Assembly (NCBI RefSeq): GCF_014698475.1
Contig: NZ_JACJTB010000020.1
Span: 1-64,000 of the forward strand
Direction: 5' to 3'
Source of the DNA: Nostoc spongiaeforme FACHB-130
GTDB taxonomy: Bacteria; Cyanobacteriota; Cyanobacteriia; Cyanobacteriales; Nostocaceae
Length of the DNA stretch: 64,000 nucleotides
Shown: one piece after another, positions 1 to 64,000 of the stretch
Numbering within the stretch: position 1 is the stretch's first letter
Layout of the letters: each line of letters begins with the position of its first letter
The notes under the pieces: generated by a model
Told to the model about the DNA's origin: nothing
Database searches by the model: none
What the model saw: only the letters and a program-made list of their open reading frames with translations
Program-made: the position numbers and the translations under genes

Positions 1-149
1 TACTCAACCATCTTCCTCTTCGTCTTCCGCGTTGGAGTACTTTTCCTCCTACTCCTGTTGACGATTTCTTTTGCTTCAATTCCTCCTAATTGTAAAAAAC
101 CTACACCTGTCAGGGGGTTGGGGGTGGGGTTCCGACTGTATTACAAGCA

Positions 150-205
150 AGTAAGAACCGCTATAGTAATCGCACTTCTCAAAACTAGCAAAAGGCGATC
201 GCGCT
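150..205. repeat. Small dispersed repeat (R2-type, contains HIP1 GCGATCGC) upstream of TA pair 1; similar copies at 1063-1097, 2005-2045, 2703-2735
   Basis: Direct comparison: the four copies share the pattern CGCACT(T/C)(T/C)CA(A/T)CAA...AAAGCGATCGCG, and each lies 40-60 bp upstream or downstream of a TA gene pair. Confidence 0.6.
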
Positions 206-206
206 G

Positions 207-611
207 GTGGGTTGTGTGATTCCTTTATTGCTCATACCCAAATTGCTAGAATGCAGATACTTTTTATCATCCGCGATCGCTATGACTCGTCAAGAAATCG
301 AAGAGCAACTTCTGGGCTTATCGCTTGCTGACAAAGCAGATATTATCCAAAGTCTGACCAAAAACCTTAGCACCAGTGGAAGGGGAATTACTAAAACTCC
401 TGGTGTGTGTGGTGGTGAAGCTTGTATTGCGGGAACTCGAATTGCTATTTGGCTTTTAGTGGAAGCACAGCAACTTGGTATTAATGAAGCTCAATTATTG
501 CAGGACTATCCTCACATTACCGCAGCAGATTTAGTCAATGCTTGGGCTTATGCTGATGCTTATCCCGAAGAAATTACTGCCGCAATTCGTGCTAATAATG
601 AGGCAGCCTAA
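207..611 (+). CDS. DUF433-family protein, a putative antitoxin-like partner; true start probably the internal Met near 283 (MTRQEIEEQ)
   Basis: The translated ORF has the DUF433 signature region (GVCGGEACIAGTRIAIWLL...). It lies 3 bp upstream of a DUF5615/PIN-like gene, a pairing widely seen in TA-like operons. Confidence 0.6.
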   Translation: MGCVIPLLLIPKLLECRYFLSSAIAMTRQEIEEQLLGLSLADKADIIQSLTKNLSTSGRGITKTPGVCGGEACIAGTRIAIWLLVEAQQLGINEAQLLQDYPHITAADLVNAWAYADAYPEEITAAIRANNEAA

Positions 612-614
612 TCG

Positions 615-956
615 ATGGCACGTTTGTACACAGATGAACAATTTCCTCGGATAGTCAGCGAATTGCTGCGGACAATGGGACATGATGTTTTAACTGTACA
701 GGAAGCTGGTAACGATAATTTAGGTATTCCTGATGAGGAAGTATTAGCTTTTGCAATTAGAGATAATCGCGCAGTCATAACCCTCAATCGTCAAGATTTT
801 GTCCGCTTGCATCGTGCTAATTCTGAGCATTTTGGTATTATTGTTTGTACGAATGATACTGACAGAAATCGAATGGCAATTCGTATTAATGAAGCTTTGG
901 TATCTGAGGAATCTTTGGCAGGTAAGTTGATTCGGGTTGTACGTCCGGTAATTTAG
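615..956 (+). CDS. DUF5615-family (PIN-like) protein, the putative toxin partner of the DUF433 gene
   Basis: 113 aa, tightly coupled to the upstream DUF433 gene, with conserved acidic residues typical of the PIN-like DUF5615 family. Confidence 0.55.
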   Translation: MARLYTDEQFPRIVSELLRTMGHDVLTVQEAGNDNLGIPDEEVLAFAIRDNRAVITLNRQDFVRLHRANSEHFGIIVCTNDTDRNRMAIRINEALVSEESLAGKLIRVVRPVI

Positions 957-989
957 ACTATAACTATAAGTCGCCATCTCCAAAAACCA

Positions 990-1100
990 AAAAGCGTAGC
1001 CGTAAGGCTTGTCGTCAGACATCGCATTCTTCAAAACCAAAGTGGGATAACTTCGTTAAGCTACGCGATCGCACTTCTCAAAACTACCAAAATGCGATCG
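990..1100. repeat. Palindromic dispersed element (R1, about 70 bp, termini GCGTAGC...GCTACGC) followed by an R2 copy; R1 recurs at 2738-2822 and in degenerate form at 2845-2878
   Basis: Sequence comparison: GCGTAGCCGTAAGGCTTGTCGTCAGACATCGCA is identical at 995-1027 and 2738-2770. The copies end with inverted termini and contain an internal TGTCgtcaGACA palindrome. Confidence 0.65.
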
Positions 1101-1110
1101 CATATGGCAT

Positions 1111-1362
1111 TTAGCTTGCTACCTTGTTCAAAAAACTGTTGAAGCGATCGCTATCCATCAAGCCGTTTTCCGATAGTATGCGGCGCACTGCAACTAAATG
1201 CAATGTTCTGACATCCGCTTGTTGCTCGTAATCAGGCAGGACTATTAGTGTACCAGATGATGGATGCTGGTAAATCTTTTGAGAGCCAAAGGTCTGCATA
1301 GTTACAAACCCTGTCTCTAAGAGCAATTTCTCTAATTCTGTGAATTTAATTTCTCTAACCAT
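1111..1362 (-). CDS. hicA: HicA-like (YcfA family) mRNA interferase toxin
   Basis: 83 aa with the motif pattern FTELEKLLLETGF...GSQKIYQHPSSG...TLIVLP typical of HicA/YcfA toxins. It overlaps the upstream gene by 8 bp. Confidence 0.55.
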   Translation of the reverse strand: MVREIKFTELEKLLLETGFVTMQTFGSQKIYQHPSSGTLIVLPDYEQQADVRTLHLVAVRRILSENGLMDSDRFNSFLNKVAS

Positions 1363-1864
1363 GATGACGAATCACTCCTTGTAACTGGCTGAGAACATCA
1401 TTTTTAAATTTAGCAAATATTTTGATCGCCTGTATATTTAATACGTTGTCTTTAGATAAACGCACAGTTACACTATCACCAACATTCGCTAAATCGAATC
1501 CCTCAATGCTTTCAAAATATGCTTGTATATATAACCAATAAGCTTGGCTATTTTTTGCATCATATACAATTAAAATACATGGCATTGGTTCAACCAACCA
1601 TAATTCTAAATCCGAGCGGGTGATAGTAAAAGTAATGGTTTTTTGGTCTGCAAGTATAGAGAGGGAATCTGTAGCTTTTAACTGTACATATATCTGACCA
1701 TTTTCAATCTCACCTCCAGTATTATAAGTAAAAATCACTAGATCGTAGCCATAATCATACTCAATACGCTCTACAGAATACCCGCATAGCAAGATATATC
1801 TTTCGACATAGTTGACACTTAAATCTGCTATTATATGTTCTCTTGGTCGCTTTTTTCTGGGCAT
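1355..1864 (-). CDS. DUF4365 domain protein, co-transcribed upstream partner of the HicA-like gene (non-canonical antitoxin position)
   Basis: 169 aa whose translation resembles the DUF4365 family; translationally coupled to hicA-like through an ATGA overlap. Confidence 0.45.
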   Translation of the reverse strand: MPRKKRPREHIIADLSVNYVERYILLCGYSVERIEYDYGYDLVIFTYNTGGEIENGQIYVQLKATDSLSILADQKTITFTITRSDLELWLVEPMPCILIVYDAKNSQAYWLYIQAYFESIEGFDLANVGDSVTVRLSKDNVLNIQAIKIFAKFKNDVLSQLQGVIRHHG

Positions 1865-2091
1865 TGAACGGGCTTTTTAGTTTAAAATTATCAAAATTAT
1901 ATTATGGCGTTTCTTACTCTAGTGAAATACAGAGAAGAATAATTAACCGCAGATAAACGCAGATGGACGCAGATAAATTTGTACTTCAGTAGACTAGGAA
2001 AGGTAACGCACTCCCATCAACCCTAATAAAAGCGATCGCGGTGGGACTTTAGATATACTCAAACTAGAATCAATTAGCTGATAATATTTGA

Positions 2092-2304
2092 ATGATGACA
2101 AATCGTGAAGAATTAATTCAAGAACTAGAACAAGCCCCTGATGATATAGTTCAATCGGTACTAGATTTTTTGAATCGGGTAAAAGCCACACGCAAAACTC
2201 ATCCTCTAGCAAAATTTGCAGGGATTTTAAGTGATGTCGAAGCCGAAGAATTAAAACGGGTGATAATCGCAGAATGTCGGCAGGTGGATGTAAATGAGTG
2301 GTGA
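2092..2304 (+). CDS. vapB: VapB-like antitoxin
   Basis: 70-aa acidic protein immediately upstream of the VapC gene and overlapping it by 11 bp. Confidence 0.6.
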   Translation: MMTNREELIQELEQAPDDIVQSVLDFLNRVKATRKTHPLAKFAGILSDVEAEELKRVIIAECRQVDVNEW

Positions 2305-2683
2305 GATTGCCCTTGATACTTCTGTGGCTGTGCGTTTTTTGAATGGGGATGAAGTGGTTGTTTCGCGGGTACTAGCTTTACCAGAAATAGTTTTACCTAC
2401 TGTTGTGGTTGGTGAGTTACTTTTTGGTGCGGAAAATTCAACTCGTCCATTACAAAATTTACCGCGTTATCTGGAATTTATTGAGGCTTGTGTAGTTGTA
2501 CCATTAAGTCGAGAAACAGCCGCAGTTTATGCTCAAACTCGATTGATGTTGAAACGGAAGGGACGACCAATTCCGATGAATGATGTTTGGATTGCGGCAC
2601 AGTGTTTGGAACAGGGTTGGGTTTTAGTGACAGATGATACAGATTTCGATTATGTTGATGGTTTGATGTTAGAGCGTTGGTAA
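2294..2683 (+). CDS. vapC: VapC PIN-domain ribonuclease toxin
   Basis: 129 aa with PIN signature residues (IALDTSV..., ...VTDDTDFDYV). Classic vapBC arrangement. Confidence 0.8.
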   Translation: MSGEIALDTSVAVRFLNGDEVVVSRVLALPEIVLPTVVVGELLFGAENSTRPLQNLPRYLEFIEACVVVPLSRETAAVYAQTRLMLKRKGRPIPMNDVWIAAQCLEQGWVLVTDDTDFDYVDGLMLERW

Positions 2684-2877
2684 TTTGTAGTATGCAAAGG
2701 CTAAAACGCGATCGCACCTCCCCATAATTTCCACAAATGCGTAGCCGTAAGGCTTGTCGTCAGACATCGCACTTCCCCACAATCACACAGGTGATAACCT
2801 CGTTCAGCCACGCTAACGCACACAAAAAACCCCTATAAACACATAGCCATAAGACTTGTCGTCAGACATTGCCATAG

Positions 2878-3141
2878 TTAAGGAAAATATCTGTAAATAT
2901 CCTTTCTTTGTAATGCTCTAACAAAAACAATTATGCCATCAGAGATTGTTAACCCAATTCTGTAATCCCCTATTCTAATCCGATAATAATCGCCGTCAGC
3001 TTTCAGTTTTTTAACATTATTCACATCTAAAAGACTTTCGGCATTTTCGACTTCTTCAATTACTGTTTGTATTTTTTGTAGCAAGGTTTCATCTCGGATT
3101 TTGCTTAAATCTTTTTCAGAGCTACTTTCTAAACTCAACAT
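2878..3141 (-). CDS. RelE/ParE-family toxin
   Basis: 87 aa with the C-terminal motif DYYRIRIGDYRIGLTI...IVFVRALQRKDIYR characteristic of the RelE/ParE superfamily. It directly abuts an upstream small gene. Confidence 0.75.
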   Translation of the reverse strand: MLSLESSSEKDLSKIRDETLLQKIQTVIEEVENAESLLDVNNVKKLKADGDYYRIRIGDYRIGLTISDGIIVFVRALQRKDIYRYFP

Positions 3142-3351
3142 TCATCCTTTATTTCCTAAAATCTTGAAAATTGCCTCTCGGCTCACTAACTCGGTATTTT
3201 CGCCTTCTTTAATGGCTTTTTCTAGTGCTATATCTTCAATGATTTCTGCTAATAAATCGGAAAATACTTCTTTTTGTTCTTGTATAACTTCGGTTAGTGC
3301 AATTTTAAATATTTGCTTAATTTTATCTTCGTCAAAATTTAGTTCTGTCAT
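3142..3351 (-). CDS. Antitoxin partner of the RelE/ParE toxin
   Basis: 69-aa acidic protein whose stop codon is adjacent to the toxin start codon. Confidence 0.55.
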   Translation of the reverse strand: MTELNFDEDKIKQIFKIALTEVIQEQKEVFSDLLAEIIEDIALEKAIKEGENTELVSREAIFKILGNKG

Positions 3352-3408
3352 CTTATTTCCTTCATCTGTGGATTGATATTAGCAGAGCGAATAATTTATG
3401 CTGTTTCG

Positions 3409-6400
3409 CTATTTATTCGGGCAAATCTGCCGACGCAATTCATCGCGGGTAGCCAGATAACCTTGGAGATACTTGCAACCCTGAGTGAGTAAATCATCTA
3501 AATCCAAACTCCACAATTTGATGGTCTTGTCCGAACTTGCGGAAGCTAAAGTTTTGCCATCTGCACTAAAGGCGACGCTGTTGACATTATCTTGATGCCC
3601 GGTAAGGGAGGTAATTTCTTTGCCTGTACTAACATTCCACAACTTTATAGTGTTGTCAGCACTAGCAGAAGCTAAAGTTTTACCATCTGGGCTAAAAGTG
3701 ACGTTGAAGACCGAACCTTGATGCCCAGTCAGGAAGGCATTCTCTTTACCAGTAGCAATATCCCATAATTTAATGGTGTTTTCCAAACTGGCAGAAGCCA
3801 AGATTTTTCCATTTGGACTAAAAGCGATGCTTTGGATTTTTGATTGATCCTCTTGAAAAGTGAAAATTTCTTTGCCTGTAGTTAGATTCCATAACTTAAT
3901 AGTTTTGTCATCACTTGCGGAAGCTAAGGTTTTGCCATCTGGGCTAAAAGCGACACTGTTGACTGAAAATTGATGGTCTCTGAAAGTGAAAATTTCTTTG
4001 CCTGTAGTTAGATTCCATAACTTAATAGTTTTGTCATCACTTGCGGAAGCTAAGGTTTTGCCATCTGGGCTAAAAGCGACACTGTTGACTGAAGATTGAT
4101 GACCTCTGAAAGTGAAAATTTCTTTGCCTGTGTTCAGATTCCACAACTTAATAGTACTAGTTTTTGTACCATTGCGAATGGTAGCACCATTAATAGTAGT
4201 AGTGATAGTACTAAAATTTGTATTGTCACTTGCAAAAGCTAAAGTTTTGCCATCTGGACTAAAAGCGACGCTGTTGACCCCAGATAAATGCCCACTCAAA
4301 GTAGAAGTTTCTTTGCCTGTGGTCAAATTCCACAATTTTATTTTGTCAAAATAAGCACCTGCGGAAGCCAAGGTTTTGCCATCTGGACTAAAAGCGACGC
4401 TTATAGGCAGAGATTGATGATCATTAAAAGTAGAAGTTTCTTTGCCTGTGGTTAGATTCCACAACTTGATGGTGTTATCAGAACTTGCAGAAGCTAAGGT
4501 TTTGCCATCGGGGCTAAAAGTTGTGCTGAAGACCAAATCTTGATGTCCAGTTAAAGTAGAAATTTCTTTGCCTTTGGATAGATTCCATAACTTGATGGTG
4601 TTATCAGAACTTGCAGAAGCTAAGGTTTTGCCGTCGGGGCTAAAAGCGATGCTGTTGACTCCTGATTTATGCCCAGTCAAGGTTGATTCTTTGCCTGTAC
4701 TCAAATCCCACAAGCGAATGGTACTGTAATCACTTGCGGAAGCTAAAGTTTTGCCATCTGGACTAAAAGCGACACTGTTGAACTCTTCATCACGATGCCC
4801 AGTCAAGGTTGAAATTTGTTTGCTTGTAGTCATATCCCACAACCTGATAGTGTAGTCACGACTTGCAGAAGCTAAGGTTTTGCCATCTGGACTAAAAGCG
4901 ATTTGACGAATCCTAGATTGATGCCCGGTCATGGTTGAAATTTGTTTGCCTGTGGTCAAATTCCACAACCTGATAGTGTAGTCAGCACTTGCGGAAGCTA
5001 AGGTTTTGCCATCTTGAGTAAAAGCGATACTATTGACCCAACTTTGATGCCCAGTCAGGGTTAATATTTTTTTACCTGTGGTCAAATTCCATAACTTTAT
5101 GGTTCTGTCAGCACTTCCAGAAGCCAAGGTTTTGCCATCAGGACTAAAAGCAATGCTGCTGACTCCTGATTGATGCCCAGTCAAGGTTAAAATTTTTTTA
5201 CCTGTGGTCAAATTCCATAATTTAATGGTGTTGTCAGAACTTGCAGAAGCCAAGATTTTGCCGTCATGACTAAAAGCAACTTCAGAGACTATATCTTGAT
5301 GCCCTTGTAACTGATTGCGTTCCCGAATGTTTAACAAAATCTCTTGTAAACTAAATATTGGGCTGTAAGCCGGATAATCAGCTAAAGATGTTTTAGCTTT
5401 AACTAAATTTTTCAACTCCTTCCCAGCCCGCATTATTTCCATTAAATTCTCAATTTGCCCTCCTACACCAAACTGACGCAAAGTTCTAATTCCCGTCTGC
5501 TCCAATCGTGTCGCTGTGAGAGCATTTTGGCGCTGTTTTTCTGTTGCTTGTCGCTGCGTTTCGGCTTTTTGTGCCAAATTTAGGGCTGTTTGGGTTTCTC
5601 GTTGTGCTTGTCGTGATTGTTCAAGAGCAGTTTCTCGTTCTTGTTGAGCTATTTCCTTTTCTCGTAATGCTGCTTCCTTTGCTTTCTTGATTTCATCTAA
5701 ACTTTTTTCCGCTTGTTGACGTTTTTGTTGCGCCTGTCGTTTTTCTTGTTCCGCTTTTTCTGTATCTCCCTGCGCTTTTGTAGCTGCTTTTTTTAGAGAT
5801 TCTTCTCTCTGCTTTAAGGCTTGGACTTCTTGATTTTTTTGCTGGAATTGTCTATCGAGATTTTTTACCTTATCATCCGCTTCTTTTACTCTATCGTCTG
5901 CTGTTTTAGTTATAGTTTCAGCCTTTTGTTGTGCTGTCAACCTTTCATCATTAGCCCAATTAGCAAAAATCAAAGCAGCAACAGACCCAATTATGGAAAT
6001 AACCAGCACAATCAAACCAATACGAGTTCTTTTTTTTGCTTTTTCTTCTTCCTGCAAAGCTTGATTTCGTTTTGCGTCCGCCTCCTCAACCTTCTGATTT
6101 AACTCAGATTCAACACTCGCAGATAAAAAACGATAATCAGCATCACTCAAACTTTTTCCATTAGCCCAGACACGAGCTTTTTCTAAGTCTTCCGACTGTA
6201 ATAAATAAGAAGTATCCTGAAATTGACTTTTTAACCAAGCGTTAAAATTATCAGCATAAGGACGCAATTTATTTAACTCTGTCTCAACCCAACTTAAATT
6301 AAAAATATTCCGATAAACGAGATTATAAATCTTTAAATTTTCCTCTTGCTCCACTACCAATCCAGTCAAACGCAACCTCATTTTTTCTGGGCTACCATCA

Positions 6401-7407
6401 ACAGCAATCTCTCCTTCTTGCAAAATTTGCTGATACAAACCCAACAAACTCCCAGCAAATTTTTCGTCCGTGACAATCCTTTTCCGTATAGTTCTTAAAT
6501 GCTCTGGTTCATCCAAGGATTCCCAGTTATCAATAATTTGCTTTCTGACAACTTTTCCCACCCAATCCAAAGCATTTGGCTCTGGGGTGTAACATTCTGA
6601 ATATACAGATAGTTCTTGTAATAATAAATTACAAAGTTTCTGCGTTAAAAAAGGTTGTCCACCAGTCCAACATAAAACACCTTTCATCACTTCTTGAATA
6701 TTGCTAACTTTTCCCCTCAATCCTTCAGCTAAGGGCGCAATTTCATCTTCCTTAAAACCATTAAGTTGAACTGCTCGACCAATATTAAATGGCGTTCGTT
6801 TTTTATCATCAATCAAATCGCTGGGAGTAGCCACACCTAGCAAAGCAAAGGTCAAACGATTTAAATCTGGATTTAAAGCACGCTTTTCATAACAACTTCT
6901 AATCAGAGCAAAAAAATTATTAGAGTGCCGAAACTTTAAATTTAAACTTAAAATACTATCGATTTCATCAATAAAAATAATAATATTACCCTTGACATTT
7001 GGCAGCATTACCTCTTCCAAAAACGAACCAAATCGCTGCACAGGAGATAATTGAATACGTTTATCCCACCAAATAAATAATTCTTCGGGTGGAGATAAAA
7101 CTTGTAGTTGATTCACCAAGATGTAAGCAATACCTGTATACCATTGTTCAAGGCTGCTTTCCTGACTACCTTCATCAATACCTATTTCGGTTAAATCAAT
7201 CTTGGCACAAGCAAAACCCTCTGTTTGCAATCGTTTCATTGTCCGATTCAGCAAGCTGGTTTTACCCATTTGTCGGGAGTTAAAGACAAAACAAAACTCC
7301 CCCGCTTTCAACCACTGATAAAATTCTGTGTCGGCTTTTCTAAATACGTAACTGGGGGCATTTTCTGGTAAACCACCACCAACTTTGTACTCATAATGTC
7401 CCGTCAT
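3409..7407 (-). CDS. Giant NTPase–WD40 signalling protein: N-terminal AAA-like ATPase domain (pfam14516-like), coiled-coil region, single predicted transmembrane helix, second coiled coil, C-terminal run of about 14 WD40 repeats (two beta-propellers)
   Basis: 1332 aa. The Walker A motif [10 protein letters not shown] lies in an AAA-like N-terminus. A hydrophobic segment [26 protein letters not shown] sits between E/K/Q-rich coiled coils. The C-terminus has many [26 protein letters not shown]40 units. Confidence 0.85.
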
Positions 7408-7452
7408 AATTTATCCACAAAAATAAAAAAAATATTGAGGACTAGATCCCCT

Positions 7453-7485
7453 AGAACCCCGACTTCTTGAAGAAGTCGGGGTTCT
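7453..7485. repeat. Perfect palindrome AGAACCCCGACTTCTTgAAGAAGTCGGGGTTCT in the divergent intergenic region between the two AAA-like genes
   Basis: Read directly: 16-bp arms. The same core (CCCCGACTT..AAGTCGGGG) recurs at 44781-44813. Confidence 0.8.
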
Positions 7486-7638
7486 GAATCCAGTGAGCTT
7501 TTATTAAACAGCCATACCACCTGAGTTAAGCCAAGAGAATATCGAGTACCGATTGACTTATTATCGACTTGTTATTTACTTTACAACAAAAAGCCTTTTC
7601 CTTTAAGCTAAATTACGTAGCTCTTTTCACCATCTGCC

Positions 7639-9039
7639 ATGCTTCGTGCAACACGCTCAGTAGTACTACGTGATAAAAACTGCCAAGATAAGGTTTTAGT
7701 CCGCTTTCACGGGCAATACGGTAGTCAGAAATATTTAGGCCAATATTTAGGAGGAATGGCTCAAAGTACGGTTAGTAAGTTTCTCAATATGCAACCTGTT
7801 GACCGTGAGACATTTATCCAAATTTGTGCAGCTTTGGGTATAGAAGATTGGCGAAGCGTTGGTATCCCCTACAGAAAGCCAGCAGATAAAACAGAAAATA
7901 GCGATTCTGAGGAATTAGAAGAATTAGAGGAGTCAGAGAAACAAGAGGAAATTCCCACCTTACGAACCCCAGTACATATCAGCACTCTAGAATATCCAGA
8001 CGGAGAACAACTAGCCCTAAATTCCAATTTTTACGTCCAGCGTCCCCCTGTAGAACAGCAATGTTTTGAAGAAATTAGCAAACCTGCTGCACTGATTTGT
8101 ATTAAAGCTCCCCAAAAAATGGGGAAATCGTCCCTCCTAGTACAGATTATTCAACAAGCAAAAAATCAAGGTGATGCGACGGTAGTTATCAACTTTGAGC
8201 TAGGGGAAAAAGAATTTTTCAGCGACTTGAGTAAATTTTTACGCTGGGTGTGCGATCGCATCATCCTAGAATTGACTAAAGACAATCTCGAATTAGCCAC
8301 CGAACTGTTTGAAAAATTAGACGAGCATTGGAAATTGGCTCCACGTATTGGTAGTAAAATAGCTGCCAAATATTACTTAGAGCGATATCTACTCCCCAAA
8401 ATCAATCAACCCCTAACCCTAGCACTGGAAGAAGTCGATAGATTATTTGAGTATCCAGGAATTTACAAAGACTTTTTTGGACTATTGCGTTCTCTCCATC
8501 AAGAAGGAAGACAACAAGAAATCTTCAAAAAACTCCGCTTAGTGATAGTACATTCCACGGAAGCCTATGTACCAATGGATATCAACCAATCCCCCTTTAA
8601 CGTAGGTTTACCCATCAAGCTACCAGAATTTGACCCGGAACAAATGCTAGATTTAGCTAAACGTCACCAACTGGAATGGAGTGATACGCAAGTCCAGCAA
8701 TTGAGAGACATGATTGGCGGACATCCTTATTTAGTGCGTCTGGCTTTGTATAAAATAGCTCGTGGTGAGATAACCTTATCTCGGTTTCTGGAAACAGCAT
8801 CCACCCCATCAGGGATTTTCAGTAGTCACTTGCGTCATCTTAGCTTAATTTTGACAGAACAACAGGAATTAGGCGCAGCGATGAAAGAGATTATAAATAC
8901 TAACAAACCAGGAAAATTCAGCGATGCAGTCAGATATAAATTAATAGCTTTGGGTTTAGTAAATCTGTTAAATGACGAAGTGATAATACGTTGCAAGCTA
9001 TATTACCAATATTTTCAGAATTTTTATAAAAATAAATAG
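7639..9039 (+). CDS. AAA-like domain (pfam14516-like) NTPase with an N-terminal HTH-like segment
   Basis: 466 aa. The P-loop APQKMGKSSLLVQ matches AAA-like domain proteins common in cyanobacteria. The N-terminus (QSTVSKFLNMQPVDRETFIQICAALGI) resembles a short XRE-like HTH. It is divergent from the large AAA-WD40 gene. Confidence 0.7.
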   Translation: MLRATRSVVLRDKNCQDKVLVRFHGQYGSQKYLGQYLGGMAQSTVSKFLNMQPVDRETFIQICAALGIEDWRSVGIPYRKPADKTENSDSEELEELEESEKQEEIPTLRTPVHISTLEYPDGEQLALNSNFYVQRPPVEQQCFEEISKPAALICIKAPQKMGKSSLLVQIIQQAKNQGDATVVINFELGEKEFFSDLSKFLRWVCDRIILELTKDNLELATELFEKLDEHWKLAPRIGSKIAAKYYLERYLLPKINQPLTLALEEVDRLFEYPGIYKDFFGLLRSLHQEGRQQEIFKKLRLVIVHSTEAYVPMDINQSPFNVGLPIKLPEFDPEQMLDLAKRHQLEWSDTQVQQLRDMIGGHPYLVRLALYKIARGEITLSRFLETASTPSGIFSSHLRHLSLILTEQQELGAAMKEIINTNKPGKFSDAVRYKLIALGLVNLLNDEVIIRCKLYYQYFQNFYKNK

Positions 9040-9089
9040 ATACTGAATAAAAGTCGATTTTTCTTTGGGTATAACTCAGATGGGTGTAG

Positions 9090-9599
9090 GTGACATTAAG
9101 GTTGTCGAGTTCAACAGACAATTTCATGTTACACCAAGCATTCAGCAACAAACAAATCAAAAACCTCACAGCAACCGCAGTATTCGCATTTATATCTCTT
9201 TTTACAAGCGTAGTTCGTGCAGAAGACGATCGCTCATATATTTATGAAGTCAAAAACCAGCTCTTAGAGCGAGCAGAGATCGCAGGTTTGGGTGGTTACA
9301 CTTTAACTCACAAACCTAGCATCGATACCCTTCGTGAAGGTCGCTCCCACTATATCAATATAAATCTGCGTGCAGGTATGTCCTATGGAATTGTGGGAGT
9401 GTGTGACAGCGATTGTCAAGATTTAGACATTTCTCTTTATGATCACCGAGGAAACTTGATTGCTTCAGATTTACAAGATGATGACATTCCCGTGATTAGC
9501 CTCAATCCCTCTCGAAGCGGTAGATATCAAATCCAAGTTGATATGGCTAATTGTAATGCCAATACTTGTTACTACGGCATAGGTGTATTTGGTCAATAA
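9090..9599 (+). CDS. Hypothetical secreted protein with a predicted signal peptide
   Basis: 169-aa ORF with a hydrophobic N-terminal segment (LTATAVFAFISLFTSVVRA) and several Cys residues. No family recognised. Confidence 0.4.
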   Translation: MTLRLSSSTDNFMLHQAFSNKQIKNLTATAVFAFISLFTSVVRAEDDRSYIYEVKNQLLERAEIAGLGGYTLTHKPSIDTLREGRSHYININLRAGMSYGIVGVCDSDCQDLDISLYDHRGNLIASDLQDDDIPVISLNPSRSGRYQIQVDMANCNANTCYYGIGVFGQ

Positions 9600-9639
9600 A
9601 CCTAAATTGAAGGAGCGCAGACATTCAAAAACACATATC

Positions 9640-9770
9640 TTGCACCTAGCCCCAACGAATGGAATTCGCGGCTATAAAAACGAAGTCCGCCTACGCGGAC
9701 TAAATTAAAATCAAGGGTTTTGAGCCTGCCTCCGCAGGCTTTGTTCGTGTAGCCGCGATTTTAATCGTTA
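9640..9770. repeat. Structured small dispersed repeat: outer inverted repeat (CGCGGCTAT...TAGCCGCG) enclosing two GC-rich hairpins (GTCCGCctaGCGGAC, GCCTGCctcCGCAGGC); related copy at 50060-50135
   Basis: Read directly; both copies share CTATA(A/C)AAACGAAG followed by a GC hairpin. Confidence 0.6.
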
Positions 9771-10033
9771 GTGCAAGATGTGTGAAAATTCACAGTTCAA
9801 CTTCAGATTAAATTGGGTAGAAAATAATGCCGTGTGCAACTTTCTCTTAAACCTAACCCCCAACCCCTCACGCCAATTACTACAACTTTGGGAATCAAGG
9901 TGAGTAATATTCAAAGCCTCTCTCCGGTTTGGAGAGGGGTTTCAAGAATAAGTCGCACAGTATCGGATAAAAAATTACACCAAGTTTAAGAAAATCAGAC
10001 CTGAGCAAGTGAAGTGTTAACTTAGATGATTAG

Positions 10034-12142
10034 TTGCCCAACAGGGCGCATAATATGAAAACTTTTCCATCTTGCTTTGGTAAGAGTAAGCAAAATAAAT
10101 TAGTTCGTTTGGGATTGTCAGCATTAACAGCCTTAGCCATCACGGGCGGTATACATTCAGCTAATGCAGCTTCCCTAAAAACCCAAAGTTCAGCAGAAAT
10201 CGCTTCAGCATCAGTCAGCCTCAGTCAAACACAAGCCGTTACTAATCAGCCTTCCTATCAAGCAATGCAGATAGCACCATTGATTCCCATAGTGGTGCTT
10301 GGTGGCGTTGTTATATTTGTGCCGTTGTTTTTTGGCGGACTCGTAGTGATTGGCGAACGGGAAGTTGGCATTGTCGTGAAAAAATTTGCCCTCTCTGGAC
10401 GCGGACTACCACCCGGAAGATTAATTGCCCTCAACGGTGAAGCTGGTTTGCAAGCCGATACCCTTGCACCGGGTTGGCATTGGGGTTACTGGCCTTGGCA
10501 ATATTCGGTTCGTAAAGAATCGGTGGTGGTAGTACCCCAAGGTGAAATCGCTCTGATTGTAGCCGCAGATGGCGCATCCAACCCACCAGAGAGGATTTTG
10601 GGCAAAATTGTCGATTGTGATAATTTCCAAGATGCACGCAAGTTTCTGACCAATGGCGGCGAAAAAGGCCGTCAAATGGGCTTTCTGACTGCTGGGACTT
10701 ACCGCATTAACACCGCACTGTTTCGCGTCATTATGGCGGCGAATGCCAAACACAATGATATGCAGGCCGAACAATTGCGGGTGTATAGTGTGGCATCAGA
10801 TAAAGTCGGCATTGTCACCACTTTGGATGGTTTACCGATTCCGGCTGGTGAAATTGCAGGGCCGATGATTCCTGGACACGATAATTTCCAGAATGGTCAA
10901 AAATTCCTCAATGCTGGTGGACGCAGAGGTTTGCAAGAGCAAATTTTACTGTCTGGTTCTTGGAACCTGAACCCCTGGTTTGTGCAGGTTGAGCAAGTCC
11001 CCATGTCTGAAATCCCGATTGGTTATGTGGGTGTGGTGATTTCTTTCGTTGGTCAATCTCAAGAAGATGTCAGTGGCGCAACTTTCACGCATGGTAACTT
11101 GGTGAATCCTGGACACAAAGGTGTGTGGATAGAACCGTTGTATCCAGGTAAGCATCCCGTCAACTCTCGAATTATGAAAATTGAGTTGGTTCCCACGACT
11201 AACATTGTGTTGAATTGGTCAAGTCGTACCGAACGCCACAGCTATGATGCTCATTTGGCTTCCTTGACAGTACGATCGCGCGATGGTTTTGCCTTTGATT
11301 TAGAAGTCGCCCAAATTATTCACGTCGGCGCTTTGGATGCACCAAAGGTAATTTCCCGTGTGGGTTCTATGCAAAATTTAGTTGACCATGTATTAGAACC
11401 GACCATTGGTAACTATTTCCGCAACTCTGCCCAAGATTACACTGTACTTGATTTTCTCACCGCCCGGAGCGATCGCCAAGCAGAAGCGGCTGAGTATATT
11501 AGAGCAGCATTACGCGCTTATGATGTACAAGCAATTGACACCTTAATCGGTGATATTCAGCCCCCAGCATCCTTGATGCAAACCCAAACAGACCGCAAAA
11601 TTGCTGAAGAACAACGCAAAACCTACGAAGTGCAGCAGGTAGCCCAAACCCAACGCCAACAACTTGTGCGGGAAACAGCATTGGCTGACATTCAACAAGA
11701 AATGGTGAAATCAGAAAAAAGCGTCCAAATTGCGGAACTCAAAGCCCAAGCCCAAATTCAACACGCCACTGGGGAAGCCGAAGGAATCAAATTACGCGCC
11801 ATAGCCGAAGCCGAAGGGATTCGCGCCACAGGTAACGCCAAAGCCGAAACCTACCGCGCAGGTGTGGAAGCCTTGGGACAACAAGGTTATACAGCTATGC
11901 AATTGATGCAGATTATAGGCGATCGCAACGTCCGATTGATACCAGAAGTTTTAGTCAGTGGTAACGGTAGTAATAATGGCTTGGTAGATGGTTTACTTTC
12001 AATGATTTTATGGAATCAAACAGCCAAGCAAGGTGAAGTCACACCCACACCTTTACATCCACAACCCATAGTTGTGAATAACCCAGCAGTTTCACCAAAT
12101 AATCACTCGCCCATAGTTGCGGAATTCCCAACGGATAAGTAA
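10034..12142 (+). CDS. SPFH/band-7 (flotillin-like) domain membrane protein
   Basis: 702 aa with an N-terminal signal/TM, a central SPFH-like region, and a C-terminal A/E/Q-rich coiled coil (EAEGIKLRAIAEAEGIRATGNAKAETYRAGVEA) typical of flotillin-like proteins. Confidence 0.65.
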   Translation: MPNRAHNMKTFPSCFGKSKQNKLVRLGLSALTALAITGGIHSANAASLKTQSSAEIASASVSLSQTQAVTNQPSYQAMQIAPLIPIVVLGGVVIFVPLFFGGLVVIGEREVGIVVKKFALSGRGLPPGRLIALNGEAGLQADTLAPGWHWGYWPWQYSVRKESVVVVPQGEIALIVAADGASNPPERILGKIVDCDNFQDARKFLTNGGEKGRQMGFLTAGTYRINTALFRVIMAANAKHNDMQAEQLRVYSVASDKVGIVTTLDGLPIPAGEIAGPMIPGHDNFQNGQKFLNAGGRRGLQEQILLSGSWNLNPWFVQVEQVPMSEIPIGYVGVVISFVGQSQEDVSGATFTHGNLVNPGHKGVWIEPLYPGKHPVNSRIMKIELVPTTNIVLNWSSRTERHSYDAHLASLTVRSRDGFAFDLEVAQIIHVGALDAPKVISRVGSMQNLVDHVLEPTIGNYFRNSAQDYTVLDFLTARSDRQAEAAEYIRAALRAYDVQAIDTLIGDIQPPASLMQTQTDRKIAEEQRKTYEVQQVAQTQRQQLVRETALADIQQEMVKSEKSVQIAELKAQAQIQHATGEAEGIKLRAIAEAEGIRATGNAKAETYRAGVEALGQQGYTAMQLMQIIGDRNVRLIPEVLVSGNGSNNGLVDGLLSMILWNQTAKQGEVTPTPLHPQPIVVNNPAVSPNNHSPIVAEFPTDK

Positions 12143-12290
12143 TCTAAATAGTTGAATTAAATCAAACTATTGTGGGGTGGGCATTTTGCCCACCCTACTA
12201 ATAGACTTATTGCACGAATATTGAAAAACTAGAATCTTTAGCCTCACGCAAAGACGCAAAGGCGCAAAGAGTTAAGGAACTGGAGGGTGA

Positions 12291-12479
12291 ATGAAAACTA
12301 TCGAGCAGCTAAAAACACGCATTCGGGAATTGGGACAACTTGCCGCACAGTTCAGTCAGCAAGCTGTTGAGGTAAGTAAAACTAATCGTGAACAAAGCAA
12401 AAATCTGATGAGACAAGCTAGAGAGGCTAGTAAACAGTGTCAGGTATTGATACAAGAGTTAAAAAGACATAAATATTAG
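12291..12479 (+). CDS. Small coiled-coil hypothetical protein
   Basis: 62-aa ORF followed by a GC hairpin (AGGTAGGCAagatGCCCACCT). Confidence 0.3.
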   Translation: MKTIEQLKTRIRELGQLAAQFSQQAVEVSKTNREQSKNLMRQAREASKQCQVLIQELKRHKY

Positions 12480-12559
12480 AATCAGTTAAGCGAATAATTT
12501 TAAGGTAGGCAAGATGCCCACCTTATTAATGAATTGATTACATTTAATTTTGTGAAAGT

Positions 12560-14560
12560 ATGGCATTTGTTGATGAAATCACACCTGAACAAAAATCTTT
12601 AATGCCAAGTTATCGAGAGAAATGGCATGAAATAGCATTTTTAACAAATAGAATTGACCAACAAAAATCTATATCAGCAATTCAAGATGTCTATGAACTA
12701 CTGAAACTGCCCACACCAGAAATTCAATTATTTGATAGTTTATATGCAGCAACAAAAATAGCAAAGCCTCTGTATAAGCGTCCTTACTTCACTGAAACTG
12801 GTTTAGTACATGCAAATGAATTAATAGGTAAGATACATGAGAAGTTGTATATTAACAATATAAATGCTATTGGTCATTGGGATGAATTTATTAATTCTCA
12901 ATTGCGTCCTGGGGCAACTTCAGAAATAGACAGACAGTTATCAGAGAGTTTTAAGAATTACCTTTTAGAAGATAAATCAAAATCTTTTTCATCCAGTTAT
13001 AACTATTATTGGTTTGTTCCTCTTCATTGGTATGCCCGTGAAGGTGGATTCTTCGATTTTCATTTCTCCGTAGTCAGTCATACGCTATTTGAACCTTATG
13101 ATGAATCTGCTTGGAAAGTATTTCAGAAGCTTGTTAAATCGTGTGGTTGGATTATTCCTTTTGAAAACATTTGTTTAGTTTGCGATCGCCCAACTCAGTT
13201 TTTGTTTGATTCCGAAAATTTACTTCATGCAGAAGGAGAAGCAGCAGTTAAATTTATTGATGGCAATGGGCTTTATTCTTACCACGGCGTTACGCTGCCA
13301 ATGGAATATGGAGAAAATCACCCTCATCAATGGCAACCAAAGTGGTTATTAGATGAAACTGATACAGAACTCAAAAAAATTCTAGTTCGAGCTATTACAA
13401 GCAAGGCTGAAAACTATAAAACTCGCTATTTTAAAGAAGCTTTAGAAATGGCTGCCAGCGTAGGAAGGCTGAATATTGTTCAACAGATATTAGCAATACA
13501 GAAATTTGATGGTCATTCTCTATCTAATGCTCTGGCTCATGGAGTCTGGAGTAGAGATATCAAAATTCTAGAAGTTTTAGTTCAGGCTGGTGCTTACTTA
13601 AATCTCCGCACAGAGTGGGGTACACCTTTGATTGCTGCTGCCAGAACAGGAGATGTGAGGATTGTCCGTTACTTGGTAGAAGCAGGCGCAGATCCAAATA
13701 TGTGGATAGACTACGATGGTTACATGAGTCCGCTTTCAGAAGCAAGCTATGAAGGACATCAGGAAGTTTGTGATTATCTTCTCCCTTTAATCACAGACCC
13801 AGAAGAAATTGAATATGCCGAACGAGAGTTACCAAAAGCAGTAATTCGCAAACAGCGACGAGAAAATCAATCCCTACAAAAATTCTTTGATGCTGTTAGT
13901 GAGAGTGATGCAACTACAGTGCGTGAGTTAGTTGCACAAGGTCTAGATATCAATTCTTTAAATGAAAATGGTATTACTGCTGTTCATTGTGCCGTTAATG
14001 GTGGTAATGTACGAATGATCAAGTTGCTGGCAGAATTAGGAGTAGATTTAAATCGCCTCGATGAAGATGGGCGAACGCCCTTGATGAGGGCAATTGGCAT
14101 CTATGCTTTTCAAGCTAGGGCATTGCGGACTTTAATTCGTGCTGGGGCTGACTTCAACTATAGAGATCAGGAAGGATACACAGCTTTGGACTATGCGGTT
14201 TTAGATTCCAGTATCCCAAGAGTTTTTGAAAAAATCCTGCTCTCTGCTGGCGCTCAACATGGTTGTTGGAAAGGAACAGAAATTCATCTTGCAGCCTCAA
14301 GCGGTAATGTCAGGTTAATTAATATTTTGGTATCTTCTGGGATAGATGTTAACCTGTTCTCTGAAACAGATGGTTTAACTCCACTCATGAAAGCTGTTAT
14401 ACATTCCAGAGCTTGGGCAATGCGAACTTTAATCCGTGCTGGTGCAAATGTTAACAGCAGAACTGAGAATGGCGAAACAGCGTTATATTTTGCTGAACAT
14501 ACAGGTAAGAAACATCCAGTGATTAAAAAGATTTTGCTAAAAGTTGGTGCAACGTACTAA
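12560..14560 (+). CDS. Ankyrin-repeat protein with an N-terminal domain of unknown function
   Basis: 666 aa. The C-terminal half contains about 8 ankyrin repeats (G.TPL..A...G....V..L...GAD.N). Confidence 0.75.
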   Translation: MAFVDEITPEQKSLMPSYREKWHEIAFLTNRIDQQKSISAIQDVYELLKLPTPEIQLFDSLYAATKIAKPLYKRPYFTETGLVHANELIGKIHEKLYINNINAIGHWDEFINSQLRPGATSEIDRQLSESFKNYLLEDKSKSFSSSYNYYWFVPLHWYAREGGFFDFHFSVVSHTLFEPYDESAWKVFQKLVKSCGWIIPFENICLVCDRPTQFLFDSENLLHAEGEAAVKFIDGNGLYSYHGVTLPMEYGENHPHQWQPKWLLDETDTELKKILVRAITSKAENYKTRYFKEALEMAASVGRLNIVQQILAIQKFDGHSLSNALAHGVWSRDIKILEVLVQAGAYLNLRTEWGTPLIAAARTGDVRIVRYLVEAGADPNMWIDYDGYMSPLSEASYEGHQEVCDYLLPLITDPEEIEYAERELPKAVIRKQRRENQSLQKFFDAVSESDATTVRELVAQGLDINSLNENGITAVHCAVNGGNVRMIKLLAELGVDLNRLDEDGRTPLMRAIGIYAFQARALRTLIRAGADFNYRDQEGYTALDYAVLDSSIPRVFEKILLSAGAQHGCWKGTEIHLAASSGNVRLINILVSSGIDVNLFSETDGLTPLMKAVIHSRAWAMRTLIRAGANVNSRTENGETALYFAEHTGKKHPVIKKILLKVGATY

Positions 14561-14580
14561 TATCAAGTATCAAAATTGAT

Positions 14581-15159
14581 ATGAATGCCTTAACCTTACA
14601 ATTACCTCCCCATCTCAAATTTACAGATGAAGAATTTGAACAGATTGTTGCTGTTAATAAAGAGTTGCGATTGGAATTAACTGTTGAAGGAGAATTAGTA
14701 ATCATGTCACCCACTGGGGGAGAAACAGGAAGTCGTAATTTTGATTTGTTAGGTCAACTATGGTTTTGGAATAGTCAAAATAATTTAGGAAAAGCATTTG
14801 ATTCTTCCACTGGTTTTAGACTTCCTAATGGTGCAACTCGTTCTCCTGATGCTGCTTGGGTGAGAATAGAAAGATGGAACTCTCTCACGCCAGAACAAAG
14901 AAAAAAATTCCTACCTTTGTGTCCTGATTTTGCGGTGGAATTAGTTTCAGAAACTGATGACGTGGCAGAAACTCAAGCCAAAATGGAGGAATATTTAGCT
15001 TCAGGTTTATTACTTGGTTGGTTAATTAATCCTAAAGACAAACAAGTAATAATTTATCGCCCTCATCAAGCACCTGAAGTTTTACAATCGCCTACAAGTT
15101 TATCTGGTGAAGATATTCTTCCTGGTTTCGTTTTAAACTTGCAGCAGATTTTTGCATAA
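14581..15159 (+). CDS. Uma2-family (DUF820) putative endonuclease
   Basis: 192 aa sharing the pattern EF...V....ELRLELT.EGEL.IMSPTGGE.G..N..L...L..W......G.AFDS..GF.LPNG..RSPDA.WV with the ORFs at 43418 and 44107. Confidence 0.8.
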   Translation: MNALTLQLPPHLKFTDEEFEQIVAVNKELRLELTVEGELVIMSPTGGETGSRNFDLLGQLWFWNSQNNLGKAFDSSTGFRLPNGATRSPDAAWVRIERWNSLTPEQRKKFLPLCPDFAVELVSETDDVAETQAKMEEYLASGLLLGWLINPKDKQVIIYRPHQAPEVLQSPTSLSGEDILPGFVLNLQQIFA

Positions 15160-15165
15160 GTAAAT

Positions 15166-16392
15166 CTACTCCCGATTCTTTTTCATAATTTGCCAACATT
15201 GTTGTGCGATCGCCCAATCTTCTTGAGTATGTATAACTAACACTCGCACTGTAGAATCAGGTGTGGCGATATCTTGATCAACAGGTCGATTTTGATTTTT
15301 TTCGGGGTCAATTTTCACGCCCAAAAATCCAAAGGCTTCGCAGACTGCTTGGCGAATACCTGACGAATTTTCCCCGATACCTGCGGTAAATAACAATACA
15401 TCCAATCCGCCCAGACTAGCCAGCATCGCCCCAATTCCAGACCGCAGGCGATGGACGTACATATCCCAAGCGAGTTGGGCGCGTTCATTCCCTTGGGCGA
15501 TCGCTTCGATCACTTGGGGTAAGTCGCTGGATATTCCCGAAATTCCCCGTAAACCGGAAGCTTTATTTAATACATAATCTAAACTTTCGGACGAGTAATT
15601 AGATTGGCGCATTAGGTAAATTAAAATCCCTGGGTCAATGGAACCGCAACGACTCCCCATCATTAAACCGTCTAAAGGTGTGAAACCCATTGTGGTATCA
15701 ATACTGCGACCATTTTTAATCGCTGCTAACGAACAACCATTACCCAAGTGACAACTAATAATTCGCAACGATGCTAAATCTCGACCGAGAATTTGCGCCG
15801 CCCGTTCAGAACAATATTGATGGCTGATACCATGAAATCCATAGCGGCGAATACCTTGTTCTACCCATTCATAAGGGCCGGGATAAATCGCCGCCGCATC
15901 CGGGAGGGTGGAATGAAACCCTGTATCAAATACTGCCACTTGGGTAACTTCGCCTAAACTTTTCTCGATGGCTTCGATGCCTTCTAATGCGGCGGGGTTG
16001 TGTGCTGGGGCGAGATTAGAGAGACGAGCGATCGCATCTTTTACCTCTTCAGTAATCACCACACTATGGCGGTAGTCTTGCCCACCATGAACTACACGAT
16101 GTCCCACCACATCAATTTCTGACACTTCATTGACTACTTTAGTCGCACCACGGCTGAGGGTATAAAGCATATAAGCTATATGTGCTTGACGAGAGTCACC
16201 ATAAATAGATTCATGCAAAGTTTCACCGGATGCTGTTTTCACCTCAATTTCTGCCGCACCTTGGTCTTGAGTCCAGTTGACTTTGCCTTCCCACAGGGGT
16301 TTGGGTGCTGATTGGGGTAAAGCATCATCAACTATTTCATACAGACAGCTTTTTTGACTGCTGGAACCAGCATTTAGTACTAGGATTTTCAT
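15166..16392 (-). CDS. ackA: Acetate kinase
   Basis: Translation from the internal Met (MKILVLNAGSSS...) gives a canonical ~409-aa acetate kinase. The longer ORF to 16518 is an in-frame upstream extension whose sequence is duplicated elsewhere (see findings). Confidence 0.9.
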   Translation of the reverse strand: MKILVLNAGSSSQKSCLYEIVDDALPQSAPKPLWEGKVNWTQDQGAAEIEVKTASGETLHESIYGDSRQAHIAYMLYTLSRGATKVVNEVSEIDVVGHRVVHGGQDYRHSVVITEEVKDAIARLSNLAPAHNPAALEGIEAIEKSLGEVTQVAVFDTGFHSTLPDAAAIYPGPYEWVEQGIRRYGFHGISHQYCSERAAQILGRDLASLRIISCHLGNGCSLAAIKNGRSIDTTMGFTPLDGLMMGSRCGSIDPGILIYLMRQSNYSSESLDYVLNKASGLRGISGISSDLPQVIEAIAQGNERAQLAWDMYVHRLRSGIGAMLASLGGLDVLLFTAGIGENSSGIRQAVCEAFGFLGVKIDPEKNQNRPVDQDIATPDSTVRVLVIHTQEDWAIAQQCWQIMKKNRE

Positions 16393-16589
16393 AAATTTGA
16401 CCCGTTCTTGACAACACTGGAAAATTTGTTTTGAAGGTGCTGTTAAAGGATGATCGTTAATATGCTCTGGTAAAGGAAATTGATTGCGTTGATTGCGATC
16501 GCCTTGAGGATTCTTCAACCTGCTAAAAGTGGTGGCGAACTAGAAAATTATGCCATTTTGAGCTATTGATAAACCAAATTGAGTCAAAC

Positions 16590-16665
16590 AATTTTGGATT
16601 TTAGATTTGCGATTTTAGATTCAATCCAAAATCCAAAATCCAAAATCTAAAATTCGGAGGGTCAA
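16590..16665. repeat. STRR-like heptanucleotide tandem repeats (CCAAAAT)n with an inverted ATTTTGG/ATTTTAG arm
   Basis: Read directly: ...attttggattttagatttgcgattttagattcaatccaaaatccaaaatccaaaatctaaaattc... Confidence 0.8.
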
Positions 16666-16777
16666 ATTTAGTCGCAAAAGCAAAGTTTTTTGAGAAATGC
16701 AATAGACTTTCATCTAATGTTAATCGAGATGTTTTTTGCTTTATTCTAAGCATCGTTTTACAAAAAAATAAATCTAT

Positions 16778-18355
16778 ATGCTTAGACGAGCGCCCTTATA
16801 TTTTTTTTTAGGAATATTAACGAGTTCTAGCTGTTTCATCTTCAGTGTATCAGCCCAAGTCCCATCTACATCTAATTCGCAGCAGTCCTCAACTCGGAGT
16901 GAAGCTCAAGCTGCTAGTTGGTTTGAAGCCCATCGCTCCCAGCCAGCAGCTTTACGAGCATTTGTACAGCGAATGCCCAAGGGAGGAGATATTCACAGTC
17001 ATCTAAGTGGGGCTGTGTACGCAGAACATTATCTGGAGTGGGGTGCAACCGATGGGTATTGTGTGAATCCACAAGCGGGGACTTTAGTTGAACCCAAGGC
17101 TTGTAATCAGGACAGTAGCTATTTTCCCGCTTCCGAATTGTTCAACCGAACATCTGTTTATGACTCCCTGATAAATCGTTGGTCTACTCGTAACCTGCAA
17201 TTTGCTGGAAAATCTGGACATGACCAATTTTTTGAGGCTTTTGCTGGATTTGGGACAATATCAGATTCTGCCACCCGTCGGGATGATATGGTCGCATCAG
17301 TAGCAAATCGGGCAGCTTCCCAGCATATTACCTATCTAGAGTTAATGCTGACTGTTCAGGGGAGTGAGGTTCGACAGTTAGGGCGGGACGTGGGTTGGAA
17401 TCAAGACTTCAAAGAGATGCACGAGCAATTGCTCAAACGGGGATTAACTCAGCTAGTGACACTCGGCAGTCAGCAATTAATACAGTTGGAGAGTGAAGTT
17501 GCGAAAACCCTTGGTTGCGGCACTCCAGCAGCACAGCCTGGATGTACAGTCACGGTACGCTATTTGCAGCAAACTACCAGAACAAAATCACCTGTGGAAG
17601 TATTTGCTCAGTTAGCTTATGCTTTTGCACTGGCTTCATCCTCCAAGCAGGTAGTTGGGATCAATCTCGTCGCCCCAGAGGATCACCCGATCGCACTGCG
17701 TGACTACACTCTGCAAATGCAGATGCTACAATTTCTCAAACGCCAATATCCCAATGTTAAAATTTCACTTCATGCTGGAGAGTTAACTTTGGGGTTAGTT
17801 CCAACTGAGCATTTACGTTTTCATATTCGGCAAGCTGTAGAAGTAGCACAGGCATCTCGCATTGGACATGGTGTAGATATTCTGTTTGAAGAGCGTCCTT
17901 TTGAGTTGATGAAGCAAATGCAGCAACGCGGCGTGTTGGTGGAAATTTGCCTGACTAGTAATGAAGTCATTTTGAATGTCCAGGGAAATCAACATCCTTT
18001 TATGGAGTATTGGAAAGCTGGAGTCCCAATGACTCTTGCTTCCGATGATGAAGGCATTTCCCGCATCGATTTGAGTCATGAATATATGTTAGCCGCAACA
18101 AGATATGGGCTGGCATATAAAGACCTCAAGCGACTGGCTCGCAATAGCTTAGAATATAGTTTCGCACCCGGAAATAGTCTCTGGAAGTCGCCTGAATTTA
18201 AGGCAATGGTTCCAGCTTGTGCCAGCGATAGTCCTGGTGATACCTCTGTTTCTTCAGGATGCAGTGCTTTTTTGCAAAAGAGCGATCGCGCAAGAATACA
18301 ATGGCAACTAGAGTCGGAATTTACTCGGTTTGAGTCTTTGCAAAACTGGCTTTGA
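16778..18355 (+). CDS. Adenosine/AMP deaminase-family metallohydrolase with an N-terminal signal peptide
   Basis: 525 aa with the motifs IHSHLSG, SLHAGE and TLASDDEG, which match the adenosine deaminase fold metal/catalytic motifs. The N-terminus is hydrophobic. Confidence 0.7.
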   Translation: MLRRAPLYFFLGILTSSSCFIFSVSAQVPSTSNSQQSSTRSEAQAASWFEAHRSQPAALRAFVQRMPKGGDIHSHLSGAVYAEHYLEWGATDGYCVNPQAGTLVEPKACNQDSSYFPASELFNRTSVYDSLINRWSTRNLQFAGKSGHDQFFEAFAGFGTISDSATRRDDMVASVANRAASQHITYLELMLTVQGSEVRQLGRDVGWNQDFKEMHEQLLKRGLTQLVTLGSQQLIQLESEVAKTLGCGTPAAQPGCTVTVRYLQQTTRTKSPVEVFAQLAYAFALASSSKQVVGINLVAPEDHPIALRDYTLQMQMLQFLKRQYPNVKISLHAGELTLGLVPTEHLRFHIRQAVEVAQASRIGHGVDILFEERPFELMKQMQQRGVLVEICLTSNEVILNVQGNQHPFMEYWKAGVPMTLASDDEGISRIDLSHEYMLAATRYGLAYKDLKRLARNSLEYSFAPGNSLWKSPEFKAMVPACASDSPGDTSVSSGCSAFLQKSDRARIQWQLESEFTRFESLQNWL

Positions 18356-18382
18356 TCATGGAATCTAAATTATAGTAGTCTG
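18356..18382. repeat. Left 27-bp direct repeat ATCATGGAATCTAAATTATAGTAGTCT bounding the ATPase/DUF4276 cassette (partner at 20268-20294, 24/27 identical)
   Basis: Read directly from the sequence. Confidence 0.85.
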
Positions 18383-18415
18383 GCTGTGAAATTGTCCTAA
18401 CATCTCTGACTACCG

Positions 18416-19093
18416 CTATATGTTTTCTAGATTTAGTAACCATTGGTGAAAATGCTGGCATTGTTGGCGGATTGTATCTAGTCCAATCTCAATAGCCAGC
18501 AACGAACCATGCAGTACTTTGTCGTATTCTTGACAACACTTGAGAATTCTTTTTGAGGGAGCGGTTAACGGATGATCGTTAATGTGTTCTGGTGAAATAA
18601 ATTGATTGCGATCGCCTTGTAAAATACTAACTACACTAGCATCAAACCACTCAGCAAATACTTGTGGCTGGCTGTACAGCAGTGCCTCAAATTCATGAAC
18701 TAACAAATTAGGGATGAAATTTGTGTGACCGATATCCTGACCCATCTTTTGTTCTAAATATTCAACTTTTTGGAATGGGTCACTAGTATTTGGCAAAGAA
18801 TCCCTTCCGGGAAAATCATTCGGTAAGCGGTACAAATCAAACATTGTGGTCACGAAAGCTGTTTTATCTTCACGGCACTTACGGTCTAATTGTGGCTTAA
18901 TTTTGGCGTAACTTACCACACCTCCTTTGCCTATAGAACTTGTTCTGACCAAAATCGGGTTCAGGAAGATGTCTTTTTCTTGAAAATACTCGTAGAGTAC
19001 TTCTTTCACGAACGTTTCCTCAGTTTGACCTTCAACGAAAACATGGACTCGAATCATCGTGAAGGTCTCCCACCCAGGAGGTTCTTCTTCCAC
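18416..19093 (-). CDS. DUF4276-like small protein with a Toprim-like N-terminal motif (VHVFVEGQTEE); putative nuclease partner of the adjacent ATPase
   Basis: 225 aa. The N-terminal V.VFVEGQTEE motif resembles the conserved-glutamate Toprim/OLD-type motif. It overlaps the upstream ATPase gene by 40 bp. The C-terminal ~35 aa are encoded by a segment duplicated upstream of ackA. Confidence 0.6.
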   Translation of the reverse strand: MEEEPPGWETFTMIRVHVFVEGQTEETFVKEVLYEYFQEKDIFLNPILVRTSSIGKGGVVSYAKIKPQLDRKCREDKTAFVTTMFDLYRLPNDFPGRDSLPNTSDPFQKVEYLEQKMGQDIGHTNFIPNLLVHEFEALLYSQPQVFAEWFDASVVSILQGDRNQFISPEHINDHPLTAPSKRILKCCQEYDKVLHGSLLAIEIGLDTIRQQCQHFHQWLLNLENI

Positions 19094-20160
19094 AATTCGC
19101 CTAAACTATATTCTTCTAGCCATTCCTCTAACTCCTCCTCATCCAACCTGCGTAGTAATGATTTTCCCTGCAAGCGGTCAACAACAATTACATCTGCAAC
19201 ATCAAATTCGTTGAGTAATTCCACAGACTGGGTAGAAACAATCACTTGCTTAGGGACAGTTTTTATTAAGGATGCCAAAATCTTGATGGCATAAGGATGG
19301 AGACCTAATTCCGGCTCATCAACTAAAATTGTTTCTGGTTGAAGTTCTTCCGGCTGCAAAAAAACCGTTGCTAAACAGATAAAACGCAACGTTCCATCAG
19401 AAAGGAAATGTGCTTTGAAGGGAATATCCTGTCCTTTCTCGAACCATTCCAGTTCAATAGATTCCTCGTTTTGTGGCGAAGGACGCAGGAGAAAGTCACC
19501 AAAGAACGGCGCAACAAGCCTGATGGTTTTAACGATTTTCTGATAAGATTTCTGATAATTCTCACGCAACAGATACAAAAAAGCTGCCAGATTACGCGCA
19601 TCAGGACGCAAGTAAACATTGTCATTGATACCATGCGGCTGTTTTACATAAGCACTATCACTGGTGTCATGAAAATGATAAACTCGCCACTGCCGCATCG
19701 TAGGTAAAACGTACTTATCAATTTGAGTCCCTGTACCTCTAGAGGCCTTTGTCTCGAAATGACCTTTACCTATTTCACGCTTACCACTCCTGTTCCACCA
19801 GGAAGACTCAGCAGCGAACATTAGGCGATTATCCTGAGTTGGTTCTAAAGTAGCGAAGTAGCCGTTATTGCCAAAATATAATTGAAATTCTAGTTGTTCT
19901 GTAGTTTTACGACCAAAGTACAATAAAGCATCAGGGCCACCTTGACGGCTAACAAAAACCTGTAGGTTCTGTTCTAGCAGCTGCTGAACCATACGGAAGA
20001 AGCCGATAAAATTGGATTTTCCCGCCCCATTAGCCCCAATTAAAATATTCACCCTGGAGAGTTCAAGGTCACACTCAGCGATAGACTTGAAGCCTTTCAA
20101 AACTATTCTCGACAGTTGTTTGTAACTGCGCGCCTCTGTCATGAACAGTCTCCCAGTCAA
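19054..20160 (-). CDS. ABC-type (SMC/OLD-like, AAA_21/AAA_15-class) ATPase
   Basis: 368 aa with Walker A GANGAGKSN, an ABC signature-like LSDGTLRF, Walker B ILVDEPELGLHP, and a possible D-loop. Confidence 0.8.
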   Translation of the reverse strand: MTGRLFMTEARSYKQLSRIVLKGFKSIAECDLELSRVNILIGANGAGKSNFIGFFRMVQQLLEQNLQVFVSRQGGPDALLYFGRKTTEQLEFQLYFGNNGYFATLEPTQDNRLMFAAESSWWNRSGKREIGKGHFETKASRGTGTQIDKYVLPTMRQWRVYHFHDTSDSAYVKQPHGINDNVYLRPDARNLAAFLYLLRENYQKSYQKIVKTIRLVAPFFGDFLLRPSPQNEESIELEWFEKGQDIPFKAHFLSDGTLRFICLATVFLQPEELQPETILVDEPELGLHPYAIKILASLIKTVPKQVIVSTQSVELLNEFDVADVIVVDRLQGKSLLRRLDEEELEEWLEEYSLGELWKKNLLGGRPSR

Positions 20161-20210
20161 CAGGCTTTTTCTACATAGGTTTCATTTTATCGAGTTTCTG
20201 CAAAAATGCT

Positions 20211-20268
20211 TTAATCCCACATTCCGCCTTCTCCTTTGTTAATTGGAGATCCAGAATGTGGGATTTAA
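20211..20268. repeat. Stem-loop (14-bp arms TTAATCCCACATTC / GAATGTGGGATTAA, about 29-nt loop) abutting the right 27-bp direct repeat
   Basis: Read directly. It lies between the convergent ATPase and tal genes. Confidence 0.7.
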
Positions 20269-20294
20269 TCATGGAATCTAAATCCTAGTAGTTT
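20268..20294. repeat. Right 27-bp direct repeat ATCATGGAATCTAAATCCTAGTAGTTT
   Basis: Read directly. Confidence 0.85.
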
Positions 20295-20422
20295 ACCAAC
20301 CCAATATTGCTGCTATGTAGACCTAGTAAGGGTGCAGGGGGAATTGAGGAAATCTTCTCCCCCCTTGCTCCCTGCTCCCTGCCCCGAAGCCTGCCATCAC
20401 GCAAAGTTCTCTTGGTAGACTA

Positions 20423-21427
20423 CTAGTGGCTGGCGACTACTTCTAAACTAGAGAGTCTGTCTGCCAATAGTTTTTCTAGGTCTTCTAAGGCTTTGGTAAA
20501 TCCTTTGATACCTTCGTCTAATTTGTCGTAAGCCATTTGGTCTTCGGCGTGCATTTTGTCGAAGGTGGCTTTGTCGATGGAGATTTTGGCAATATCCAAA
20601 GAAGCGACTTTAGAAGGATCAAGTTTGCGGGGTAGTTCGCCGATGGTGGCTTGCAATTCACCCAACAAAGAGGGAGAGATGGTGAGTAAATCACAACCAG
20701 CTAATTCAGTGATTTCACCAACGTTGCGGAAGCTTGCGCCCATAACTTCGGTTTTGTGGCCGAACTTTTTATAGTAGTTATAGATGGTGGTAACAGATAC
20801 TACGCCTGGATCTTCAGCAGATGGGTAGCTGTCGCGTCCAGTTGATTTTTTATACCAGTCCAGAATCCGACCGACGAAGGGAGAAATGAGGGTAACACCT
20901 GCTTCAGCACAAGCGATCGCTTGATGTAAACCAAACAATAAAGTTAAGTTACAGTGAATACCTTCTTTTTCGAGAATTTCGGCGGCGCGAATACCTTCCC
21001 AGGTACTAGCAATTTTAATCAAAATTCTTTCGGGGCCGATGCCAGCAGCTTTATACTGAGCAATGATTTCTCGACCTTTAGCGACTGTCGCTTCTGTGTC
21101 GTAAGATAAACGGGCATCAACTTCTGTAGAAACCCGACCAGGAATAATTTGCAGAATCTTCAAACCAAAGGATACAGCCAAGCGATCAAAGGCTAAAGAA
21201 ACAATTTGGGCTTGGCTTGCACCTGCACCAGCATCTTTTTTAGCTTGCAATAAAGTCTGGTCAACAATATCCTGATACTCTGGCATTTGTGCGGCAGCAG
21301 TAATCAAGGAAGGGTTGGTGGTCGCGTCTCTCGGTGTAAATTTTTCAATGGCTTTAATATCGCCAGTATCAGCAACTACTACTGTAACTTCGCGCAACTG
21401 TTCTAGTAAATTTTTAGACATAATCAA
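20423..21427 (-). CDS. tal: Transaldolase
   Basis: 334 aa with the typical bacterial transaldolase N-terminus ([18 protein letters not shown]...) and overall length. Confidence 0.9.
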
Positions 21428-21570
21428 CTCCGCGATGGTGATTTGTGTAGGATTTACCTAATTCCCCTATGTGTTTACACTTTCTACGGTCGCTAAAATT
21501 CTGATTTCGGCAATCTTTCTTAATGCTTGCTTTGTTCACTGAGCGAAGCCTCAGCCTTATTCTAGCTACG

Positions 21571-23001
21571 TCAAGCGAGAATTGGCTGTCCAATAGAATG
21601 CACTTTGATTAAACTAGTTGTGCCTGATTTACCAATTGGAACGCCGGAAGTAATTACCACTTTATCGCCTTCATTGACTAAACCCGTGTCTGCAACTGTG
21701 TTGACGACGTTGATAAACATTTCCTCCGCATTGTGAACTGGGGGAATGAATATAGGTTCGATTCCCCAAGAAAGTGCTAGTTGGCGATAGGAGTTTTCAT
21801 CAGGGGTGAGGGCAATAATCGGCGCGGAAGGACGATATTTTGAAACTAATTTGGCTGTACTACCAGAGGTGGTATTACAAAGAATTGCCTTTGCGCCTGT
21901 TTCATAAGCGATGCGACATACTGCTTCAGCCACCGATTCGGTAACGCTGAGACTACCTGCTTCGTGACACCAGGAATGTTTACCACCTTCTTGCAAAGCT
22001 TGTTCTGTCCGTACAGCGATGTTGTGCATAATTTGCACCGCCGCTATAGGAAATTGACCAACGGCTGTTTCGCCAGAAAGCATAACAGCATCAGTACCAT
22101 CCAAAATGGAGTTAGCAACGTCGGTGGCTTCGGCGCGGGTGGGGTCTGGTGAACTAATCATTGACTCCAACATTTGGGTAGCAGTAATCACGGGTTTACC
22201 AGCCTGATTACAACGGCGAATAATATCCTTTTGAATCAGGGGAACTTCGTGAATGGGGACTTCTACCCCCAAATCGCCACGGGCAATCATAATGCCGTCA
22301 GCAACTTGTAAGATGGAGTCAAAACGCTCAACTGCTTCTGGTCTTTCGATTTTGGCAATTAAACGAATTGCGGCCCCAGCAGCTTCAATCATCCGTTGGG
22401 CAGGTTCTAAATCTTGGGGCGATCGCACAAAGGAAACCGCCGCAAAATCTACACCTATCTGGATGCCAAAGCGTAAATCCATCAAGTCTTTTTCGGTGAT
22501 TGAACTTACGGGTAATGGTGTTTCTGGCAGATTAACGCCCTTGTGAGTGGAAATTAACCCGCCAATTTTCACCAACGCCCGAATTTTATCGGCATCGCGA
22601 TCGGTGACAATTAACTTTACACGTCCATCATTAATTAAAATCGGTTCCCCTGGTCTAACCATTGCGAACAAAGTCGGCAAGGGTAAAGGCAGTTCGTCGA
22701 TACTATTGCCTTTGTCTTGCAAAACAAATGTGACTTCTTCCCCAGCTTCGACATTTAGTCCTTCTGGTGGTAAAACTCCTAGACGAATTTTCGGGCCACA
22801 AAGGTCTTGCATAATTGCCACTGGCTTTTGGCGATCGGCACTAATTTGCCGTAAATATTTAGCCGTTTGTCCGTGAAATTCATGAGCGCCGTGTGAAAAG
22901 TTTAACCTCGCTATATTCATCCCAGCTTCTACAAGGGCTTGTAGTTTTTCCGGTGCAGAACTAGCAGGGCCAACAGTGCAAATAATTTTGGTTCGACGCA
23001 T
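21571..23001 (-). CDS. pyk: Pyruvate kinase
   Basis: 476 aa; the N-terminus MRRTKIICTVGPASS...NFSHG is canonical for pyruvate kinase. Confidence 0.92.
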   Translation of the reverse strand: MRRTKIICTVGPASSAPEKLQALVEAGMNIARLNFSHGAHEFHGQTAKYLRQISADRQKPVAIMQDLCGPKIRLGVLPPEGLNVEAGEEVTFVLQDKGNSIDELPLPLPTLFAMVRPGEPILINDGRVKLIVTDRDADKIRALVKIGGLISTHKGVNLPETPLPVSSITEKDLMDLRFGIQIGVDFAAVSFVRSPQDLEPAQRMIEAAGAAIRLIAKIERPEAVERFDSILQVADGIMIARGDLGVEVPIHEVPLIQKDIIRRCNQAGKPVITATQMLESMISSPDPTRAEATDVANSILDGTDAVMLSGETAVGQFPIAAVQIMHNIAVRTEQALQEGGKHSWCHEAGSLSVTESVAEAVCRIAYETGAKAILCNTTSGSTAKLVSKYRPSAPIIALTPDENSYRQLALSWGIEPIFIPPVHNAEEMFINVVNTVADTGLVNEGDKVVITSGVPIGKSGTTSLIKVHSIGQPILA

Positions 23002-23288
23002 AGGGATTAGGGTTCGGGTCTATATTGCGATATAGCGCAGGAGGCAGGAGGCACTCCGGCTTTGCCGGAGAAGTCAAAAGTAAAAAACCAAAAGTCAAAA
23101 GTATTAGTACTTTTGAAATTTCCTAGTCTTTCTGACTACCGCTATCAATGCTTTCCAGAATTGCCTGCATCTATATCACTTGTGCTTCATATCACTCCTT
23201 TTGTATGTAAAAACACTTTTTTATGAAGTCTGAAGTGCGAAAGCTAAAGTATAAATTTCATACTTCATACTTCACACTTCAGACTTTA

Positions 23289-24329
<1,041 letters not shown>

Positions 24330-24439
24330 TCAACCTCCTAGTTGAGAACAACCCAGGTCTGTTCTCCGTTTCAGCGCGGCATTTAGCTGGGTTAATTTTG
24401 GTCTGACTGAGCTGATCGTGACAGTATTAGACACCTAAA

Positions 24440-24545
24440 CGCATTTTGTTAGATATCTTTTAAGGTTTTGGGATTTTATCAGTAAACAGTGAACAGTGAA
24501 CTGATAACTGTTCACTGTTTACTGATAACTGTTCACTGTTCACTG
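24440..24545. repeat. Cluster of direct and inverted 10-12 nt repeats (CAGTGAACAG / CTGTTCACTG; ACTGATAACTGTTCACTGTTTACTG ×2) between the xfp stop and the gap start
   Basis: Read directly. Confidence 0.7.
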
Positions 24546-24547
24546 TT

Positions 24548-26929
24548 TTAATACGGCCACTGCCAGTTGCGGATTTCGGGCATATCTTCGCCGTATTGGG
24601 AAATGTAGTGTTTGTGTTTGATCAGCTTATCTTGTAGGTGTTGTTTGATGTATGCGGCTTTGTAACCTAGTTTCGGGACGCGATCGATTACATCCATAAC
24701 CAAATGATAGCGATCGAGGTCGTTGAGAACCACCATATCAAAGGGTGTTGTGGTCGTGCCTTCTTCTTTGTAACCACGGACATGGAGGTTCTGATGATTG
24801 GTTTGCCGATAGGTTAACCGATGGATTAACCAAGGATAGCCATGAAAGGCGAAGATAATTGGTTTATCGGTTGTGAAAATTGTATCGAAGTCTTTGGTAC
24901 TTAAACCGTGAGGATGCTCACTTTTTGGCTGTAATGTCATCAAATCAACGACGTTGACCACCCTAACTTTTAAGTCTGGGAAGAATTGACGCAGCATATC
25001 CACAGCCGCCAAGGTTTCTAAGGTGGGTACATCCCCAGCACAAGCCATGACTACATCTGGTTCACTACCTTGGTCGTTACTTGCCCATTCCCAAATGCCT
25101 ATGCCTTTGGTGCAGTGTTTAATGGCTGCATCCATATCCAGATACTGCAAGGCTGGTTGTTTGCCGGCAATAATCACGTTGACATAGTTCCGGCTTCTTA
25201 GGCAGTGGTCGGTTACAGAAAGTAAGGTGTTGGCATCGGGGGGAAGATAGACGCGAATTACTTCTGATTTTTTGTTGACTACATGGTCGATAAAACCAGG
25301 GTCTTGGTGCGAGAAGCCGTTGTGGTCTTGTCGCCAAACGTGAGAGGTGAGTAAGTAATTTAGGGAAGCAACTGGTCTGCGCCAGGAAATATGGCGCGTG
25401 GTTTTCAACCATTTGGCGTGCTGGTTGAACATGGAGTCAATGATATGGATAAATGCTTCGTAGCAGGAGAAGAATCCATGACGACCAGTCAGGAGATAGC
25501 CTTCTAACCAACCTTGACAATTGGTTTCGCTGAGAATTTCCATTACCCGACCGTTGGGTGAGAGGTGTTCGTCTTCGGGCAGGATTTTGGAAACCCAAGT
25601 TCTATCGGTGACTTCAAAGATGGCATCTAAACGATTGGAGGCGGTTTCATCAGGGCCAAAAACGCGGAAATTCCGGCTGTCGAGGTTGAGTTTCATCACA
25701 TCCCGGAGGAATTGGCCTGTGACTTTGGTGGCTTCTGCTTCGACTTTGCCGGGTTGGGGAATATGTACGGCATAATCTTGGAAGTTGGGCATTCGCAAAT
25801 CACGCAACAAGATACCGCCGTTAGCGTGGGGATTATCGCCCATCCGCCGCAGGCCTGTGGGGGCTAATTGGGCGAGTTCGGGGATGAGTTTACCGTTTGC
25901 GTCGAAGAGTTCTTCGGGTTTGTAACTCTTCATCCAGTCTTCGAGTAATTTTAAATGTTGTGGCTGTTGCGCGATCGCACCAAAGGGGACTTGATGCGAT
26001 CGCCAAAAATCTTCGGTTTTCTTACCATCAACTTCTTTTGGCCCTGTCCAGCCTTTGGGGGTTCGCAAAATAATCATCGGCCAGCGTGGACGTTCTATAA
26101 ATCCATGTACGCGGGCTTCTCTTTGGATGTTTTGAATTTCGGAAATGATTGTATCTAAGGTTGCTGCCATCTGTTGATGCACGTCTGTGGGTTCGGAACC
26201 TTCGACAAAGTAAGGTTTATAGCCATAACCCACAAATAAGCTTTCTAATTCTTCATCGCTTAAGCGAGACAACACTGTTGGGTTAGCAATTTTATAGCCG
26301 TTGAGGTGCAGAATCGGCAAAACTGCCCCGTCATTCACTGGGTTGAGAAACTTATTGGAGTGCCAACTTGTAGCTAAAGCCCCAGTTTCAGCTTCACCAT
26401 CACCCACAACCGCCGCCACAATCAAATCAGGGTTGTCGAAAGCTGCACCAAAAGCGTGTACCAAGGCATAACCCAATTCCCCACCTTCGTGAATTGAACC
26501 AGGGGTTTCGGGGGCGACGTGACTAGGAATCCCACCAGGGAAAGAAAACTGTTTGAACAACTGCTTCATTCCCTCAACATCTTGGGAAATGTTGGGATAG
26601 TATTCGCTGTAAGTTCCTTCTAGGTAGGTGTTCGCCACTAAGCCAGGGCCGCCATGACCAGGGCCAGCAATATAAATTATGTCCGTATCATATTTTTTAA
26701 TGATGCGGTTGAGATGGACATAAATCAAATTCAGCCCTGGTGTTGTTCCCCAATGTCCTAAAAGTCGGGGTTTGACGTGTTCGATTTTCAGGGTTTCTCT
26801 CAGCAGTGGATTGTCTAGTAGATAGATTTGCCCTACTGACAAATAGTTCGCCGCCCGCCAGTAGGCGTTAATTTTCTGCAATTCTTCGTCTGTTAAAGGC
26901 TTTGTTTGTGGAGAGATTGCTAAAGTCAT
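24548..26929 (-). CDS. xfp: Xylulose-5-phosphate/fructose-6-phosphate phosphoketolase
   Basis: 793 aa; the N-terminus ([32 protein letters not shown]) and the length match the XFP family. Confidence 0.92.
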
Positions 26930-27472
26930 AACAAATTTCCGTATACAACAGGATTTTGACCTTGTTTCGTAAGCTAGTGTAGTGGTCTATGCAATAACGG
27001 CCATCCTACTCATGACAAATTTTTTCCAGCGCCAATCAGGAAAAACTTGTACTTTGTTGTTGCGATCGCTGGTGTGAAAATTTTTAGTGAGTGATAAATA
27101 ATTCCCGACTATCTCCTGCTTGAGAGAGTAGCAGATATAACCAAGATGATTCGCTAGTTTTAAGATTTTTTTAAACCATTTATGACAAATGCCAAAAATT
27201 CACTATAGAAGTTGGTTTAGAAAAGATAATCTTATTAAAGAAATATTACTTTTACTAAAAAATATTAAAGAATCTAGCCTTCACTAGTCTGTGAAGGTAC
27301 GAATTTATCTGCGTGCATCTGTTCAGTTTTCTACATTCATTTAATGATCACCGAAATCAGAATTGAATCATAGTGTTAGATGGAGAATCCATAGCTTGCT
27401 TTTAAATCACAAACATTTCCCAGAACAGCAACAATTGAGAATAAGCAATCATCAGAATTCTCCATCGAATTT

Positions 27473-27658
27473 TTAAGGCGCTCCAATTCTGCCCTCAATA
27501 GGTAAACCTTGATTTAACCAATGTTCAGTGGCAGCTTTGTAATTAGTGCCGTAAGCTTGCTTTAAGTCAGGATATCTATCCAGGTAATACTTCACATCAA
27601 ATGCAGGTGAGCCTACTCTGCCCTCATATAGATGCGATGACAGAGGCATTGTTAGCAT
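27473..27658 (-). pseudogene. Out-of-frame C-terminal continuation of the repeat protein (frameshift near 27624-27658), carrying a YL..YPDL..AYG.N...A..HW...G..EGR tail motif
   Basis: The 61-aa ORF overlaps the 3' end of the 253-aa ORF by 35 bp in another frame, and its sequence looks like a conserved C-terminal module rather than an independent gene. Confidence 0.4.
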
Positions 27659-28385
27659 TACCTATAGTTCCTCCTCTATCACAGTCAGAGGTATAAACAT
27701 AACGAGTAGCCACATAACCAGAAGGTGGTGTCAAACCACATATTGTTAACCCTGTAACGGGAGTTTCGAGAACACTAGCGTTGTCAGATGTACTTGTCGT
27801 TTGTTGCTGACGGCATTCCAACACATAAGTATAACGAACAGCCACATAACCAGTCGGGGGTGTGAAGCCACATATCGTTAATCTTGAAGAGGGAGTTCGG
27901 ATGGTAGCAGCATTTTGTGAAGTACCTGTACTTAATCCTGTACGACATCCTGACGCATAAATATAATTAACAGCCACATAACCAGTCGGGGGTGTAAAGC
28001 CGCATATCGTTAATCCTGATGAGGGCGTTCGGATAACAGCAGCATTTTGTGAAGTACCTGAAAGTCCTTCTTTACGGCATTCCGACGAATAAGTATAATT
28101 AACAGCCACATAACCATTAGGGGGTGTGAAGCCGCATATCGTTAATCCTGATGAGGGAGTTCGGATGGTAACAGCATTTGGCGAAGTATCTGTAGTTCCT
28201 CCTGTACGGCATTCAGGTAAATAACGATAACCAACAGCCACATAACCAGGCGGAGGTGTGAAGCCACATATAGTCCTTAGAGACTGTGCTGTGGTTACTT
28301 CTGGATAGACAAAGGATGAAAGGGTAAAAGCTAATGCAGTTCCAACATTAGTCAAAAGTCGTGCTGCTAAGGAGGTTTTTGACAC
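27624..28385 (-). CDS. Secreted repetitive protein with five ~46-aa Cys-containing repeats (LTICGFTPP.GYVAV.YTY..ECR)
   Basis: 253 aa with a signal peptide and 5 tandem repeats of about 138 nt. Confidence 0.6.
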   Translation of the reverse strand: MSKTSLAARLLTNVGTALAFTLSSFVYPEVTTAQSLRTICGFTPPPGYVAVGYRYLPECRTGGTTDTSPNAVTIRTPSSGLTICGFTPPNGYVAVNYTYSSECRKEGLSGTSQNAAVIRTPSSGLTICGFTPPTGYVAVNYIYASGCRTGLSTGTSQNAATIRTPSSRLTICGFTPPTGYVAVRYTYVLECRQQQTTSTSDNASVLETPVTGLTICGLTPPSGYVATRYVYTSDCDRGGTIGNANNASVIASI

Positions 28386-28590
28386 TGTATTGCTCCAAAA
28401 TCATGAATAAGGTGCAATCTGTTAATTGACAAATGTCAATAACAGTACCCTATTCAGTCATTTCACTAGTTTTGCTATGTTTTATGCTAAATTTCGCTAC
28501 TGAAATTACCAACTACAAATTATTTAGGCTTAATCCAGTTGTATACAACTAACTTAGAACCGCAAGAAAAAGGGAAATTTCTTGTTTTTC

Positions 28591-31500
28591 CTAAACCGAC
28601 AACCTTACCTGTGAACCTTGTTGAGTCTTATGCACTTCAATTCTGGCTTGAAAGGCTTCTTTGAGGTGGGGCATGTGGGTAACGGTGAGGATACAGGCGA
28701 AATCAGAGGCGATCGCATTTATGGCTGCAATCAGGCGATCGCATCCTTCGGCATCTTGTGTACCAAAGCCTTCGTCGATAATTAACAGTTGCAACGCCGC
28801 CCCCGCCCTTTGTGCTAATAATTTCGCCATTGCTAACCGAATGGCAAAGTTAATTCTAAAGGCTTCCCCACCAGAGTAAGTCTCATAAGCGCGGGTTCCT
28901 TTGGCATCGGCAATTAAAATATCTAAGGTATCAATTAACTTGGCATTTTTCTTGGTAGATTTGCTGCTTCTGCCTGCTTTTTGCGTAACAAATTGTACAT
29001 GCAATTGATTGGCACTCAACCGCGCTAATAACTGATTTGTCTCAGCTTCTAGTTGGGGCAGAACATTTTCAATCATCAGTGCTTGGATACCATTTTTACC
29101 AAACGCCAAAGCTAACTCATGGTAAACACGGTACTGTTTTTTACAAGCTTGCAGTTGTTGTTGTTGTTCCTCATACTGCACTTGCAAGGTTTCTAATTGA
29201 TGGGCGAGTTGTTCTAAGCGCCCTAATTTGGCAATTTGTTCATCAAGTTGTCTTCTGCGGATAGCTAATTGCTGTTCTAAAGCTTGAATTTGCTCAATCG
29301 GGTTGGCAGACTGGGCTAGTTGTTGGACAATTTCATCAATTTGGCTGGCGAGTTGTTGTCGTTCGTTCAACCGAGTAGTTTTCGCCGCTTCTAGTTCTTG
29401 TAATCTGCCTTGCAATTGGGGATATTGCTGTTGGGCTGAGAGTAATTGTTGATAACGTAACTGCCAACCTTGACTTTGGCGGACGGCTTGACGTAGGTTA
29501 TTATGCTGCTCTGCACTATAACCAATTTCTGTAATTTGACGCTCTAGGGCGGTAATTTGTTGGGCGCACTCAGAATCAATTTGTTCTTGCTGGATTCTGG
29601 TTTGTAATTGGGTGATAGTTGCTTGTAATTCTGGTTTGCGGGCGGCTAGTTGAGTTTGGCGTTTGAGTGCGTCTTTAATTTGCCCTTGTTTAATCTCTGC
29701 CCAGCGCCATCTTTCGACTTCACTCCGCGCTAAGGCATGGTCTTGCTCATTGTAATTTAATTGTTGCAGATATTCGTCTAATTTTCTCAGTTCTTGCTGT
29801 TTATCTTGGGCATAATCACCCACTTGGAGCGATCGCTCTAAATGTTGTCTTTCCTGTGCCAGTTGTTCTAACTGTTCTTCTGCATCGCTGGTTGATTCTA
29901 GTTGGGCGGCTAATTGTCCGCGTTGTTCTCGCAAAGAGTCATAAGGTGATAATTTTTGGGAAATTGCTCGATATTCTTGCCGCAAAGCCTGAATTTCTCT
30001 GTCTGTACAAGCTAATTGCTCACGAAATACCCACAATTGCTCCTCAGTTTCCTTGTATTCTGATTTAGTTTTATCAGCAACCCGATTCCAATGATGCTCA
30101 TCTAACGGACGTTCACACAATGGGCAAATTGCATCAGGGTTGCGAAGCATTTGTAATTTTTGGTCTAATTCGCCTAATAACCTCTCATATTCTCGTTGCT
30201 GTCCTTGCAGGCGCTCAATAAAGTGCCTTCTTTCTTGACCTTTTTCTTGCACCCGTTGTAAATAAACTCGCTCTTTCTCCATTTGTTCAATTTGCATCGC
30301 CACCGCCATCACCGCTTGTTGTAGTTCCGGGTGGCGTTGGGAGGCGCGTTGCAGTTGATTTTCTGTAGCTTGGATTTGTTCTAATCTGGCGACTAAACTA
30401 GCTTGGATTCTATCTAAATAAGTTTGCAAACTTTGACGCTGTTGCAATAAAGGCGAAACCTGCATTTGTAATTCATCCAACTGCGTCACCCGACGACGGG
30501 CGGCGTTGAGTTGTCCTAATGCGGCTTCGACTTCGCCTGATTTACTGAGGGTGTGCTGAATTTCCTGTTCTTGCTGTGCTAAGGCTTCCAGTTGTGCTTG
30601 GACTTGTTGGAGTTGTCTTTCAATTTCGTGAATTTGCTGAGTTAATTGCTGCTGCTTTTGTTGACGGAGGGCTGTGGCGCGGGTGTGTTGTTCAAATTTA
30701 GCCGCAAAAGCTTCTTCTTGAGATTGGAGACTTTGATAATGGGCGTAACCGTTTTTAATGTCTGCTTCTTGATTTAAGATAGCGGCTAACTCCGCCAGTT
30801 GGGTTTTAACAGATGATTGTTCTTGGTGGAGGCGATCGCAATCTTGAGTTAAATTTTGATATTGTTGCCTTACAAAGCTCAGTTGTTGTTCCCAATTTTG
30901 TCGCTGGTGCTGGACAACCTGCAAACTTTGTAATTGAATATTCTCAAAAGCTTGCACCTGTTGAAGCTGATTCAGTTCAGCTTCTAATTCTACCCGTTGC
31001 GCTTCTGTAAATTCTCGTTGTTGCAGTTGAACTTTAATCGCTTCCAAAGAACGCTCTAATTCTTCCACCCTCGCCTTATATTGTCGAGAAGATTCTTTCG
31101 CCCGTTCTTCTAAATCATCATACTGGGTGAGTTTTAACAACTCTGCCAAAATTTCCTTACGTTCTGTCGGGCGCTTCAACATAAATTCATCCGCACGACC
31201 TTGACGCAAGTAAGCAGAATTAATAAAAGTATCGTAATCGAGTTTGATATGTTCTAAAATCAAGTCCTGTGTTGCCCGTACCCCTTTACCAGTCAACGGA
31301 CGAAAACCAGCAGGCGTTTCGATTTGAAATTCTAAAACACTGGTTGCACCTCTAATTCTGGTGCGAATGACGCGATAAAGTTGCTGGTTAATGTGAAACG
31401 TGAAATCAACCCGGACTTCTTTAGCCCCAGCGTGAATCACATCATCTTCAACAGCCGCACGACTTTCACCCCAAATTGCCCATGTAATCGCCTCAAGCAA

Positions 31501-31617
31501 AGACGATTTACCCGCACCATTAGAACCAGAAATACAAGCCGTATGCAAACCACGAAAATCTAAAGTAGCATCACGGTAACTAAGGAAGTTTTTGAGGATA
31601 AGTTGTACTGGAATCAT
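28591..31617 (-). CDS. sbcC: SbcC-family DNA repair ATPase (Rad50-like)
   Basis: 1008 aa. The N-terminus MIPVQLILKNFLSYRDATLDF...GSNGAGKSSLLEAI is canonical for SbcC, followed by a very long coiled coil with a CPLC zinc hook and a C-terminal ABC signature/Walker B. Confidence 0.9.
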   Translation of the reverse strand: MIPVQLILKNFLSYRDATLDFRGLHTACISGSNGAGKSSLLEAITWAIWGESRAAVEDDVIHAGAKEVRVDFTFHINQQLYRVIRTRIRGATSVLEFQIETPAGFRPLTGKGVRATQDLILEHIKLDYDTFINSAYLRQGRADEFMLKRPTERKEILAELLKLTQYDDLEERAKESSRQYKARVEELERSLEAIKVQLQQREFTEAQRVELEAELNQLQQVQAFENIQLQSLQVVQHQRQNWEQQLSFVRQQYQNLTQDCDRLHQEQSSVKTQLAELAAILNQEADIKNGYAHYQSLQSQEEAFAAKFEQHTRATALRQQKQQQLTQQIHEIERQLQQVQAQLEALAQQEQEIQHTLSKSGEVEAALGQLNAARRRVTQLDELQMQVSPLLQQRQSLQTYLDRIQASLVARLEQIQATENQLQRASQRHPELQQAVMAVAMQIEQMEKERVYLQRVQEKGQERRHFIERLQGQQREYERLLGELDQKLQMLRNPDAICPLCERPLDEHHWNRVADKTKSEYKETEEQLWVFREQLACTDREIQALRQEYRAISQKLSPYDSLREQRGQLAAQLESTSDAEEQLEQLAQERQHLERSLQVGDYAQDKQQELRKLDEYLQQLNYNEQDHALARSEVERWRWAEIKQGQIKDALKRQTQLAARKPELQATITQLQTRIQQEQIDSECAQQITALERQITEIGYSAEQHNNLRQAVRQSQGWQLRYQQLLSAQQQYPQLQGRLQELEAAKTTRLNERQQLASQIDEIVQQLAQSANPIEQIQALEQQLAIRRRQLDEQIAKLGRLEQLAHQLETLQVQYEEQQQQLQACKKQYRVYHELALAFGKNGIQALMIENVLPQLEAETNQLLARLSANQLHVQFVTQKAGRSSKSTKKNAKLIDTLDILIADAKGTRAYETYSGGEAFRINFAIRLAMAKLLAQRAGAALQLLIIDEGFGTQDAEGCDRLIAAINAIASDFACILTVTHMPHLKEAFQARIEVHKTQQGSQVRLSV

Positions 31618-32121
31618 TGAGGCAATAGCGCCACATCTAGGTTTTAATCAACAAGCAGTACAGATGCACTCTAGATAGTTTAGCTAGGTAGATATCAGTA
31701 TTCTAGTCCTTCAGTCAGTAATTTTACGAAAATTAACAATATGATGAGCAAGTTTTTCTGGCTGGGCAAATTAGGCGTTGCTGATTTCATGTATGAAAAT
31801 CATTTTGTTTTCTGATAAAACCCTTGTAGGGACGTTTCATGAAACGTCTCTACATTTAAATTCATACCTCGATTCAGCAACGCCGCAAATTATTTTGTTA
31901 ATAAACAGAAGTAAGCTTCAGAGACAATTTACTGTTCCCTCCCTACACAAATATGTTAGATAAGTTTGTACGTCAGTAGACTAGGAAATGCTATATAGCA
32001 ATCCTAAATCATTTGTGAAATTCTCTTTCTTCTTCTTCTTTGTGTCCTTTGCGTCCTTTGCGGTTCGTTAAAAAGAATATTTTTTCACAACTCAGACAGG
32101 ACTGCTATATATTTACTGAAC

Positions 32122-32781
32122 TTAACCCTTCAAATTTCGTAGTAGTAATTGACAACCGCATAAAAATGGATTGGGATTTTCGATGCGCTCATCTTGAAGC
32201 ACCTCAATCGGCAACTTGCTGTGATAAATTAACTGATCGTAATCCATCAACGCATTCCACTTAATCTTGCCTGTGGGAAAGCCTAATTCTAAAGCGGCAT
32301 CATAGATTAATTCTTGCCACTTCTCAATCTCTGGATCTCGTGATTTACAATAATCGAGAATGGCGATTAATGCACCAGGTTTTGTAACACGTAAAATCTC
32401 ACTCAAAGCGCGTACCGGATCAGCTACAACACACAGAGTAAAACCGGACGCAGCAGCATCAAAGCTATTATCGGCAAAATCCAAATTTAGCAAATCAGCA
32501 ACTTTAAAAGTGATATCTGCGGCGACAGTTTTTTTGCTGGCTTCATTCATCATTTTCTCAGATAAATCTACACCCACAACGCTTACACCTTGGGGATAAG
32601 CCGGAAGATTTAGTCCTGTGCCAACAGCAGCATCCAGCACAGTTTGTCCAGGTTGAAGTTGTAGGGAATCAATCAGTGGTTGACGATCAATGTGCCAGTA
32701 GCGCAGCATGATCTGTTCATAATCTACTGCACCATGATTGTAGGCATCAATTATTTTGACTACTTGCATAAACTTACTCAT
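32122..32781 (-). CDS. Class I SAM-dependent methyltransferase
   Basis: Carries the SAM-binding motif VLDAAVGTGLN. The likely start is the second Met (MSKFMQVV); the ORF extends to 32832. Confidence 0.75.
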   Translation of the reverse strand: MSKFMQVVKIIDAYNHGAVDYEQIMLRYWHIDRQPLIDSLQLQPGQTVLDAAVGTGLNLPAYPQGVSVVGVDLSEKMMNEASKKTVAADITFKVADLLNLDFADNSFDAAASGFTLCVVADPVRALSEILRVTKPGALIAILDYCKSRDPEIEKWQELIYDAALELGFPTGKIKWNALMDYDQLIYHSKLPIEVLQDERIENPNPFLCGCQLLLRNLKG

Positions 32782-33137
32782 TAATATATAAGTAAATACC
32801 TTGTTGTAACTATTTATGCAATACTTCGACAAGATATAATTATCAAATTTTGTATATTATATGCCCGTGTAAATACTTTTATTTTTAGATATAAAATGTA
32901 AAACAGAATCATAATGGAACAAATGTAGTAAATCTGCGTCAATTAGAAGTATCAAAATCTTAAGTGAGCAACATATTTCAAAAGTATAAATTTTGGTGGA
33001 ACCATAGCAAATACTCCTCGTCATCCAATCAGTATTACCTACGGAATATGCCGAGAGATAGTTCCACGATTAGTCAGAAACAATCTCAGTAACACCTCGT
33101 CATTACACAGGTCACACACATAAACGTAAATTTTGTT

Positions 33138-33845
33138 ATGACACACCTTTATCGCCTCAAATCTGGAACTGCTGCATTCATGGCAATGGCCTTAACTACA
33201 GCAGGTGCGATCGCTCCCATGATTGCATTAGCTCCCGCCCAAGCGCAATATAATCTTGGGCAATCACGCTCAACTACAATTCCTGCTAATGTAACTTTGC
33301 CTGTAACTTACGAAAAAGAAAAAATCGTTATCACCCCAGGCGAAAGTATGTCCCTCAAGCTGAGAATAGCTAACGACATCATCGATAGAAATAGAAATGT
33401 CTTAATCCCTGCTAGAACTGAAGTAGTTGGTAGATTAGAGCCTGTCGATTTATATGGCAGAAGTTCCTCCAGCAACAGAAATAGTGATAATAGCAAGGGT
33501 GTGAGATTTGTTGCTTCTGAACTCATCTTTCCTTCTGGTCGCAGATTACCAATTAATGCGAATTCTCGGACAATTACCGAAACCGAAAGAATTAGCAAAG
33601 GTGCTAACACTGGTCAAATTTTAACCGATGCAGCGATTGGTGCTGGTGCAGCCACTGTTATTTCATTGTTAACTGGTAACAGAAGAATTGAAGTGTTAGA
33701 ACCTGTGGCTGGTGGTGCGGTTGGCGCTGCTGCAAGTGTGCTGTTAAGGAAAAACCAAGCTGATGTGTTTGTTCTCAGACCAGAAGAAGATTTAGACATC
33801 ACACTGACCAGCAATTTAGTTATTTCCCGGAATAATACTTATTAA
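33138..33845 (+). CDS. Secreted protein with a C-terminal glycine-zipper-like domain; paralogous to the C-terminal half of the 35281 gene
   Basis: 235 aa with a signal peptide. The segment TETERISKGANTGQILTDAAIGAGAATVISLLTGNRRIEVLEPVAGGAVGAAASVLL aligns with TKTETVNKGTSTRAIITNTVLGAGAAAAVSAVTGDRAIATEEVLGGAAIGGLIGLFF of the SLH protein. Confidence 0.6.
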   Translation: MTHLYRLKSGTAAFMAMALTTAGAIAPMIALAPAQAQYNLGQSRSTTIPANVTLPVTYEKEKIVITPGESMSLKLRIANDIIDRNRNVLIPARTEVVGRLEPVDLYGRSSSSNRNSDNSKGVRFVASELIFPSGRRLPINANSRTITETERISKGANTGQILTDAAIGAGAATVISLLTGNRRIEVLEPVAGGAVGAAASVLLRKNQADVFVLRPEEDLDITLTSNLVISRNNTY

Positions 33846-34281
33846 CTAAAATTCAGTCGTGAATTTAATCATGCTATCAGCGATCGCCCAGACATTGACA
33901 CAGGCGATCGCTTCATTTTTATAGATAAAAAAATTAATATTTCTGAAACCTTTTTATTCCTATACCGTCTTACTTGATATTCAGGTCACATGCTGAATAT
34001 TTGCTGGTTAATAACTTCTAAGATTCGCTTCACTTATTCTTTAGAAGAAATTTAGTGGATGTACGGTATCAGTTTTTAGTAAAAAAAACCAAGATTAAAT
34101 TATTAAGCACCCAAACAAATTTGCATCTTCCGTCCTACTGTAACAAATAAAATTCACTGACAGGAATTAAACAGTCATCTTTCTATTTCCTGCATAGGTG
34201 CAATCATCAAACCAGGCGATTATAGATGGTTTGAAATCAATCATCATTGCTAATTTACACCCATTCTTCAAGGTTTTTACT

Positions 34282-34968
34282 ATGCTAAAAAATTTATCTC
34301 TTGCTTTACTAGGAACAACTGTGATTGTAGCGAGTGCTAACCCAGCTAGTGCCGTAACTATGGTTGTCAGTGGCGGTATGTTCTCTAGCTACTCTGATGC
34401 TAAAACTGTCACCTTTGATGATGGGACAGCAAATGATCCAAATGGATTTGCTACTTACTCTAATGTGACTACTAACATTGTTCAAGGTAGTGTTAGTGGT
34501 CAATATGCTTCACCCTATCAAGATACCACCAAGTTCTTGACAATTGCGCCATCAGGTAGTGGTGTTGCAGGTGATAGTGGTTTTGTAAGTATTGCTTTCA
34601 AAGAAGCTGTTGATTACTTCGGTTTTTATGCAGGTTCCTTGGATAGTTACAACTATATTGACATCTATAGCGGTGATCAGTTGTTAAAGAGTTTTAGTGG
34701 CTCAGATGTGCCAGGTGCTGTAGCTGATGGTAGTTGGACTAGCGGTCAAGCTAATCTATTTGTCAATCTTGTAGGTGATGCAGGGGAAAAATTTGATCGA
34801 GTTGTGATGCGCTCAAATGGTATTGCCTTTGAAACAGATAACCACGCCTATAGATTAGCGAAGAGTGTTCCAGAACCCAGTGCAATGTTAGGTGTATTGG
34901 CAATCGGAGCTTTTGGAACTACTTCACTCTTAAAACGTCAACAAAAGAAAGTAGCTGTGCAAGGATAA
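34282..34968 (+). CDS. PEP-CTERM sorting-domain secreted protein
   Basis: Signal peptide (MLKNLSLALLGTTVIVASANPASA) and a C-terminal VPEPSAMLGVLAIGAFG...KRQQKK PEP-CTERM anchor. The ORF extends upstream to 34198. Confidence 0.8.
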   Translation: MLKNLSLALLGTTVIVASANPASAVTMVVSGGMFSSYSDAKTVTFDDGTANDPNGFATYSNVTTNIVQGSVSGQYASPYQDTTKFLTIAPSGSGVAGDSGFVSIAFKEAVDYFGFYAGSLDSYNYIDIYSGDQLLKSFSGSDVPGAVADGSWTSGQANLFVNLVGDAGEKFDRVVMRSNGIAFETDNHAYRLAKSVPEPSAMLGVLAIGAFGTTSLLKRQQKKVAVQG

Positions 34969-35280
34969 ATTTTCTTTCCAGCTTAATTTGATAACTGCTA
35001 TGTGAACAAACTCGCATAGCAGTTTTTTCATGGTGATTTTATGTTGCTATGAGATTATCCACAATGAGAAATAGTTATTAATGAATTATCAATTAATTTT
35101 TAATATGTCATAGGAAATAAGTCATACATCAGAGATAGACACACATGACTTATTACCTATTCATATCTGTAATTTAAATCTAAAAATATTTTCAAAAAAT
35201 ATCAAATGCCAGAAACTTTTTATATCCATTTTTGTCTAAGTAATTAACAGAAACAAAATAAATGTAAAGAGGTAAAATTA

Positions 35281-36522
35281 ATGTTTACTTTAAATCGTTG
35301 GCAATCTAAAACTGCTGCAATTATGGCTTTGACCATCACTGCTGGCGCTGTCGCACCTTTTATCACTGCCACACCTTCTTTAGCTCAAACTACTTTTACA
35401 GATGTTTCTTCTAATTATTGGGCAGCACAATTTATTCAAGAATTGTCTCAACGGGGTGTAATTGCTGGTTTTCCTGATGGTAGTTTTCGCCCAGAAGAGG
35501 CAGTCACCCGCGCTCAATTTGCTGCAATGGTCAATAAGGCTTTTGCAAAAGCACCACAACGGCAAGCAATCAACTTTGTGGATGTACCCAGCAATTTCTG
35601 GGCATCTAGCGCCATTCAGCAAGCTTATACCATCGGTTTTCTGTCTGGATATCCTGGAAATCGTTTTGAGCCGAACCAAGCGATTCCTCGTCAACAGGTG
35701 TTAGTTTCCCTGGCTAATGGTTTGCAATATAACCCTAGTGGTAATGTGGAAAGCACTCTGCAATACTTCAACGATGCTTCAGGAATTGCTAGTTATGCCC
35801 GTAGTCCGATTGCGGCAGCGACAGAACAGCAAATTGTGGTGAACTATCCTAATGTTAAATTCCTCAGCCCGAATGCCACTGCAACACGCGCCCAGGTAGC
35901 TGCTTTTATTTACCAAGCTTTAGTAAGTTCTAATCAAGCTTCGGCAATTAACTCACCTTATATAGTTGCGTCCCAACCCACAACACCAACACCCGTCTCA
36001 ATTACAATTCCCCAAGGAACTGTTATCCCCGTGAAGTATGACCAAGCGAAAAAAATCTTGGTAACTAAAGATGAGACTGCACCTTTAACACTGACTGTTG
36101 ACCAAAACGTAGTTACCCAAGATGGTACAGTGGTCATTCCGGCTGGTAGTCAAGTTGTTGGTCAACTCAAACCAGCCAAAGGCGGTTCGCAATTCGTAGG
36201 ACAGAAACTAGTATTAACCACAGGTCAGGAGTATCAAATTGCTGCTACTTCTGATGTGATTACCAAAACCGAAACCGTCAACAAAGGTACTAGTACAAGA
36301 GCCATTATTACCAATACAGTATTAGGTGCTGGGGCTGCGGCTGCGGTATCTGCGGTGACAGGCGATCGCGCGATCGCTACAGAAGAAGTTCTCGGTGGTG
36401 CGGCTATCGGTGGTTTAATTGGCTTGTTCTTCGGTCGCAACAGCGTTGATTTAATCGCCATTAACCCCAATACCGATTTAGAAATGACCGTTAATCAAAA
36501 TCTGTTGGTGTCAGTGAGATAG
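35281..36522 (+). CDS. S-layer homology (SLH) domain protein with a C-terminal glycine-zipper-like domain
   Basis: 413 aa with a signal peptide and three SLH-like repeats (FTDVSSNYWAAQFIQELSQRGVIAGFPDGSFRPEEAVTRAQFAAMV...). Its C-terminal domain is paralogous to that of the 33138 gene. Confidence 0.8.
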   Translation: MFTLNRWQSKTAAIMALTITAGAVAPFITATPSLAQTTFTDVSSNYWAAQFIQELSQRGVIAGFPDGSFRPEEAVTRAQFAAMVNKAFAKAPQRQAINFVDVPSNFWASSAIQQAYTIGFLSGYPGNRFEPNQAIPRQQVLVSLANGLQYNPSGNVESTLQYFNDASGIASYARSPIAAATEQQIVVNYPNVKFLSPNATATRAQVAAFIYQALVSSNQASAINSPYIVASQPTTPTPVSITIPQGTVIPVKYDQAKKILVTKDETAPLTLTVDQNVVTQDGTVVIPAGSQVVGQLKPAKGGSQFVGQKLVLTTGQEYQIAATSDVITKTETVNKGTSTRAIITNTVLGAGAAAAVSAVTGDRAIATEEVLGGAAIGGLIGLFFGRNSVDLIAINPNTDLEMTVNQNLLVSVR

Positions 36523-36698
36523 GGGCTAGGGACTAGTACAACAAGGCAAAAGTAAAAAGGCAAAAGGAAAAAGAAAGAATAACGATACCACAAGCCTTGT
36601 AGCAATTTCTTATGGTCTGTTTATTTACGCCGACCTGTACTAGTGTAGAGTTTAGTCAAAGTATGAAGGAGAAAATTTCCCATTTCATACTTCAGACT

Positions 36699-38042
36699 TC
36701 ACACTTCATACTTCATTTGACTAATTGGCAACCAAATAATAAACGTAGTGCCTGGTGCATCGGATGATGCGATCGCGGTTGTAATTGCAGGGCTGAAAAC
36801 TTCGATTTCACCCTGCATTTGCTCAATTAATTGTTTTGCGATCGCTAGTCCCAAGCCTGTACCGGGAATTTCGGTTTGGGCTTGTACACCCCGGTAATGT
36901 CTTTCACCCAAATGTGCTATGTCTTCTTGGGGGATTCCTGGCCCAGTATCACTAATAGCAACACCCAAAAAGTTAACTCTTTGTTGACCAACTTGGATAA
37001 AAATTTTGCCGCCTTTGGGTGTGTATTTCAAAGCATTATCAATAATATTATTCAAGACCTCTTGTAAGGCTTTAATATTGACCCGCACTAAAGGTAAGTT
37101 TCTGGGAATTTCGGTTTTTATTTTCAGGTGTCGTTCTTGGGCGATCGCTTTTGCTGATAGTAATAATGGTGCCAATAAATCAGCTAAAGAACAATCCGTT
37201 GCTTGTTCTCCTGTACCTGGCAATAATAAAATTGGTTTAGGTTCTGCTTGGACAGTTGCCTCTACAAACACTTCACTTTCTGGTAATGCCCGTGGTGCTA
37301 CATCCAATTCTGACCAATCAATAACTTGCTCAAATTGTTGCAATAATTCTTTGAGGCGATCGCTTTCTCGGACAATACTCGCCCCTACTTCTCGGTTTGG
37401 GTCGCCTGGGCGCAGTCTTTTAAATAGCAATTTGCCAAAAGTCCGCAATGCTGTCAAGGGATTGCGAAATTGATGCAGCAAATTATCTAATAAATCTCGT
37501 TGCTGTTCTTGCAGCAGTTGTTGTTGATGTAGCTGTTGTTGTAACCAAGCGCGACGCTGATCTAAAACACAAGCGATCGCCAAAGTTTGAACTATCTTTT
37601 GAATTGTATTTTGTTCTTGTTGATTCCAAGCCCGGTCTTCTCTGCATGTCACCAATAATCCCATCATCACACCTTCATGAACTAAAGGCATCACAATCTG
37701 GTGTCCACTCAGCAAATACTCTTGTTGGAAATTAGGTTGTTCTGTATCAGTCGGAGATTCCGTAGCTGCGGTTAGTAACCTTTTTTGCTGTTGCGGTAAT
37801 AGCAAAATATTACTAATTTGCAACTGTTTGCGGGCTTTTACTTCCGTATTTTCTTCTCCAGGTGGTAATCCTGCGGTTTCTGGATAAACAACCACAGGAA
37901 TAAGTTTCGCCTCAGTTGTTGGCGCTTCTACCAATTCTTGTGTTAAATACACCACACTTAAAGAAGCTCCTAAACCTTGGGCTAATAATGTTATTTGTTC
38001 TCGGCATAAAGCCACAAAATCTGAACTAGCAGACATTAACAT
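36699..38042 (-). CDS. Sensor histidine kinase (GAF-like N-terminus, HisKA, HATPase_c)
   Basis: 447 aa with the H-box region LLHQFRNPLTALRTFGKLL and the G-boxes ISDTGPGIP and GTGLGLAI. Confidence 0.85.
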   Translation of the reverse strand: MLMSASSDFVALCREQITLLAQGLGASLSVVYLTQELVEAPTTEAKLIPVVVYPETAGLPPGEENTEVKARKQLQISNILLLPQQQKRLLTAATESPTDTEQPNFQQEYLLSGHQIVMPLVHEGVMMGLLVTCREDRAWNQQEQNTIQKIVQTLAIACVLDQRRAWLQQQLHQQQLLQEQQRDLLDNLLHQFRNPLTALRTFGKLLFKRLRPGDPNREVGASIVRESDRLKELLQQFEQVIDWSELDVAPRALPESEVFVEATVQAEPKPILLLPGTGEQATDCSLADLLAPLLLSAKAIAQERHLKIKTEIPRNLPLVRVNIKALQEVLNNIIDNALKYTPKGGKIFIQVGQQRVNFLGVAISDTGPGIPQEDIAHLGERHYRGVQAQTEIPGTGLGLAIAKQLIEQMQGEIEVFSPAITTAIASSDAPGTTFIIWLPISQMKYEV

Positions 38043-38507
38043 TTTTCATTTATTGCTCAGTATCACAGGCTTTGAAGAAATTTTCGACAACAAAGAACTC
38101 AGAACTCAGGAGTCAGAATACAGAATTTACACTGAGTGTAACTGACAGGTGAATGACAGTGAAACTCCACATAAAATCTAAGATTTGCTGGTTTACCCTT
38201 CAGGCAGGCTACATCTAGAATTAGTGGCAGGTCTGGTTCACTCATAGTTAATTCTGACTAGTGAATACTGGCTCCTGAATTCTTCTTTAAGAATCAGCTT
38301 GATTCTAACTCTCTTTTGATCAAGCTTAACGAAAGCTTCTCAAATGATGGTAGAAATAAAGAAATTGTGTACTTTACTAGTTTTGTGATTTATTTGCCTT
38401 CAAGAAAATTATTTTCGTTGTATCAAAAGTTTATAAACTCTTGATTTTTTGAACTAGAACTTTTATAATTACGACGGATTTTGTAGCTATCACTACAATC
38501 TAATAGC

Positions 38508-38846
38508 TTGAAAGAGGAGGAAAATAGGTTGGCAAGGAGACGGAAACGGAAGAGTCGTCGTCGCCAGGAAGGACGGCGGATTTTAGAGCATGTGCCTCAA
38601 TATAGCATCGAAAGCGGCGAAGAAAAACCTGTGACAGCAGCAAGAAAATTCATTCAGGCTGAAGGGATCTTGCCACCCGCTCTGCTACTCGTAAAGCGCA
38701 ATGAACACACAACAGACCGATATTTCTGGGCAGAAAAAGGCCTGTTTGGTGCCCAATACGTAGAAGAAAACCATTTCTTGTTTCCCAGCCTACGGACGTT
38801 AGAAGCTCCGGCTGGTTCAGAACCTGTGGCAGTAGCTGCACGTTAA
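38508..38846 (+). CDS. Hypothetical protein with an Arg/Lys-rich N-terminus; coding status uncertain
   Basis: 112-aa ORF in a long, otherwise non-coding stretch. No family recognised. Confidence 0.25.
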   Translation: MKEEENRLARRRKRKSRRRQEGRRILEHVPQYSIESGEEKPVTAARKFIQAEGILPPALLLVKRNEHTTDRYFWAEKGLFGAQYVEENHFLFPSLRTLEAPAGSEPVAVAAR

Positions 38847-39247
38847 ACTTGAATTGGTACTTTTACGTTGTTGAATGTGTTCTGAATATTCATTTAACTG
38901 GCAAAGTTGCTCAGTTTATGCAAAATTTTCAATTTTTTTTAAATTTGGCACTGATTTGCCAGTGGAGGGTAGTCCAGGCAGTTGGACAAACAACTTTATT
39001 CAAGCCAATTTGGTTTGTGTAAGTTGAATTATCAACTAAATACACATCAGGGAGTGAGAAAGAGTGATACAGAGCATCTAAAAGCGAGAGTAAAGTTTTA
39101 CTTTGCTTTTGAGAGCTACGTTACAAGATACGTTTTTCTCTAAGACGTTTGGTTACAGAGAGAATTTACATCCCAACAATCCTCTTTCCTACTCCCTATT
39201 GTTTATTTCCTCTCGCTCATCACTAGAGGAAACTTAAAAAACAAAGT

Positions 39248-39781
39248 TTAATCACTCAGCTTTAAGTCGAGTGCCTTCTGTAACTCAATCAGTTCATCTC
39301 GATGGGCAGTTACAGTAATCTTCCCTAGAGAGTTTGGTTCATCTTGATTAGCTTTTTGCAGATGAAGCAAGACTTTCTCGGTTCTTCCTGCTTTTTTCCA
39401 ATAAAATAGACCGCTCAAAGGTGCTAACAGAATTATTCCCAGAAAAAAACTGCTGATGTTGGGCAGAAGCAGTGACAAAACAAAAGATAAACAAATTAAA
39501 CCTACAGTTGCAAGTAGGGTTAAAAAAATTGCTAAAAATAAGCTGGGTTGGACAAAACCCTCAAACGTGACTTGATTTTGATCACGGTCTACCTCTGCCA
39601 CTCGGTAAGACCGTGAACGAAAATAATCCTGTAGTTGAGGCATTAATACAGCTTCTTCCTGCTCAGATATTAGTTGAGCCGTTTCTGTGCGGTCTTTGGT
39701 AGCAGCACGAATAAAGAAAAACAACCCAACTAATAACAATAAGGTGAGCAGAAACGTAGATGGCAGAATAGCAGTATCCAT
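39248..39781 (-). CDS. Conserved cyanobacterial membrane protein (two TM regions flanking a soluble loop; possibly DUF3529/CCB-like)
   Basis: 177 aa whose hydrophobicity pattern fits TM – loop – TM. Confidence 0.45.
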   Translation of the reverse strand: MDTAILPSTFLLTLLLLVGLFFFIRAATKDRTETAQLISEQEEAVLMPQLQDYFRSRSYRVAEVDRDQNQVTFEGFVQPSLFLAIFLTLLATVGLICLSFVLSLLLPNISSFFLGIILLAPLSGLFYWKKAGRTEKVLLHLQKANQDEPNSLGKITVTAHRDELIELQKALDLKLSD

Positions 39782-39833
39782 AACTGATTGTTACTGTTTA
39801 ACAGGAGGAGATTTATTCATTATTAATTATTAG

Positions 39834-40226
39834 TTAATTTGTCCTCCCGTTGATGTACTCTTGCCAAAGACGTGTTAAATCCTGCGCTTGAACTTGCCAT
39901 TCTAGAGAAACTTGGTACATCCGCCTAGGTCTTCCTCGTCCTTCGAGTTTCTTCCAATACCCATTAATTGCCCTTTCGTCTTCTAGAAATTTGATCGCAC
40001 TATAAAGCACGGTATCTGAAAGCCGATAGGTTGGATATTCAGTTTCTAAACGTTGAATTAACTCGGTGCCGTAGGATTCACCTTGCAGTAAGACAGACAG
40101 TATGTAACAAATTGCTAGTTCCTGACAGAGGTAAGTTGGCGGAGGATTTTCAAAGAATTGATATATATCCTCAAGTTTCATGGTTGGTGAATGGCTAAAA
40201 AAATGCCCTAGTGTGGGGTTTATCAT
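39834..40226 (-). CDS. PadR-family transcriptional regulator
   Basis: Winged-helix PadR pattern (YGTELIQRLE...YRLSDTVLYSAIKFLEDERAINGYWKK..GRGRPRRMYQVS). Confidence 0.75.
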   Translation of the reverse strand: MINPTLGHFFSHSPTMKLEDIYQFFENPPPTYLCQELAICYILSVLLQGESYGTELIQRLETEYPTYRLSDTVLYSAIKFLEDERAINGYWKKLEGRGRPRRMYQVSLEWQVQAQDLTRLWQEYINGRTN

Positions 40227-40751
40227 CCTTGTGTTTCGTATGTAGTACTAATAAAAGTAATTATTCATACAAAAACACTAAGTATGATTGTCAAAGCGTC
40301 AACGTAAAAAAAGTAAAACAAATACGCCCCACGCAGATAAAGTCATGGGATACAAGCGAAACTCTAAGGAGCGTAAGAATTACGCTCCTATTTAAGCTCT
40401 AGGCAGTGTGGTGAGGAGCAAGAAAGACAGAGGCATAGCCACTGTAATTGGTGTCAAATGATGCCGAGCCGATTAGAACTGCATAAGCATAAAATGCCAT
40501 CGAAGAAATTTTACAAGTAAAATGCCATTTTGTCTGTAAATTTTCTTTCATGACGAAGTTCTACTTGAGCTACTAATAGGTCATCTGGTAAGTGTGATAG
40601 TAATAGGACTTACGCACTAAGATGATCTGTGAAGAATGGGTGAAGGGATGTAAGGGTTTTGGATACATACACCCTGATAACTCTACACCCCAGACTCGCC
40701 CAAACCCTTGATTTTTGGTCTCACTGCGTAAATCCTAAGCAAATCTAGCAA

Positions 40752-41333
40752 GTGCTAAGTATATTGATTAGTATGTCGCAAAATTCCGATGCCCTGCGAG
40801 CGATCGCTCAAACATTCCGTCTCATTGGTTGGATTAGTTTTTGGATTCAACTGGTACTAGGGGTGGTTTCCAGCATCATTGTGTTATTGTTTGCTATTTT
40901 CTCCCAAAGAGCCGGTAGCCCTAGTAATAATCCAGGGACTGGATTTGGAGTGTTTTTGGCGGTGTGTGGATTAATTGTTTTAGGTGCGGGTATTTATATC
41001 GCTTTTCGCTACACCAGAATTGGGAGACAACTGGAATCTTCAAATCCCAGTAACCGCCCACGCAAAAGCGAAACTGTACAAGTATTACGCTTAGGCTTGT
41101 GGATAAATTTGATTGGTACTTTGGTCACACTTTTAGGGGCGCAGGCGATTGTTGGGACTTTGGTAGCTAGATCAATATCTCCCCAAGCCATCACCACACA
41201 ATTTTTTGATCCAACGCGGATTATTAGCGGTTTGGATATGTTGGTAGTTCAGGCAAACACTAACACCGTTTCCGCCCACTTTGCTGGATTAGTGGCATCG
41301 CTTTGGCTTATCAACCGCATCAACCGCCCATAA
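40752..41333 (+). CDS. DUF3611-like integral membrane protein
   Basis: 193 aa with four predicted TM helices. No catalytic motifs. Confidence 0.5.
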   Translation: MLSILISMSQNSDALRAIAQTFRLIGWISFWIQLVLGVVSSIIVLLFAIFSQRAGSPSNNPGTGFGVFLAVCGLIVLGAGIYIAFRYTRIGRQLESSNPSNRPRKSETVQVLRLGLWINLIGTLVTLLGAQAIVGTLVARSISPQAITTQFFDPTRIISGLDMLVVQANTNTVSAHFAGLVASLWLINRINRP

Positions 41334-41507
41334 TCTGATTTTCTTGGCTGATTTCAGATTTTCCTGTCAGTAAGCAAAATTTTACGTTTAACTTTTCCGA
41401 AACCAACTTACACAAGCTTGTAACTTAGCATATAGCTGTAAAAAAACTTACTACTCATCAGTAGTATTAAAGCTTACTCAGGATGAAATTTATCTTTTGA
41501 GGATATT

Positions 41508-41855
41508 ATGACAAATTCATTTGACCCCAGAAGAAATCAACCAAGACAAAACTTTGATCAGAATGCTTGGAGATTTGGTGTACAAGTTGCTTTTAGTAGT
41601 GTGGTGTTGGGATTGTGTATTTTTCAGTTGGTGTCAAAACCAAGTAATGATCAGAATACAGCACTCTACTGGGGTGGGGTGACGAGTGTATTAGCATACT
41701 GGTTGCCTTCCCCTGGGCAGAATAAAGATGATAGAGAGCAGATGACAATTAATACTAGAACATTTACAGCTACTGACAGTAACGGCCAAGCTGGTAACGA
41801 TACTGTTTTGGCTCAAACTAATTCCACAACTATAACTACAGACTCTAAAAATTGA
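41508..41855 (+). CDS. Small hypothetical membrane protein
   Basis: 115-aa ORF with one TM segment. Confidence 0.35.
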   Translation: MTNSFDPRRNQPRQNFDQNAWRFGVQVAFSSVVLGLCIFQLVSKPSNDQNTALYWGGVTSVLAYWLPSPGQNKDDREQMTINTRTFTATDSNGQAGNDTVLAQTNSTTITTDSKN

Positions 41856-42031
41856 TATAGCAGTCCTAGTTGATATGTGAATAACAAAGACAAGGAAGAC
41901 AGGGTAGACAAGGGAGAAATATGTTAATAAATCATTTAGGATTGCTATATAGCAGGTGATAGGTTACAAGTTACAGTTTTACCGATCAGTTTTTGGGATT
42001 TAAATTCATAGAGAATTTTGTTTATCTCAAT

Positions 42032-42568
42032 TTAAGAAAGATAGTCTTCATCTTCGGGATTATTATCCCAATTAGAAACATTATTAGAACGATAAGCTTC
42101 GGCTTTGGTGCGGCGATTTTCCTGGCGTAAGGTTTCTCGTTCTCGTGATGTGAGTTGTTGCTTTTCGGTAATTGGTAAACGTTCTACTGTACGCTTAGAG
42201 GATTTCTGACGCACAAAGGTCTTCCAGGCAGTTTTTATGCCAACTACAAAGCTACGAGTCCCGACTTGAAGATTTTGGGCTTGTTTTTTTGCACCATCAA
42301 TGCCTTGATCAACTTGTTGAACAACTTGACTAGCACTTTTGACACCTTCACTGACATCATTGGTTAAGTCGGTGATTTCGATACCAGTGGTGCGGATAGA
42401 ATTTAAAGTAGGTGGTAACTCCCGCGAAAGAGTATCAAAAAACTTTTCAGCACTGCGGGCGGCGCGGGCTACTTCTAGTAATGCGGGTATGGCCGCCACT
42501 AAAACAGCAGTTAGGCTGGCAGCGACTAAGAGTAGGGAAAGTCCCAACCAAAATAGGGGGTCAATCAC
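42032..42568 (-). CDS. Hypothetical membrane protein (N-terminal TM, coiled coil; DUF948-like)
   Basis: 178-aa ORF. It sits in tandem with the YtxH-like gene 11 bp upstream of it (its stop to that gene's start). Confidence 0.45.
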   Translation of the reverse strand: MIDPLFWLGLSLLLVAASLTAVLVAAIPALLEVARAARSAEKFFDTLSRELPPTLNSIRTTGIEITDLTNDVSEGVKSASQVVQQVDQGIDGAKKQAQNLQVGTRSFVVGIKTAWKTFVRQKSSKRTVERLPITEKQQLTSRERETLRQENRRTKAEAYRSNNVSNWDNNPEDEDYLS

Positions 42569-42579
42569 GGCTATGCTAT

Positions 42580-42930
42580 CTATGAGCGTTCCAAAGGCTG
42601 GGGAATTGAATCTGAGTCTTCTTCGGTTGTTTGCCGATGCAGAACTTGACTTTCGCGCTGACTAGCATCAATGCCAGCTGCGATCGCTTCTTTTAGTCTA
42701 TCCAAAGTTTCATCCCAGTTACGTAATGCGTTAGCAGACAGACGATCTGCCTGAATTTGTACACTTGTTGATAAATCTTCCGCTAATTCTGGGATGGCAT
42801 CAGCAGACTTTTTCAAAAGTTTACGAGTTTCGCGTCCTGTGCGCGGAGCAATTAGCAAACCGGTTAAAGCACCGATAGTTGCTCCTAGCATCATACCGCC
42901 AATAAAGACTCCAGAACGGTTATTAGACAT
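42580..42930 (-). CDS. YtxH-like small membrane protein
   Basis: 116 aa with an N-terminal glycine-rich TM (GVFIGGMMLGATIGALTGLLIAP) typical of the YtxH family. Confidence 0.5.
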   Translation of the reverse strand: MSNNRSGVFIGGMMLGATIGALTGLLIAPRTGRETRKLLKKSADAIPELAEDLSTSVQIQADRLSANALRNWDETLDRLKEAIAAGIDASQRESQVLHRQTTEEDSDSIPQPLERS

Positions 42931-43025
42931 CTGAGTTGTTTCTCTCCTTACACTTATTTTAGGTGGCTTGTTTCCTCTTGTATAACCAGAATGATTTTAT
43001 CGAGTTAATTTATCGTGACAATCGA

Positions 43026-43391
43026 TCAACTAGAAAGGTTGCTGTTGTTCATTCTGGTTTTGGGAACCGTCTTTGTTCTCCCGAAAGAATGAGATTGACG
43101 AATATAGCGTTTACTTAGTCGCTGTCCTAACAATAGCAGACTCACAATTTGCCGCACTTGCTGAAGTTGCAATTGTAGAGATTGATTTCCCAGTCGCAGG
43201 TTACGGATATTTTGCTGAGATATATCAAGATTTTGGGGGGTTTGAGACAGGAGATTTTGGCTACATTGTTCATAGGCGGTTAACCTATCAGTTATCCAGG
43301 CGATTCTTTCCTTAATTTGCCAGATTTGCCAAGCTACGTAGAACAGCAATAGGGAAATGAGGGTATTAATGATGACTACTACTGTAACCAT
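43026..43391 (-). CDS. Small hypothetical membrane protein
   Basis: 121-aa ORF with an N-terminal TM segment. Confidence 0.35.
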   Translation of the reverse strand: MVTVVVIINTLISLLLFYVAWQIWQIKERIAWITDRLTAYEQCSQNLLSQTPQNLDISQQNIRNLRLGNQSLQLQLQQVRQIVSLLLLGQRLSKRYIRQSHSFGRTKTVPKTRMNNSNLSS

Positions 43392-43417
43392 TGTTTACAT
43401 AGGTAAGAATTTGATTT

Positions 43418-44071
43418 TTGGGTCTGGTAGAAGTTGCGATCGCAGATAATAAAATTAATCTGATGGGCAAAATACCGATGGAACCTCTCACCCTCAACAT
43501 ACCACCAGCAGTAGGTTTGACAGACGAGCAGTTTTATCAAATATGTCTAGCCAATGATGAATGGCGCATCGAACTCACTGCCGAAGGAGAATTAATTATT
43601 ATGCCACCAACTGGCGGCGAAAGCGGTATTAGAAATTCAGACATTAACATAGAACTTGGTTTATGGAATCGTCAAACCAAGCTAGGAAAAGTGTTTGACT
43701 CTTCTACAGAATTTCGCTTACCCAATGGTGCATATCGTTCGCCGGATGTTTCTTGGGTGAAGCAAGAACGCTGGGATGCACTGACACCTGAACAAAAACG
43801 TCGCTTTCCACCCATTTGCCCTGATTTTGTGATTGAACTGCGTTCTCAAACTGATTCTCTCAAAAAATTGCGAGATAAGATGCTGGAGTATCGAGATAAT
43901 GGTGCGCGTTTGGGTTGGTTGATTGATCCGTTCACACCTTTAGTAGAAATTTATCGCCCTGGTATTGCAGTGGAAGTGATTAATTTTTCTGTTGAACAAC
44001 CACCTACATTGTCTGGTGAAGATGTCTTACCTGGGTTTGTTTTGTTGTTAACTACAATCCTCAATCCTTGA
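43418..44071 (+). CDS. Uma2-family (DUF820) putative endonuclease, tandem copy 1
   Basis: 217 aa with the Uma2 pattern. It is near-identical to the next gene. Confidence 0.8.
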   Translation: MGLVEVAIADNKINLMGKIPMEPLTLNIPPAVGLTDEQFYQICLANDEWRIELTAEGELIIMPPTGGESGIRNSDINIELGLWNRQTKLGKVFDSSTEFRLPNGAYRSPDVSWVKQERWDALTPEQKRRFPPICPDFVIELRSQTDSLKKLRDKMLEYRDNGARLGWLIDPFTPLVEIYRPGIAVEVINFSVEQPPTLSGEDVLPGFVLLLTTILNP

Positions 44072-44106
44072 ACGTTTGATGAACTTGTAATTCCTCATTA
44101 ATTCTG

Positions 44107-44715
44107 ATGGGCAAAATACCGATGGAACCTCTCACTCTCAACATACCACCCGCAGTAGGTTTGACAGACGAGCAGTTTTATCAAATATGTCTAGCCAATG
44201 ATGAATGGCGCATCGAACTGACTGCCGAAGGAGAATTAATCATTATGCCACCAACTGGCGGCGAAAGCGGTATTAGAAATTCAGGGTTGACAGCTAAACT
44301 TTACATTTGGAATGAACAAGCAAATCTGGGAAAAGTGTTTGACTCTTCTACAGAATTTCGCTTACCCAATGGTGCGTATCGTTCGCCGGATGTTTCTTGG
44401 GTGAAGCAAGAACGCTGGGATGCACTGACACTTGAACAAAAACGCCGCTTTCCGCCCATTTGCCCTGATTTTGTGATTGAACTGCGTTTTCAAACTGATT
44501 CTCTCAAAAAATTGCGGGATAAGATGCTGGAGTATCGAGATAATGGTGCGCGTTTAGGTTGGTTGATTGATCCGTTCACACCTTTAGTAGAAATTTATCG
44601 CCCTGGTGTGGAGGTGGAAGTGATCAATTTCGCTGTTGAACAACCACCTACATTGTCTGGTGAAGATGTATTGCCAGGATTTATCTTATCTTTAACTACA
44701 ATACTTAATCCTTGA
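44107..44715 (+). CDS. Uma2-family (DUF820) putative endonuclease, tandem copy 2
   Basis: 202 aa, more than 90% identical to copy 1 at the protein level and with near-identical upstream sequence. Confidence 0.8.
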   Translation: MGKIPMEPLTLNIPPAVGLTDEQFYQICLANDEWRIELTAEGELIIMPPTGGESGIRNSGLTAKLYIWNEQANLGKVFDSSTEFRLPNGAYRSPDVSWVKQERWDALTLEQKRRFPPICPDFVIELRFQTDSLKKLRDKMLEYRDNGARLGWLIDPFTPLVEIYRPGVEVEVINFAVEQPPTLSGEDVLPGFILSLTTILNP

Positions 44716-44780
44716 GATGTGAGAACATATTCGATTCCCCATAACGAGGAGAAATTTCATTTGACAGGTTGCAGGTGTTC

Positions 44781-44813
44781 AGATCCCCGACTTTTTGAAA
44801 AAGTCGGGGATCT
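44781..44813. terminator. Perfect palindrome AGATCCCCGACTTTTTgAAAAAGTCGGGGATCT between convergent genes; likely a bidirectional terminator or dispersed palindromic element
   Basis: Read directly; it shares its core with the palindrome at 7453-7485. Confidence 0.6.
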
Positions 44814-44843
44814 ATGAGTTGAGATAGTTGGTGTGGCGGACTA

Positions 44844-46607
44844 CTAGAATCGGAATGTAGTCCGAATGATGCCAGTGTAAATTGTATCGTTGTTGCTGTT
44901 ATGTTCGGGGTTAAAGATTACCAGCAGTCCTGGTGTAATGGAGATATTGTCATTAACTTGGTAGCGATACAATGCTTCTAAACGGTAGGAGGTATCAGAG
45001 TCTTCCCGACGGGCGCTAGTTGCAGTCCGTACATTTTCACCAAAGTCATTGTCTGTGACTTTTGGCGGTTGACCGAAAATAATACCACCTAAGTTACCTT
45101 TTTTACCCAAGTCGGGGAAAGCAAAAGTAACTGCCCAATTCCAAATATCGGCTTTATCGCCACGATTGACGTTTGGTAAAAATGTAGTTTCGGCGATCGC
45201 CTGAGTATACCCCACCCAACCAGACAAGACAAATTTTGAGTTGACACGATAGCTGGTTTGAAAACTGTAGTAATTGGCAGAGGTGGCAATTCCACGGGGA
45301 TTTGTGGCTGTACTTCCAGGGCCAGCACCAAAGGGTTGATCGGCAAAAGCACCACCATACAACCCGGAAACTGCGACATCATTATTAGCACCACTAAAGT
45401 AGGAGTGGGCGTAGGTAAATCCTAATGCCAGGTTTTTGTTTGGTTGAAATGCTAATTGGGCTAGTGCGCCATAACTACCATCAAATAAACCTCTTCCCTC
45501 TGTTGGGTCATTGGCTCTTCTGGCAAGATAACCACCAGAGAAAGTAAACTGGTCGCTGAGTTTGTAGTTAACACTCACGCCTGTACCAAAATTAACCCCA
45601 GAACCACTGTTACTGGCGCGGTAAATCGGAGAAAAACGACTGGCGCGAGAAATAGAACCCAAGGGAATGGATGCTAGTAAGGGGTTAAAGTTGTTGAAGT
45701 TGTCGTAAAATTCCCCCCCAATAGCATCAACAATGACGTTGAGTTTATCACCAACGGGAAAGCGATAAAATAATTTCCCAATCAAAAATTCGTTATTTGT
45801 ATCCCCATCCCAAGAAAGGCGGGTCATGTTTGTACCCGTAATAGCATTGTTAAAAAATACGGTGTTGTTTGCTTCTAAACGGGTTAACAGTTGGTCTTTA
45901 CCTGTGAAGCTGGTGACTAAGTTGAGGCGGATGCGATCGCTAAATATTGTATTATCTTGCAACCGCCGACCTCCAGAGGCTGCATATTCAGCTTCTCTCG
46001 TACTCACTCCGCCTTCGATTCTGCGCCAACGGTCAGAGTCTATGGCTCTATCTTCACCAAACACGCCCCCCACACTAAAAATGACTTCTCCATTGAATTT
46101 AGTGGTGGTGGAAAATTGCTGACTTTCTAAAATAGCAGTGCGATTTTCTAAGGCATCAACTCGGCCTCTAACTTCTGTCAGAGTATCAGCAAAATCTGTT
46201 TGCAGTTTTTGTAAAGTTGCTAAGTCTTCTTTGGTTACTAAGTCTGCTGTACTACTGGCAATCAATTCATTAACTCGATTCAAACAAGCATTCAAACCTG
46301 CGGCAAATTCATAACGAGTCAGGGCGCGATTGCCGCGATAGGTGCTATTTGGGTAGCCTGCAATACAACCATAACGCTCAACTAATGATTGCAATGCCTG
46401 GAATGCCCAATCGGTAGGTTGCACATCTGTTAGTTGCGATACGGATGTGACTTGACCTTGCATCTCGGTTTCCGAGTCTGCAATATCTGTCTCAGAAATT
46501 ACATTGCTTGGGATTGTTGGATTGGCAGATACAGTTGTTGCCGCGATCGCATTCAACCCTATAACTATTGATGCTATCCCCAAAGAACGACGTATAATAT
46601 CAGACAT
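44844..46607 (-). CDS. Cyanobacterial outer-membrane porin (N-terminal SLH domain, coiled coil, OprB-like beta-barrel)
   Basis: 587 aa with a signal peptide, an SLH motif (DWAFQALQSLVERYGCIAGYPNSTYRGNRALTRYEFAAGLNACL), and a C-terminal beta-rich domain ending in ...TFRF. Confidence 0.8.
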   Translation of the reverse strand: MSDIIRRSLGIASIVIGLNAIAATTVSANPTIPSNVISETDIADSETEMQGQVTSVSQLTDVQPTDWAFQALQSLVERYGCIAGYPNSTYRGNRALTRYEFAAGLNACLNRVNELIASSTADLVTKEDLATLQKLQTDFADTLTEVRGRVDALENRTAILESQQFSTTTKFNGEVIFSVGGVFGEDRAIDSDRWRRIEGGVSTREAEYAASGGRRLQDNTIFSDRIRLNLVTSFTGKDQLLTRLEANNTVFFNNAITGTNMTRLSWDGDTNNEFLIGKLFYRFPVGDKLNVIVDAIGGEFYDNFNNFNPLLASIPLGSISRASRFSPIYRASNSGSGVNFGTGVSVNYKLSDQFTFSGGYLARRANDPTEGRGLFDGSYGALAQLAFQPNKNLALGFTYAHSYFSGANNDVAVSGLYGGAFADQPFGAGPGSTATNPRGIATSANYYSFQTSYRVNSKFVLSGWVGYTQAIAETTFLPNVNRGDKADIWNWAVTFAFPDLGKKGNLGGIIFGQPPKVTDNDFGENVRTATSARREDSDTSYRLEALYRYQVNDNISITPGLLVIFNPEHNSNNDTIYTGIIRTTFRF

Positions 46608-46957
46608 TATTGAAATTGTCCAGTAATATTACTCAGGTTTTTCGTATCAATTACTGTATGTCTAAATACTCATCTTAAAAGTATTGAGCTATACAAAAAA
46701 ATATTTTTACTCTTGTTGGATAAAAATATTTGAAAAGTCCAAAAATACTTCTCTATAAGCTTTTCAATAAATTAAAACAAAGATATTTAGCTAAACACAG
46801 CAATTCTAATAAAGCATGATTTTGATGTATTTTTTACATCTCATATTTTTACAAATGATAAAGCGGCAAAATTCCGTGTCTCTGCCGTCTTTGGGGAGTG
46901 GTATCCTCAACAATAAGTCCAACATCTCTAATTTTCTAAATCAGGAGATACATAAAG

Positions 46958-48250
46958 ATGTCCGTTAGCAATTCACCAACCCAACTCAAACGCGAGTTAG
47001 GAGTTTTTGGTGCAACCCTGATGGGATTGGGTTCAATTGTGGGAACGGGTGTATTTGTTAGTATTGGAATTGCGGCGGGGATAGCAGGGCCAGCAGTAAT
47101 TCTGGCGGTGGTAATTGGGGCAATTGTAGCTACTTGTAATGGTTTGAATAGCGCCCAGTTAGCTGCTAATCATGCAGTTAGTGGTGGTACTTATGAATAT
47201 GGTTATAAATATCTGACTCCGGCTTTTGGTTTTACCGCAGGTTGGATGTTTTTAGTGGCGAAAACAGCTTCGGCTGCGACGGCTGCTTTGGGTTTTGCTG
47301 GTTACTTCCTCAATGTTTTCGGATGGAATAACAGTTTGCTTGTACCTGTGGCTATGTTGGCGGTAGTAGTGATAACAGGAATTGTATTAAGCGGGATTAG
47401 ACGGTCTAATACTGCTAATACGGTAATTGTTTCAGTAACATTGCTGTCTTTAGGTTTATTTGTGTTGGTTTGTTTACCTCGTGCAGCCACGGTAGGAATG
47501 ACAAATTTAACACCTTTTTTTACGAGTTCTCCTGGGGCAGTACTGCAAGCCAGCGCCTTGATGTTTGTGGCTTACACTGGTTACGGACGCATTGCCACAA
47601 TGGGAGAAGAAGCGCGATCGCCCAGAGTTACAATACCCAAAGCGATGATTATCTGTTTGCTGCTGACAATGCTGTTATATATAGTCGTCGCTACTGTGGC
47701 AATTGGGGCTGTAGGGGCAGATTTTTTAAGTAATACCGTAGGGCAAAGCAAAGCCGCACCTTTAGAAGTAGTCGCCCGGAGTGTGGCTGGTTCTGGTGTC
47801 GCTTTGGTGTTAGCTATAGGTGCAATGACAGCAATGTTGGGTGTGTTGTTGAACTTAATTTTAGGCTTATCCCGTGTGTTGTTGGCAATGGGTCGCCGTT
47901 CCGATGCACCAAGATTTTTAGCCAGACTCAACCGCGAACAAAATTCCCCATATTGGGCGGTAATTTTCGTGGGAGGTGCGATCGCACTTTTAGTTTTGTT
48001 GGGTAACGTCAAAACTACTTGGTCGTTTAGCGCCTTTAGTGTTTTAATTTACTACGCAATTACAAATTTAGCCTCTCTCAAACTTTCGGCATCTGAGAGA
48101 CTGTATCCTGTGTGGGTAGGCTGCTTGGGTTTGTTATCTTGTTTATTCCTCGCCTTTTGGGTAGACTCGGCTATCTGGCAAGTCGGCTTAGGTTTAATTG
48201 TAGCTGGGTTAATTTGGCACAAAATCCGACGGATGGTGGGTGAGAGGTGA
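46958..48250 (+). CDS. APC-superfamily amino acid/polyamine permease
   Basis: 430 aa with 12 predicted TM helices and a GTGVFVS-type N-terminal motif. Confidence 0.8.
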   Translation: MSVSNSPTQLKRELGVFGATLMGLGSIVGTGVFVSIGIAAGIAGPAVILAVVIGAIVATCNGLNSAQLAANHAVSGGTYEYGYKYLTPAFGFTAGWMFLVAKTASAATAALGFAGYFLNVFGWNNSLLVPVAMLAVVVITGIVLSGIRRSNTANTVIVSVTLLSLGLFVLVCLPRAATVGMTNLTPFFTSSPGAVLQASALMFVAYTGYGRIATMGEEARSPRVTIPKAMIICLLLTMLLYIVVATVAIGAVGADFLSNTVGQSKAAPLEVVARSVAGSGVALVLAIGAMTAMLGVLLNLILGLSRVLLAMGRRSDAPRFLARLNREQNSPYWAVIFVGGAIALLVLLGNVKTTWSFSAFSVLIYYAITNLASLKLSASERLYPVWVGCLGLLSCLFLAFWVDSAIWQVGLGLIVAGLIWHKIRRMVGER

Positions 48251-48367
48251 GAGGTTACAGGTTATAGGTTACAGGTATAGCAATCCTAAATGATTTATCA
48301 ACATCTCTGTTCCTTGTCTCCCTTGTCCTTATTGTTTCACCTATCAACTAGGACTGCTATGTGAAAT

Positions 48368-48988
48368 CTACACTAAACCTGCTTGAAAAATTTGGTTTGG
48401 GGTGAGATTCAAATCAGGGAAAGTTTGGGAGATAATTCGGTCATCGCCTCGGAACTTGCTAACCTGATATTCTCCCTCAACTAAATTACAAACAGATATG
48501 GTTGGTTGTTTGGGATTACCAATAAAATTACGTCCACCCAACGCGGCGTAATCTATAATCCAGTATTCGGGGATACCCATCTCTTCATAATCAGCAAATT
48601 TCATATAGTAATCGTCTCGCCAGTTGGTTGACACAACCTCGATTACCAAAGGAATTGAAGCACCTAAGCCGACAACAGATTCTTTTTTCCATAATGGTTC
48701 ATTTGCCAGATTGGTACGATTCAGCACTAACACATCGGGAAAATAACCAGAATCTTTTTCTAGTGGTCTGACAATAACTTGATTGGGGATGATGTAGGGA
48801 AGCCCTAAACGTCTGATTTCAAAAGGGATTTCGATACCTAAGAACCCTTTGACTTCCTCATGGTCTCCTACTGGTTGTGCCATTTCAACGATACTTCCAT
48901 TATGTAATTCGTAGCGTACCCCGGAATTTTCACGTAGGCGATCGACAAATTCCGCAAAGGTGACTAACTTGGGGATGGCTTGAGTCAT
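48368..48988 (-). CDS. Uma2-family (DUF820) putative endonuclease, long subtype
   Basis: 206 aa with the pattern FAEF......RYEL.NG.I.EMA.P...H..V...L....P.....Y.D..V... Confidence 0.75.
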   Translation of the reverse strand: MTQAIPKLVTFAEFVDRLRENSGVRYELHNGSIVEMAQPVGDHEEVKGFLGIEIPFEIRRLGLPYIIPNQVIVRPLEKDSGYFPDVLVLNRTNLANEPLWKKESVVGLGASIPLVIEVVSTNWRDDYYMKFADYEEMGIPEYWIIDYAALGGRNFIGNPKQPTISVCNLVEGEYQVSKFRGDDRIISQTFPDLNLTPNQIFQAGLV

Positions 48989-49345
48989 AGATAATCAATG
49001 ATTACGATTGTGGAAATATTATCTCTAATCTAAACGCTCCCGAATTGGTCGCCCAAAAAATTGAGACATTGAGATACTGCTGGAATATTGCATCAACCTT
49101 CAAAAAGGTCAAATTTTCGTTGTCTCTTGATGAATATTAACAGTTTTGATGAATTTTTAACCTCTTATCTGCATATTTCTGGCAAATTAAGATGAAAGTA
49201 TTCATAGAAGATACTTTTTATCCAGCATTTCTCCGTTGAGTAAAGTACATCTCGATAGGGGCATAGAGACACTCTGCCTATTTTTGTGTACCTCTTAACG
49301 ATGAAAATTGCTGTAAGTTGTTGATTTAATCAAATGGATTGAAAA

Positions 49346-50017
49346 ATGATGAAACCAGTAAACACCGGAATTAAATATGCCTTTCCCTTAATTACTTATC
49401 CAGATGGTAGAAAATCGATTTGTAATATTCCTTCAGGATATGTTCAATCAGCATTATCTGAATCAGATTATAAAGATTTAAGCAATGAATTTGGACTAGA
49501 AGTAGCCTTAGTTAAAGCTGTGATGGAAGTTGAATCTAATGGTTCTGGATTTTTGTTGAAAGAAGCATCTCCAGCACGCCCAAAAATTTTGTTTGAAGGG
49601 CATTGGTTTTATAAATTAACTCCTAAACCTGTTTCTAAAAGTCGTCCTGATTTGTCTTATCCTAGTTGGGATAAAAGTAAATATAAAGATGGTTCCAGCG
49701 AGTGGGACAGATTGCTAGATGCAATGGCATTTGATGAAGTTCAGGCTTTAAAAAGCGCATCTTTTGGATTGGGGCAAGTGATGGGTTTTAATTATCCTGC
49801 TACGGGTTGTGCTTCGATTCAGCAGTTTATTGAAGAAAACTTTGCTGGAGAGTACTGGCAAGCCAGACACATGATGAATTTTATTGTGAATAATAATTTG
49901 TTAGATGAGCTAAAGCGAAAAGATTGGGATGGTTTTGCTAGGGGTTACAATGGCCCTGGTTATAAAAAGAATAACTATCATACCAAGTTGGAAGCAGCTT
50001 ACAAAAAAGCTCTATAG
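49346..50017 (+). CDS. N-acetylmuramidase-family protein (DUF3380-like peptidoglycan hydrolase)
   Basis: 223 aa. The motifs EVESNGSGF, FEGHWFYKLT and FGLGQVMGFNY match the DUF3380 muramidase family found in endolysins. Confidence 0.65.
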   Translation: MMKPVNTGIKYAFPLITYPDGRKSICNIPSGYVQSALSESDYKDLSNEFGLEVALVKAVMEVESNGSGFLLKEASPARPKILFEGHWFYKLTPKPVSKSRPDLSYPSWDKSKYKDGSSEWDRLLDAMAFDEVQALKSASFGLGQVMGFNYPATGCASIQQFIEENFAGEYWQARHMMNFIVNNNLLDELKRKDWDGFARGYNGPGYKKNNYHTKLEAAYKKAL

Positions 50018-50059
50018 AATTTTTCTGTTCATTACAGGAATGAAGCACAAAGATGTGTG

Positions 50060-50135
50060 CATTCACTCTCAATATATAGCCCTCAGACTGAAGTCTGGGG
50101 CTATACAAACGAAGCCTGCGAGGCAGGCTAATTAT
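50060..50135. repeat. Small dispersed double-hairpin repeat (CCCAGACtgaaGTCTGGG ... CTATACAAACGAAGCCTGCgagGCAGGCT), same family as 9640-9770
   Basis: Read directly. Confidence 0.6.
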
Positions 50136-50206
50136 ATTTTTAAAGTTTGTAGTTGGGCTTTAGCCCTTTATTTAAGAGATAAATCGCAACTACGAACTGA
50201 TCATTA

Positions 50207-50956
50207 CTACCAAGGTACAGGCTCGCCCAAATGGAAAAAGCCGCCACTTGGCCCATCATCAGGTAGGGTAGCTAACTGCACGCCTGTTTTTGCACCTTCG
50301 CCAATGTCCATCATTGCGCCTTCTCCACCCAATTCTGTTTTTACCCAGCCGGGATGGGCGCTGTTGACTTTGACTGGTGTATTGCGTAGTTCATGGGCTA
50401 AGTGAACAGTAAAGGAATTAACTGCTGCTTTGGAAGCATTGTAGGCAAAGGGTTTGGCATCATAAATAAGCGAGTTTGGATCAGCGTGGAGGGTGAGTGA
50501 ACCTTCAATGCTGGCCATATTGACAATTCGACCGCTTTTACTCTTCAAAATCAAGGGCAGTAATGCTTGAGTCACTTCTACTAAAGCAAAAAAGTTAGTC
50601 TCAAAAGTCTTGCGGATGATGTCTAGAGAAACAGAACTGGCGTTACTAATACCCCAATCTCCATCCAGCATTACTCCTGCATTGTTAATCAGAACGTCAA
50701 GCTGGCCAAATCTGTCTGTAATTTCTTGAACGGCTGTGTGAATTTGAGTACTACTATTAATATCGAGAGCGATCGCTTCAGCCAATAATCCTTCATTTTG
50801 GAGAGTTGTTGCTGCTGTTTGCGCCGCTTGGAGATTACGACCTGCGATCAAAACTGTTAATCCATGCTGGGCAAGTTGGCGACTCATTTCAAATCCCAGA
50901 CCTTTGTTTGCGCCAGTAATCAATGCAATCTTGCCATTCGATTCTTTGTTAACCAT
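50207..50956 (-). CDS. SDR-family short-chain dehydrogenase/reductase
   Basis: 249 aa with the cofactor motif TGANKGLG, NNAG, and a catalytic Y...K. Confidence 0.85.
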   Translation of the reverse strand: MVNKESNGKIALITGANKGLGFEMSRQLAQHGLTVLIAGRNLQAAQTAATTLQNEGLLAEAIALDINSSTQIHTAVQEITDRFGQLDVLINNAGVMLDGDWGISNASSVSLDIIRKTFETNFFALVEVTQALLPLILKSKSGRIVNMASIEGSLTLHADPNSLIYDAKPFAYNASKAAVNSFTVHLAHELRNTPVKVNSAHPGWVKTELGGEGAMMDIGEGAKTGVQLATLPDDGPSGGFFHLGEPVPW

Positions 50957-51205
50957 AGATTCCTCGTTTCAGGCAGATACTTACATCGGTCAGAGCGACT
51001 ATACCATGAGATTAAAATGCCTAAATCTAGACAATTGGCTAGTTTTTAATGCTTGTAAACTTAAAGTTCAAATTTATGGAAAATCTTACTTATGATAGTT
51101 GTTAATTTCAGAAAAATATGGATTATCTGCAAATTCACACAAAAATCCAAAACCGCTTATCATGGGTGAGATTATCATTCAGACGAGAACAGAGGTTTTG
51201 GTGAT

Positions 51206-52177
51206 ATGGTGGCTGATGTAATGACAAATTCAGTTCCCGTAACTGTTTTGACTGGCTATTTGGGCGCAGGCAAAACAACTTTACTCAATCACATTCTCAC
51301 TTATGAACATGGTAAAAAAGTGGCTGTGATTGTGAATGAGTTTGGGGAAGTGGGCATTGATAATCAATTAGTTATTGATGCCGATGAAGAAATATTTGAG
51401 ATGAATAATGGCTGTATTTGTTGTACAGTCCGTGGTGATTTAATTCGCATCATCGGTAATTTGATGAAGCGACGTGATAAGTTTGACCATTTAGTAATTG
51501 AAACTACTGGTTTAGCTGATCCTGCACCAGTGATTCAGACATTCTTTGTCGATGAAGATATGCAGGCGAAACTGTCTCTAGATGCAGTGGTGACAGTGGT
51601 AGATGCCAAGCATATTTGGCAACATTGGGAAGCTGATGAAGCTCAAGAACAAATTGCATTTGCGGATGTTATTTTACTTAATAAAACTGATTTAGTAACA
51701 GCAGAAGACTTAGAAGAATTAGAAAAGCGGATTCGGGGGATGAATGCGATCGCTAAAATCTATCGCACCCGCAACTCAGAATTAGCAATGGATTCCTTAT
51801 TGGGTGTACAAGCTTTTGATTTGAATCGCGCCTTAGAAATTGACCCGAATTTTTTAGGCGAAGATGCCCACGAACATGATGAAAGCGTTTATTCTGTGGC
51901 GTTAGTAGCAGCAGGCGCACTCGACGGCGAGAAACTACACGCTTGGATGAGTAAATTATTACAAACTCAAGGCCCTGATATTTTTCGGATGAAGGGGATT
52001 TTAAATATTGCGGGAGAAGACAATCGCTTTGTGTTTCAAGGCGTACACATGATATTTGATGGTAGACCCGACAGACCTTGGAAACCCACCGAAACCCGAA
52101 AAAACGAATTAGTTTTCATCGGTCGCAATTTAGATGAAGCAAAACTCAAACAAGATTTTTTGGCTTGTTTGGTGTGA
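51206..52177 (+). CDS. CobW/COG0523-family GTPase (putative zinc metallochaperone)
   Basis: 323 aa with the GTP-binding motif LTGYLGAGKTTLLNHIL, a CxCC motif (GCICCTV), and a His-rich stretch (DAHEHDE). Confidence 0.85.
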   Translation: MVADVMTNSVPVTVLTGYLGAGKTTLLNHILTYEHGKKVAVIVNEFGEVGIDNQLVIDADEEIFEMNNGCICCTVRGDLIRIIGNLMKRRDKFDHLVIETTGLADPAPVIQTFFVDEDMQAKLSLDAVVTVVDAKHIWQHWEADEAQEQIAFADVILLNKTDLVTAEDLEELEKRIRGMNAIAKIYRTRNSELAMDSLLGVQAFDLNRALEIDPNFLGEDAHEHDESVYSVALVAAGALDGEKLHAWMSKLLQTQGPDIFRMKGILNIAGEDNRFVFQGVHMIFDGRPDRPWKPTETRKNELVFIGRNLDEAKLKQDFLACLV

Positions 52178-52464
52178 AGAGTGCTGAGTGCTTTACACTG
52201 AGCGACTTGTACTAAGCAAAGTCGAGGTAAGTCGAAGTACACCCCTACACCCTCAATTAAGGGACTTCCAATTAAAAAAATATACGATCGGGGCAGGGAG
52301 CAGGGAGCAAGGGGGAAAACTGAAACGGAACTTGTACTCCGCCCCAGTAAGAGCGCCCTAAAAGGGCGAGGCTTGCTCCCCCTGCTCCCTGCCCTCTTCC
52401 CCCCTGCTTCTTCTGTCATCTGCCCCTTGCTGCTTCAATATGCAAGTTCAATACTTGCAGTTGA

Positions 52465-53400
52465 TCACTTCTGCGCTCGATAAACTGGACTAATTTCACG
52501 ATAGGTATTGAGTAAATTCAAGAATTTATCAAAATCAAAACTTATTGGATCGATTTTTTGACCAGAACGGTCGACTTGTTGATGAGTAGTAATGCGATCT
52601 TCGGGAACCTGACTTTGGGCAATTAACCAAGCTAAAGAATGATATTGAGCTTCGGTATAGCCGCTATGAGCTTTAATATAATTATCTCCCCGGCCATCGG
52701 GTGGTGTTTCTAAAGAAACATGATAGGCAAAATTATTGACAGATGGCGGCAAATTAGGATTAGTCTGGACAGTTTCAACACCATTAAAGCTTTCAAACAC
52801 TGAGTTAGCCGCCCCAAAAGCTCGTTTTTCTGGTGAGACTAGATAAACAACTGTACCATCTAATTCAATTAAGGAATGATAACTGGCTTGGACACTTTCA
52901 TCTTCATGGGGTGTTTGAAAGAAATTAATGGCGCTGTCGGCAGAATAACCAGTTTCGTGTAGTACGATAATGGCCGGATTGGTGAGTCTGACACCGTAAA
53001 TATCTTGAGTGTAGCGATCGCCATAATTACTAGGGTCTACTTTAGCAATTTCATATCTTGGTTGATATTTAGCAAAAGCCTCTGTAGTTCTATATCTGCC
53101 CAAATTCTGCCGGGGAATACCTGGAGATTTGGCTGATTGATTTTTAGAGGATTGCAACTTTACTTGGGGATATTCATTCCCAACTGTCGTCATCTCTTGA
53201 TTTGATGAGGTGGTTTGAGGAATTTTTGATTGGTTAATTTTGCCAATCAACAGCGCCACACTCAATGCAGTAAATACCAGAGAAATTAATAGCACCCTAG
53301 TTGCCCATTCTCTAAAACTCATGTTGGCAGATTTCAGAATACAGCTAGAAATCATCTTAATCAAAACAATAATACCAATACATCTGCCAGTGATTCCCAA
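52465..53400 (-). CDS. N-acetylmuramoyl-L-alanine amidase (Amidase_2/PGRP-like) with an N-terminal membrane anchor
   Basis: 311 aa. The C-terminal domain (AIIVLHETG...SYHSLIELDGTV...AFGA..S.F....N....HVSLE) fits the amidase_2 pattern. Confidence 0.7.
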   Translation of the reverse strand: MGITGRCIGIIVLIKMISSCILKSANMSFREWATRVLLISLVFTALSVALLIGKINQSKIPQTTSSNQEMTTVGNEYPQVKLQSSKNQSAKSPGIPRQNLGRYRTTEAFAKYQPRYEIAKVDPSNYGDRYTQDIYGVRLTNPAIIVLHETGYSADSAINFFQTPHEDESVQASYHSLIELDGTVVYLVSPEKRAFGAANSVFESFNGVETVQTNPNLPPSVNNFAYHVSLETPPDGRGDNYIKAHSGYTEAQYHSLAWLIAQSQVPEDRITTHQQVDRSGQKIDPISFDFDKFLNLLNTYREISPVYRAQK

Positions 53401-53529
53401 TACAACTAGGACTTATATGTAGAGCGACGTAAATATTTGTAGTTGGGAAACGGCAAGAGGCAGAAGGCACGAGGAAAGAGGATTTTACGTTTATGTAATG
53501 GGGTTAAATCATCCTAAACTTGGAAATGC

Positions 53530-56500
53530 TTGCTAAAGCTGGTGTATATACTCATATTTAAACAATACACTAGGCGATCGCAAGCAATTATGTCGGAATT
53601 ATTTCTTGGGTGGGTAGCGACTAATGCTGTTGGGCTATTGGTTAAGACAATTATGACTCAGGATTTTGTTAAGGAATTTGCTCAGGATTTAGCCAAAGAC
53701 TACGCTAAAGACTTTTTCAAAGACCGTTTTAATAATGTCCCCATAGCACTATTTGAGAAAGAACCACTGCAAAAAGCTATTATTAAAGCACTGAAAGAGT
53801 TTTTTCAAATTGTAGAAGACGAGTTGAAGTTGTGCCAAGTATCGGCAGCAGACATTAAGAAATTTGCTAAACCTCTAAAAACGTTTATATATAATAAATC
53901 TGTTAAACAAATTTTAGGAAGAGCCTTTAAAGACGATTGTAATTCTCTTAATTATCAAGAACTCAGAAATATCTGGGATGAGCTTAATTTACCGATTATG
54001 CCAGCTAACTTTAACTGGCAATCGGTTACACAAAAATATATTGAAAAATGTCAAGAAATTCTTGGAGACTCATCTGAACTACGCAGTATTTTATTGGGTC
54101 AGAGACTTGAAGAAATTCTCAGATTTTTAAAAGAGAATCGTAGTATTACGCCAGATTTTGATTTACCAAAATATCTAGAAACTATTCGTGAGCGGTACAT
54201 TAGTTTAAAGCTGCATCGTTTAGAGAATAAAGGCAGCGAATTGAGGATTAATTTATGGCAAATATTTATTCCTCAAAATGTCCGCGAAGTTTATCAGGTA
54301 TTGCCAGAATTACCTAAAGAACATCTCCGCCGATTACAAGCAACTCAGCAATTAGACACTGAATTTGATTTAGAAGAATTAGACCGCTATAAACGCAATT
54401 ATGTTCAGCAACCGATACGTTCAGTATTAGATGTTATCCAAGAAAAACGCTCAAAAAATTATCTTGTAATCTTAGGCGATCCGGGTTCGGGTAAGTCTAC
54501 GTTACTTCATTACTTAGCATTAAAATGGGTTGAGGAAACTTTGACGCTGAAAGATTTTTCTCTGCCGATTCCCTTGCTGATTGAATTGAACAGTTATGTG
54601 CGCGATCGCAATGAGCAATGTAATAATTTTCTGCAATATTATAATCACGCCCCCAAGTGCTTCTTTCATCTCAATCAGCATAAACTGCACGAACAACTAA
54701 AGGCAGGTAATGCTTTAGTTATGTTTGATGGATTAGATGAAATCTTTGATTCAGTGATGCGAAACGAAGTCATTGATTCTATTCATCGCTTTACTAACGA
54801 ATATCCAGATGTGCAAGTAATTGTCACTTCTCGGATTATTGGCTATCAACCTCAAGTATTACAAGATGCTGAATTTAGACATTTCATTTTGCAAGATTTA
54901 GAGTTAGAACAAATTACCGATTTTATTGAACGATGGCATGAAAGGACTTTTAATGTCACTGATAAAGAAGAAAAAGACCTTAAACAAGAGCGACTGCAAA
55001 AAGCAATTAAAGAATCACAAGCCATTGCTGAACTAGCAGGAAATCCTCTGCTACTAACTATGATGGCAATTCTCAATCTCAGTCAAGAACTACCTAGAGA
55101 TAGACCAGAACTTTATAATCAAGCATCCAGAGTATTGTTACACAAGTGGGATGTGGAACGTGCTTTAGAAACAGATAAATGGGCTATCAATGATAAAGAT
55201 AAGCAAGCCATGCTACGTCAAGTTGCCTATACTATGCAAACTAGCGATGCAGGTTTAGCTGGCAATGTGATTAGTGAAGATAGTTTAATTAATGTTCTGA
55301 CTGAATATTTAAAAGAAGAGTTAGAGTTTGAGCAACCCAAATTAGCGGCAAGGAGAATAATTGACCAACTACGGACTCGTAACTTTATGTTATGCTTTCG
55401 TGGTGCTGATTACTATGGTTTTGTACATCGAACTTTTTTGGAATATTTCTGTGCTGCGTATTTTGTCTGGCGATTTGAGAAGAAACGGAATATTTCATTA
55501 ACAACGGAAGTTTTTGGCAAACATTGGGATGATGAAACTTGGCATGAAGTGTTGCTGTTAATTGCTGGGATGATTGAACCCGAATATGTTGGTGAGATTC
55601 TTGAGTATTTAATGGTGCAGGATGGTGAAGAAAAGAAATTTATCAATCTCTTTTTAGCAGCAAAATGTCTTGTTGAAGTCAGACATCGCTCAAAGATGAG
55701 AAAAGTAGCTGATAAATTACTGAATCAGTTAAAAGATTTAATTGAATATGATGTCTGGTATTATTATCGACCCATCTTCGATGACGACGAAAATCGGCTA
55801 GTACGAGAAATTCGCACTCAAGCAGTCACAGCAATAGCCACAACTTGGCAAGATGACACCAGTAAAACCTTTCTCCAAGAACTCGCCAATAGCAAAGATG
55901 TTGATTCGGATGTGCGGGGGACAGCAGTGGCACAATTAGCCCAGGCTTACAAGGATGACACAACTAAAACCCTTCTCCTAAAACTCGCCATTGCCAAAGA
56001 TGTTGATTCGTCTGTGCGAATTACAGCAGTGGCACAATTAGCTAAAGCTTACAAGGATGACTTCACTAAAACCCTTCTCTTACAACTCGCCACTACCAAA
56101 GATGTTGATTCGTTTGTGCGACAGATAGCAGTGCTACAATTAGCCCAGGTTTACAAGGATGACTCCACTAAAACCCTTCTCCTACAACTCGCCACTGCCA
56201 AAGATGTTGATAAATATGTGCGAATTACAGCAGTGGCACAATTAGCTAAAGCTTACAAGGATGACTCCACCAAAACCCTTCTCCTACAACTCGCCAATGC
56301 CAAAGATGTTGATTCGTCTGTGCAACGGACAGCAGTGGCACAATTAGCCCAGGCTTACAAGGATGACTCCACTAAAACCCTTCTCCTAAAACTCGCCACT
56401 GCCAAAGATGTTGATTCGGATGTGCGGGTGACAGCAGTGGAACAATTAGCCCAGGCTTACAAGGATGACTCCACCAAAACCCTTCTCCTACAACTCGCCA

Positions 56501-57102
56501 CTGCCCAGGATGTTGATGAATATGTACGAGTGATAGCAGTGGCACAATTAGCCCAGGCTTACAAGGATGACTCCACCAAAACCTTTCTCCTACAACTCGC
56601 CACTGCCAAAGATGTTGATTCGTCTGTGCGACGGACAGCAGTGGCACAATTAGCCCAGGCTTACAAGGATGACTCCACCAAAACCTTTCTCCTACAACTC
56701 GCTACTGCCCAGGATGATAATTGGTATATGCAAGAGACAGCAGTGGAAAAATTAGCCCAGGCTTACAAGGATGACTCCACTAAAACCCTTCTCCTACAAC
56801 TCGCTACTGCCCAGGATGATAACTGGTATAAGCGACGGACAGCAGTGGCACAGTTAGCTAAAGCTTACAAATCTCAGCCTGAACTTTTTGAAATCTACTA
56901 TAACTGTGCAGCCAATGACCCTTTTCAGGGTAGCCATGAAGATTTTTTTCCAAATCCCCGACGCGTTGCACTGGAGATAATTATCAAGCAGTATCCTCAG
57001 CATGAGCGGACTTTACCACTGTTGCGCGATCGCGCCGAAAATGACCCAGATGAGCAAGTAAGGGAATATGCTCAGAAAAAATTGGCAGAATTAGAGAAGT
57101 AA
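53530..57102 (+). CDS. STAND NTPase: unknown alpha-helical N-terminal domain (~290 aa), NACHT P-loop NTPase, C-terminal array of ~9 near-identical 39-aa HEAT/PBS-lyase-like repeats
   Basis: 1190 aa with the Walker A motif LVILGDPGSGKSTLL and Walker B ALVMFDGLDE. The repeats KDVDS.VR.TAVAQLAQAYKDDSTKTLLLQLATA recur with a 117-bp period from about 55850 to 56880. The true start is probably the Met at about 53590. Confidence 0.85.
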   Translation: MLKLVYILIFKQYTRRSQAIMSELFLGWVATNAVGLLVKTIMTQDFVKEFAQDLAKDYAKDFFKDRFNNVPIALFEKEPLQKAIIKALKEFFQIVEDELKLCQVSAADIKKFAKPLKTFIYNKSVKQILGRAFKDDCNSLNYQELRNIWDELNLPIMPANFNWQSVTQKYIEKCQEILGDSSELRSILLGQRLEEILRFLKENRSITPDFDLPKYLETIRERYISLKLHRLENKGSELRINLWQIFIPQNVREVYQVLPELPKEHLRRLQATQQLDTEFDLEELDRYKRNYVQQPIRSVLDVIQEKRSKNYLVILGDPGSGKSTLLHYLALKWVEETLTLKDFSLPIPLLIELNSYVRDRNEQCNNFLQYYNHAPKCFFHLNQHKLHEQLKAGNALVMFDGLDEIFDSVMRNEVIDSIHRFTNEYPDVQVIVTSRIIGYQPQVLQDAEFRHFILQDLELEQITDFIERWHERTFNVTDKEEKDLKQERLQKAIKESQAIAELAGNPLLLTMMAILNLSQELPRDRPELYNQASRVLLHKWDVERALETDKWAINDKDKQAMLRQVAYTMQTSDAGLAGNVISEDSLINVLTEYLKEELEFEQPKLAARRIIDQLRTRNFMLCFRGADYYGFVHRTFLEYFCAAYFVWRFEKKRNISLTTEVFGKHWDDETWHEVLLLIAGMIEPEYVGEILEYLMVQDGEEKKFINLFLAAKCLVEVRHRSKMRKVADKLLNQLKDLIEYDVWYYYRPIFDDDENRLVREIRTQAVTAIATTWQDDTSKTFLQELANSKDVDSDVRGTAVAQLAQAYKDDTTKTLLLKLAIAKDVDSSVRITAVAQLAKAYKDDFTKTLLLQLATTKDVDSFVRQIAVLQLAQVYKDDSTKTLLLQLATAKDVDKYVRITAVAQLAKAYKDDSTKTLLLQLANAKDVDSSVQRTAVAQLAQAYKDDSTKTLLLKLATAKDVDSDVRVTAVEQLAQAYKDDSTKTLLLQLATAQDVDEYVRVIAVAQLAQAYKDDSTKTFLLQLATAKDVDSSVRRTAVAQLAQAYKDDSTKTFLLQLATAQDDNWYMQETAVEKLAQAYKDDSTKTLLLQLATAQDDNWYKRRTAVAQLAKAYKSQPELFEIYYNCAANDPFQGSHEDFFPNPRRVALEIIIKQYPQHERTLPLLRDRAENDPDEQVREYAQKKLAELEK

Positions 57103-57117
57103 GATTGGCGAAAAATT

Positions 57118-57348
57118 ATGAATAACACAGACATTCGTCAGCAAATTAACCAATATCTAGACCGATTATCTTCAGAACGTCTACAACTAGTTGCTGACTT
57201 TTTAGCATACCTAGCAGACAAGGAGAGTGAAGACGCTACCCAAGAATTACTTGATACTCCTGGATTTATTGAGTCATTCGAGAGAGGTAAAAAAGATATT
57301 GCTGAGAATCGGGTAAAAAACTGGAGAACAATTCGGTCTGATGTATGA
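57118..57348 (+). CDS. Antitoxin partner of the RelE/ParE toxin
   Basis: 76-aa acidic protein overlapping the toxin gene by 8 bp. Confidence 0.55.
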   Translation: MNNTDIRQQINQYLDRLSSERLQLVADFLAYLADKESEDATQELLDTPGFIESFERGKKDIAENRVKNWRTIRSDV

Positions 57349-57601
57349 CGTTGTTTTATCTGCTGAGGTAGAAGAGATTTATACTTCAGCAGACCAAGCC
57401 TTAGCCAAAAAGATTGCTCGATGCTTGGAGTATTTAGAACAAAATCCTCGATTTCATCCCAACATTAAATCCCTTAAAGGTGACTTGGCAGGTTATTACC
57501 GCTATCGTATTGGCAATTATCGCGTAATTTACCAAATTGATGATGACGCAAATCAAGTCATTGTTAATACTATTGTTCACCGACGAGAAGCGTATGAATA
57601 A
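57341..57601 (+). CDS. RelE/ParE-family toxin
   Basis: 86 aa with the C-terminal motif GYYRYRIGNYRVIYQIDDDANQVIVNTIVHRREAY. Confidence 0.75.
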   Translation: MYDVVLSAEVEEIYTSADQALAKKIARCLEYLEQNPRFHPNIKSLKGDLAGYYRYRIGNYRVIYQIDDDANQVIVNTIVHRREAYE

Positions 57602-57818
57602 CAAATACACAATTATTATTCAATGGTCAGATGAAGATGATTGTTTTGTTGTTAGCCTGCCTGAGTGGGGAGATTATTGTCACACTCACGGAGATACTTA
57701 TGAGGAAGCTTTAAAAAATGCTCAGGAAGTTTTAGAAATGCTAATTGAATCAGCTTTAGAAGATGGTGAAACTTTGCCAGAGCCGCAAACTTTGGGCAAG
57801 CCTTTAAAAGTAGCATAA
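57597..57818 (+). CDS. hicB: HicB-like (UPF0150) antitoxin with no adjacent HicA
   Basis: MNNKYTIIIQWSDEDDCFVVSLPEWGDYCHTHGDTYEEALKNAQEVLEMLIE is the typical HicB N-terminal domain. Its start overlaps the RelE stop codon. Confidence 0.6.
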   Translation, partial: NNKYTIIIQWSDEDDCFVVSLPEWGDYCHTHGDTYEEALKNAQEVLEMLIESALEDGETLPEPQTLGKPLKVA

Positions 57819-58333
57819 CGCGATGTGCAACTTATTTTTTAAACCCCTCTCCAAACCTCTCACGCCAGTCGCTACAACGGAGGGAACCTCCGCAACACGC
57901 TGGCTCCCCGAAGCGGAGAGAGGCTTTGAATCTTGCTCCCCTTCCCTCGTAGGGAAGGGGTTGGGAGTTAGGTTTGAGATAAAATTGCACACGGCATAGC
58001 ATAATAAAATTAAACGGGTAAATTTAGAGGATGTTTTAAAAGTCCTCTCATTGGTAGCAAAACATTTTAGATCCCCCTAAATCCCCCTTCAAAAGGGGGA
58101 CTTTAAAGCATTTACCCCTTTTTAAGCAGGGTGGTTTCATTCGCTCAGATGAGGATTTTGTCAAGAGTATCAGCCATAAATTTTAGTGAGTAACCCTTGA
58201 CAGGGAAAGCAATAGGAGTAAGTTTTTCCGAAATCGTCACGTTCAAAAAAGCCTTGATAAAATTAAGCGATAGATTGTAAATCCCTCTTAGCGTTAGTGC
58301 TTTGAGGGATTTTGGTATTAGATTTTTTGAGTG

Positions 58334-58567
58334 CTAGGTTAAATTACTTGCTTCCTCTACTGCTTGCTTTAACTCTTCAAAGGTAATACTACCGTCTTCG
58401 TCGGAATCATACTGTACTATCAACTCTTGGGGACTAGTGGTATGTGTTTGTGATGAGATGACTGCACTTAAGCCAGGACTTAAAAAAAGCTCATTAATGG
58501 AGATTTTACCGTCTTGATCGCGATCTAAGGTATTAAAAAGAGATTGAAGTTCTTGCTCGGTTGTCAT
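58334..58567 (-). CDS. EF-hand calcium-binding protein (two EF-hand loops)
   Basis: Two 12-residue EF-hand loops, DRDQDGKISINE and DSDEDGSITFEE. Confidence 0.7.
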   Translation of the reverse strand: MTTEQELQSLFNTLDRDQDGKISINELFLSPGLSAVISSQTHTTSPQELIVQYDSDEDGSITFEELKQAVEEASNLT

Positions 58568-59263
58568 AAGTTTTTATCTGAATTAATTTTTCACTTTAAT
58601 ATTTCAAAATTCAACACACTTATATCAAAAGAAGTATAAATAGGTATCGCTGAGGCTGAGATTAATGAAATGGTATGAACTATATCTTCTCTGTGCAATC
58701 AGCTATGCTATAGCATTACGCTATCGTCCGTACCTCTGCACCCTCTGCTTCTATCTTGAAAAGTGCGATCGCTCAATTCGGTAGTGGACTGTTAACAATT
58801 TCATACTCATAAAAGTATTGATATTTACCAAAAATAAAAGCTAAAACAAGGTGAAGAATTTGGTTTTTTGGGTGGCAAAACCGTAAAATTACAATCGTAA
58901 CTGGAGATACAGAAATTAAGTTGTAGTCGTCTCTACACCCCATTTCCGGGCAATTGAGTACAGCTTAATATATCGTAAAATAACTTGGCTAAATCGCTGC
59001 AAATTCATATAAGTCAAGGGTTTGATGGTGAGTACCGCAATTCTTAAACCCCCACCCAAGAAATACTAGTACCCCTACTGTAAAAAACTAGTACCCTTAC
59101 CCCAAGAGAAATTTTTTATTAATTAAAAATAAAGCTTTGCAGTGGTTGAGTACAACCTTAATAAATCCAATAAATCCAACCGACATAGAGTGTACTGTCC
59201 TCTTGGGAGTCGCCTGCTATAAGCATAAAAATAGCACAAGGCTTTTTTACCCAGACAGTACCG

Positions 59264-60016
59264 ATGCAAGAGTCATTAGACAGTAATCAACCAGCGACAG
59301 TAGCGCCTGATTCTGTAAAAACATCCCTGCTGAAAAATTTACTCTCTGCTGGCACTTCTTTTGAGCCAGTGTTGAGTGATTTTCGGATTATTTTTGAACG
59401 TGACCCGGCTGCACGTAATTGGTTAGAGGTGGTGTTTTGTTACCCTGGCTTCCACGCGCTTTGTTTACATCGTCTGGCTAACTGGTTGCATCGTCGAGGG
59501 GTAGCTTTCTTTCCGCGTTTCATTTCTCATATTGGTCGATTCTTAACCGGAATTGAAATTCACCCAGGTGCAGAGATTGGTAAAGGGGTATTTATCGACC
59601 ACGGGATGGGGGTTGTGATTGGTGAAACGGCGATTGTGGGAGACTACACGCTGATTTATCAAGGTGTGACTCTCGGCGGAACTGGGAAGGAAAGCGGGAA
59701 ACGTCACCCGACTGTGGGTAACAACGTTGTGATTGGTTCTGGTGCGAAGGTTTTAGGAAATATTCAATTAGGCGATCGCGTCCGTGTGGGTGCAGGTTCG
59801 GTTGTGTTGCGTGATGTTCCGGCTGATTCCACAGTTGTTGGGGTTCCCGGACGGATTATTTCTCGCAAAGACAAGAATCAATCTCCTCTAGAACATAACA
59901 AGCTCCCGGATGTGGAAGCCACTGTGATTCGTTCCTTATTATCTCGCATTGAGCAACTTGAACAAAAACTCAAAACTTACGAGTCAACGGTAATTCACAG
60001 GACAAATGACAAATAA
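59264..60016 (+). CDS. cysE: Serine O-acetyltransferase
   Basis: 250 aa with the hexapeptide-repeat region [26 protein letters not shown] and the CysE N-terminal helical domain. Confidence 0.88.
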
Positions 60017-60239
60017 TACTTTAGGTGAGCAAATTTTACAGATTCCGTTGAGCGATCGCTGGCGAATTTATCACCGTTTGCAAGAGTTAATGATTCCCTG
60101 CGCTTGTCACCCTGATGGTTCTTTACGAGTCCAAGTTAACAGTTTACTGGCAGCAATTTTAGTCCGTAGTACGATTATGCAATTTTTTGCGCCGCGTCAA
60201 GAATTGGTCAACTGGTTAAAACATTGTTGGGATTTATAA
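60006..60239 (+). CDS. Small conserved cyanobacterial hypothetical protein downstream of cysE
   Basis: 77-aa ORF overlapping cysE by 11 bp. Confidence 0.4.
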
Positions 60240-60362
60240 ACCAGTCTTGACATATCGAAAAAATCAGCCTCTCCTTTATTTTTAACTCTGATTTTTTTAG
60301 TTGCCTAAATTGCATTCTCAATCTTTAATTCTCCTCTATACTTATCTGTTTCTGGTTTAGTT

Positions 60363-60560
60363 ATGTCCACCCGCACGAAAGAATCAAAATTCATCAAATT
60401 TTTACATACAGAACTCGAACTCACCAATGCAGATATTGCTGTAGCACTGCGACACAAAAAGTTTGATGATGCACCATTACCGATGCTGCTTTGGCAATAT
60501 GGATTGGTCAATTTAGAACAGCTAGAACAAATTTTAGATTGGCTAGATGAGCAGAGATGA
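60363..60560 (+). CDS. Small conserved cyanobacterial hypothetical protein
   Basis: 65-aa ORF in the same orientation, within the cysE–nifV interval. Confidence 0.4.
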   Translation: MSTRTKESKFIKFLHTELELTNADIAVALRHKKFDDAPLPMLLWQYGLVNLEQLEQILDWLDEQR

Positions 60561-61022
60561 GGGACTTCCAACTAAAAAATATCCAATGATGAGGAGTAGC
60601 AGAGGGAGCAGAGGAGCAGGGGAGCGGAGGGAGAAAAAGATTCTAATCAATATTTTTGCTCTTTGACGTTGAATAATTTAATTTCTGGAAGTCACTAAAA
60701 GAATTTACGGTTTCAATGAGTTGGCGATCGCTAGTTACAACTTTTTGGCAGAAATGACTTGCAATTATCGGGAGATAGCACTATGATTTCTAGCTTTATT
60801 TTTGGATTTGTTTTCTTATTTGTTTCCAGTCTAGCTAACACCTATTTGGGCTATCTTCTACTAGAAAAAAGTGTGCATGACAATAGTGAAAAAGGCAGTT
60901 AAATTATACTGTCGTTTTGTTTTCTGTCATACAGATGCGATGTCTTTATCTCGTTAATATTAAAGAATGATGAAGACAAAATATTAATTGGATTAATTTA
61001 TAGCATTTACCTTTACTCAGCG

Positions 61023-62219
61023 TTGCGGAAAATAATTAACGCTACAGAAAGAATATTAAGAAAAATTCCTATGAGGCTGTTTGAAATGAGTGAAATCATA
61101 ATTAATGACACTACATTACGCGATGGCGAACAAGCAGCAGGTGTTGCTTTTACCTTAAAAGAGAAAATTGCGATCGCCAAATTTCTCGATGCTATCGGCG
61201 TGCATGAATTAGAAGTCGGTATCCCAGCGATGGGAGAAGATGAAATTCGTGCCATCTCAATCATTGCTGACTTGGGATTAAAAGCCAACCTCCTCGCCTG
61301 GAACCGCGCTGTAATTTCTGATATCAAAGCTTCCATTGCTTGTGGAATGCAGCGAGTACATATTGCGATTCCGGTTTCCGGTATCCAAATCGCTGCCAAG
61401 TTTCATGGACAGTGGCGAGTAAGTCTGCAAAGACTCAAAGATTGTATCAGTTACGCACGCGATCGCGGTCTTTGGGTAGCCGTCGGTGGCGAAGATTCTT
61501 CCAGAGCCGATGAAAACTTTTTGTTGGATGTCGCTCTGTATGCTCAAGAATGGGGTGCATCACGCTTTCGTTTCTGCGACACCGTAGGAGTTCTCGATCC
61601 TTTCACCACCTACAAAAAAGTTAAGCGCCTCGTTTCCTGGTTGTCGATTCCTGTAGAAATCCACACCCACAACGATTTCGGCTTGGCGACAGCTAACGCA
61701 CTTGCAGGAATTAAAGGTGGCGCAACATCTGTTAACACCACCGTCAACGGCTTGGGTGAAAGAGCAGGTAACGCCGCTTTAGAAGAAGTTGTCATGGCCA
61801 TCAAACGCATCTATGGCTTAGATATGGGAATTAACACACCCCGTTTGTTGGAATTATCGCAACTTGTAGCCGCAGCCGCCGGTGCTGGTGTACCACCTTG
61901 GAAAGCAATTGTTGGTGAGAATACCTTTGCTCACGAATCTGGAATTCATGCACACGGCGTATTACAAAACCCTAACACCTACGAACCCTTTGCACCAGAA
62001 GAAGTTGGTTGGGAAAGACGTTTAGTCGTTGGTAAGCATTCTGGAAAGCATTTGGTATCTAGCTTACTTCAGCAGCATGGTATCTTTCTCAACCCCGAAG
62101 AAACCCAATCTGTATTAGATGCAGTCCGCCAACAATCAGTTAAGAAAAAACGCAGCCTGACAACCGAAGAACTGTTGAACTTGGTAAAAGAACAGAGGTA
62201 TTCTCATGCAACCCGATGA
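61023..62219 (+). CDS. nifV: Homocitrate synthase
   Basis: [12 protein letters not shown]...[12 protein letters not shown] and the HTHND/GERAGN motifs indicate the HMGL-like homocitrate/isopropylmalate synthase family; it is followed by nifZ and nifT. The likely start is the Met at 61071 or 61086. Confidence 0.85.
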
Positions 62220-62493
62220 ATACGAATTAGAGTCAGAACCTGATTTTGAAATTGGTGAAAAAGTCAGACTCCGCAAACAAATTAAAAACGACGGGACATT
62301 TCCCGGTAGAGAAATTGGCGAAATTTTAGCGAAGAAAGGAGACATTGGTTACGTAGCAAGTATAGGCACTTTTTTACAACGTTCCTATATTTATGCAGTG
62401 CATTTTTTAGATAAAGGCATTGTTGTTGGTTGTCGCAAAAAAGAACTAGAATCTGCTGAGGAAAATCATGAAAGTAATGCTACGGATGAATGA
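62206..62493 (+). CDS. nifZ: NifZ
   Basis: 95 aa with the pattern [35 protein letters not shown]...G.FLQ...IY.VHF...G.VVGCR..ELE, which is typical NifZ. Confidence 0.8.
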
Positions 62494-62671
62494 TAATGGC
62501 AACTTAACCGTCTATGTTGCGAAAAAAGATTTAGAAGAAGTAGTAGTAAAGCAAACAGACGGTGAAGCTGGTAAAATTCTTACCTTAGCCAATGGTTGGG
62601 AATTAGAATTTCCCGAAATACCTGATGTAGCAAATTTGCCTAAAACTGTAGAAGCTAGACGCTTGGCTTAA
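62468..62671 (+). CDS. nifT: NifT/FixU
   Basis: 67 aa; MKVMLR..D.G.L.VYVAKKDLEE.VV....G...GKILTL.NGWEL matches NifT/FixU. Confidence 0.8.
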   Translation: MKVMLRMNDNGNLTVYVAKKDLEEVVVKQTDGEAGKILTLANGWELEFPEIPDVANLPKTVEARRLA

Positions 62672-62683
62672 AATTACAAAAGG

Positions 62684-62716
62684 CAGGAGGCAGAAGGCAG
62701 GAGGCAGGAGGTAGAA
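62684..62716. repeat. Octamer tandem repeats (GGCAGGAG/GGCAGAAG)×4, the left arm of an inverted pair
   Basis: Read directly; the reverse-complement array lies at 63188-63222. Confidence 0.85.
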
Positions 62717-62777
62717 TAATATTAAATTTTGGACTGAACAATCGAAAACTTAACATTGCCAATCCAAAATTTAAAAT

Positions 62778-63138
62778 TAGCAGGAAATCAAGTTTTCATC
62801 TTTTGCAAAGTAGATGCTAGAATTCCTTGCAGCCTATCAACTTCTCCCATAACAGGAATAAATAATTCTTGATTTGCTAACTTAACTTCCTTCGCAATAA
62901 TTAACTGGGTATCAAGTTCCCGTAGAGAACCCAAAGCGATATGGAGAAATTGAATATATTCAGATTTTGTTCTCCTGCCATAGCCTTCCGCAATATTTGA
63001 AGGTACAGAAACACAAGAACGTCTAATCTGACTTGTTAAACCGTAAAGTTCAGATTTAGGAAAATTTTCAGTTAGTTGATAATACTGAATCGCCAGCGCG
63101 ATTCCACATTTCCAAATGAATTGTTCTCAGTAGCTCAT
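62778..63138 (-). pseudogene. Four-helix-bundle protein (23S rRNA intervening-sequence protein family) with a premature TGA at codon 4, or lacking a canonical start
   Basis: The minus-strand translation after the codon-4 stop reads EQFIWKCGIALAIQYYQLTENFPKSELYGLTSQIRRSCVSVPSNIAEGYGRRTKSEYIQFLHIALGSLRELDTQLIIAKEV..., the hallmark of the four-helix-bundle family. The ATG at 63138 is followed by TGA at 63127-63129. Confidence 0.55.
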
Positions 63139-63187
63139 AAGTTTGAAGGCAGAAGTTTGGAGAAATCCATCATTACACAAGATGTTA

Positions 63188-63222
63188 ACTTCTGCCTTCT
63201 GCCTCCTGCCTCCTGCCTTCTC
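63188..63222. repeat. Octamer tandem repeats (CTTCTGCC/CTCCTGCC)n, the right inverted arm
   Basis: Read directly. Confidence 0.85.
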
Positions 63223-63257
63223 ATCATTATTTTGTAATTAAATTTTGAGTAGTTAAC

Positions 63258-63797
63258 ATGGGTGACAAATATCTCAGATTATCGGAATTGAATTTAGAAG
63301 GTCAGTTCCAGGGTTTTGCAGGCATGAAATCAGGAAAAGCTAAATATCTGCAATTAGCAATTCCTTCTGGTAATTTATATATCAAATTACCAAAAGATTT
63401 GCGTAGTTCGTTGCAATGTAGTTTAGCTCCTGGTGAGCAAATTCATGTTTGTGGTGTGAGTAAAGTCAACACACGCACAGGCAAAATTAAAATCAAAGCA
63501 CATCAAGTCACGCCAGTTGCTGCTTGTCCTACTCAAGAATTATTACCGCAACCAGAAGCCAAAATTATGGTGTGTCAAAAGTCTGGCTGTGTAAAAAAAG
63601 GCGGTAAAGGTTTATTATCAGAATTAGAAAAAACTTTGTGCGATCGCGGTTTGCGAGACAAAGTTAAAATTGAACACACAGACTGTCAAAAACGTTGCAG
63701 CAGCGCCCCTAACTGCGTTTTATTACTTGGTAAAAAGAAGTATAAGAAACTTCACCCAGAAGCGATCGCATCATTGCTAGAAAATCACTTAACCTAA
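63258..63797 (+). CDS. Thioredoxin-like [2Fe-2S] ferredoxin-family protein (NuoE-like fold), hypothetical
   Basis: 179 aa. The C-terminal region has four Cys (C..C...C...C) in a pattern like thioredoxin-like 2Fe-2S ferredoxins. Confidence 0.45.
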   Translation: MGDKYLRLSELNLEGQFQGFAGMKSGKAKYLQLAIPSGNLYIKLPKDLRSSLQCSLAPGEQIHVCGVSKVNTRTGKIKIKAHQVTPVAACPTQELLPQPEAKIMVCQKSGCVKKGGKGLLSELEKTLCDRGLRDKVKIEHTDCQKRCSSAPNCVLLLGKKKYKKLHPEAIASLLENHLT

Positions 63798-64000
63798 ATT
63801 CAATCTTCTTGTCAAATGTATATATTACTGTGTAGGGGTAAAACTTTTACCCCTATTTGTTTTTGATATTGTCAACTGGCTACTTCTAAGTTAAAACTGT
63901 TGCAGTCTCAATAGTTATCAGGTGTGTTAGCAACGCATAACGCACATTTCATACTGACTAAGCTAATCAGCTTTAATTGAAATGTCTTTATTTACCAATT

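Follow-up and report, generated by a model that had tools for sequence, protein, structure and literature searches.

The four toxin-antitoxin (TA) gene pairs at the start of the window, a stretch of 64 kb of DNA from Nostoc spongiaeforme FACHB-130, are accompanied by a repeat scaffold that is probably a polar, Nostocales-specific array of mini-repeats with HIP1, a palindrome of cyanobacteria (GCGATCGC), as their basis. Judging from sequence comparison between genomes, such HIP1/SDR5-type arrays would act as recombination-prone junctions, and would mark sites at which TA pairs are swapped between genomes. HIP1 forms the backbone of all units and is the target of all inserts described below.

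The presence of four TA-type pairs within 3.4 kb, as claimed in the original prediction, was borne out by Pfam, with the HicA-like member falling below the cut-off. The pairs are self-contained cassettes, each with an upstream region of its own, its two genes and a short tail; the genes for the DUF4365 and HicA-like proteins overlap by 8 nt. The genes of the island were as follows:

282-611, plus strand: DUF433 protein, antitoxin-like partner (Pfam PF04255, E=4e-21)
615-956, plus strand: DUF5615 protein, PIN-like/Mut7-C-like toxin partner (Pfam PF18480, E=7e-25)
1111-1362, minus strand: HicA-like small protein, weak match (PF07927, E=0.0035, below the Pfam cut-off)
1355-1864, minus strand: DUF4365 protein (PF14280, E=5e-22)
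2092-2304, plus strand: VapB-like antitoxin (DUF2281/VAPB_antitox, weak Pfam match)
2294-2683, plus strand: VapC, PIN-domain toxin (PF01850, E=5e-17)
2878-3141, minus strand: ParE/RelE-family toxin (PF05016, E=1.5e-7)
3142-3351, minus strand: RelB-like antitoxin (PF25734, E=1.4e-17)

The spacers between the pairs are made of a recurring HIP1-containing scaffold that is polar and resembles a cassette array, as had been proposed. Of the two elements, R1 and R2, that were thought to recur in them, R2-type units do recur, while two of the four cassette junctions lack R1. The R2 unit consists of HIP1 and an A/C-rich spacer of 18-24 nt that is nearly free of G. Four copies were delimited:

169-202, plus strand: copy 1, ATCGC followed by ACTTCTCAAAACTAGCAAAAG and GCGATCGC
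1065-1101, plus strand: copy 2, HIP1 followed by ACTTCTCAAAACTACCAAAAT and HIP1
2005-2039, plus strand: copy 3, degenerate, AACGC followed by ACTCCCATCAACCCTAATAAAA and GCGATCGC
2708-2741, plus strand: copy 4, HIP1 followed by ACCTCCCCATAATTTCCACAAAT and the GCG of the following split HIP1

All four belong to one unit family, but the last two (2005 and 2708) are not same-sequence copies as had been suggested. The copies at 169-202 and 1068-1101 are 94% identical, and those at 2005-2039 and 2708-2741 share only HIP1 ends, an ACYYC start, an AAAW end and the G-poor composition. On the plus strand of the window, the extended unit start ATCGCAYYYC was found only inside the island. The DUF433/DUF5615 cassette begins right after the 3' HIP1 of copy 1 and the vapBC cassette right after the HIP1 of copy 3, and the end of the hicA-like cassette lies 4-10 nt further on from copy 2. 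HIP1 is normally dispersed, at about one per kb and mainly within genes, whereas the tandem HIP1 arrays of the window have a period of 28-36 nt and lie in intergenic DNA.

R1, which had been described as a single element of 70-85 bp with the inverted termini GCGTAGC/GCTACGC, was resolved into two tiny inserts, one of 24 nt and one of 15 nt on the opposite strand, in neighbouring HIP1 sites. Its parts were as follows:

994-1025, plus strand: R1 core copy 1, HIP1 split by a 24-nt SDR5-type insert at 997-1020 (GCG-TAGCCGTAAGGCTTGTCGTCAGAC-ATCGC)
1021-1048, plus strand: degenerate unit inside R1, ATCGC ATTCTTCAAAACCAAAGTG GGAT, read from the sequence and fitting the unit family pattern
1044-1066, minus strand: 15-nt hairpin insert TAGCTTAACGAAGTT in a degenerate HIP1, previously taken as the 3' terminus of R1 copy 1
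2739-2770, plus strand: R1 core copy 2, HIP1 split by a 24-nt insert at 2742-2765
2791-2819, minus strand: degenerate 15-nt insert AACCTCGTTCAGCCA with degenerate HIP1 halves, previously the 3' end of R1 copy 2
2841-2872, plus strand: R1 core copy 3, decayed 24-nt insert (ACA-TAGCCATAAGACTTGTCGTCAGAC-ATTGC)

The 33-mer GCGTAGCCGTAAGGCTTGTCGTCAGACATCGCA was present exactly at 994-1026 and 2739-2771, with no further copy in 64 kb and 0 matches in shuffled sequence, and only the first ~33 nt of R1 form the recurring unit in other genomes. At 1045-1066, the 3' part of R1 (GATAACTTCGTTAAGCTACGC) corresponds to the 15-nt HIP1 insert in reverse complement; this insert was also found alone elsewhere and sits in an intact HIP1 in locus L032 (GCGTAGCTTAACGAAGTTATCGC). 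Since the 3' part is thus a separate insert in the opposite orientation, GCGTAGC and GCTACGC are the common 5' ends of two inserts. Both the 24-nt and the 15-nt insert lie between HIP1 bases 3 and 4. Every copy of the 24-nt insert has the form GCG-24 nt-ATCGC with no target duplication, and sequence variation among the copies is low. Sibling inserts of 15, 20, 21, 25 and 27 nt all begin with TAG and occupy the same HIP1 position. Filled and empty sites could be compared at the HIP1 before vapBC, which is intact in the window and in L037 and insert-bearing in L032 and L039. The predicted degenerate third copy of R1 is indeed present (81% identity, aligned at 2837-2873), 9 nt from the relE stop, and has decayed by transitions. 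Its decayed flanks also adjoin relBE in loci L002 and L007, and the decayed insert appears to move together with the relBE cassette.

The 24-nt core was found at 64 loci in about 50 genomes, and every identified host belonged to the Nostocales. When 43 dereplicated small ORFs lying no more than 350 nt from a repeat were analysed, at least 20 belonged to TA families compared to 1 of 43 control ORFs (Fisher p=1.5e-6), although part of this association may reflect hitch-hiking by descent since the probe used to collect the loci came from a TA island. After orthologous loci were grouped by eye, ~14 independent contexts were obtained, roughly 9-11 of them TA-adjacent. The families beside the repeats were PIN, HicB, ParE, PhdYefM, BrnA, HicA, DUF433, DUF5615, DUF4365, DUF2442 and DUF4160. 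The suspected tie between the scaffold and TA genes holds far beyond the window. Units numbered 129 in 297 kb of loci with intergenic inserts versus 0 in 200 kb of loci with the insert inside a gene, and none were found in the other ~50 intergenic regions of the window. A single strand was used per locus in 17 of 17 loci (139 of 139 features), across cassettes of both orientations. The 24-nt insert also adjoins housekeeping genes and is retained in frame within a conserved dynamin-like gene; given this in-frame copy, the presence of an insert alone implies no cassette function.

The scaffold matches both the cassette boundaries and the reshuffling of cassettes between genomes, in which order and island differ among loci. 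TA cassette ends mostly abut HIP1 sites in several genomes, even beside differing units; for example, the boundary of the DUF433/DUF5615 cassette is unchanged in L032, where a different unit adjoins. In L032, relBE is located on the opposite side of the island, and in L037 and L042 vapBC and phd/parE are each bracketed by direct 24-nt inserts. The hicA-like/DUF4365 cassette (93-95% nucleotide identity) does not always reside in the same island: some genomes have it in the atpC-WD40 island, others in an island adjacent to dxr. Only a degenerate unit is present at the DUF4365-vapB junction, and there is no unit where relB meets the WD40 gene. Compared with Nostoc FACHB-110, the island showed 98.8% identity whereas the flanks showed 92% or less (Band_7 region 92%, adjacent AAA_35 genes 65-68%). 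Divergence between the two strains was uneven among the island cassettes (1 versus 18 substitutions), and FACHB-110 carries four extra units (117 nt) right after the 24-nt insert of R1 copy 2.

In the mechanism that we propose, structured mini-inserts would have entered some HIP1 sites between base 3 and base 4 and left the target unduplicated, as published for SDR5. Dense HIP1 arrays would be recombination-prone junctions through which TA cassettes are gained, lost and shuffled, probably following DNA uptake. The recombination would be homologous and stimulated by HIP1, or else site-specific or illegitimate at HIP1. The literature connects HIP1 with both of the latter types (Akiyama 1998 and Robinson 1997, cited in PMC4390886), and also with a Chi-like stimulation of transformation and homologous recombination (bioRxiv 10.1101/2024.09.10.611283). 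The SDR-type inserts themselves may be HIP1 parasites that hitch-hike with the cassettes, and may persist because they do no harm when inserted between convergent 3' ends.

A less likely alternative is passive accumulation, in which selfish or neutral units and inserts pile up in dispensable intergenic DNA such as TA islands, with the cassettes moved by ordinary flanking-gene recombination or other mobile elements and the repeats uninvolved. Such passive accumulation agrees with the majority of sites (26 of 43) lying between convergent genes, with the free variation of unit number between near-identical islands, with the decay of the third R1 copy, with the in-frame survival of the insert in the dynamin-like gene and with the L039 junction, which is a microhomology deletion within vapC, away from HIP1. 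However, it does not readily account for cassette ends that are HIP1-flush despite a different neighbouring unit, nor for the lack of units in the other intergenic regions and the 200 kb of control loci, and one polarity across cassettes of either orientation is unexpected for independent neutral insertion into a palindromic target. The flush boundaries could also have arisen because fast-evolving arrays overwrote everything outside the selected cassette.

It is unlikely that the repeats work at the RNA level as bidirectional terminators, insulators or 3'-end stabilisers, with R2 as an operator or 5'-UTR element of two operons. The prevalence of convergent sites would suit this role, inserts often lie 9-60 nt past a stop codon, and stable structures were predicted: two hairpins in the 24-nt insert, where the HIP1 halves close the core into a three-way junction (z=-2.4 as RNA, -3.4 as DNA), a fold of the 15-nt insert at 1044-1066 (z=-2.75) and a HIP1-HIP1 hairpin with a 9-bp stem in R2 copy 2 (z=-5.0). 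However, no U-tract or terminator-like site was found at any repeat, Rfam gave no match for the repeats, and inserts did not keep one orientation relative to the upstream gene (sense behind DUF5615 and vapC, antisense behind relE and parE). R2 is not supported as a shared promoter/operator: only two of its four copies are upstream of operons, the others being placed between convergent 3' ends, and at both upstream positions other genomes have another unit or the 24-nt insert, although the cassette is conserved together with its own upstream sequence.

That R1 is a MITE or other non-autonomous transposon of 70-85 bp, bounded by terminal inverted repeats, moved by an IS transposase and shuffling the cassettes, is very improbable. 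The 7-nt inverted ends of R1 copy 1 are able to pair, but pairing is lost in copy 2, the two ends are separate inserts independently present in other genomes, the interior is merely another HIP1 unit, and no target-site duplication is visible. Known cyanobacterial MITEs, at about 120 to 435 bp (PMC3184786), are also larger than R1.

The suggestion that R1 is the attC of a sedentary chromosomal integron or CALIN remnant, with IntI elsewhere, is effectively refuted. TA cassettes are typical of chromosomal integrons, and the island resembles these in its strain-variable content, in having small TA cassettes, with promoters and in either orientation, spaced by a polar repeat array, and in the direct insert copies that flank some cassettes. 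However, the conserved part of R1 is only ~33 nt compared to 57-141 nt for attC, R1 does not occur at all junctions, and the insert is also found inside a protein-coding gene and beside housekeeping genes. Whole R1 copies folded no better than shuffles (z -1.6 to -2.0), with no long imperfect hairpin and the structured part confined to the 40-nt core. The R''/L''/L'/R' architecture is lacking, and no RYYYAAC...GTTRRRY (R''/R') pair was found in 1-3500. No Phage_integrase or other tyrosine recombinase was detected among 20 window ORFs of 225-702 aa (all ORFs of 250-580 aa included), and the 10 kb upstream in FACHB-110 have none on record. Integron machinery has no part in the TA island.

SDR5 is a small dispersed repeat of Nostocaceae, reportedly described by Elhai et al. 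in 2008 in Genome Res 18:1484. A later paper places its precise insertion site after the 3rd and before the 4th nucleotide of HIP1 (Elhai 2015, PMC4390886), and its length is given as 21 nt, not 24, in a 2026 preprint. By description, SDR5 and its SDR siblings share with the window inserts the position between HIP1 bases 3 and 4, the 21-27 nt size class, a predicted hairpin, the restriction to heterocystous cyanobacteria and a nested, clustered occurrence. The window insert has 24 nt and was likened to SDR5 by description; the 21-nt form TAGGCGTAGCCCGTCGTAGAC shares its termini only. The secondary literature consulted on SDR5 made no mention of an association with TA cassettes, of polar arrays of G-poor HIP1 units or of HIP1-flush cassette ends.

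REP/BIME elements of Enterobacteria and Pseudomonas, associated with RAYT transposases, are short extragenic palindromes that start with GTAG, are clustered and favour convergent genes. These traits, and an occurrence in a hypervariable TA locus, may resemble those of the window repeats, but the window inserts target a specific palindrome. REP has been found in the variable ccdO157 TA region of Escherichia coli (PMC3184786). In Microcystis aeruginosa PCC 7806, a ParE/ParD module lies between two 152-bp direct repeats (PMC7935541). The Microcystis repeat is unrelated in sequence and size, concerns a single locus and does not involve HIP1, but as in the island, direct repeats with short inverted repeats inside them flank a type II TA pair of a cyanobacterium.

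The window, from a Nostoc-type cyanobacterium, has 41% G+C and 58 sites of the cyanobacterial palindromic octamer HIP1, and the closest genome found was that of Nostoc sp. FACHB-110. Type II toxin-antitoxin (TA) systems are adjacent or overlapping small gene pairs with recognised toxin and antitoxin domains. Three of the four TA pairs in the original prediction were clear toxin/antitoxin pairs matched in Pfam, whereas the DUF4365/HicA-like pair was TA-like only. The modules were as follows:

Island 150-3400: DUF433/DUF5615 module (Pfam)
Island 150-3400: DUF4365 with a weak HicA-like partner (Pfam; HicA below cut-off)
Island 150-3400: VapB-like/PIN module (Pfam)
Island 150-3400: RelB-like/ParE-RelE module (Pfam)

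A 10-nt tandem repeat (TAAACGCAGA, 3.4 copies) was also seen at 1944-1977, upstream of the DUF4365 gene.

Two repeats, R1 and the shorter R2, had been described in the spacers between these pairs, and both are genuine and above chance. The 33-mer core of R1 was found exactly at 994-1026 and 2739-2771 and nowhere else in the 64 kb; shuffled sequences gave 0 matches. A third core copy at 2837-2873 had 81% identity. In 70 of 80 core matches (at most one mismatch to the 32-mer) the conserved part was GCG-TAGCCGTAAGGCTTGTCGTCAGAC-ATCGC: a 24-nt insert separates the first three bases of the HIP1 octamer (GCGATCGC) from the other five. Siblings of this insert, 15, 20, 21, 25 and 27 nt long, occurred in the same loci, all starting with TAG and all at the same HIP1 position. 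Window 1049-1063 is the sibling TAGCTTAACGAAGTT in reverse complement, so what had been read as inverted termini of R1 are two separate inserts that occupy neighbouring HIP1 sites in opposite orientations. R1 is thus not a single element of 70-85 bp; its conserved unit is about 33 nt long, and its interior consists of further HIP1-bounded units.

R2 is likewise a HIP1-bounded unit, made of ATCGC, a spacer and then GCG-HIP1. Spacers of this type were 18-24 nt long and G-poor (42% A, 33% C, 23% T, 2% G), with the consensus ACTTcCCCAACATCACAAAT, the R2 form itself being ACTTCTCAAAACTACCAAAAt. Among the four predicted R2 copies, those at 169-202 and 1068-1101 were alike (94% identity), while the other two shared with them just the HIP1 ends and composition. 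The 25-nt insert TAGCCTCTCGCAGAGAAGAGAAGTT and longer composites were observed at three loci from other genomes that carry the 24-nt core (L034 926-958, L051 1891-1923 and L032 7594-7626). From their sequence they look like inserts nested in the 15-nt insert (GCGATAACTTC...GTTAAGC), in agreement with nested insertions of small dispersed repeats (SDRs) described in the literature.

The 40-nt core is predicted to fold into a three-way junction in which the HIP1 halves close two 4-bp hairpins (z = -2.4 as RNA, -3.4 as DNA). R1 at its whole length of 77-88 nt had no significant structure (z -1.6 to -2.0 as RNA), and whole intergenic spacers folded into separate local hairpins. Copies of the 24-nt insert differed by 0-2 nt and were too alike for compensatory changes to be counted; the 27-nt and 15/21-nt siblings did not clearly share the three-way-junction fold.

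HIP1 has been known for 30 years, and SDR5-type inserts are among the smallest mobile elements proposed; the elements themselves are already known. SDR5 is a mini-element of the Nostocaceae that enters HIP1 between its nucleotides 3 and 4 (Elhai 2015, PMC4390886), and the same insertion position was described by Xu et al. 2018 (PMC5861425). Its length is given as 21 nt in a 2026 preprint, compared with 24 nt for the window insert. The 24-nt insert lies at position 3|4 of HIP1, is within 21-27 nt (the siblings here being 15, 20, 21, 25 and 27 nt) and has a core whose named hosts are all Nostocales, in keeping with the confinement of SDR5 to the Nostocaceae / heterocystous lineage. It is therefore best seen as SDR5-type, an assignment made by HIP1 position, length and lineage.

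The distribution of the core GCCNTAAGNCTTGTCGTCAGACAT was determined by an exact-pattern scan of 185,579 species, with one genome per species. The core was found at 64 loci, and all identified hosts were Nostocales; one host was an unclassified cyanobacterial MAG. It was absent from PLSDB plasmids and from IMG/VR viral contigs, so nothing points to plasmid or phage carriage. The core copies numbered 74, of which 48 were intergenic and 26 were in frame in one conserved gene, encoding a dynamin-like GTPase of about 745 aa with a C-terminal DnaJ domain. In this gene the insert is a variant with the loop CTAA replacing GTAA, inside a HIP1 site (L003 5984-6015, a locus of this gene); it adds the residues SPKACRQT and is kept in 26 Nostoc genomes (L003 and 25 other loci, e.g. 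L008, L010 and L013).

The repeats were enriched beside TA genes, a point on which the original prediction had been prepared to fall. Neighbours of the 48 intergenic cores included BrnA, HicB, PhdYefM, PIN, ParE, DUF2442, DUF4160, DUF433, DUF5615 and DUF4365. Dereplicated ORFs of 60-200 aa lying within 350 nt of a repeat were compared with those from control loci or separated from any repeat by more than 2 kb. TA-family matches were obtained for at least 20 of 43 near-repeat ORFs versus 1 of 43 control ORFs (Fisher p = 1.5e-6), in a comparison whose probe was taken from a TA island and in which several loci are orthologous. After our own grouping of the loci, about 14 independent contexts were left, about 9-11 of them TA-adjacent. 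R2-type units clustered together with the insert: the intergenic-context loci (297 kb) contained 129 of them, the coding-context loci (200 kb) 0. Four of the five unit matches in the window were inside the island; the fifth, at 28712, was an isolated HIP1 pair without the ATCGCAYYYC start.

A literature search for the repeat sequences turned up unrelated papers alone, and no paper was found to connect TA cassettes with HIP1 or SDR repeats. REP sequences of the REP/RAYT type are extragenic, GTAG-led palindromes located mostly between convergent genes. By analogy, the insert may be called REP-like in its sequence, GC-GTAG-CC..., and in its location between convergent genes at 26 of 43 sites. Loose precedents for TA-linked repeats are the REP sequences at ccdO157, a variable TA region in E. 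coli (PMC3184786), and a ParE/ParD pair of Microcystis that has direct repeats on both sides (PMC7935541).

The arrays were strictly polar. At 17 of 17 loci with at least three features each, the units and the 24- and 27-nt inserts lay on one strand (139/139 features), and this polarity spanned up to 3.4 kb and cassettes of either orientation. In 11 of 12 cases, inserts of the ...GAAGTT type (15, 20 and 25 nt) did not share the strand of the G-poor units and the 24/27-nt inserts but occupied the opposite one. HIP1 inserts with this ending were located as follows:

Window 1044-1066: HIP1 insert ending in ...GAAGTT
L007, L032, L034, L037 and L051 (loci from other genomes): HIP1 inserts ending in ...GAAGTT

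Homology between genomes started and stopped at the repeats. The vapBC cassette began right after ...ATCGC in four genomes; the HIP1 ahead of it was intact in the window and L037 and filled by the 24-nt insert in L032 and L039, with no target duplication. The DUF433 cassette began right after HIP1 in two genomes whose preceding units differed, and the end of the hicA-like cassette adjoined HIP1 in 5 of 8 genomes. Cassette order varied as well, relBE being at the opposite end of the island in L032. Direct 24-nt inserts bracketed vapBC in L037 and phd/parE in L042, and the decayed third insert copy accompanied relBE in the window, L007 and L002. The hicA-like/DUF4365 cassette (93-95% nucleotide identity) lay, depending on the genome, either in the island between atpC and the WD40 gene or in a dxr-adjacent one. 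Many Nostoc genomes have a second conserved hot spot of TA islands directly downstream of dxr (L044, L061, L034, L051, L062, L036, L056, L020 and L004), with variable contents (BrnA, HicB, Phd, hicA-like/DUF4365) and repeat arrays of this same kind, which in every case share the orientation of dxr. In L039, at about 480-510, only about the first 10 codons of vapC remained, fused to the hicA-like cassette end at a TGTGGC microhomology, HIP1 not being used.

We compared window 121-3400, 3409-9039 and 9102-12483 with the corresponding locus of FACHB-110 (L065). The island, from 121 to about 3400, had 98.8% identity; its sole indel, 117 nt or four units long, fell precisely at the insert's 3' edge. 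Identity was 92% in the Band_7 region and just 65-68% in the AAA_35-WD40 gene (3409-7407) and the next AAA_35 gene (7639-9039); the left flank (1-120) had no homology. Divergence was uneven among the island cassettes (1 versus 18 substitutions). The island is therefore mosaic, and the identities point to its recent exchange beside hypervariable STAND-like genes.

What is established here covers the anatomy and distribution of the repeats, their association with TA genes, their polarity, cassette boundaries flush with HIP1, cassette reshuffling and polymorphism in unit number; that HIP1 arrays are recombination-prone junctions we infer. This is consistent with the site-specific recombination at HIP1 in PCC 7002 and its promotion of excision (Akiyama 1998 and Robinson 1997, as cited in PMC4390886), and with a Chi-like effect of HIP1, which boosts homologous recombination and transformation (bioRxiv 10.1101/2024.09.10.611283). 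The SDR-type inserts would best be seen as HIP1 parasites, surviving where insertion is harmless and hitch-hiking with cassettes. The main rival, a purely passive accumulation of repeats, is possible though rather unlikely; if the arrays are not crossover points, the repeats are no more than common, lineage-specific debris of HIP1 and SDRs, and there is still no integron. If they are, HIP1 would have a role in organising the flexible genome, and the build-up of large TA repertoires in Nostocales would be explained. Quite unlikely, and offered as speculation, is that HIP1 arrays and SDR-type inserts provide integron-like capture and exchange of TA cassettes without an adjacent integrase, resulting in polar TA islands at fixed hot spots downstream of atpC and dxr. 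HIP1-bounded TA cassettes, often flanked by direct 24-nt inserts, would then be excised and re-inserted at HIP1 sites, either by a HIP1-specific activity encoded in trans or, once DNA has been taken up naturally, by recombination that HIP1 stimulates. Recombination at HIP1 arrays could be tested concretely at this locus and its relatives, which show HIP1-ended TA cassettes, whole-unit changes between 99%-identical islands, shared cassettes in different islands and filled or empty insertion sites.

A true integron array, as originally proposed, found no support. In attC sites, R'' (RYYYAAC) and R' (GTTRRRY) bracket an imperfect palindrome of 57-141 nt. No RYYYAAC...GTTRRRY pair at 50-150 nt spacing was present on either strand of 1-3500, and single-strand folds gave no long imperfect hairpin with extrahelical bases, structure being limited to the 40-nt core. 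No Phage_integrase match was obtained for 20 window ORFs of 225-702 aa (every ORF of 250-580 aa included), and none is on record within 10 kb upstream in FACHB-110, where PhoD, malic enzyme, a PAS/GAF kinase, atpD and atpC are encoded. An integron array would have one recombination site per cassette, all pointing the same way; the repeats were uniformly oriented, but the DUF4365/vapB and relB/WD40 junctions carried no 24-nt insert.

R2 had alternatively been considered as a shared promoter or operator. Against this role, two of its copies are located where 3' ends converge, and in other genomes the DUF433 and vapBC cassettes are preceded by another unit or by the 24-nt insert instead, with their own upstream sequence conserved. 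Scans for promoters (15 promoter-like sites versus 10 expected) and terminators (3 versus 2.7 expected) gave nothing beyond chance at the repeats, and an Rfam scan of 1-4000 at E up to 10 returned two chance matches alone. MITEs have terminal inverted repeats matching an IS, a target-site duplication and a length above about 100 bp; here the 7-nt termini belong to two independent inserts, the conserved unit is about 33 nt and no flanking duplication is visible, so the MITE reading was abandoned. A tRNA integration hot spot was ruled out, the window having no tRNA. R1 as a protein-coding remnant (minus strand ATG-TCT-GAC-GAC-AAG-CCT-TAC-GGC, MSDDKPYGY) was rejected because the copies share the insert only and the dynamin-like gene reads the same 24 nt in the opposite sense.

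Elsewhere in the window, a head-to-tail pair of HIP1 octamers (GCGATCGCGCGATCGC) was noted at 36362-36377. At 18416-20160 on the minus strand, genes for AAA_21 (AbiEii-like ATPase, 368 aa) and DUF4276 (225 aa) form a pair that looks like a defence-type two-gene module; its neighbours are the housekeeping genes for acetate kinase, transaldolase, pyruvate kinase and GAPDH.

Follow-up and report, generated by a model that had tools for sequence, protein, structure and literature searches.

PknD of M. tuberculosis joins a kinase, a transmembrane (TM) segment and a beta-propeller in one protein. The STAND NTPases, whose definition is said to come from Leipe et al. in 2004, include proteins with C-terminal repeat sensors such as Apaf-1/CED-4, plant NLRs, bacterial Avs and nSTAND1-WD40 proteins. 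The general picture of the bacterial STAND/NLR-like repeat proteins is that of cytosolic sensors of invader proteins, and STAND-WD40 proteins are usually modeled as cytosolic. The nSTAND1-WD40 proteins are treated in Kaur et al. (2020, PMC7159879), and Planctomycetota possess Ser/Thr kinases that DeepTMHMM predicts to be single-pass proteins with periplasmic WD40 or TPR arrays (Odelgard et al. 2024, PMC11032199). In STAND transcription factors of the MalT type, the NTPase is fused to a DNA-binding domain, a C-terminal helix-turn-helix (HTH) of the LuxR type. The closest structural matches to the protein described here are the archaeal Walker-type ATPases PABY2304 (2qen) and SSO1545 (2fna) of the ATPase_2 family (PF01637), which are soluble proteins that stand alone and lack a TM segment, a stalk, repeats and an HTH.

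We analyzed a window of 64,000 nucleotides from the cyanobacterium Nostoc spongiaeforme FACHB-130 (contig NZ_JACJTB010000020.1), in which a large gene for a WD40 protein (the focal gene) is divergently paired with a second NTPase gene (the partner gene). The locus is a real and uncharacterized variant of a layout that is common in bacteria. Among 148 representatives of long WD40 clusters, taken from a search that ranked mostly by summed blade scores and in which the linker motif of the focal family occurred in one match only, 48 have the order head, TM segment and WD40 array, with nSTAND1, kinase (P0299 and P0292), TIR or caspase heads. The original prediction overstated the rarity of the layout when it regarded a membrane-spanning topology as unusual for a STAND-like protein, since nSTAND1 heads are among these 48 and the layout has been published for the planctomycete kinases (PMC11032199). 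Like those kinases, the focal protein is predicted to combine a cytoplasmic nucleotide-using head, one TM helix and a long extracytoplasmic array, WD40 or TPR, with diversity among the sensors. Unlike them, it has an AAA_35 head with no Pkinase match, its output probably runs through the paired HTH-AAA_35 paralogue and not through phosphorylation, and it carries a long, heptad-quantized stalk and a conserved tail with two cysteines. It also differs from the STAND repeat proteins, whose characterized sensors are cytosolic, in the predicted separation of sensor and NTPase by a membrane and in having no effector domain. Literature searches found no characterized member of AAA_35 (PF14516), the underscored names returning noise only, and no papers on "AAA-like domain" in combination with cyanobacteria and WD40. 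The features of the locus are collected in Table 1.

Table 1. Features of the locus, with positions in the window; residue ranges refer to the focal protein unless stated otherwise
Feature	Position	Strand	Description	Basis
Focal gene	3409..7407	(-)	1332 aa, ATG start; AAA_35 head, TM segment, coiled-coil stalk, 14 WD40 blades, Cys tail	ORF, Pfam, homologues
Residues 1-370	6298..7407	(-)	P-loop NTPase core, helical lid, winged-helix-like unit	
Residues 371-462	6022..6297	(-)	Helical adaptor with the motif LL..edL..A..W…lsd.DyrFL.AS, then charged pre-TM helix ending KKRTR	
Residues 463-485	5953..6021	(-)	Predicted transmembrane helix, signal-anchor type, N-in	Hydrophobicity, conservation, K/R bias
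Residues 486-640	5488..5952	(-)	Coiled-coil stalk, 155 residues, 22 heptads, ~23 nm if straight	Heptad register
Residues 641-690	5338..5487	(-)	Helical linker or cap before the propellers, with DYPAYSP	
Residues 691-1300	3508..5337	(-)	14 WD40 blades	Pfam, repeat analysis
Blade-9 insertion (within residues 1061-1084)	4156..4227	(-)	N/T-rich, B-C turn	
Residues 1301-1332	3412..3507	(-)	C-terminal tail with C1311 and C1329	
Divergent intergenic region	7408..7638	(.)	Conserved core 7495-7638; tandem repeats; palindromic mini-element	Alignment of five loci
Partner gene	7639..9039	(+)	466 aa: predicted XRE-type HTH (partner residues ~6-80), disordered acidic linker (82-115), AAA_35 NTPase, lid, winged helix; without TM segment	
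Downstream ORF	9090..9599	(+)	169 aa, signal-peptide-like N-terminus, Cys-rich; 3' of partner, same strand	

The open reading frame, Pfam matches and heptad analysis reproduced the domain order that had been proposed, namely an AAA-like P-loop domain, a coiled coil, a hydrophobic segment, a second coiled coil and a WD40 array. AAA_35 matched residues 13-314 (E = 8.6e-29, 100.8 bits, cut-off 27). The head is a P-loop NTPase with intact Walker A (G48-K49-T50) and Walker B (D147-E148) motifs, and its core is followed by a helical lid and a winged helix. G48, K49, D147 and E148 were invariant in 52 sequences, as was TGGQP at residues 248-252, which sits where the lid helix (252-268) starts, has its equivalent in a GGHP of the partner and is a candidate counterpart of the GxP motif in STAND lid domains. 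A PDB sequence search with the head as query gave no match. The label "STAND-like" describes a resemblance at the level of fold; the best structural matches were archaeal ATPases of the PF01637 type (11-16% sequence identity) and not canonical STAND clades. Because 7,999 homologues, mostly from Nostocales, scored at E <= 1e-5, the features of the focal protein are not a chance pattern. The family is expanded in filamentous Nostocales. A separate homologue search, with the linker and blade 1 as query, returned nine candidates, all of them fragments.

Residues 463-485 are the only strongly hydrophobic stretch of the focal protein, a run of 20-23 apolar residues with zero charge. Their Kyte-Doolittle 19-mer mean is 2.89, with 1.11 for the next best segment, and simple summation of Hessa-scale values yields -3.1 kcal/mol versus +10.6 for the next best. 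The original prediction had named two ways in which a TM reading could fail, namely homologues without the segment or a buried helix, and neither materialized. A hydrophobic 19-mer (Kyte-Doolittle >= 1.9) was present in 112 of 120 focal homologues versus none of 120 members of the partner family, and it lay at residues ~400-560 in 104 of 121 sequences (the 120 homologues plus the query), all such counts being of sequences that are not phylogenetically independent. What is kept among the homologues is the hydrophobicity of the segment and not its sequence. In the AlphaFold2 model (pLDDT 87, pTM 0.77), the segment lies outside the globular core, within one continuous 78-residue helix (422-499), at a local confidence of only ~70. 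The prediction is of exactly one TM helix between head and repeat array, with the N-terminus inside.

This N-in/C-out orientation is favored because of the charge bias around the segment, the domains that follow it in relatives and the cysteine counts behind it, and because the ATPase head needs the ATP of the cytoplasm. Lys and Arg residues averaged 4.2 in the N-flank versus 2.15 in the C-flank of the homologues, the N-flank being the richer in 92 of 104. Behind the same head and TM segment, relatives carry four PG_binding_1 repeats (P0082) or CHASE2 and further TM segments (P0101 and P0022). In 40 homologues, the number of cysteines after the TM segment was even in 37 and odd in 3, versus 22 even and 18 odd before it, and cysteine density was 0.44% after the segment versus 1.11% before. 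The lengths of the helices on both sides of the segment, which are quantized in heptads, support the same orientation. A counter-indication comes from one relative, P0008, which carries GUN4, a porphyrin-binding domain that is normally cytoplasmic, after the TM segment. Overall, the focal protein is very probably a single-pass protein with an ATPase switch in the cell and a stalked WD40 sensor outside, so that the cytoplasmic NTPase and extracytoplasmic propellers originally proposed gain support in silico. A soluble alternative, in which the segment would lie, for example, at the center of a soluble bundle of helices from several subunits and the whole protein would sense in the cytoplasm, as an NLR does, agrees with the usual cytosolic model of STAND-WD40 proteins, with the AlphaFold2 confidence of the segment and with the GUN4 relative. 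We consider it very improbable, however, given the uncharged apolar run with its favorable insertion energy, hydrophobicity conserved without sequence, the positive-inside asymmetry, the extracytoplasmic PG-binding and CHASE2 domains of relatives, the cysteine parity and the like reading of analogous kinases by DeepTMHMM (PMC11032199).

Behind the TM helix, the stalk keeps a single heptad register throughout, with an Ala/Leu core column, and its hydrophobic power spectrum has its sole peak at a period of 3.5. Stalk lengths of homologues fall into classes 7 residues apart. A class with short stalks (54-72 residues) also exists. On the side of the head, 42 residues separate a DxxF/YL motif from the beginning of the TM segment in 47 of 61 homologues; the others have spacings of 49/50, 56, 63 or 84, and the focal protein has 39. 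A [DE]YPxxSP linker motif is found in 65 TM-bearing homologues, and the linker (641-690) is 72-77% identical in the loci L004 and L001.

The WD40 array, estimated beforehand at about 14 blades, has exactly 14 of ~42 aa each, in agreement with 14 tandem PF00400 matches (Pfam, E = 5.5e-167), and presumably forms two 7-bladed propellers. The blades are 60-95% identical at the nucleotide level, and they differ from one another chiefly at positions behind the GH dipeptide and within the B-C turn. The low-complexity insertion noticed earlier in one blade comprises 21 aa in the B-C turn of blade 9 (1028-1090), and orthologues in L004 and L007 also carry insertions in B-C turns. Its interpretation as a degenerate or frame-shifted half-blade was rejected (alignment score 19 versus a shuffle mean of 17.6). 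C1311 and C1329 are the only cysteines after the TM segment of the focal protein, and the tail with this pair is conserved even behind divergent WD40 arrays.

The partner had been described as a divergent second AAA-like NTPase with an HTH-like N-terminus, and this divergent gene proved real. AAA_35 matched partner residues 124-461 (E = 1.2e-126, 422.5 bits). HTH_3 matched residues 29-68 under its 23-bit cut-off (E = 8e-4, 19.8 bits), AlphaFold2 gave a confident four-helix domain at residues 6-80, and many partner homologues have precomputed PF01381/PF13443 matches and are named XRE-family regulators. Unlike MalT, the partner has its predicted HTH at the N-terminus and of the XRE type, and it lacks sensor repeats of its own; sensing is apparently left to the membrane paralogue. 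Because the second acidic Walker B residue varies in the partner family (E in 60, K in 19 and T in 17 of 105 sequences), the partner may be incapable of hydrolysis.

The divergent pair, whose conservation had been proposed as a check, was present in each of the five orthologous loci that we examined. The HTH partner accompanies WD40, TPR, PG-binding and CHASE2 variants alike, and more than 10 further pairs of focal and partner type are linked by consecutive locus tags or by evidence of a shared contig. The syntenic allele of Nostoc FACHB-190, which has no partner, is an exception. Exact-sequence searches with the focal protein and with the partner matched no contigs. Proteins with an extra N-terminal module, inspected as possible fusions of the two types, carry there a second focal-type AAA_35, with 44-54% identity to the focal head versus 23-28% to the partner; none of them joins a partner-type to a focal-type module. 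Adjacency and paralogy suggest that head and partner may interact physically.

Between the two genes lie tandem 20-nt repeats (7540-7559 and 7562-7581), with T[TC]GACTT at 7553 and 7564. The intergenic core shares 93-96.5% identity with L005, L007 and L002, which is the level of coding DNA or above, and 75% with L006. A 56-bp palindrome, inserted at ~7437-7490, was rejected as an operator, being a dispersed mini-element that is absent from three of the five aligned orthologous regions. A consensus sigma-70 promoter scan of the intergenic region detected none, and Rfam returned only sub-threshold miRNA-like noise on the palindrome. For the 169-aa ORF, Pfam gave a weak PPC match (E = 0.04; 0.0013 in the L002 homologue). 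Every orthologous locus has a gene in the slot after the partner, but the encoded proteins are of two unrelated types (13-18% identity); the small exported ORF was accordingly rejected as a conserved third component, and it is possibly an accessory one.

From these computational results, we infer a two-gene module for signaling from outside to inside, composed of a membrane receptor and the soluble HTH-AAA_35 partner, a reading to which we give somewhat better than even chances. The receptor would be the 1332-aa single-pass N-in/C-out protein, whose cytoplasmic AAA_35 head, with an ORC/STAND-like "core + lid + winged helix" architecture, would act as a nucleotide-dependent switch. From this head, a helical rod would run without interruption through the membrane and on as a ~23-nm coiled coil, and because of this coiled coil the receptor would be at least dimeric. 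The rod would hold the 14 blades in the periplasm (or the thylakoid lumen), the array being closed off by a probably disulfide-bonded tail. An extracytoplasmic ligand would be bound by the variable top-face loops of the blades, and the rod would pass the signal on to the NTPase. The head would then engage the soluble paralogue, most likely by AAA_35 hetero-oligomerization, and this contact would alter how the partner binds the conserved intergenic repeats. Transcription of both genes may change as a result, along with that of the gene(s) for exported protein(s) that follow the partner.

The long, rigid stalk of heptad-quantized length, the relative with four PG_binding_1 repeats in place of WD40 and the expansion of the family in filamentous Nostocales could also point to a structural role. 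The protein would then serve as scaffold or spacer in the envelope, which is thick in cyanobacteria, or in the septum, for instance by monitoring or organizing peptidoglycan, and the NTPase would drive assembly instead of signaling. This is improbable in our judgment. The constant pairing with a putatively DNA-binding paralogue suggests regulation, a housekeeping scaffold would be conserved whereas these ectodomains are swapped and hypervariable, a short-stalk class exists, and the gene is absent or replaced in a close relative (see below).

The locus lies within a variable island whose flanks share 94-98% identity, and in one close relative the focal gene is absent or replaced. Among proteins whose heads share 92-94% identity, the head may be followed by a different WD40 array or by TPRs, and it is at the TM segment that the similarity breaks off. 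Neighboring genes resemble toxin-antitoxin genes (PIN, ParE, HicA-like and DUF433/DUF5615), and a gene for an exported trypsin-like protease is repeatedly encountered in the vicinity (L002, L007 and L014). Some members of the partner family, P0237 and P0240, have TIR_2 between HTH and AAA_35. A role of the module in conflict or surveillance is plausible. More specifically, the focal protein could be an envelope-level sensor for conflict or defense, whose propellers recognize a component of a phage or competitor, either on the cell surface or within the periplasm, and whose NTPase pair triggers a protective or suicidal response. The variable island adjoining toxin-antitoxin-like genes, the recurrent protease and TIR_2 in the partner family all speak for such a role, as do the fold, which is similar to Avs and NLR proteins, the swapping of sensors and diversification of repeats, which recall NLR/Avs evolution, and the occurrence of the same TM-WD40 cassette behind caspase/CHAT+nSTAND1 and TIR heads. 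On the other hand, neither of the two proteins contains a recognizable toxic effector, the HTH being the sole output domain. PADLOC-DB 2.0 gave no system match, only a WD40-driven HEAT-ARM_XIII hit and a weak PDC-S01 hit (E = 0.0023); a plasmid search gave no match, and no phage or plasmid association of the locus was found. We regard a defense sensor as possible but clearly short of probable. It overlaps with the signaling module described above and differs from it mainly in biological role and output.

AAA_35-TM-sensor proteins together with their HTH-AAA_35 partners may constitute an unrecognized class of transmembrane signaling. In this class, an NLR-like NTPase switch, and not a kinase, would be informed by an extracytoplasmic repeat sensor via a phase-locked coiled-coil rod and would activate a paralogous NTPase transcription factor by hetero-oligomerization. 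By extension, many "bacterial NLR-like" nSTAND1, caspase and TIR proteins with WD40 repeats would sense outside the cytoplasm. We put this forward tentatively, as a generalization that may well not hold. In the AAA_35 family and in about one third of the long WD40 clusters that we sampled, a predicted membrane helix divides the repeat sensor from an NTPase, kinase, TIR or caspase head, and if this topology holds, such sensors would monitor the periplasm or the cell surface. The AAA_35 version with its conserved soluble HTH paralogue would offer a simple, testable two-gene path from the cell exterior to transcription, and the heptad-quantized rod would open a way to study the passage of a signal through the membrane to an AAA+-type switch.

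The architecture anticipated from the sequence alone was recovered throughout the protein. The predicted AAA-like P-loop N-terminus was identified as an AAA_35 (PF14516) head, the roughly 14 expected WD40 blades were matched by 14 Pfam hits in the full-length protein, and the low-complexity insertion proved to be a 21-aa N/T-rich stretch in the B-C turn of blade 9. The single strongly hydrophobic segment is the only one of its kind, with the next best 19-residue Kyte-Doolittle (KD) mean reaching only 1.11 and a simple sum on the Hessa scale giving -3.1 kcal/mol, compared with +10.6 for the next best segment. Because the second coiled coil of the original prediction, behind this segment, keeps an unbroken 22-heptad register (with an Ala/Leu core column) and shows a hydrophobic periodicity with a single peak, at 3.5 residues, we regard this stalk, from its sequence, as a genuine coiled coil that would measure about 23 nm when straight. 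Invariant residues of the head are G48 and K49 in Walker A, D147 and E148 in Walker B, and, where the lid begins, TGGQP (248-252). Describing the protein as STAND-like is fair as a fold-level resemblance, a support that does not extend to clade membership. Some homologues (e.g., among P0002-P0006, P0008, P0012, and P0022) have a tandem pair of focal-type AAA_35 modules ahead of the transmembrane (TM) segment.

Features of the AAA_35-WD40 protein, its neighborhood, and homologous loci (nucleotide positions refer to the window unless a homologous locus, L0xx, is named)
Feature	Position	Strand	Details
AAA_35-WD40 ORF	3409-7407	-	1332 aa
AAA_35 head	residues 13-314		Pfam E 8.6e-29, scan with repeats removed
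Predicted TM segment	residues 463-485		KD 19-mer mean 2.89; KKRTR directly before
Coiled-coil stalk	residues 486-640		22 heptads, single register
WD40 blades	residues 691-1300		14 blades, ~42 aa each
Divergent partner	7639-9039	+	466 aa; AAA_35 E 1.2e-126
Palindrome	7457-7481; 44785-44809		perfect palindrome; second copy with 2 mismatches
Intergenic core	7495-7638
Tandem repeats	7540-7581		20 nt
DUF433 with DUF5615	207-611; 615-956
HicA-like with DUF4365	1111-1362; 1355-1864
PIN	2294-2683
ParE	2878-3141
Variable island	1900-9931
Band_7/SPFH	10034-12142		702 aa; flotillin-like C-terminus
DUF6745 + ankyrin repeats	12560-14560		666 aa
FACHB-190 allele (P0018)	L001 7548-8000
DDE_5 transposase	L004 8575-9882
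Sigma-70 region 2 protein, CHASE2-type relative	L013 4855-5736		293 aa; E 2e-6; between partner-type and membrane-type AAA_35 genes
Trypsin_2 protease	L002 4597-5673; L007 6416-7492; L014 9454-10530		358 aa

The hydrophobic segment might have been a buried helix or absent from homologues; neither was borne out. Using residues 1-703 as the query, we scored 7,999 homologues, nearly all from Nostocales and other cyanobacteria, and retrieved 120 for segment counts. A segment of KD >= 1.9 was retained in 112 of the 120, and in 104 of 121 proteins (query included) it lay at residues ~400-560, directly behind the NTPase module; its residues vary, while an apolar length of 19-24 is kept. An AlphaFold2 model of residues 1-500 (52-sequence alignment; pLDDT 87.1, pTM 0.77) placed the segment outside the globular head, within one continuous projecting helix (422-499).

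Four independent in silico indicators agree on an N-in/C-out orientation. Among 104 homologues, which are not phylogenetically independent, as holds for all orientation counts here, K+R per 15 residues averaged 4.2 before the segment and 2.15 after it, with N > C in 92 and N < C in just one. As for domain context, PG_binding_1 and CHASE2 are extracytoplasmic modules; the same head and TM segment are followed by four PG_binding_1 repeats in one homologue (P0082) and by CHASE2 and further TM segments in two others (P0101 and P0022). A counter-example is P0008, in which a GUN4 domain behind the TM segment does not fit easily with an extracytoplasmic location. Even cysteine numbers are what one would expect of a domain that is exported and disulfide-bonded. 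Behind the segment, the count was even in 37 of 40 full-length WD40-type homologues, 35 of which had exactly two cysteines, both in the conserved tail …GCxYLxxYL…ICP; in the heads of the same 40, 22 counts were even and 18 odd. Cysteine density was 0.44% after the segment and 1.11% before it, and the TPR and PG-binding variants had 0, 2, or 4 cysteines behind it. Finally, the ATPase head requires cytoplasmic ATP. The predicted topology, with the NTPase inside and the propellers outside, is well supported computationally.

This topology had been considered unusual, a view that our survey does not bear out. Long multi-blade WD40 clusters were collected by an exhaustive HMMER search that took the linker and two blades as the query. 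In 48 of 148, about a third of those sampled, one segment of KD >= 2.1 preceded the first blade by at most 320 residues, and K/R was enriched on the N-side of this segment. Pfam assigned the heads before this segment to Peptidase_C14+nSTAND1, CHAT+nSTAND1, nSTAND1 alone, Pkinase, and TIR_2 (cluster representatives P0251, P0290, P0284, P0299, P0292, and P0306), and several representatives share the pre-TM helix motif LL.G..L..A..W…L…F..AS of the focal protein. The WD-repeat protein Sll1491 of Synechocystis carries a periplasmic annotation. DeepTMHMM likewise placed a cytoplasmic head, a single span, and periplasmic WD40/TPR arrays in planctomycete kinases (Odelgard et al. 2024, PMC11032199), whose head is Pkinase, whereas ours is AAA_35. 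NTPase conflict systems with periplasm-facing sensors have also been discussed (Doré et al. 2024, PMC10907252). Three surveys mention neither AAA_35 nor a membrane helix separating NTPase from WD40: the one on conflict systems in which nSTAND1 was defined (PMC7159879), a systematic study of prokaryotic WD40 proteins (PMC5587647), and a 2026 STAND survey (PMC13581612).

The divergent neighbor was predicted to be an AAA-like NTPase with an HTH-like N-terminus, and both parts are supported: besides AAA_35, it gave an HTH_3 match slightly below threshold (E 8e-4), AlphaFold2 modeled a confident four-helix domain (residues 6-80) and, behind it, an acidic linker without order, and many homologues carry PF01381/PF13443 and XRE-family regulator names. 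The two heads, 24% identical and with GGHP in the partner aligned to TGGQP, are paralogues. A TM-like segment was absent from all 120 partner-family members, whose variants include HTH-TIR_2-AAA_35 and HTH-AAA_35-AAA_35.

Conservation of the pair across cyanobacteria, proposed as a check, was found. A partner 68-89% identical lay divergently upstream in all five orthologous loci examined (Tolypothrix tenuis, Calothrix brevissima, Scytonematopsis, Dulcicalothrix, and a TPR-bearing variant on two contigs, L002/L003), and was immediately adjacent in four; in Calothrix brevissima NIES-22, the two genes are separated by an inserted DDE_5 transposase. The PG-binding variant likewise has a divergent AAA_35 partner, the CHASE2 variant has one upstream with a sigma-70 region 2 gene in between, and a partner-like paralogue occurs as a tandem neighbor at two loci that are more distant. 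At least 10 more pairs across two match lists were linked by consecutive locus tags (CAL7716_034530/40; BV378_25780/85) or contigs of equal size. We consider the gene pair the conserved unit, and its two members are likely to be functionally coupled.

The intergenic core is 93-96.5% identical to three orthologous loci, where it is at least as conserved as the adjoining coding DNA, and 75% identical to a fourth. Its tandem repeats, in which T[TC]GACTT elements recur at an 11-bp interval, are a candidate operator. The palindrome CCCCGACTTCTTGAAGAAGTCGGGG, a dispersed mini-repeat, is inserted in the divergent intergenic region of the window and Tolypothrix (L005) and absent from three other orthologous regions. 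A small ORF with a signal-peptide-like start, of two unrelated kinds, always follows the partner. An exported Trypsin_2+TPR protease, absent from the window, lies near the AAA_35 pair in three loci; its C-terminal TPR is found in the L002 and L007 copies and a signal-peptide-like start in L007.

Orthologues with heads 92-94% identical share <25% identity behind the TM segment, where a different WD40 array (Tolypothrix) or TPRs (L002) replace the ectodomain, and the syntenic Nostoc FACHB-190 allele shows the converse, with a head 49% identical, a TM segment 96% identical, and a near-identical tail. Because like heads join unlike ectodomains and vice versa, we interpret these proteins as mosaic, with the membrane helix as the breakpoint. 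Variation between blades is concentrated at positions immediately behind the GH dipeptide and within the B-C turn, which form the top face of WD40 propellers.

The flanks are 94-98% identical to FACHB-190 DNA around a variable island, and FACHB-190 lacks the toxin-antitoxin (TA)-like genes, the partner, and a 169-aa ORF. Its allele begins only at a position matching residue ~38-47 of the window protein, and the Walker A region may be partly or wholly missing; given this late start and the missing partner, it may be a decaying copy. The small TA-like genes (207-3141; DUF433, DUF5615, HicA-like, DUF4365, PIN, and ParE) form a cluster beside the focal gene, and the part at 1900-3400 is absent from FACHB-190. 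The DUF6745-ankyrin ORF, also lacking there, is a second indel of the neighborhood. The Band_7/SPFH gene just past the island, 98% identical in FACHB-190, lies in the conserved flank and is no part of the system.

Spacing between the conserved motif D..[FY]L.[AST][SG] and the TM start was 42 residues in most of the 61 non-identical homologues (47); the others had 49/50, 56, 63, or 84 residues, and the window protein had 39. Distances between the TM segment and the motif [DE]YPxxSP ahead of the propellers fell into a short and a long class, the latter clustering at 7-residue steps, with a phase resultant of 0.63-0.64 at periods 7 and 3.5 and <= 0.44 at other periods. These steps of seven suggest selection on the helical register that connects head and sensor, as would be expected if the signal is transmitted mechanically.

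The architecture and its divergent pairing are real. Single-pass receptors with periplasmic repeat arrays and NTPase-repeat sensors are known kinds; the version with an AAA_35 head and an HTH paralogue is new. PADLOC found no defence system, and a role in defence or surveillance is plausible. In a tentative scheme, which as a whole we consider possible rather than probable, an external ligand would reach the WD40 sensor, the signal would pass along the rod to the NTPase switch, and the switch would hetero-oligomerise with the HTH paralogue and thereby change transcription.

What the first reader, a model, noticed from the sequence alone, without database searches (positions are those of the whole stretch)
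16393..16518. A ~110-bp segment immediately upstream of the ackA start codon is a diverged copy of the 3' coding end of the DUF4276-like gene (18516-18625)
Both copies translate in the same frame on the minus strand: QGDRNQ(RNQ)FPLPEHINDHPLTAPSKQIFQCCQE upstream of ackA versus QGDRNQFISPEHINDHPLTAPSKRILKCCQE at the C-terminus of the DUF4276-like protein. They differ at 12 of 93 nt and by one 9-nt tandem duplication, with more synonymous (7) than non-synonymous (5) codon changes. This suggests the segment diverged while it was coding.

There are three possible readings. A second copy of the cassette once sat upstream of ackA and was deleted, leaving its 3' end as the ackA leader. Alternatively, the deaminase gene region (16520-18520) is bounded by a ~110-bp direct repeat and is itself an insertion. 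Or ackA has a real N-terminal extension. Homology ends close to the ackA ATG.
Basis: seen in the sequence. Interest (0 to 1): 0.6.

Follow-up and report, generated by a model that had tools for sequence, protein, structure and literature searches.

The report
Defence-gene snippet patched into ackA leader
About 90 bases of a neighbouring candidate phage-defence gene were copied into the untranslated leader of the acetate kinase gene, starting at a shared 13-base match built around the cyanobacterial HIP1 palindrome; this is a small scar of DNA repair or recombination, not a gene remnant, an insertion boundary or a longer enzyme.

Summary
Window 16405-16506 (-) is a diverged copy of 18527-18619 (-), an internal stretch of the DUF4276/HEC-01B gene (blastn E 2.6e-21). 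There are only two copies in the window.

The window matches Nostoc spongiaeforme FACHB-130. Six related genomes resolve the origin:
- In every genome with deaminase next to ackA, the spacer is homologous up to GGCGATCGCA (HIP1) and again from GGTCAAATTTATG.
- Between those points, N. piscinale CENA21 (no DUF4276 gene), PCC 7107, Aulosira FACHB-615 and FACHB-87 carry a different leader. I infer this one is ancestral.
- Only the window and N. cycadae carry the DUF4276 piece, with the same 9-nt duplication.

The gene itself contains the same 13-mer, CAAGGCGATCGCA, exactly where the copy starts. The segment is therefore a derived ectopic patch of about 89 nt in the ackA leader.

- Genomes with cassette plus deaminase lack the repeat.
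- The flanks of the patch are conserved leader sequence.
- The ackA frame upstream has stops in all other-leader relatives.

The excess of synonymous changes sits mainly on the branch shared by both fragments. This fits a slightly different coding donor allele. The event is ordinary in kind. The HIP1-anchored junction is the only mildly notable point.

The parts
16405..16493 (-). DUF4276-derived patch in the ackA leader: 89 nt that have no counterpart in the leaders of Aulosira FACHB-615, FACHB-87, PCC 7107 or N. piscinale
   Evidence: Alignments; blastn; polarised site table
16494..16506 (-). Left anchor, the 13-mer CAAGGCGATCGCA (HIP1 at 16495-16502). It belongs to the conserved deaminase-ackA spacer in all five genomes and is identical to the start of the donor tract
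   Evidence: only two copies in 64 kb, 0 expected; HIP1 positions
16480..16497 (-). 9-nt tandem duplication (CGCAATCAA x2) at the start of the patch, shared with N. cycadae and absent from all resident DUF4276 genes
16390..16402 (-). GGTCAAATTTATG: ackA start codon plus about 10 nt of its own proximal upstream sequence, retained through the event. The 2 nt at 16403-16404 cannot be assigned to either side
   Evidence: conserved in other-leader genomes and, as GGTAAAAGTAATG, in Fortiea-type genomes
18527..18619 (-). Donor-type tract inside the resident DUF4276/HEC-01B gene (residues 147-177 of the 213-aa protein), beginning with the same 13-mer (HIP1 at 18608-18615)
18416..19057 (-). Resident DUF4276 / PADLOC HEC-01B gene (213 aa from the ATG). 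The protein is 100% identical to the Nostoc spongiaeforme FACHB-130 entry
   Evidence: Pfam E 1.3e-59; PADLOC HEC-01B E 3.5e-87
19054..20142 (-). AAA_21 ABC-type ATPase, PADLOC HEC-01A, partner of the DUF4276 gene
   Evidence: HEC-01A E 4.2e-155
16778..18355 (+). Adenosine-deaminase-family gene lying between donor and patch; transcribed divergently from ackA
   Evidence: PF00962 E 3.3e-29; conserved ~523-aa cyanobacterial family
16507..16777 (.). Deaminase-ackA spacer upstream of the patch. It is conserved in relatives, apart from a polymorphic hairpin element at about 16589-16660
   Evidence: 1 mismatch in 284 nt vs Aulosira; 6 in 206 vs N. cycadae
15166..16392 (-). ackA (408 aa, from ATG 16392), exact match to WP_190968651.1

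Best explanation
The segment is a derived ectopic copy of about 89 nt of DUF4276 (HEC-01B) coding DNA. It replaced the variable middle part of the ackA 5' leader in a Nostoc lineage.

The older leader, as inferred, ran from a HIP1-containing sequence (..CTCAAGGCGATCGCA) through about 75-150 nt that include an ACTCAGC heptamer tract, and ended in GGTCAAA(T/G)TTATG. The DUF4276 gene, about 2.1 kb upstream and in the same orientation, contains the identical 13-mer CAAGGCGATCGCA.

Inferred mechanism: a break or stalled fork in the leader was repaired by pairing at this 13-mer. About 80 nt of the gene, or of a slightly different allele of it, was copied with a 9-nt slippage at the start. The copied end then rejoined just upstream of the ackA ribosome-binding region.

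The result is non-coding leader DNA. It happens to keep the donor's open frame, and that frame is in phase with ackA. The patch is probably neutral. It has persisted long enough for its two known copies to differ at 8 of 93 sites. It now segregates as one of two leader alleles that short-tract recombination shuffles among close relatives.

Shown: the boundaries, that it is the derived state, the shared anchor, and the absence of the patch from most relatives. Inferred: the repair mechanism, the neutrality and the donor allele.
For: Synteny
- Many Nostocales have pk-tal-ackA.
- One clade has the deaminase between tal and ackA: N. piscinale CENA21 without the cassette; Aulosira FACHB-615, FACHB-87, N. 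cycadae and the window with HEC-01; PCC 7107 with a degraded cassette.

Boundaries
- In all these genomes the spacer aligns up to GGCGATCGCA and again from GGTCAAA.TTATG.
- Between those points, four genomes share one leader type. Only the window and N. cycadae have the DUF4276 piece.

Anchor
- The 13-mer occurs only twice in the window, 0 expected. Both copies overlap HIP1.
- It occurs 4 times outside this locus in the 1.6 Mb searched.
- Genomes without the patch still have it at both sites.

Single origin
- The window and N. cycadae fragments share the 9-nt duplication, the junctions and 4 derived substitutions.

Donor lineage
- The inferred ancestral fragment peptide is closest to the local HEC-01B clade. 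It keeps the family-consensus Pro that the resident genes have lost.

Not an extension
- The ackA frame upstream has stops in all other-leader genomes.
- HMM boundaries and the NCBI annotation give 408 aa.

Recombination
- The window flanks are nearly identical to Aulosira: 1 mismatch in 284 nt of spacer, and the first 212 nt of ackA identical. ackA is mosaic further downstream.

Precedent
- HIP1 has been linked to site-specific and illegitimate recombination (PMC4390886).
- HIP1 has also been reported to raise recombination efficiency in transformation (bioRxiv 10.1101/2024.09.10.611283).
Against: - The donor is not identical to any resident gene seen. Four substitutions on the shared fragment branch, 3 of them synonymous (P = 0.011), imply a different donor allele or some period under coding constraint.
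- Over all 12 fragment-lineage changes, 8 are synonymous (P = 0.003). Continued translation is therefore not formally excluded.
- Polarity rests on 4 versus 2 genomes and on one genome without the cassette. The distribution does not follow the tree of the flanks, so at least one recombination event must be assumed.
- The right junction has no clear microhomology (2 ambiguous nt).
- HIP1 occurs about once per 1.1 kb. Only this one of roughly a dozen structural breakpoints in the locus lies on a HIP1 site, so no general role for HIP1 is shown.
- No transcription start or expression data are available. The promoter scan, the RNA fold and Rfam gave nothing.
Confidence: 0.72

Rival explanations
1. 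Duplication then deletion. Unequal crossing-over between the two 13-mers made a 2.1-kb tandem duplication (DUF4276 3' part, deaminase, spacer). A later illegitimate deletion removed everything from just after CAAGAA to the end of the old leader. Only the first ~89 nt of the duplicated gene part were left. The end product is the same as a one-step templated patch.
For: It has the same left junction at the shared 13-mer and uses the same-orientation donor 2.1 kb upstream. It explains why the copy starts exactly at the anchor. Tandem duplications between short repeats are common in bacteria (established knowledge).
Against: It needs two events. The second must end precisely so that the ackA -12 region is kept. 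No genome sampled shows the intermediate. It does not explain why the fragment differs from the resident genes by mostly synonymous changes.
Confidence: 0.15
2. The DUF-type leader is the older state in the cassette-bearing lineages, and the other leader was re-imported from cassette-free relatives. In that case the patch could be the last remnant of a larger decayed structure, close to the reader's 'relic of a second copy'.
For: The distribution of the two leader types does not follow the flanks. The window is closest to Aulosira, yet shares the patch with the more distant N. cycadae. The two patch copies differ at 8 of 93 sites, so the allele is old.
Against: The other leader is present in four genomes spanning the clade, including one with no DUF4276 gene. 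Both flanks of the patch are ordinary conserved leader sequence. The left boundary falls exactly on a 13-mer shared with the gene, which a decayed remnant would not predict.
Confidence: 0.07
3. AckA in this strain has a genuine 42-residue N-terminal extension, or a translated upstream ORF, started at TTG 16518 and recruited from DUF4276 coding sequence.
For: The frame is open and in phase with ackA in both the window and N. cycadae. One gene caller called a 449-aa AckA in N. cycadae. The 9-nt duplication is in frame. 8 of 12 fragment-lineage substitutions are synonymous (P = 0.003).
Against: - The post-formation changes alone are not significant: 5 of 8 synonymous, P = 0.07.
- Those changes include S->L, R->Q and L->F in the window copy.
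- There is no ATG or GTG, only a TTG directly abutting AGCAGG.
- All other-leader relatives have stops.
- The HMMs begin at residue 41-44.
- An open frame is expected by chance: the simulated probability of no stop after 12 random changes is 0.58, and one frame in three is in phase.
Confidence: 0.04
4. The ~100-nt direct repeats are the boundaries of an inserted element carrying the deaminase gene, in the manner of the duplicated gene end left by an integrating island.
For: Direct repeats in the same orientation bracket the deaminase gene, with one of them inside an intact gene.
Against: Four relatives have the deaminase at the same place without the repeat. The only ORF with a Pfam family between the repeats is the deaminase, and no integrase or transposase was found. 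The repeat is not the gene's true 3' end. The deaminase is a conserved cyanobacterial gene.
Confidence: 0.02

Closest known systems
Ectopic gene conversion, or templated 'filler' insertion during break repair (microhomology-mediated template switching, SDSA/MMBIR-type events)
   Same: A short tract was copied from a nearby non-allelic donor, and the donor is unchanged. The recipient flanks are intact. One junction lies at a short shared sequence (13 nt). There is a small slippage duplication at the entry point.
   Different: The mechanism is inferred from sequence only. The second junction has no clear microhomology. The donor allele differs from the present resident gene by 4 substitutions on the branch shared by both fragments. 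The event is old and is known from only two genomes.
HIP1-associated recombination in cyanobacteria. PMC4390886 summarises Akiyama 1998 (site-specific plasmid recombination in PCC 7002) and Robinson 1997 (HIP1-promoted excision). bioRxiv 10.1101/2024.09.10.611283 reports a Chi-like boost of recombination.
   Same: The junction of a natural rearrangement falls on GCGATCGC, which is present at both partner sites.
   Different: Here HIP1 is embedded in a longer 13-nt identity, so plain microhomology is enough to explain the junction. This is a copy-in event, not an excision. It is a single case. Other breakpoints in the locus are not at HIP1.
Duplicated gene 3' ends at the borders of integrated genomic islands (tRNA/tmRNA-type att sites)
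   Same: There is an intact gene at one side, and a diverged partial copy of it in direct orientation about 2 kb away.
   Different: There is no integrase. The copy is internal to the gene, not its 3' end. Relatives have the intervening gene without the repeat.
Decayed defence-gene remnants, such as the 76-aa HEC-01A fragment left in Nostoc sp. PCC 7107
   Same: A non-functional piece of a HEC-01 gene lying in an intergenic region of the same locus.
   Different: The PCC 7107 fragment sits where the gene was. The ackA-leader piece is at a second site that never held the gene, according to the conserved flanks.

Membership tests
Functional DUF4276 / HEC-01B gene (for the fragment at 16405-16506) | Covers the whole DUF4276 domain (192 profile positions), with its own start and stop | tested here: not met
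   Only residues 159-194 of the 225-aa ORF are matched. There is no start codon of its own, and the piece runs into ackA.
HEC-01 candidate defence system (for the resident genes 18416-20142) | Adjacent ABC-type ATPase (HEC-01A) and TOPRIM-like DUF4276 protein (HEC-01B) | tested here: met
   PADLOC HEC-01A E 4.2e-155 and HEC-01B E 3.5e-87, with overlapping genes on one strand. Pfam AAA_21 and DUF4276.
HEC-01 candidate defence system (for the resident genes) | Protects against phage | not testable with these tools
   The describing preprint found no protection by HEC-01 in its assays (bioRxiv 10.1101/2024.01.29.577857).
Ectopic gene conversion / templated patch | Recipient flanks are collinear with an allele that lacks the tract | tested here: met
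   The spacer up to GGCGATCGCA, and GGTCAAATTTATG plus ackA, align with Aulosira, FACHB-87, PCC 7107 and N. piscinale, which carry a different middle segment.
Ectopic gene conversion / templated patch | An intact donor of the same sequence lies elsewhere in the genome | tested here: met
   18527-18619 lies inside the intact DUF4276 gene. Identity to the window fragment is 80 of 93 nt, and 86 of 93 nt to the N. cycadae fragment.
Ectopic gene conversion / templated patch | Sequence identity or microhomology between donor and recipient at the junctions | tested here: inconclusive
   The left junction is a 13-nt identity that is unique in the window. At the right junction only 2 nt are ambiguous, followed by weak similarity (G.CAAA.T..TG).
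Island att-type duplication of a gene end | Integrase or recombinase present, and the island plus repeat absent together in relatives | tested here: not met
   The deaminase is the only ORF between the repeats with a Pfam family. Relatives have the deaminase without the repeat.
Dispersed repeat / MITE | Many copies per genome | tested here: not met
   Two copies in 64 kb. The junction motif is found only in the window and in N. cycadae among 93 sequences totalling 1.6 Mb. Whole genomes were not searched.
N-terminally extended acetate kinase | The extension is conserved in orthologues and has a credible start | tested here: not met
   There are stops in the ackA frame in Aulosira, FACHB-87, PCC 7107, N. 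piscinale and Fortiea. The models start at residue 41-44. Only a TTG is available as a start.

The most novel reading that the evidence does not exclude
The junction is not just microhomology. HIP1 (GCGATCGC) itself would act as an entry point for strand invasion or template switching in cyanobacteria. On this reading, short ectopic patches that begin at HIP1 sites are a regular product of break repair in these polyploid genomes. This locus would then be a natural footprint of the Chi-like activity recently suggested from transformation experiments.
Probability: 0.12. Interest if true: 0.6.

Novelty: new member of a known kind. Interest (0 to 1): 0.27.

Why it matters
For annotation, it settles three points:
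- ackA starts at ATG 16392 (408 aa).
- The upstream DUF4276-like peptide is a non-coding scar.
- The deaminase gene is not a mobile insertion bounded by the repeat.

For genome evolution, it is a cleanly bounded natural example of a short coding tract copied into a neighbouring gene's leader. Both the older and the derived alleles are still present in close relatives.

One junction lies on a HIP1-containing 13-mer. The function of HIP1 is a long-standing open question, and a link to recombination has been proposed (PMC4390886; PMC5861425; bioRxiv 10.1101/2024.09.10.611283). A single case proves nothing. It does define a search image, namely short intragenomic copies that begin at HIP1, and that image could be tested genome-wide.

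The locus also shows how ackA became separated from the xfp-gap-pk-tal cluster. A defence cassette and an oppositely oriented gene now lie between them, and ackA has a young, fast-changing leader.

Tried and rejected
- **Exact-protein look-ups.** The window's DUF4276 (225-aa ORF), deaminase and AckA found nothing. The strain was identified later through the 213-aa DUF4276 hit and the AckA cluster.
- **Extension peptide search.** Searching the 65-aa extension peptide against the protein database gave no hit at E <= 0.001 and used the last search.
- **Metagenome scans.** Two DNA-pattern scans, one on the spacer and one on the ackA start, found nothing. No further leader alleles were obtained that way.
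- **Functional RNA element.** The promoter/terminator scan was no better than shuffles. The RNA fold of the leader had z = +1.0. Rfam gave only sub-threshold miRNA-like hits on the hairpin element. I dropped a structured-RNA reading.
- **Island model.** I tested whether the resident gene's 3' part is foreign and the fragment is the displaced original. The resident copy is closer to Fortiea than the fragment is, and the gene is collinear with Fortiea to its end. Rejected.
- **Deaminase as part of the defence system.** It is a conserved ~523-aa cyanobacterial family with variable neighbours. Rejected.
- **Other leader as a copy of something else.** Apart from heptamer repeats, a 23-nt dispersed piece and a ~20-nt match in L007, it has no other copy in the window or the fetched loci.
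- **HIP1 at other breakpoints.** Only the patch junction lies on a HIP1 site. The sample is too small for a statistical claim.
- **Upstream ORF in the other leader.** The ORF MKVGLVFL.. that I read in the other-type leader sequences (alignment) is not kept in frame between N. piscinale and PCC 7107. I did not pursue it.

Full report
**What is in the sequence**

On the minus strand, ackA starts at ATG 16392-16390 and ends at 15166. Pfam Acetate_kinase and TIGR00016 align from residue 41-44 of the longer ORF that begins at TTG 16518.

Upstream lie three further genes:
- an adenosine-deaminase-family gene on the plus strand (16778-18355);
- a DUF4276 gene (18416-19057, 213 aa from the ATG);
- an AAA_21 ATPase gene (19054-20142).

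PADLOC identifies the last two as HEC-01B (E 3.5e-87) and HEC-01A (E 4.2e-155). HEC-01 is a candidate ABC-ATPase/TOPRIM-like pair for which no phage protection was found when it was described (bioRxiv 10.1101/2024.01.29.577857).

Further upstream are tal, pk, gap and xfp, all on the minus strand. ackA therefore sits at the end of a phosphoketolase-pathway cluster. The functional link between phosphoketolase and acetate kinase is noted in PMC5862535.

**Check of the observation**

The segment 16405-16488 matches 18527-18610 at 84.5% (blastn E 2.6e-21). The DUF4276 protein matches 16506-16390 by tblastn (E 2.8e-12). There is no third copy in the window.

With the 18-nt identical head (16489-16506 = 18602-18619) and one 9-nt tandem duplication, the tract is 102 nt in the leader against 93 nt in the gene. 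There are 13 differences, giving 6 synonymous and 5 non-synonymous codon differences.

Two corrections matter. The gene copy is internal, with about 36 codons following it. The last 12-13 nt before the ackA ATG are not part of the copy.

**Which genome, and which relatives**

The DUF4276 protein is 100% identical to the entry from Nostoc spongiaeforme FACHB-130. The 408-aa AckA is an exact match to WP_190968651.1 of that strain.

A scan of species-representative genomes with AckA showed that many Nostocales have pk-tal-ackA. Only Fortiea sp. LEGE XX443 (L001) also had the HEC-01 pair, and it had neither the deaminase nor a fragment.

Closer relatives were reached through protein clusters:

| Genome | Locus | Arrangement |
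|---|---|---|
| N. cycadae WK-1 | L085 | pk-tal-HEC01A-HEC01B-(deaminase, reversed)-ackA |
| Nostoc sp. PCC 7107 | L088 | a 76-aa ATPase fragment and a SUKH-family gene in place of the cassette, then deaminase-ackA |
| Aulosira sp. FACHB-615 | L090 | cassette-deaminase-ackA |
| Nostoc sp. FACHB-87 | L092 | cassette-deaminase-ackA |
| N. piscinale CENA21 | L091 | tal-deaminase-ackA, no cassette |

**The key alignment**

In all these genomes the deaminase-ackA spacer is homologous from the deaminase start to ..CTCAAGGCGATCGCA. It is homologous again from GGTCAAA(T/G)TTATG into ackA.

Between these points, PCC 7107, N. piscinale, Aulosira and FACHB-87 share one leader type. It reads TTAAC..ACTTATTTCATAAGCCAA.CATGAAAGT.., followed by an ACTCAGC heptamer tract. 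Aulosira and FACHB-87 carry two extra insertions.

The window and N. cycadae have the DUF4276 piece there instead. A pattern search over the window and all 92 fetched loci finds the DUF-ackA junction only in the window and in N. cycadae.

The other leader occurs in four genomes across the clade, including one that has no DUF4276 gene. I take it as the older state and the DUF piece as derived.

**The junctions**

The spacer sequence just before the patch and the start of the gene tract are the same 13-mer, CAAGGCGATCGCA. It occurs only at these two places in 64 kb, with 0 expected. It occurs 4 times outside this locus in the 1.6 Mb searched. Genomes without the patch still carry it at both sites.

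The 13-mer contains HIP1, GCGATCGC. HIP1 occurs 58 times in the window against 0.33 expected.

The right junction lies after CAAGAA (16405). Two nucleotides cannot be assigned to either side, and then ackA's own proximal sequence follows. That sequence is recognisable even in Fortiea-type genomes, as GGTAAAAGTAATG.

**Age and donor**

The window and N. cycadae fragments share the duplication, both junctions and four substitutions that are absent from all five resident genes compared. This points to a single origin.

The two fragments differ from each other at 8 of 93 sites. That is similar to the divergence of the two genomes in ackA, which is 89% identical.

The inferred ancestral fragment peptide (QGDRNQFPSPEHINDHPLTAPSKRILQCCQE) is nearest to the window's own HEC-01B. 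It keeps the family-consensus Pro where the resident genes now have Ile or Leu.

**Test of "diverged while coding"**

I polarised the changes using the resident genes and tested them against a neutral model:

| Set of changes | Synonymous | P under neutrality |
|---|---|---|
| Branch shared by both fragments (all transversions) | 3 of 4 | 0.011 |
| After the two fragments separated | 5 of 8 | 0.07 |
| All fragment-lineage changes | 8 of 12 | 0.003 |

The simplest reading is that the donor was a slightly different, functional allele of the gene. This is plausible because the cassette is itself mosaic. It is 97% identical between N. cycadae and Aulosira although their tal genes are only 90% identical. 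It is about 91% identical between the window and Aulosira although their flanks are 95-97% identical.

Continued translation of the fragment is not formally excluded, but it is unlikely:
- The window copy has S->L, R->Q and L->F changes in the most conserved motif.
- The only available start is a TTG.
- Every other-leader relative has stops 2-17 codons upstream of the ATG.
- An open, in-phase frame is not surprising. The simulated probability of no stop after 12 random changes is 0.58, and one frame in three is in phase.

**Incongruence between the leader and its flanks**

Around the patch the window is almost identical to Aulosira. There is 1 mismatch in 284 nt of spacer, and the first 212 nt of ackA are identical. 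N. cycadae already differs at ackA position 30.

Further into ackA, stretches with 0-3 and with 12-15 differences per 150 nt alternate. The two leader types therefore behave as alleles that short-tract recombination moves between lineages. Which lineage was the recipient cannot be told.

**Mechanism (inferred)**

The favoured mechanism is a one-step templated repair or template switch:
1. Pairing at the 13-mer.
2. Copying of about 80 nt, with a 9-nt slippage at the start.
3. Rejoining just before the ackA ribosome-binding region.

The replaced segment ended in a heptamer repeat tract, a plausible site of breakage or slippage.

A two-step alternative gives the same product. Unequal exchange at the 13-mers would make a 2.1-kb tandem duplication, and a deletion would follow. 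It cannot be excluded.

HIP1 has been linked to site-specific and illegitimate recombination (PMC4390886). It has also been reported to raise recombination efficiency during transformation (bioRxiv 10.1101/2024.09.10.611283). Here a 13-nt identity is enough to explain the junction, and no other structural breakpoint in the locus lies on HIP1. A specific role for HIP1 remains a hypothesis.

**Function**

No promoter, terminator, Rfam family or unusual fold was found in the leader. The segment between HIP1 and the -12 region is the most variable part of the spacer among relatives. The patch is therefore most likely neutral filler in the ackA 5' untranslated region. The transcription start is unknown.

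**Verdict**

The feature is an ordinary kind of event, an ectopic copy of a short tract. It is resolved here unusually cleanly, and the HIP1-anchored junction is a mildly interesting detail.

Noticed in passing
window 18348-18379 and 20261-20292: A 32-nt direct repeat (88% identical) brackets the HEC-01 cassette. N. piscinale CENA21, which lacks the cassette, has a single copy of this sequence followed by the hairpin between tal and the deaminase stop. The cassette therefore looks like an insertion into the convergent tal/deaminase intergenic region with a duplicated target.
   Followed up: partly
window 16589-16660: A roughly 72-nt palindromic element made of GATTTTG/CAAAATC-type heptamers is present in the window, Aulosira FACHB-615 and FACHB-87. 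It is cleanly absent from N. cycadae, PCC 7107 and N. piscinale. Similar elements occur at unrelated sites in other Nostocales loci (L004, L017, L025, L027, L029, L083). It behaves like a small mobile or unstable repeat.
   Followed up: partly
L088 7213-8014 (Nostoc sp. PCC 7107): At the same site the HEC-01 cassette is degraded to a 76-aa N-terminal ATPase fragment, followed by a SMI1/SUKH-family gene. This is an example of turnover of defence genes at this spot.
   Followed up: no
window 18416-20142 compared with L085, L090, L092: The HEC-01 cassette is a mosaic. In the 5' ~1 kb of the cassette (most of the ATPase gene), the window differs from N. cycadae/Aulosira by up to 22% per 200 nt. 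In the DUF4276 gene it differs by only 2-5%. The N. cycadae and Aulosira cassettes are 97% identical although their tal genes are 90% identical. This suggests exchange of cassette alleles between lineages.
   Followed up: partly
window 15166-16392 (ackA) compared with L090: Divergence from Aulosira FACHB-615 alternates between 0-3 and 12-15 differences per 150 nt. This is the pattern of frequent short-tract homologous recombination.
   Followed up: partly
window 16778-18355: The deaminase belongs to a conserved ~523-aa cyanobacterial family. About 235 N-terminal residues match no Pfam family. Its best PADLOC match is the deaminase part of CARF-ADA (E 6.5e-24). Its neighbours vary between genomes: it lies next to an acetyl-CoA synthetase gene in Nostoc sp. 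DSM 114160 and next to ackA here.
   Followed up: partly
L001 9423-9991 and the ~170 nt upstream of ackA in L002-L004, L007, L009, L010: Genomes without the deaminase share a conserved ~170-nt ackA upstream region that is entirely missing from the window clade. ackA therefore acquired a new upstream region when the deaminase came to lie next to it.
   Followed up: partly
window 43418-44071, 44107-44715 and 14581-15159: There are three Uma2-family (putative restriction endonuclease-like) genes. Two are tandem and 92% identical to each other; the third lies directly downstream of ackA.
   Followed up: no
window 990-1074 and 2735-2821: An 87-nt direct repeat (83% identical) of unknown nature. A HIP1 site lies at the end of the 990-1074 copy (1065) and just upstream of the 2735-2821 copy (2708).
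   Followed up: no
L091 9945-10003 and L088 9950-10010: Read by eye from the alignment, the other-type ackA leader contains a short ORF (MKVGLVFL..) whose first codons resemble the start of ackA. In N. piscinale its stop overlaps the ackA ATG. It is out of frame in PCC 7107 because of a 7-nt repeat-number difference, so it is probably not functional.
   Followed up: partly

Follow-up and report, generated by a model that had tools for sequence, protein, structure and literature searches.

HEC-01 (Hma-embedded candidate 01) has been described as an ABC ATPase plus a TOPRIM protein, and the family was discovered inside Hma defense systems; the representative examined in that study failed to protect against the phages with which it was challenged (Payne et al., bioRxiv 10.1101/2024.01.29.577857). 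One representative from a cold seep shielded E. coli B from one or more of the phages T4, T5, and T7 (PMC12881386). The DUF4276 domain has been assigned to Toprim, and the DUF4276 homolog Mad4, of the methylation-associated defense system MADS, is a defense component (PMC12065111); the metal site of DUF4276/HEC-01B is reported to be conserved (PMC12065111; Payne et al., bioRxiv 10.1101/2024.01.29.577857). In the OLD family (P2 Old; the B. pseudomallei and Thermus OLD proteins; 6nk8, 6p74), the ATPase and the Toprim domain are fused in one polypeptide (classes 1 and 2). PARIS consists of the ABC ATPase AriA and the DUF4435 Toprim protein AriB, and the ATPases associated with DUF4276 form a separate branch of the AAA_15/21 tree (PMC11464382). 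Gabija and Septu are also ABC ATPase-driven nuclease defenses, GajA itself being a fused protein.

Results

A standalone HEC-01 pair in Nostoc spongiaeforme

The window, by which we mean the whole 64-kb stretch of N. spongiaeforme FACHB-130 DNA analyzed here, carries a standalone copy of HEC-01, in which a compact ABC ATPase (HEC-01A) is translationally coupled to a DUF4276 protein with an OLD-type Toprim fold (HEC-01B):

19054..20142, minus strand: HEC-01A, compact ABC (SMC/Rad50/OLD-like head) ATPase, 362 aa, with an ATG start and a GGGAGA ribosome-binding site
18416..19057, minus strand: HEC-01B, DUF4276 Toprim-like putative nuclease, 213 aa, its start overlapping the ATPase stop by ATGA

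A preliminary description of this DNA had proposed an ABC ATPase with a Toprim-like small protein of a defense-type family, which Pfam, PADLOC, and fold comparison bore out, and had been unsure whether the pairing was characterized. It had already been described as the PADLOC candidate HEC-01 (bioRxiv 10.1101/2024.01.29.577857), and DUF4276 as a Toprim (PMC12065111). Judged by its sequence, the candidate anti-phage pair is an ordinary member of this catalogued family (ABC ATPase plus DUF4276/Toprim). The profile searches proposed at that time identified AAA_21 in the ATPase (Pfam, 2.2e-25; AAA_21/SMC_N/ABC motifs) and DUF4276 in the small protein (1.3e-59), together with full-length matches to both PADLOC profiles: HEC-01A to PDLC04175 (E 4.2e-155; residues 14-366 of the 368-aa ORF on positions 4-362 of 363) and HEC-01B to PDLC04188 (E 3.5e-87; residues 11-224 on positions 10-225 of 230). 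The two genes are adjacent and co-oriented on the minus strand, with the ATGA overlap at 19054-19057 and a like arrangement in other genomes, so that the adjacency, the co-orientation, and both profile matches on which HEC-01 membership depends in PADLOC are all present. An overlap of 40 bp had been reported because the longest ORFs (GTG 19093, TTG 20160) were taken; it is likely 4 bp (ATGA), with ATG 20142 and ATG 19057 being the starts of the NCBI proteins (362 and 213 aa). HEC-01A is 100% identical to the 362-aa NCBI protein of N. spongiaeforme FACHB-130, and the N. cycadae orthologs are called with the same starts.

The predicted structure of HEC-01A (AF2, pLDDT 86.5) found its best Foldseek matches in the SMC head 4i99, Rad50, retron/Septu PtuA, and OLD (E 1e-11 to 1e-14). 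Consistent with the SMC/OLD-like assignment made earlier, the Walker A (G36-x-N-G-x-G-K42-S43), signature (S248-D-G250), and Walker B (D275-E276) motifs were invariant in 32 homologs, and divergence was clustered at residues ~105-155. The H-loop position, a histidine in canonical ABC ATPases, is occupied in the same 32 homologs by an invariant glutamine (Gln305), and the hydrolysis kinetics may therefore be unusual. The VFVEGQTEE motif, from which the small protein had been called Toprim-like, contains an E9-G-Q-T-E13 stretch that is invariant among homologs, as are D74, E122, and E124; the textbook Toprim DxD is not obvious, D74 being the sole invariant residue in TTMFDLY. Searching the DUF4276 profile against PDB chain sequences gave only noise (E >= 0.14), so a fold comparison was needed, and in this comparison HEC-01B showed the Toprim fold of OLD-family nucleases. 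The closest structural relatives of both proteins are defense nucleases and ATPases, namely, OLD, GajA, AriB, and PtuA.

Comparison with described systems

The window pair has the architecture of HEC-01, with a TOPRIM-like protein encoded separately after the ABC ATPase and both profiles matched end to end, but it stands alone among metabolic genes of a cyanobacterial host rather than embedded in an Hma helicase-methylase-ATPase system. It shares with OLD the ABC head with its Walker A, signature, and Walker B motifs, whereas it is split into two ORFs, has a much smaller ATPase (362 aa), and is only 13-15% identical. The small protein belongs to DUF4276, not to the DUF4435 of PARIS; it matched the DUF4276 and HEC-01B profiles only, with no match to the AriB profile at E <= 0.01. 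MADS offers relatives of both proteins, Mad3 for the ATPase (PADLOC mad3, 9e-27; NCBIfam MAD3, 5e-29) and Mad4 as a DUF4276 homolog (PMC12065111). However, HEC-01A scores 101.6 bits, far below the MAD3 equivalog cutoff of 420 bits, and the pair has tal and ada as its neighbors, with no methyltransferase or other mad genes nearby. GajA and PtuA are structural neighbors of the window proteins, but neither a UvrD-like GajB nor an HNH PtuB adjoins the pair.

The ATPase is highly conserved, with 69 to 92% identity among the best 120 matches, including one Alteromonadaceae protein at 71%; no relatives of it were found in IMG/VR viral contigs. In every other genome where it could be called, a DUF4276 gene or its degraded remnant comes immediately after the ATPase gene, and the two genes are linked in these genomes; in Brasilonema no DUF4276 gene was called. 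A frameshift interrupts the DUF4276 gene of Nostoc TH1S01, and that of TCL26-01 is cut to 90 aa, with the ATPase intact in both. For the two genes dN/dS was 0.10 to 0.21, a substitution pattern by which the cassette has been retained under purifying selection since its entry. The neighbors of the cassette are metabolic genes, without a recognizable defense island, and in other Nostocales genera, e.g., Cylindrospermum and Dolichospermum, HEC-01 cassettes sit at other intergenic sites.

Occupied and empty tal-ackA sites

The cassette lies between the following genes:

20423..21427, minus strand: tal (transaldolase), the upstream flank, placed by a tblastn synteny map
16755..18356 (CDS 16778-18355), plus strand: relocated adenosine deaminase (ada) ORF, between the cassette and the relic below (Pfam A_deaminase, 3.3e-29)
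16396..16506, minus strand: relic of another DUF4276 gene (~codons 150-177 with flanking sequence), joined in frame to the longest ackA ORF
15166..16392, minus strand: ackA (acetate kinase), the downstream flank, with its true start at MKILVLNAGSS

In most Nostocales, only a small ORF separates tal from ackA; in more than 15 Nostocales loci tal is followed by 166 to 2,950 nt and then by ackA, without the cassette. Relative to these genomes the cassette is an insertion into the xfp-gap-pyk-tal-ackA cluster, as the preliminary description had proposed. The insertion is common to the window, N. cycadae, Fortiea LEGE XX443, and Nostoc TH1S01. In Fortiea (insert from 7554 to ~9531 of its locus L005), the upstream hairpin is present and the downstream repeat and ada are absent; TH1S01 has the cassette without hairpin, repeat, or ada. 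The same genes thus occur at this locus in relatives that lack the flanking repeats, an arrangement that had been named in advance as counting against a site-specific insertion bounded by 27-bp repeats, and that contradicts it. Whether an empty site has a single 27-bp repeat had also been posed as a check. No copy or other similarity to the repeat or its hairpin was found in any empty tal-ackA locus, a test of limited power because the available empty sites come from more distant relatives (ackA 72-89% identical), and no flanking repeats were found at the cassettes located elsewhere in Cylindrospermum and Dolichospermum. The dS to the Fortiea orthologs was 0.4 to 0.7, and the insertion is therefore old. 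Along the locus dS was mosaic (0.10 to 0.16 for the DUF4276-ada block versus 0.29 to 0.46 for the flanks), which suggests, at the level of sequence, later recombination that would blur the order of events.

The hairpin element and the direct repeats

Upstream of the ATPase gene, and again next to ada, we found the following elements:

20143..20200, minus strand: conserved leader/promoter-proximal region of the cassette, defined by cross-genome conservation
20201..20293, minus strand: hairpin element H, ~93 nt, with core stem AAATCCCACATTC / GAATGTGGGATTT and a nested inner stem
18355..18379, minus strand: remnant of a second H copy (H positions 19-43), i.e., the left-hand repeat, 23/25 identical to H and abutting the ada stop codon

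About 60 nt 5' of the ATPase ATG are kept in the window, N. cycadae, Fortiea, and TH1S01 (L001 1136-1172, 86%); further upstream the TH1S01 context is unrelated. The hairpin that had been seen fused to the right repeat proved real, with 19-nt arms (20206-20224 / 20254-20272, 89%) and a predicted RNA fold of -34.6 kcal/mol (z = -4.8). In the matching position downstream of tal, H shows 97% conservation in N. cycadae and 85% in Fortiea, where it begins directly past the tal stop. An Rfam scan of 16300-20500 left H unmatched, giving only sub-threshold miRNA-model matches on the heptamer-repeat hairpin at 16590-16675. Apart from the remnants noted here, no further H copies were found in the window or in the fetched Nostocales and other loci. 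A metagenome scan with a 19-mer of H gave only two matches, which we treat as chance because neither adjoins HEC-01 genes or extends past ~27 nt. H was rejected as a canonical intrinsic terminator, its T-run being set apart from the stem, and a scan for consensus promoters and terminators gave counts no higher than in shuffled sequences and no convincing cassette promoter. Other hairpins in the region are a G-rich inverted repeat at 20330-20385 and a heptamer-repeat hairpin at 16591-16653 in the window, and different, species-specific hairpin elements in N. cycadae.

The preliminary description had the cassette bracketed exactly by 27-bp direct repeats. The repeats exist (18348-18379 versus 20261-20292, 32 nt, 88%), and their core ATCATGGAATCTAAATnnTAGTAGT occurs exactly twice in the 64 kb against an expectation of zero from shuffles, but the bracketing is not exact. 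The right-hand repeat is the 5' flank of H (20268-20292), the repeat being a fragment of the ~93-nt element, and the left-hand one begins at the ada stop codon (18353-18355), with tal on the opposite side; its first 9 nt (GGCTTTGAT) are the end of ada itself and are conserved at an unrelated ada locus. The corresponding site in N. cycadae has retained another portion of H (positions 84-110, 27/27, with looser similarity to ~120). Since the parts held by the window and N. cycadae do not overlap, the 27-mer is best explained as an accident of deletion, and the repeats look like an H stub and an intact H rather than attachment sites.

Relocated ada and a probable second copy

Neither Fortiea nor TH1S01 nor any empty site has ada at this locus. 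The ada gene of Nostoc sp. DSM 114160 has acs on one side and a rhodanese gene on the other, and it matches the window only over a segment that begins 23 nt ahead of the ATG and ends one base after the stop codon. By these sequence comparisons ada is a later arrival at the locus than the cassette. The position assigned earlier to the cassette, between ada and tal, is correct, but the cassette did not insert there, as ada came later.

The relic next to ackA corresponds to 18518-18619 of the intact gene in two direct repeats, D1 (93 nt, 82%) and D5 (18 nt, 100%), and the translation of the relic-ackA ORF contains NQFPLPEHINDHPLTAPSKQIFQCCQE. N. cycadae has the same relic with an identical junction to the ackA leader, and in TH1S01 a full-length, frameshifted DUF4276 gene lies 19 nt from ackA. 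Identities were 89 to 93% for the N. cycadae relic and 84 to 87% for that of the window; these are compatible with an origin in the same event as the intact copy, another possibility being an older, separate cassette generation. From two short remnants, the H stub and the DUF4276 stub, we infer a second, incomplete cassette copy, most of which the relocated ada has overwritten, because different parts of H (positions 19-43 in the window, 84-110 in N. cycadae) and a DUF4276 relic at ackA are kept in both genomes, and because a TH1S01-like DUF4276 gene 19 nt from ackA exists. A full tandem intermediate was found in no genome among the loci compared.

Discussion

We favor, with moderate confidence, the reading that the locus is a HEC-01 candidate defense pair, its mechanism judged by analogy, that entered the tal-ackA spacer long ago and left a partial second copy later overwritten by ada. 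On the model of OLD, Gabija, and PARIS, the ATPase would dimerize around ATP and hold or sense its Toprim partner, and a phage-derived cue would alter its state; the metal-dependent Toprim nuclease might then be licensed to cut DNA, or tRNA as in PARIS, and this cutting would halt infection. Historically, the ~2-kb cassette with its hairpin leader would have inserted, in an ancestor of the small Nostoc/Fortiea clade, into the spacer that separates tal from a small converging ORF upstream of ackA. The lineage to which the window and N. cycadae belong may have had another hairpin-ATPase-DUF4276 copy, probably in tandem, and an ORF-only ada copy may have taken the place of most of it, leaving an H stub beside the ada stop codon and a DUF4276 stub beside ackA.

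A recent site-specific integration, with the repeats as duplicated attachment or target sites and the hairpin as part of a recombination site, would account for repeats that are real and unique in the window, for the lack of the cassette in the tal-ackA interval of most Nostocales, and for the presence of the same pair at different intergenic sites in other genera. We consider it quite improbable: only the ATPase and DUF4276 genes lie between the repeats, and neither the cassette nor the DNA beside it encodes a recombinase, integrase, or transposase; Fortiea lacks the downstream repeat, TH1S01 lacks hairpin and repeat alike, and neither empty sites nor cassettes elsewhere carry a copy; part of the left repeat is terminal coding sequence of ada; the pieces of H left in the window and in N. 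cycadae do not overlap; and the insertion is old (dS to Fortiea 0.4-0.7). H as a duplicated target of the original insertion was ruled out, as Fortiea has no second copy. That the repeat copies are independent insertions of a small MITE-like hairpin, unlinked to any cassette duplication, is improbable as well. Species-specific hairpins do occur in these Nostoc intergenic regions (20330-20385 and 16591-16653 in the window, others in N. cycadae), but H is rejected as a MITE because it is not dispersed: the window and the fetched loci contain no other copy, and the two metagenome matches to its 19-mer are unrelated. Moreover, both repeat copies share their orientation, and the DUF4276 relic is explained by a second cassette copy and not by a MITE.

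As to function, the pair might be not primarily anti-phage but a selfish, addiction- or toxin-antitoxin-like module, or a domesticated nucleic-acid maintenance factor, whose loss is costly. Such a role would suit a small two-gene unit that sits among housekeeping genes in several genera without mobile-element genes, is unusually conserved (69-92% among the best 120 matches, 71% in Alteromonadaceae), and appears to be vertically retained in its clade (dN/dS 0.1-0.2); one published HEC-01 phage test was negative, and Pfam labels AAA_21 "putative AbiEii toxin, Type IV TA system." We nevertheless find it doubtful, given that the family was found embedded in Hma defense systems, that one HEC-01 representative protected against phage, and that the nearest structural relatives are OLD, GajA, AriB, and PtuA; strict addiction is further argued against by the frameshifted (TH1S01) or truncated (TCL26-01) DUF4276 genes beside intact ATPases. 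Those damaged copies, possibly Brasilonema with its uncalled DUF4276 gene, and the relic within the window itself could instead mark the cassette as a decaying, nonfunctional remnant. This is very unlikely, as both window ORFs are undamaged and complete and retain every family-invariant residue, dN/dS is 0.10 to 0.21, and the start, ribosome-binding site, and ATGA coupling are preserved. It is equally far-fetched, in our estimation, that the pair propagates itself, the Toprim protein and ATPase making or processing a break that copies the ~2-kb unit into spacers by homing-like or tandem reinsertion; if true, the partial second copy, the scattered sites without recombinases, and the cross-phylum conservation would be its footprints.

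Under the favored reading of an old HEC-01 insertion, the main value of this analysis is corrective: the locus can be placed under HEC-01, and its repeats should not serve as evidence for a new integration mechanism. It also provides a dated natural series within a central-carbon cluster, from the empty site through the simple insertion in Fortiea to TH1S01, where the cassette abuts ackA with a decaying nuclease gene, and to the window and N. cycadae, where the cassette is accompanied by what ada has left of a second copy. This series shows how cassettes of this type can be retained, copied, degraded, and swapped by homologous recombination with no mobile-element genes involved. HEC-01 occurs commonly in heterocystous cyanobacteria and is well conserved there, and the published evidence for its activity, which is mixed, comes from E. 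coli only; a cyanobacterial pair with an unambiguous series of orthologs is a reasonable candidate for a test in its native host.

A gene pair of the candidate family HEC-01 between ada and tal

ORF calling in the ada-tal interval yielded two ORFs, both on the minus strand, with the following arrangement.

16778-18355, plus strand, ada (adenosine deaminase), one flank of the cassette
18416-19057, minus strand, DUF4276 protein gene (HEC-01B)
19054-20142, minus strand, ABC ATPase gene (HEC-01A)
20423-21427, minus strand, tal, the other flank of the cassette

Both products had 100% matches among the NCBI proteins of N. spongiaeforme FACHB-130, the ATPase with 362 aa (P0001) and the DUF4276 protein with 213 aa (P0121). 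Because these proteins start at ATG 20142 (with GGGAGA just before it) and ATG 19057, the genes overlap by a 4-bp ATGA at 19054-19057, as annotated for the N. cycadae pair; the 40-bp overlap reported previously arises only with the longest ORFs. The genes are tightly coupled, and both are under purifying selection (dN/dS, 0.10 to 0.21).

The larger protein matched Pfam AAA_21 (2.2e-25), with pieces of SMC_N, AAA_15, and DUF2813, and was covered end to end by PADLOC HEC-01A (E, 4.2e-155). Its AlphaFold model (pLDDT 86.5) is an SMC/Rad50-type ABC head, with structural matches including retron and Septu PtuA and Thermus OLD, and profile matches were found to GajA and OLD. Walker A, the SDG signature, and Walker B D275-E276 were invariant in an alignment of 32 homologues, while the H-loop position, His in canonical ABC proteins, was Gln in all 32 (motif STQS, residues 303-306; 19228-19239). 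With 101.6 bits against an equivalog cutoff of 420, the ATPase is not a MAD3 equivalog of MADS. Residues ~105-155 (19720-20007), located between Walker A and the Q-loop region, were hypervariable, with 74 to 81% nucleotide identity to N. cycadae and indels, compared with 89 to 97% in the surroundings. This segment seems to be the fast-evolving part of the ATPase and may be a specificity or sensor insert; such variability fits the expectation for a sensing or partner-binding surface.

The smaller protein matched Pfam DUF4276 (1.3e-59) and PADLOC HEC-01B (3.5e-87), and its invariant residues include E9-G-Q-T-E13, D74, E102, E122, E124, and E157. DUF4276 has been placed in the Toprim superfamily, with ties to Menshen variants and to the MADS component Mad4 (PMC12065111). 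The profile matches and invariant acidic residues therefore support the earlier guess of a Toprim-like protein, and the fold that would have spoken against it, a Toprim-negative one, was not obtained. A profile search of PDB sequences with this protein gave no match and, in distinction from PARIS, it did not match the AriB profiles; the PARIS study places DUF4276-associated ATPases as a branch of the AAA_15/21 tree (PMC11464382). The preliminary description was largely accurate in what it observed and identified both proteins correctly, but the pairing is not new, since HEC-01 was published as one of the "Hma-embedded candidates," an ABC ATPase plus a TOPRIM protein (Payne et al., bioRxiv 10.1101/2024.01.29.577857).

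The cassette is an old insertion in the tal-ackA interval

We fetched 80 loci around ackA homologues and mapped the window genes onto them. The order xfp-gap-pyk-tal-ackA was common in Nostocales, with tal and ackA separated by 166 to 2,950 nt without the cassette in Komarekiella, Anabaena minutissima, Nodularia, Trichormus, Spirirestis, Chlorogloeopsis, Dolichospermum, Calothrix, and others. Only the genomes with the most similar ackA carried it there, namely N. cycadae (93%), Nostoc TH1S01 (93%), and Fortiea LEGE XX443 (90%). Similarity between the Fortiea locus (L005) and empty sites ended at the tal stop codon (L005 7553) and resumed at ~9532, the 3′ end of a small ORF, which delimits an insert of ~2 kb containing a hairpin element, the ATPase gene, the DUF4276 gene, and ~100 nt. 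Because most Nostocales tal-ackA loci lack the cassette and the Fortiea insert is delimited, the cassette is, judging from these alignments, an insertion into the xfp-gap-pyk-tal-ackA cluster. The insertion is an old one, however, as dS between the window and Fortiea was 0.42 and 0.67 for the cassette genes, comparable to 0.49 to 0.68 for tal, pyk, and ackA.

The small opposite-strand ORF usually present in the gap of cassette-free loci encodes a secreted Arg/His-rich peptide of ~105 to 125 aa that has a signal peptide and whose tail is rich in Arg, His, and Tyr; the ORF occurs in most Nostocales (L005 9532-9870, minus strand; gaps of loci L006, L007, L008, L013, L014, L016, L017, and L018). 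It had no Pfam match and was absent from the window, N. cycadae, and TH1S01.

The direct repeats are probable pieces of a hairpin element

The repeats and the hairpin noted at the cassette edges are both real. The repeats (18348-18379 and 20261-20292) share 88% identity over 32 nt, and their core is confined to these two places in the 64-kb window, where chance would give none; the hairpin (arms, 20206-20224 and 20254-20272) folds at -34.6 kcal/mol (z = -4.8). The repeats nonetheless look like parts of a ~93-nt element, H (20201-20293), and not like insertion boundaries. The right repeat is the 5′ flank of H, which lies directly downstream of tal and is 97% conserved in N. cycadae and 85% in Fortiea. 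Downstream of the DUF4276 gene, the window retains H positions 19-43 (23/25 identical), while the homologous spot in N. cycadae retains positions 84-110 (27/27), with weaker likeness to ~120 and no overlap with the piece in the window. The two pieces are most simply read as leftovers of a much fuller second H that the common ancestor carried at this place, from which each lineage would have deleted a different part. The left repeat opens with nine bases (GGCTTTGAT) that form the coding end of ada; because these bases are also conserved in an ada gene located elsewhere, their match to GGATTTAAT in H is microhomology.

A site-specific insertion bounded by repeats is not supported by Fortiea, which has no H copy on the downstream side, by TH1S01, which has no H and is similar only over the final ~60 nt preceding the ATG, or by the Cylindrospermum and Dolichospermum cassettes, which have neither flanking repeats nor the hairpin. 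The single repeat copy predicted for empty sites was not found, with no similarity to H in any empty tal-ackA site compared. We also rejected H as a dispersed MITE, because the window and the fetched loci held no further copy and a 19-mer of H gave just two matches, both unrelated, in a metagenome collection.

The tal-cassette spacer of the window also contains G-rich inverted-repeat elements (20330-20385; GGGGCAGGGAGCAGGGAG…CTCCCCC type), and the corresponding N. cycadae spacers (locus L002) have different hairpin elements at 9777-9823 and 11769-11829; these look like species-specific small intergenic insertions.

A DUF4276 relic and an apparently relocated ada

Directly upstream of ackA, on the minus strand, we found what is left of a second DUF4276 gene (16396-16506 or, at its widest, 16396-16518). 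This relic repeats a segment of the intact DUF4276 gene at 82 to 100% identity (repeats D1 and D5), spans about codons 150-177, and contains an internal duplication of 9 nt. The longest ackA ORF reads through it in frame (…NQFPLPEHINDHPLTAPSKQIFQCCQE…) and thereby gains a spurious 42-aa N-terminal extension. The N. cycadae relic (L002 13687-13803) has the identical duplication and ackA-leader junction, and identity to the intact DUF4276 genes was 89 to 93% for N. cycadae and 84 to 87% for the window. A cassette abutting ackA is an observed state, because in TH1S01 a full-length, frameshifted DUF4276 gene ends 19 nt before ackA, with the leader GGGTCAAAgTT-ATG as at the relic junction.

At the tal-ackA locus, ada was absent from Fortiea, TH1S01, and all empty sites. 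Nostoc sp. DSM 114160 carries it between acs and a rhodanese gene (L095 5978-7576), and only 16755-18356 of the window is homologous to that locus; besides the coding sequence, this stretch includes just 23 nt ahead of the ATG and one base after the stop codon. The gene appears to have relocated as an almost bare ORF. The N-terminus of its product is signal-peptide-like. Between the ada start and the relic, a heptamer run (AATCCAAAATCCAAAAT and its complement; 16591-16653) forms a 24-nt-arm hairpin that the homologous spacer of N. cycadae lacks; in Rfam it gave only subthreshold miRNA-model matches.

We infer that the window/N. cycadae lineage once had a second, probably tandem H-ATPase-DUF4276 copy, and that an inversely oriented, ORF-only ada segment would have overwritten it from ~H position 120 to ~DUF4276 codon 147, leaving the H stub and the DUF4276 stub. 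Alternatively, the relic may be part of an older cassette generation that was later replaced by a newer one. Besides such an overwriting of a second copy, a block of the locus may have been exchanged between lineages. The block comprising the ATPase 3′ end, DUF4276, and ada (16540-19270) is 95 to 97% identical between the window and N. cycadae (dS, 0.10 to 0.16), whereas tal, pyk, ackA, and the whole ATPase gene have dS of 0.29 to 0.46. Because TH1S01 is nearer to the window in ackA and the ATPase gene (dS, 0.28 to 0.30) yet lacks ada and the relic, a swap of the DUF4276-ada-relic block by homologous recombination is suggested.

Distribution, linkage, and possible role

Members of the ATPase family occur widely among heterocystous cyanobacteria (69 to 92% identity among the best 120 matches), and the DUF4276 partners have the same distribution pattern. 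These matches include an Alteromonadaceae MAG protein (P0120), a HEC-01A 71% identical to the Nostoc ATPase over 98% of the length, which implies strong constraint and cross-phylum transfer of the family. Linkage held in the other genomes examined, where a DUF4276 gene or remnant directly followed the ATPase gene, Brasilonema excepted.

State of the DUF4276 gene and neighbors of the pair

Nostoc TH1S01: frameshifted (L001 2240-2931); upstream, Ca-binding-repeat ORF; downstream, ackA at 19 nt
N. cycadae: intact; at the tal-ackA locus, as in the window
Nostoc TCL26-01: truncated, 90 aa (L085 9086-9358); GTPase-domain gene and ParA-like gene
Brasilonema: not called (L087 9101-9615); TPS-domain protein and ABC permease
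Cylindrospermum stagnale: intact; chorismate synthase and Uma2
Dolichospermum: intact; Dus and HicB-like on one side, enolase-superfamily gene on the other

The ATPase gene is intact in TH1S01, TCL26-01, and Brasilonema despite the damaged or uncalled DUF4276 gene, and the nuclease gene seems to be lost before it. No recombinase or transposase lay beside the pair in the genomes examined (an IS605 OrfB ~2.3 kb away in Dolichospermum is unrelated), and the viral contigs searched contained no ATPase relatives.

Just past ackA, the window has a gene of the Uma2 family (putative restriction endonuclease-like; 14581-15159), and others lie no more than a few kb from HEC-01 in three more Nostocales loci (L085 4274-4951, L087 11714-12337, and L088 9842-10450). 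This proximity may be a coincidence, given that Uma2 genes are very abundant in cyanobacteria. The window also encodes a 666-aa protein (12560-14560) that combines an N-terminal DUF6745 region with numerous ankyrin repeats, an uncommon feature in bacteria, and has weak NCBIfam likeness, under the cutoffs, to Legionella Ank effectors.

Judged by its analogy to OLD, Gabija, and PARIS, the pair would act through a dimer of the ATPase that, with ATP bound, restrains or senses the nuclease; a phage cue would switch the dimer, and the Toprim protein would then cut DNA or tRNA. The experimental record of HEC-01 is mixed: it gave no protection in the E. coli assays of Payne et al. (bioRxiv 10.1101/2024.01.29.577857), one cold-seep metagenome representative protected E. 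coli B from at least one of T4, T5, and T7 (PMC12881386), and other authors still regard the system as unvalidated (PMC12853721). For this reason, we only lean toward a defense nuclease as the role of the pair; a selfish, addiction-type, or other nondefense role seems improbable. The window pair is a further member of the already described candidate family HEC-01, and the history of its locus is instructive but ordinary.
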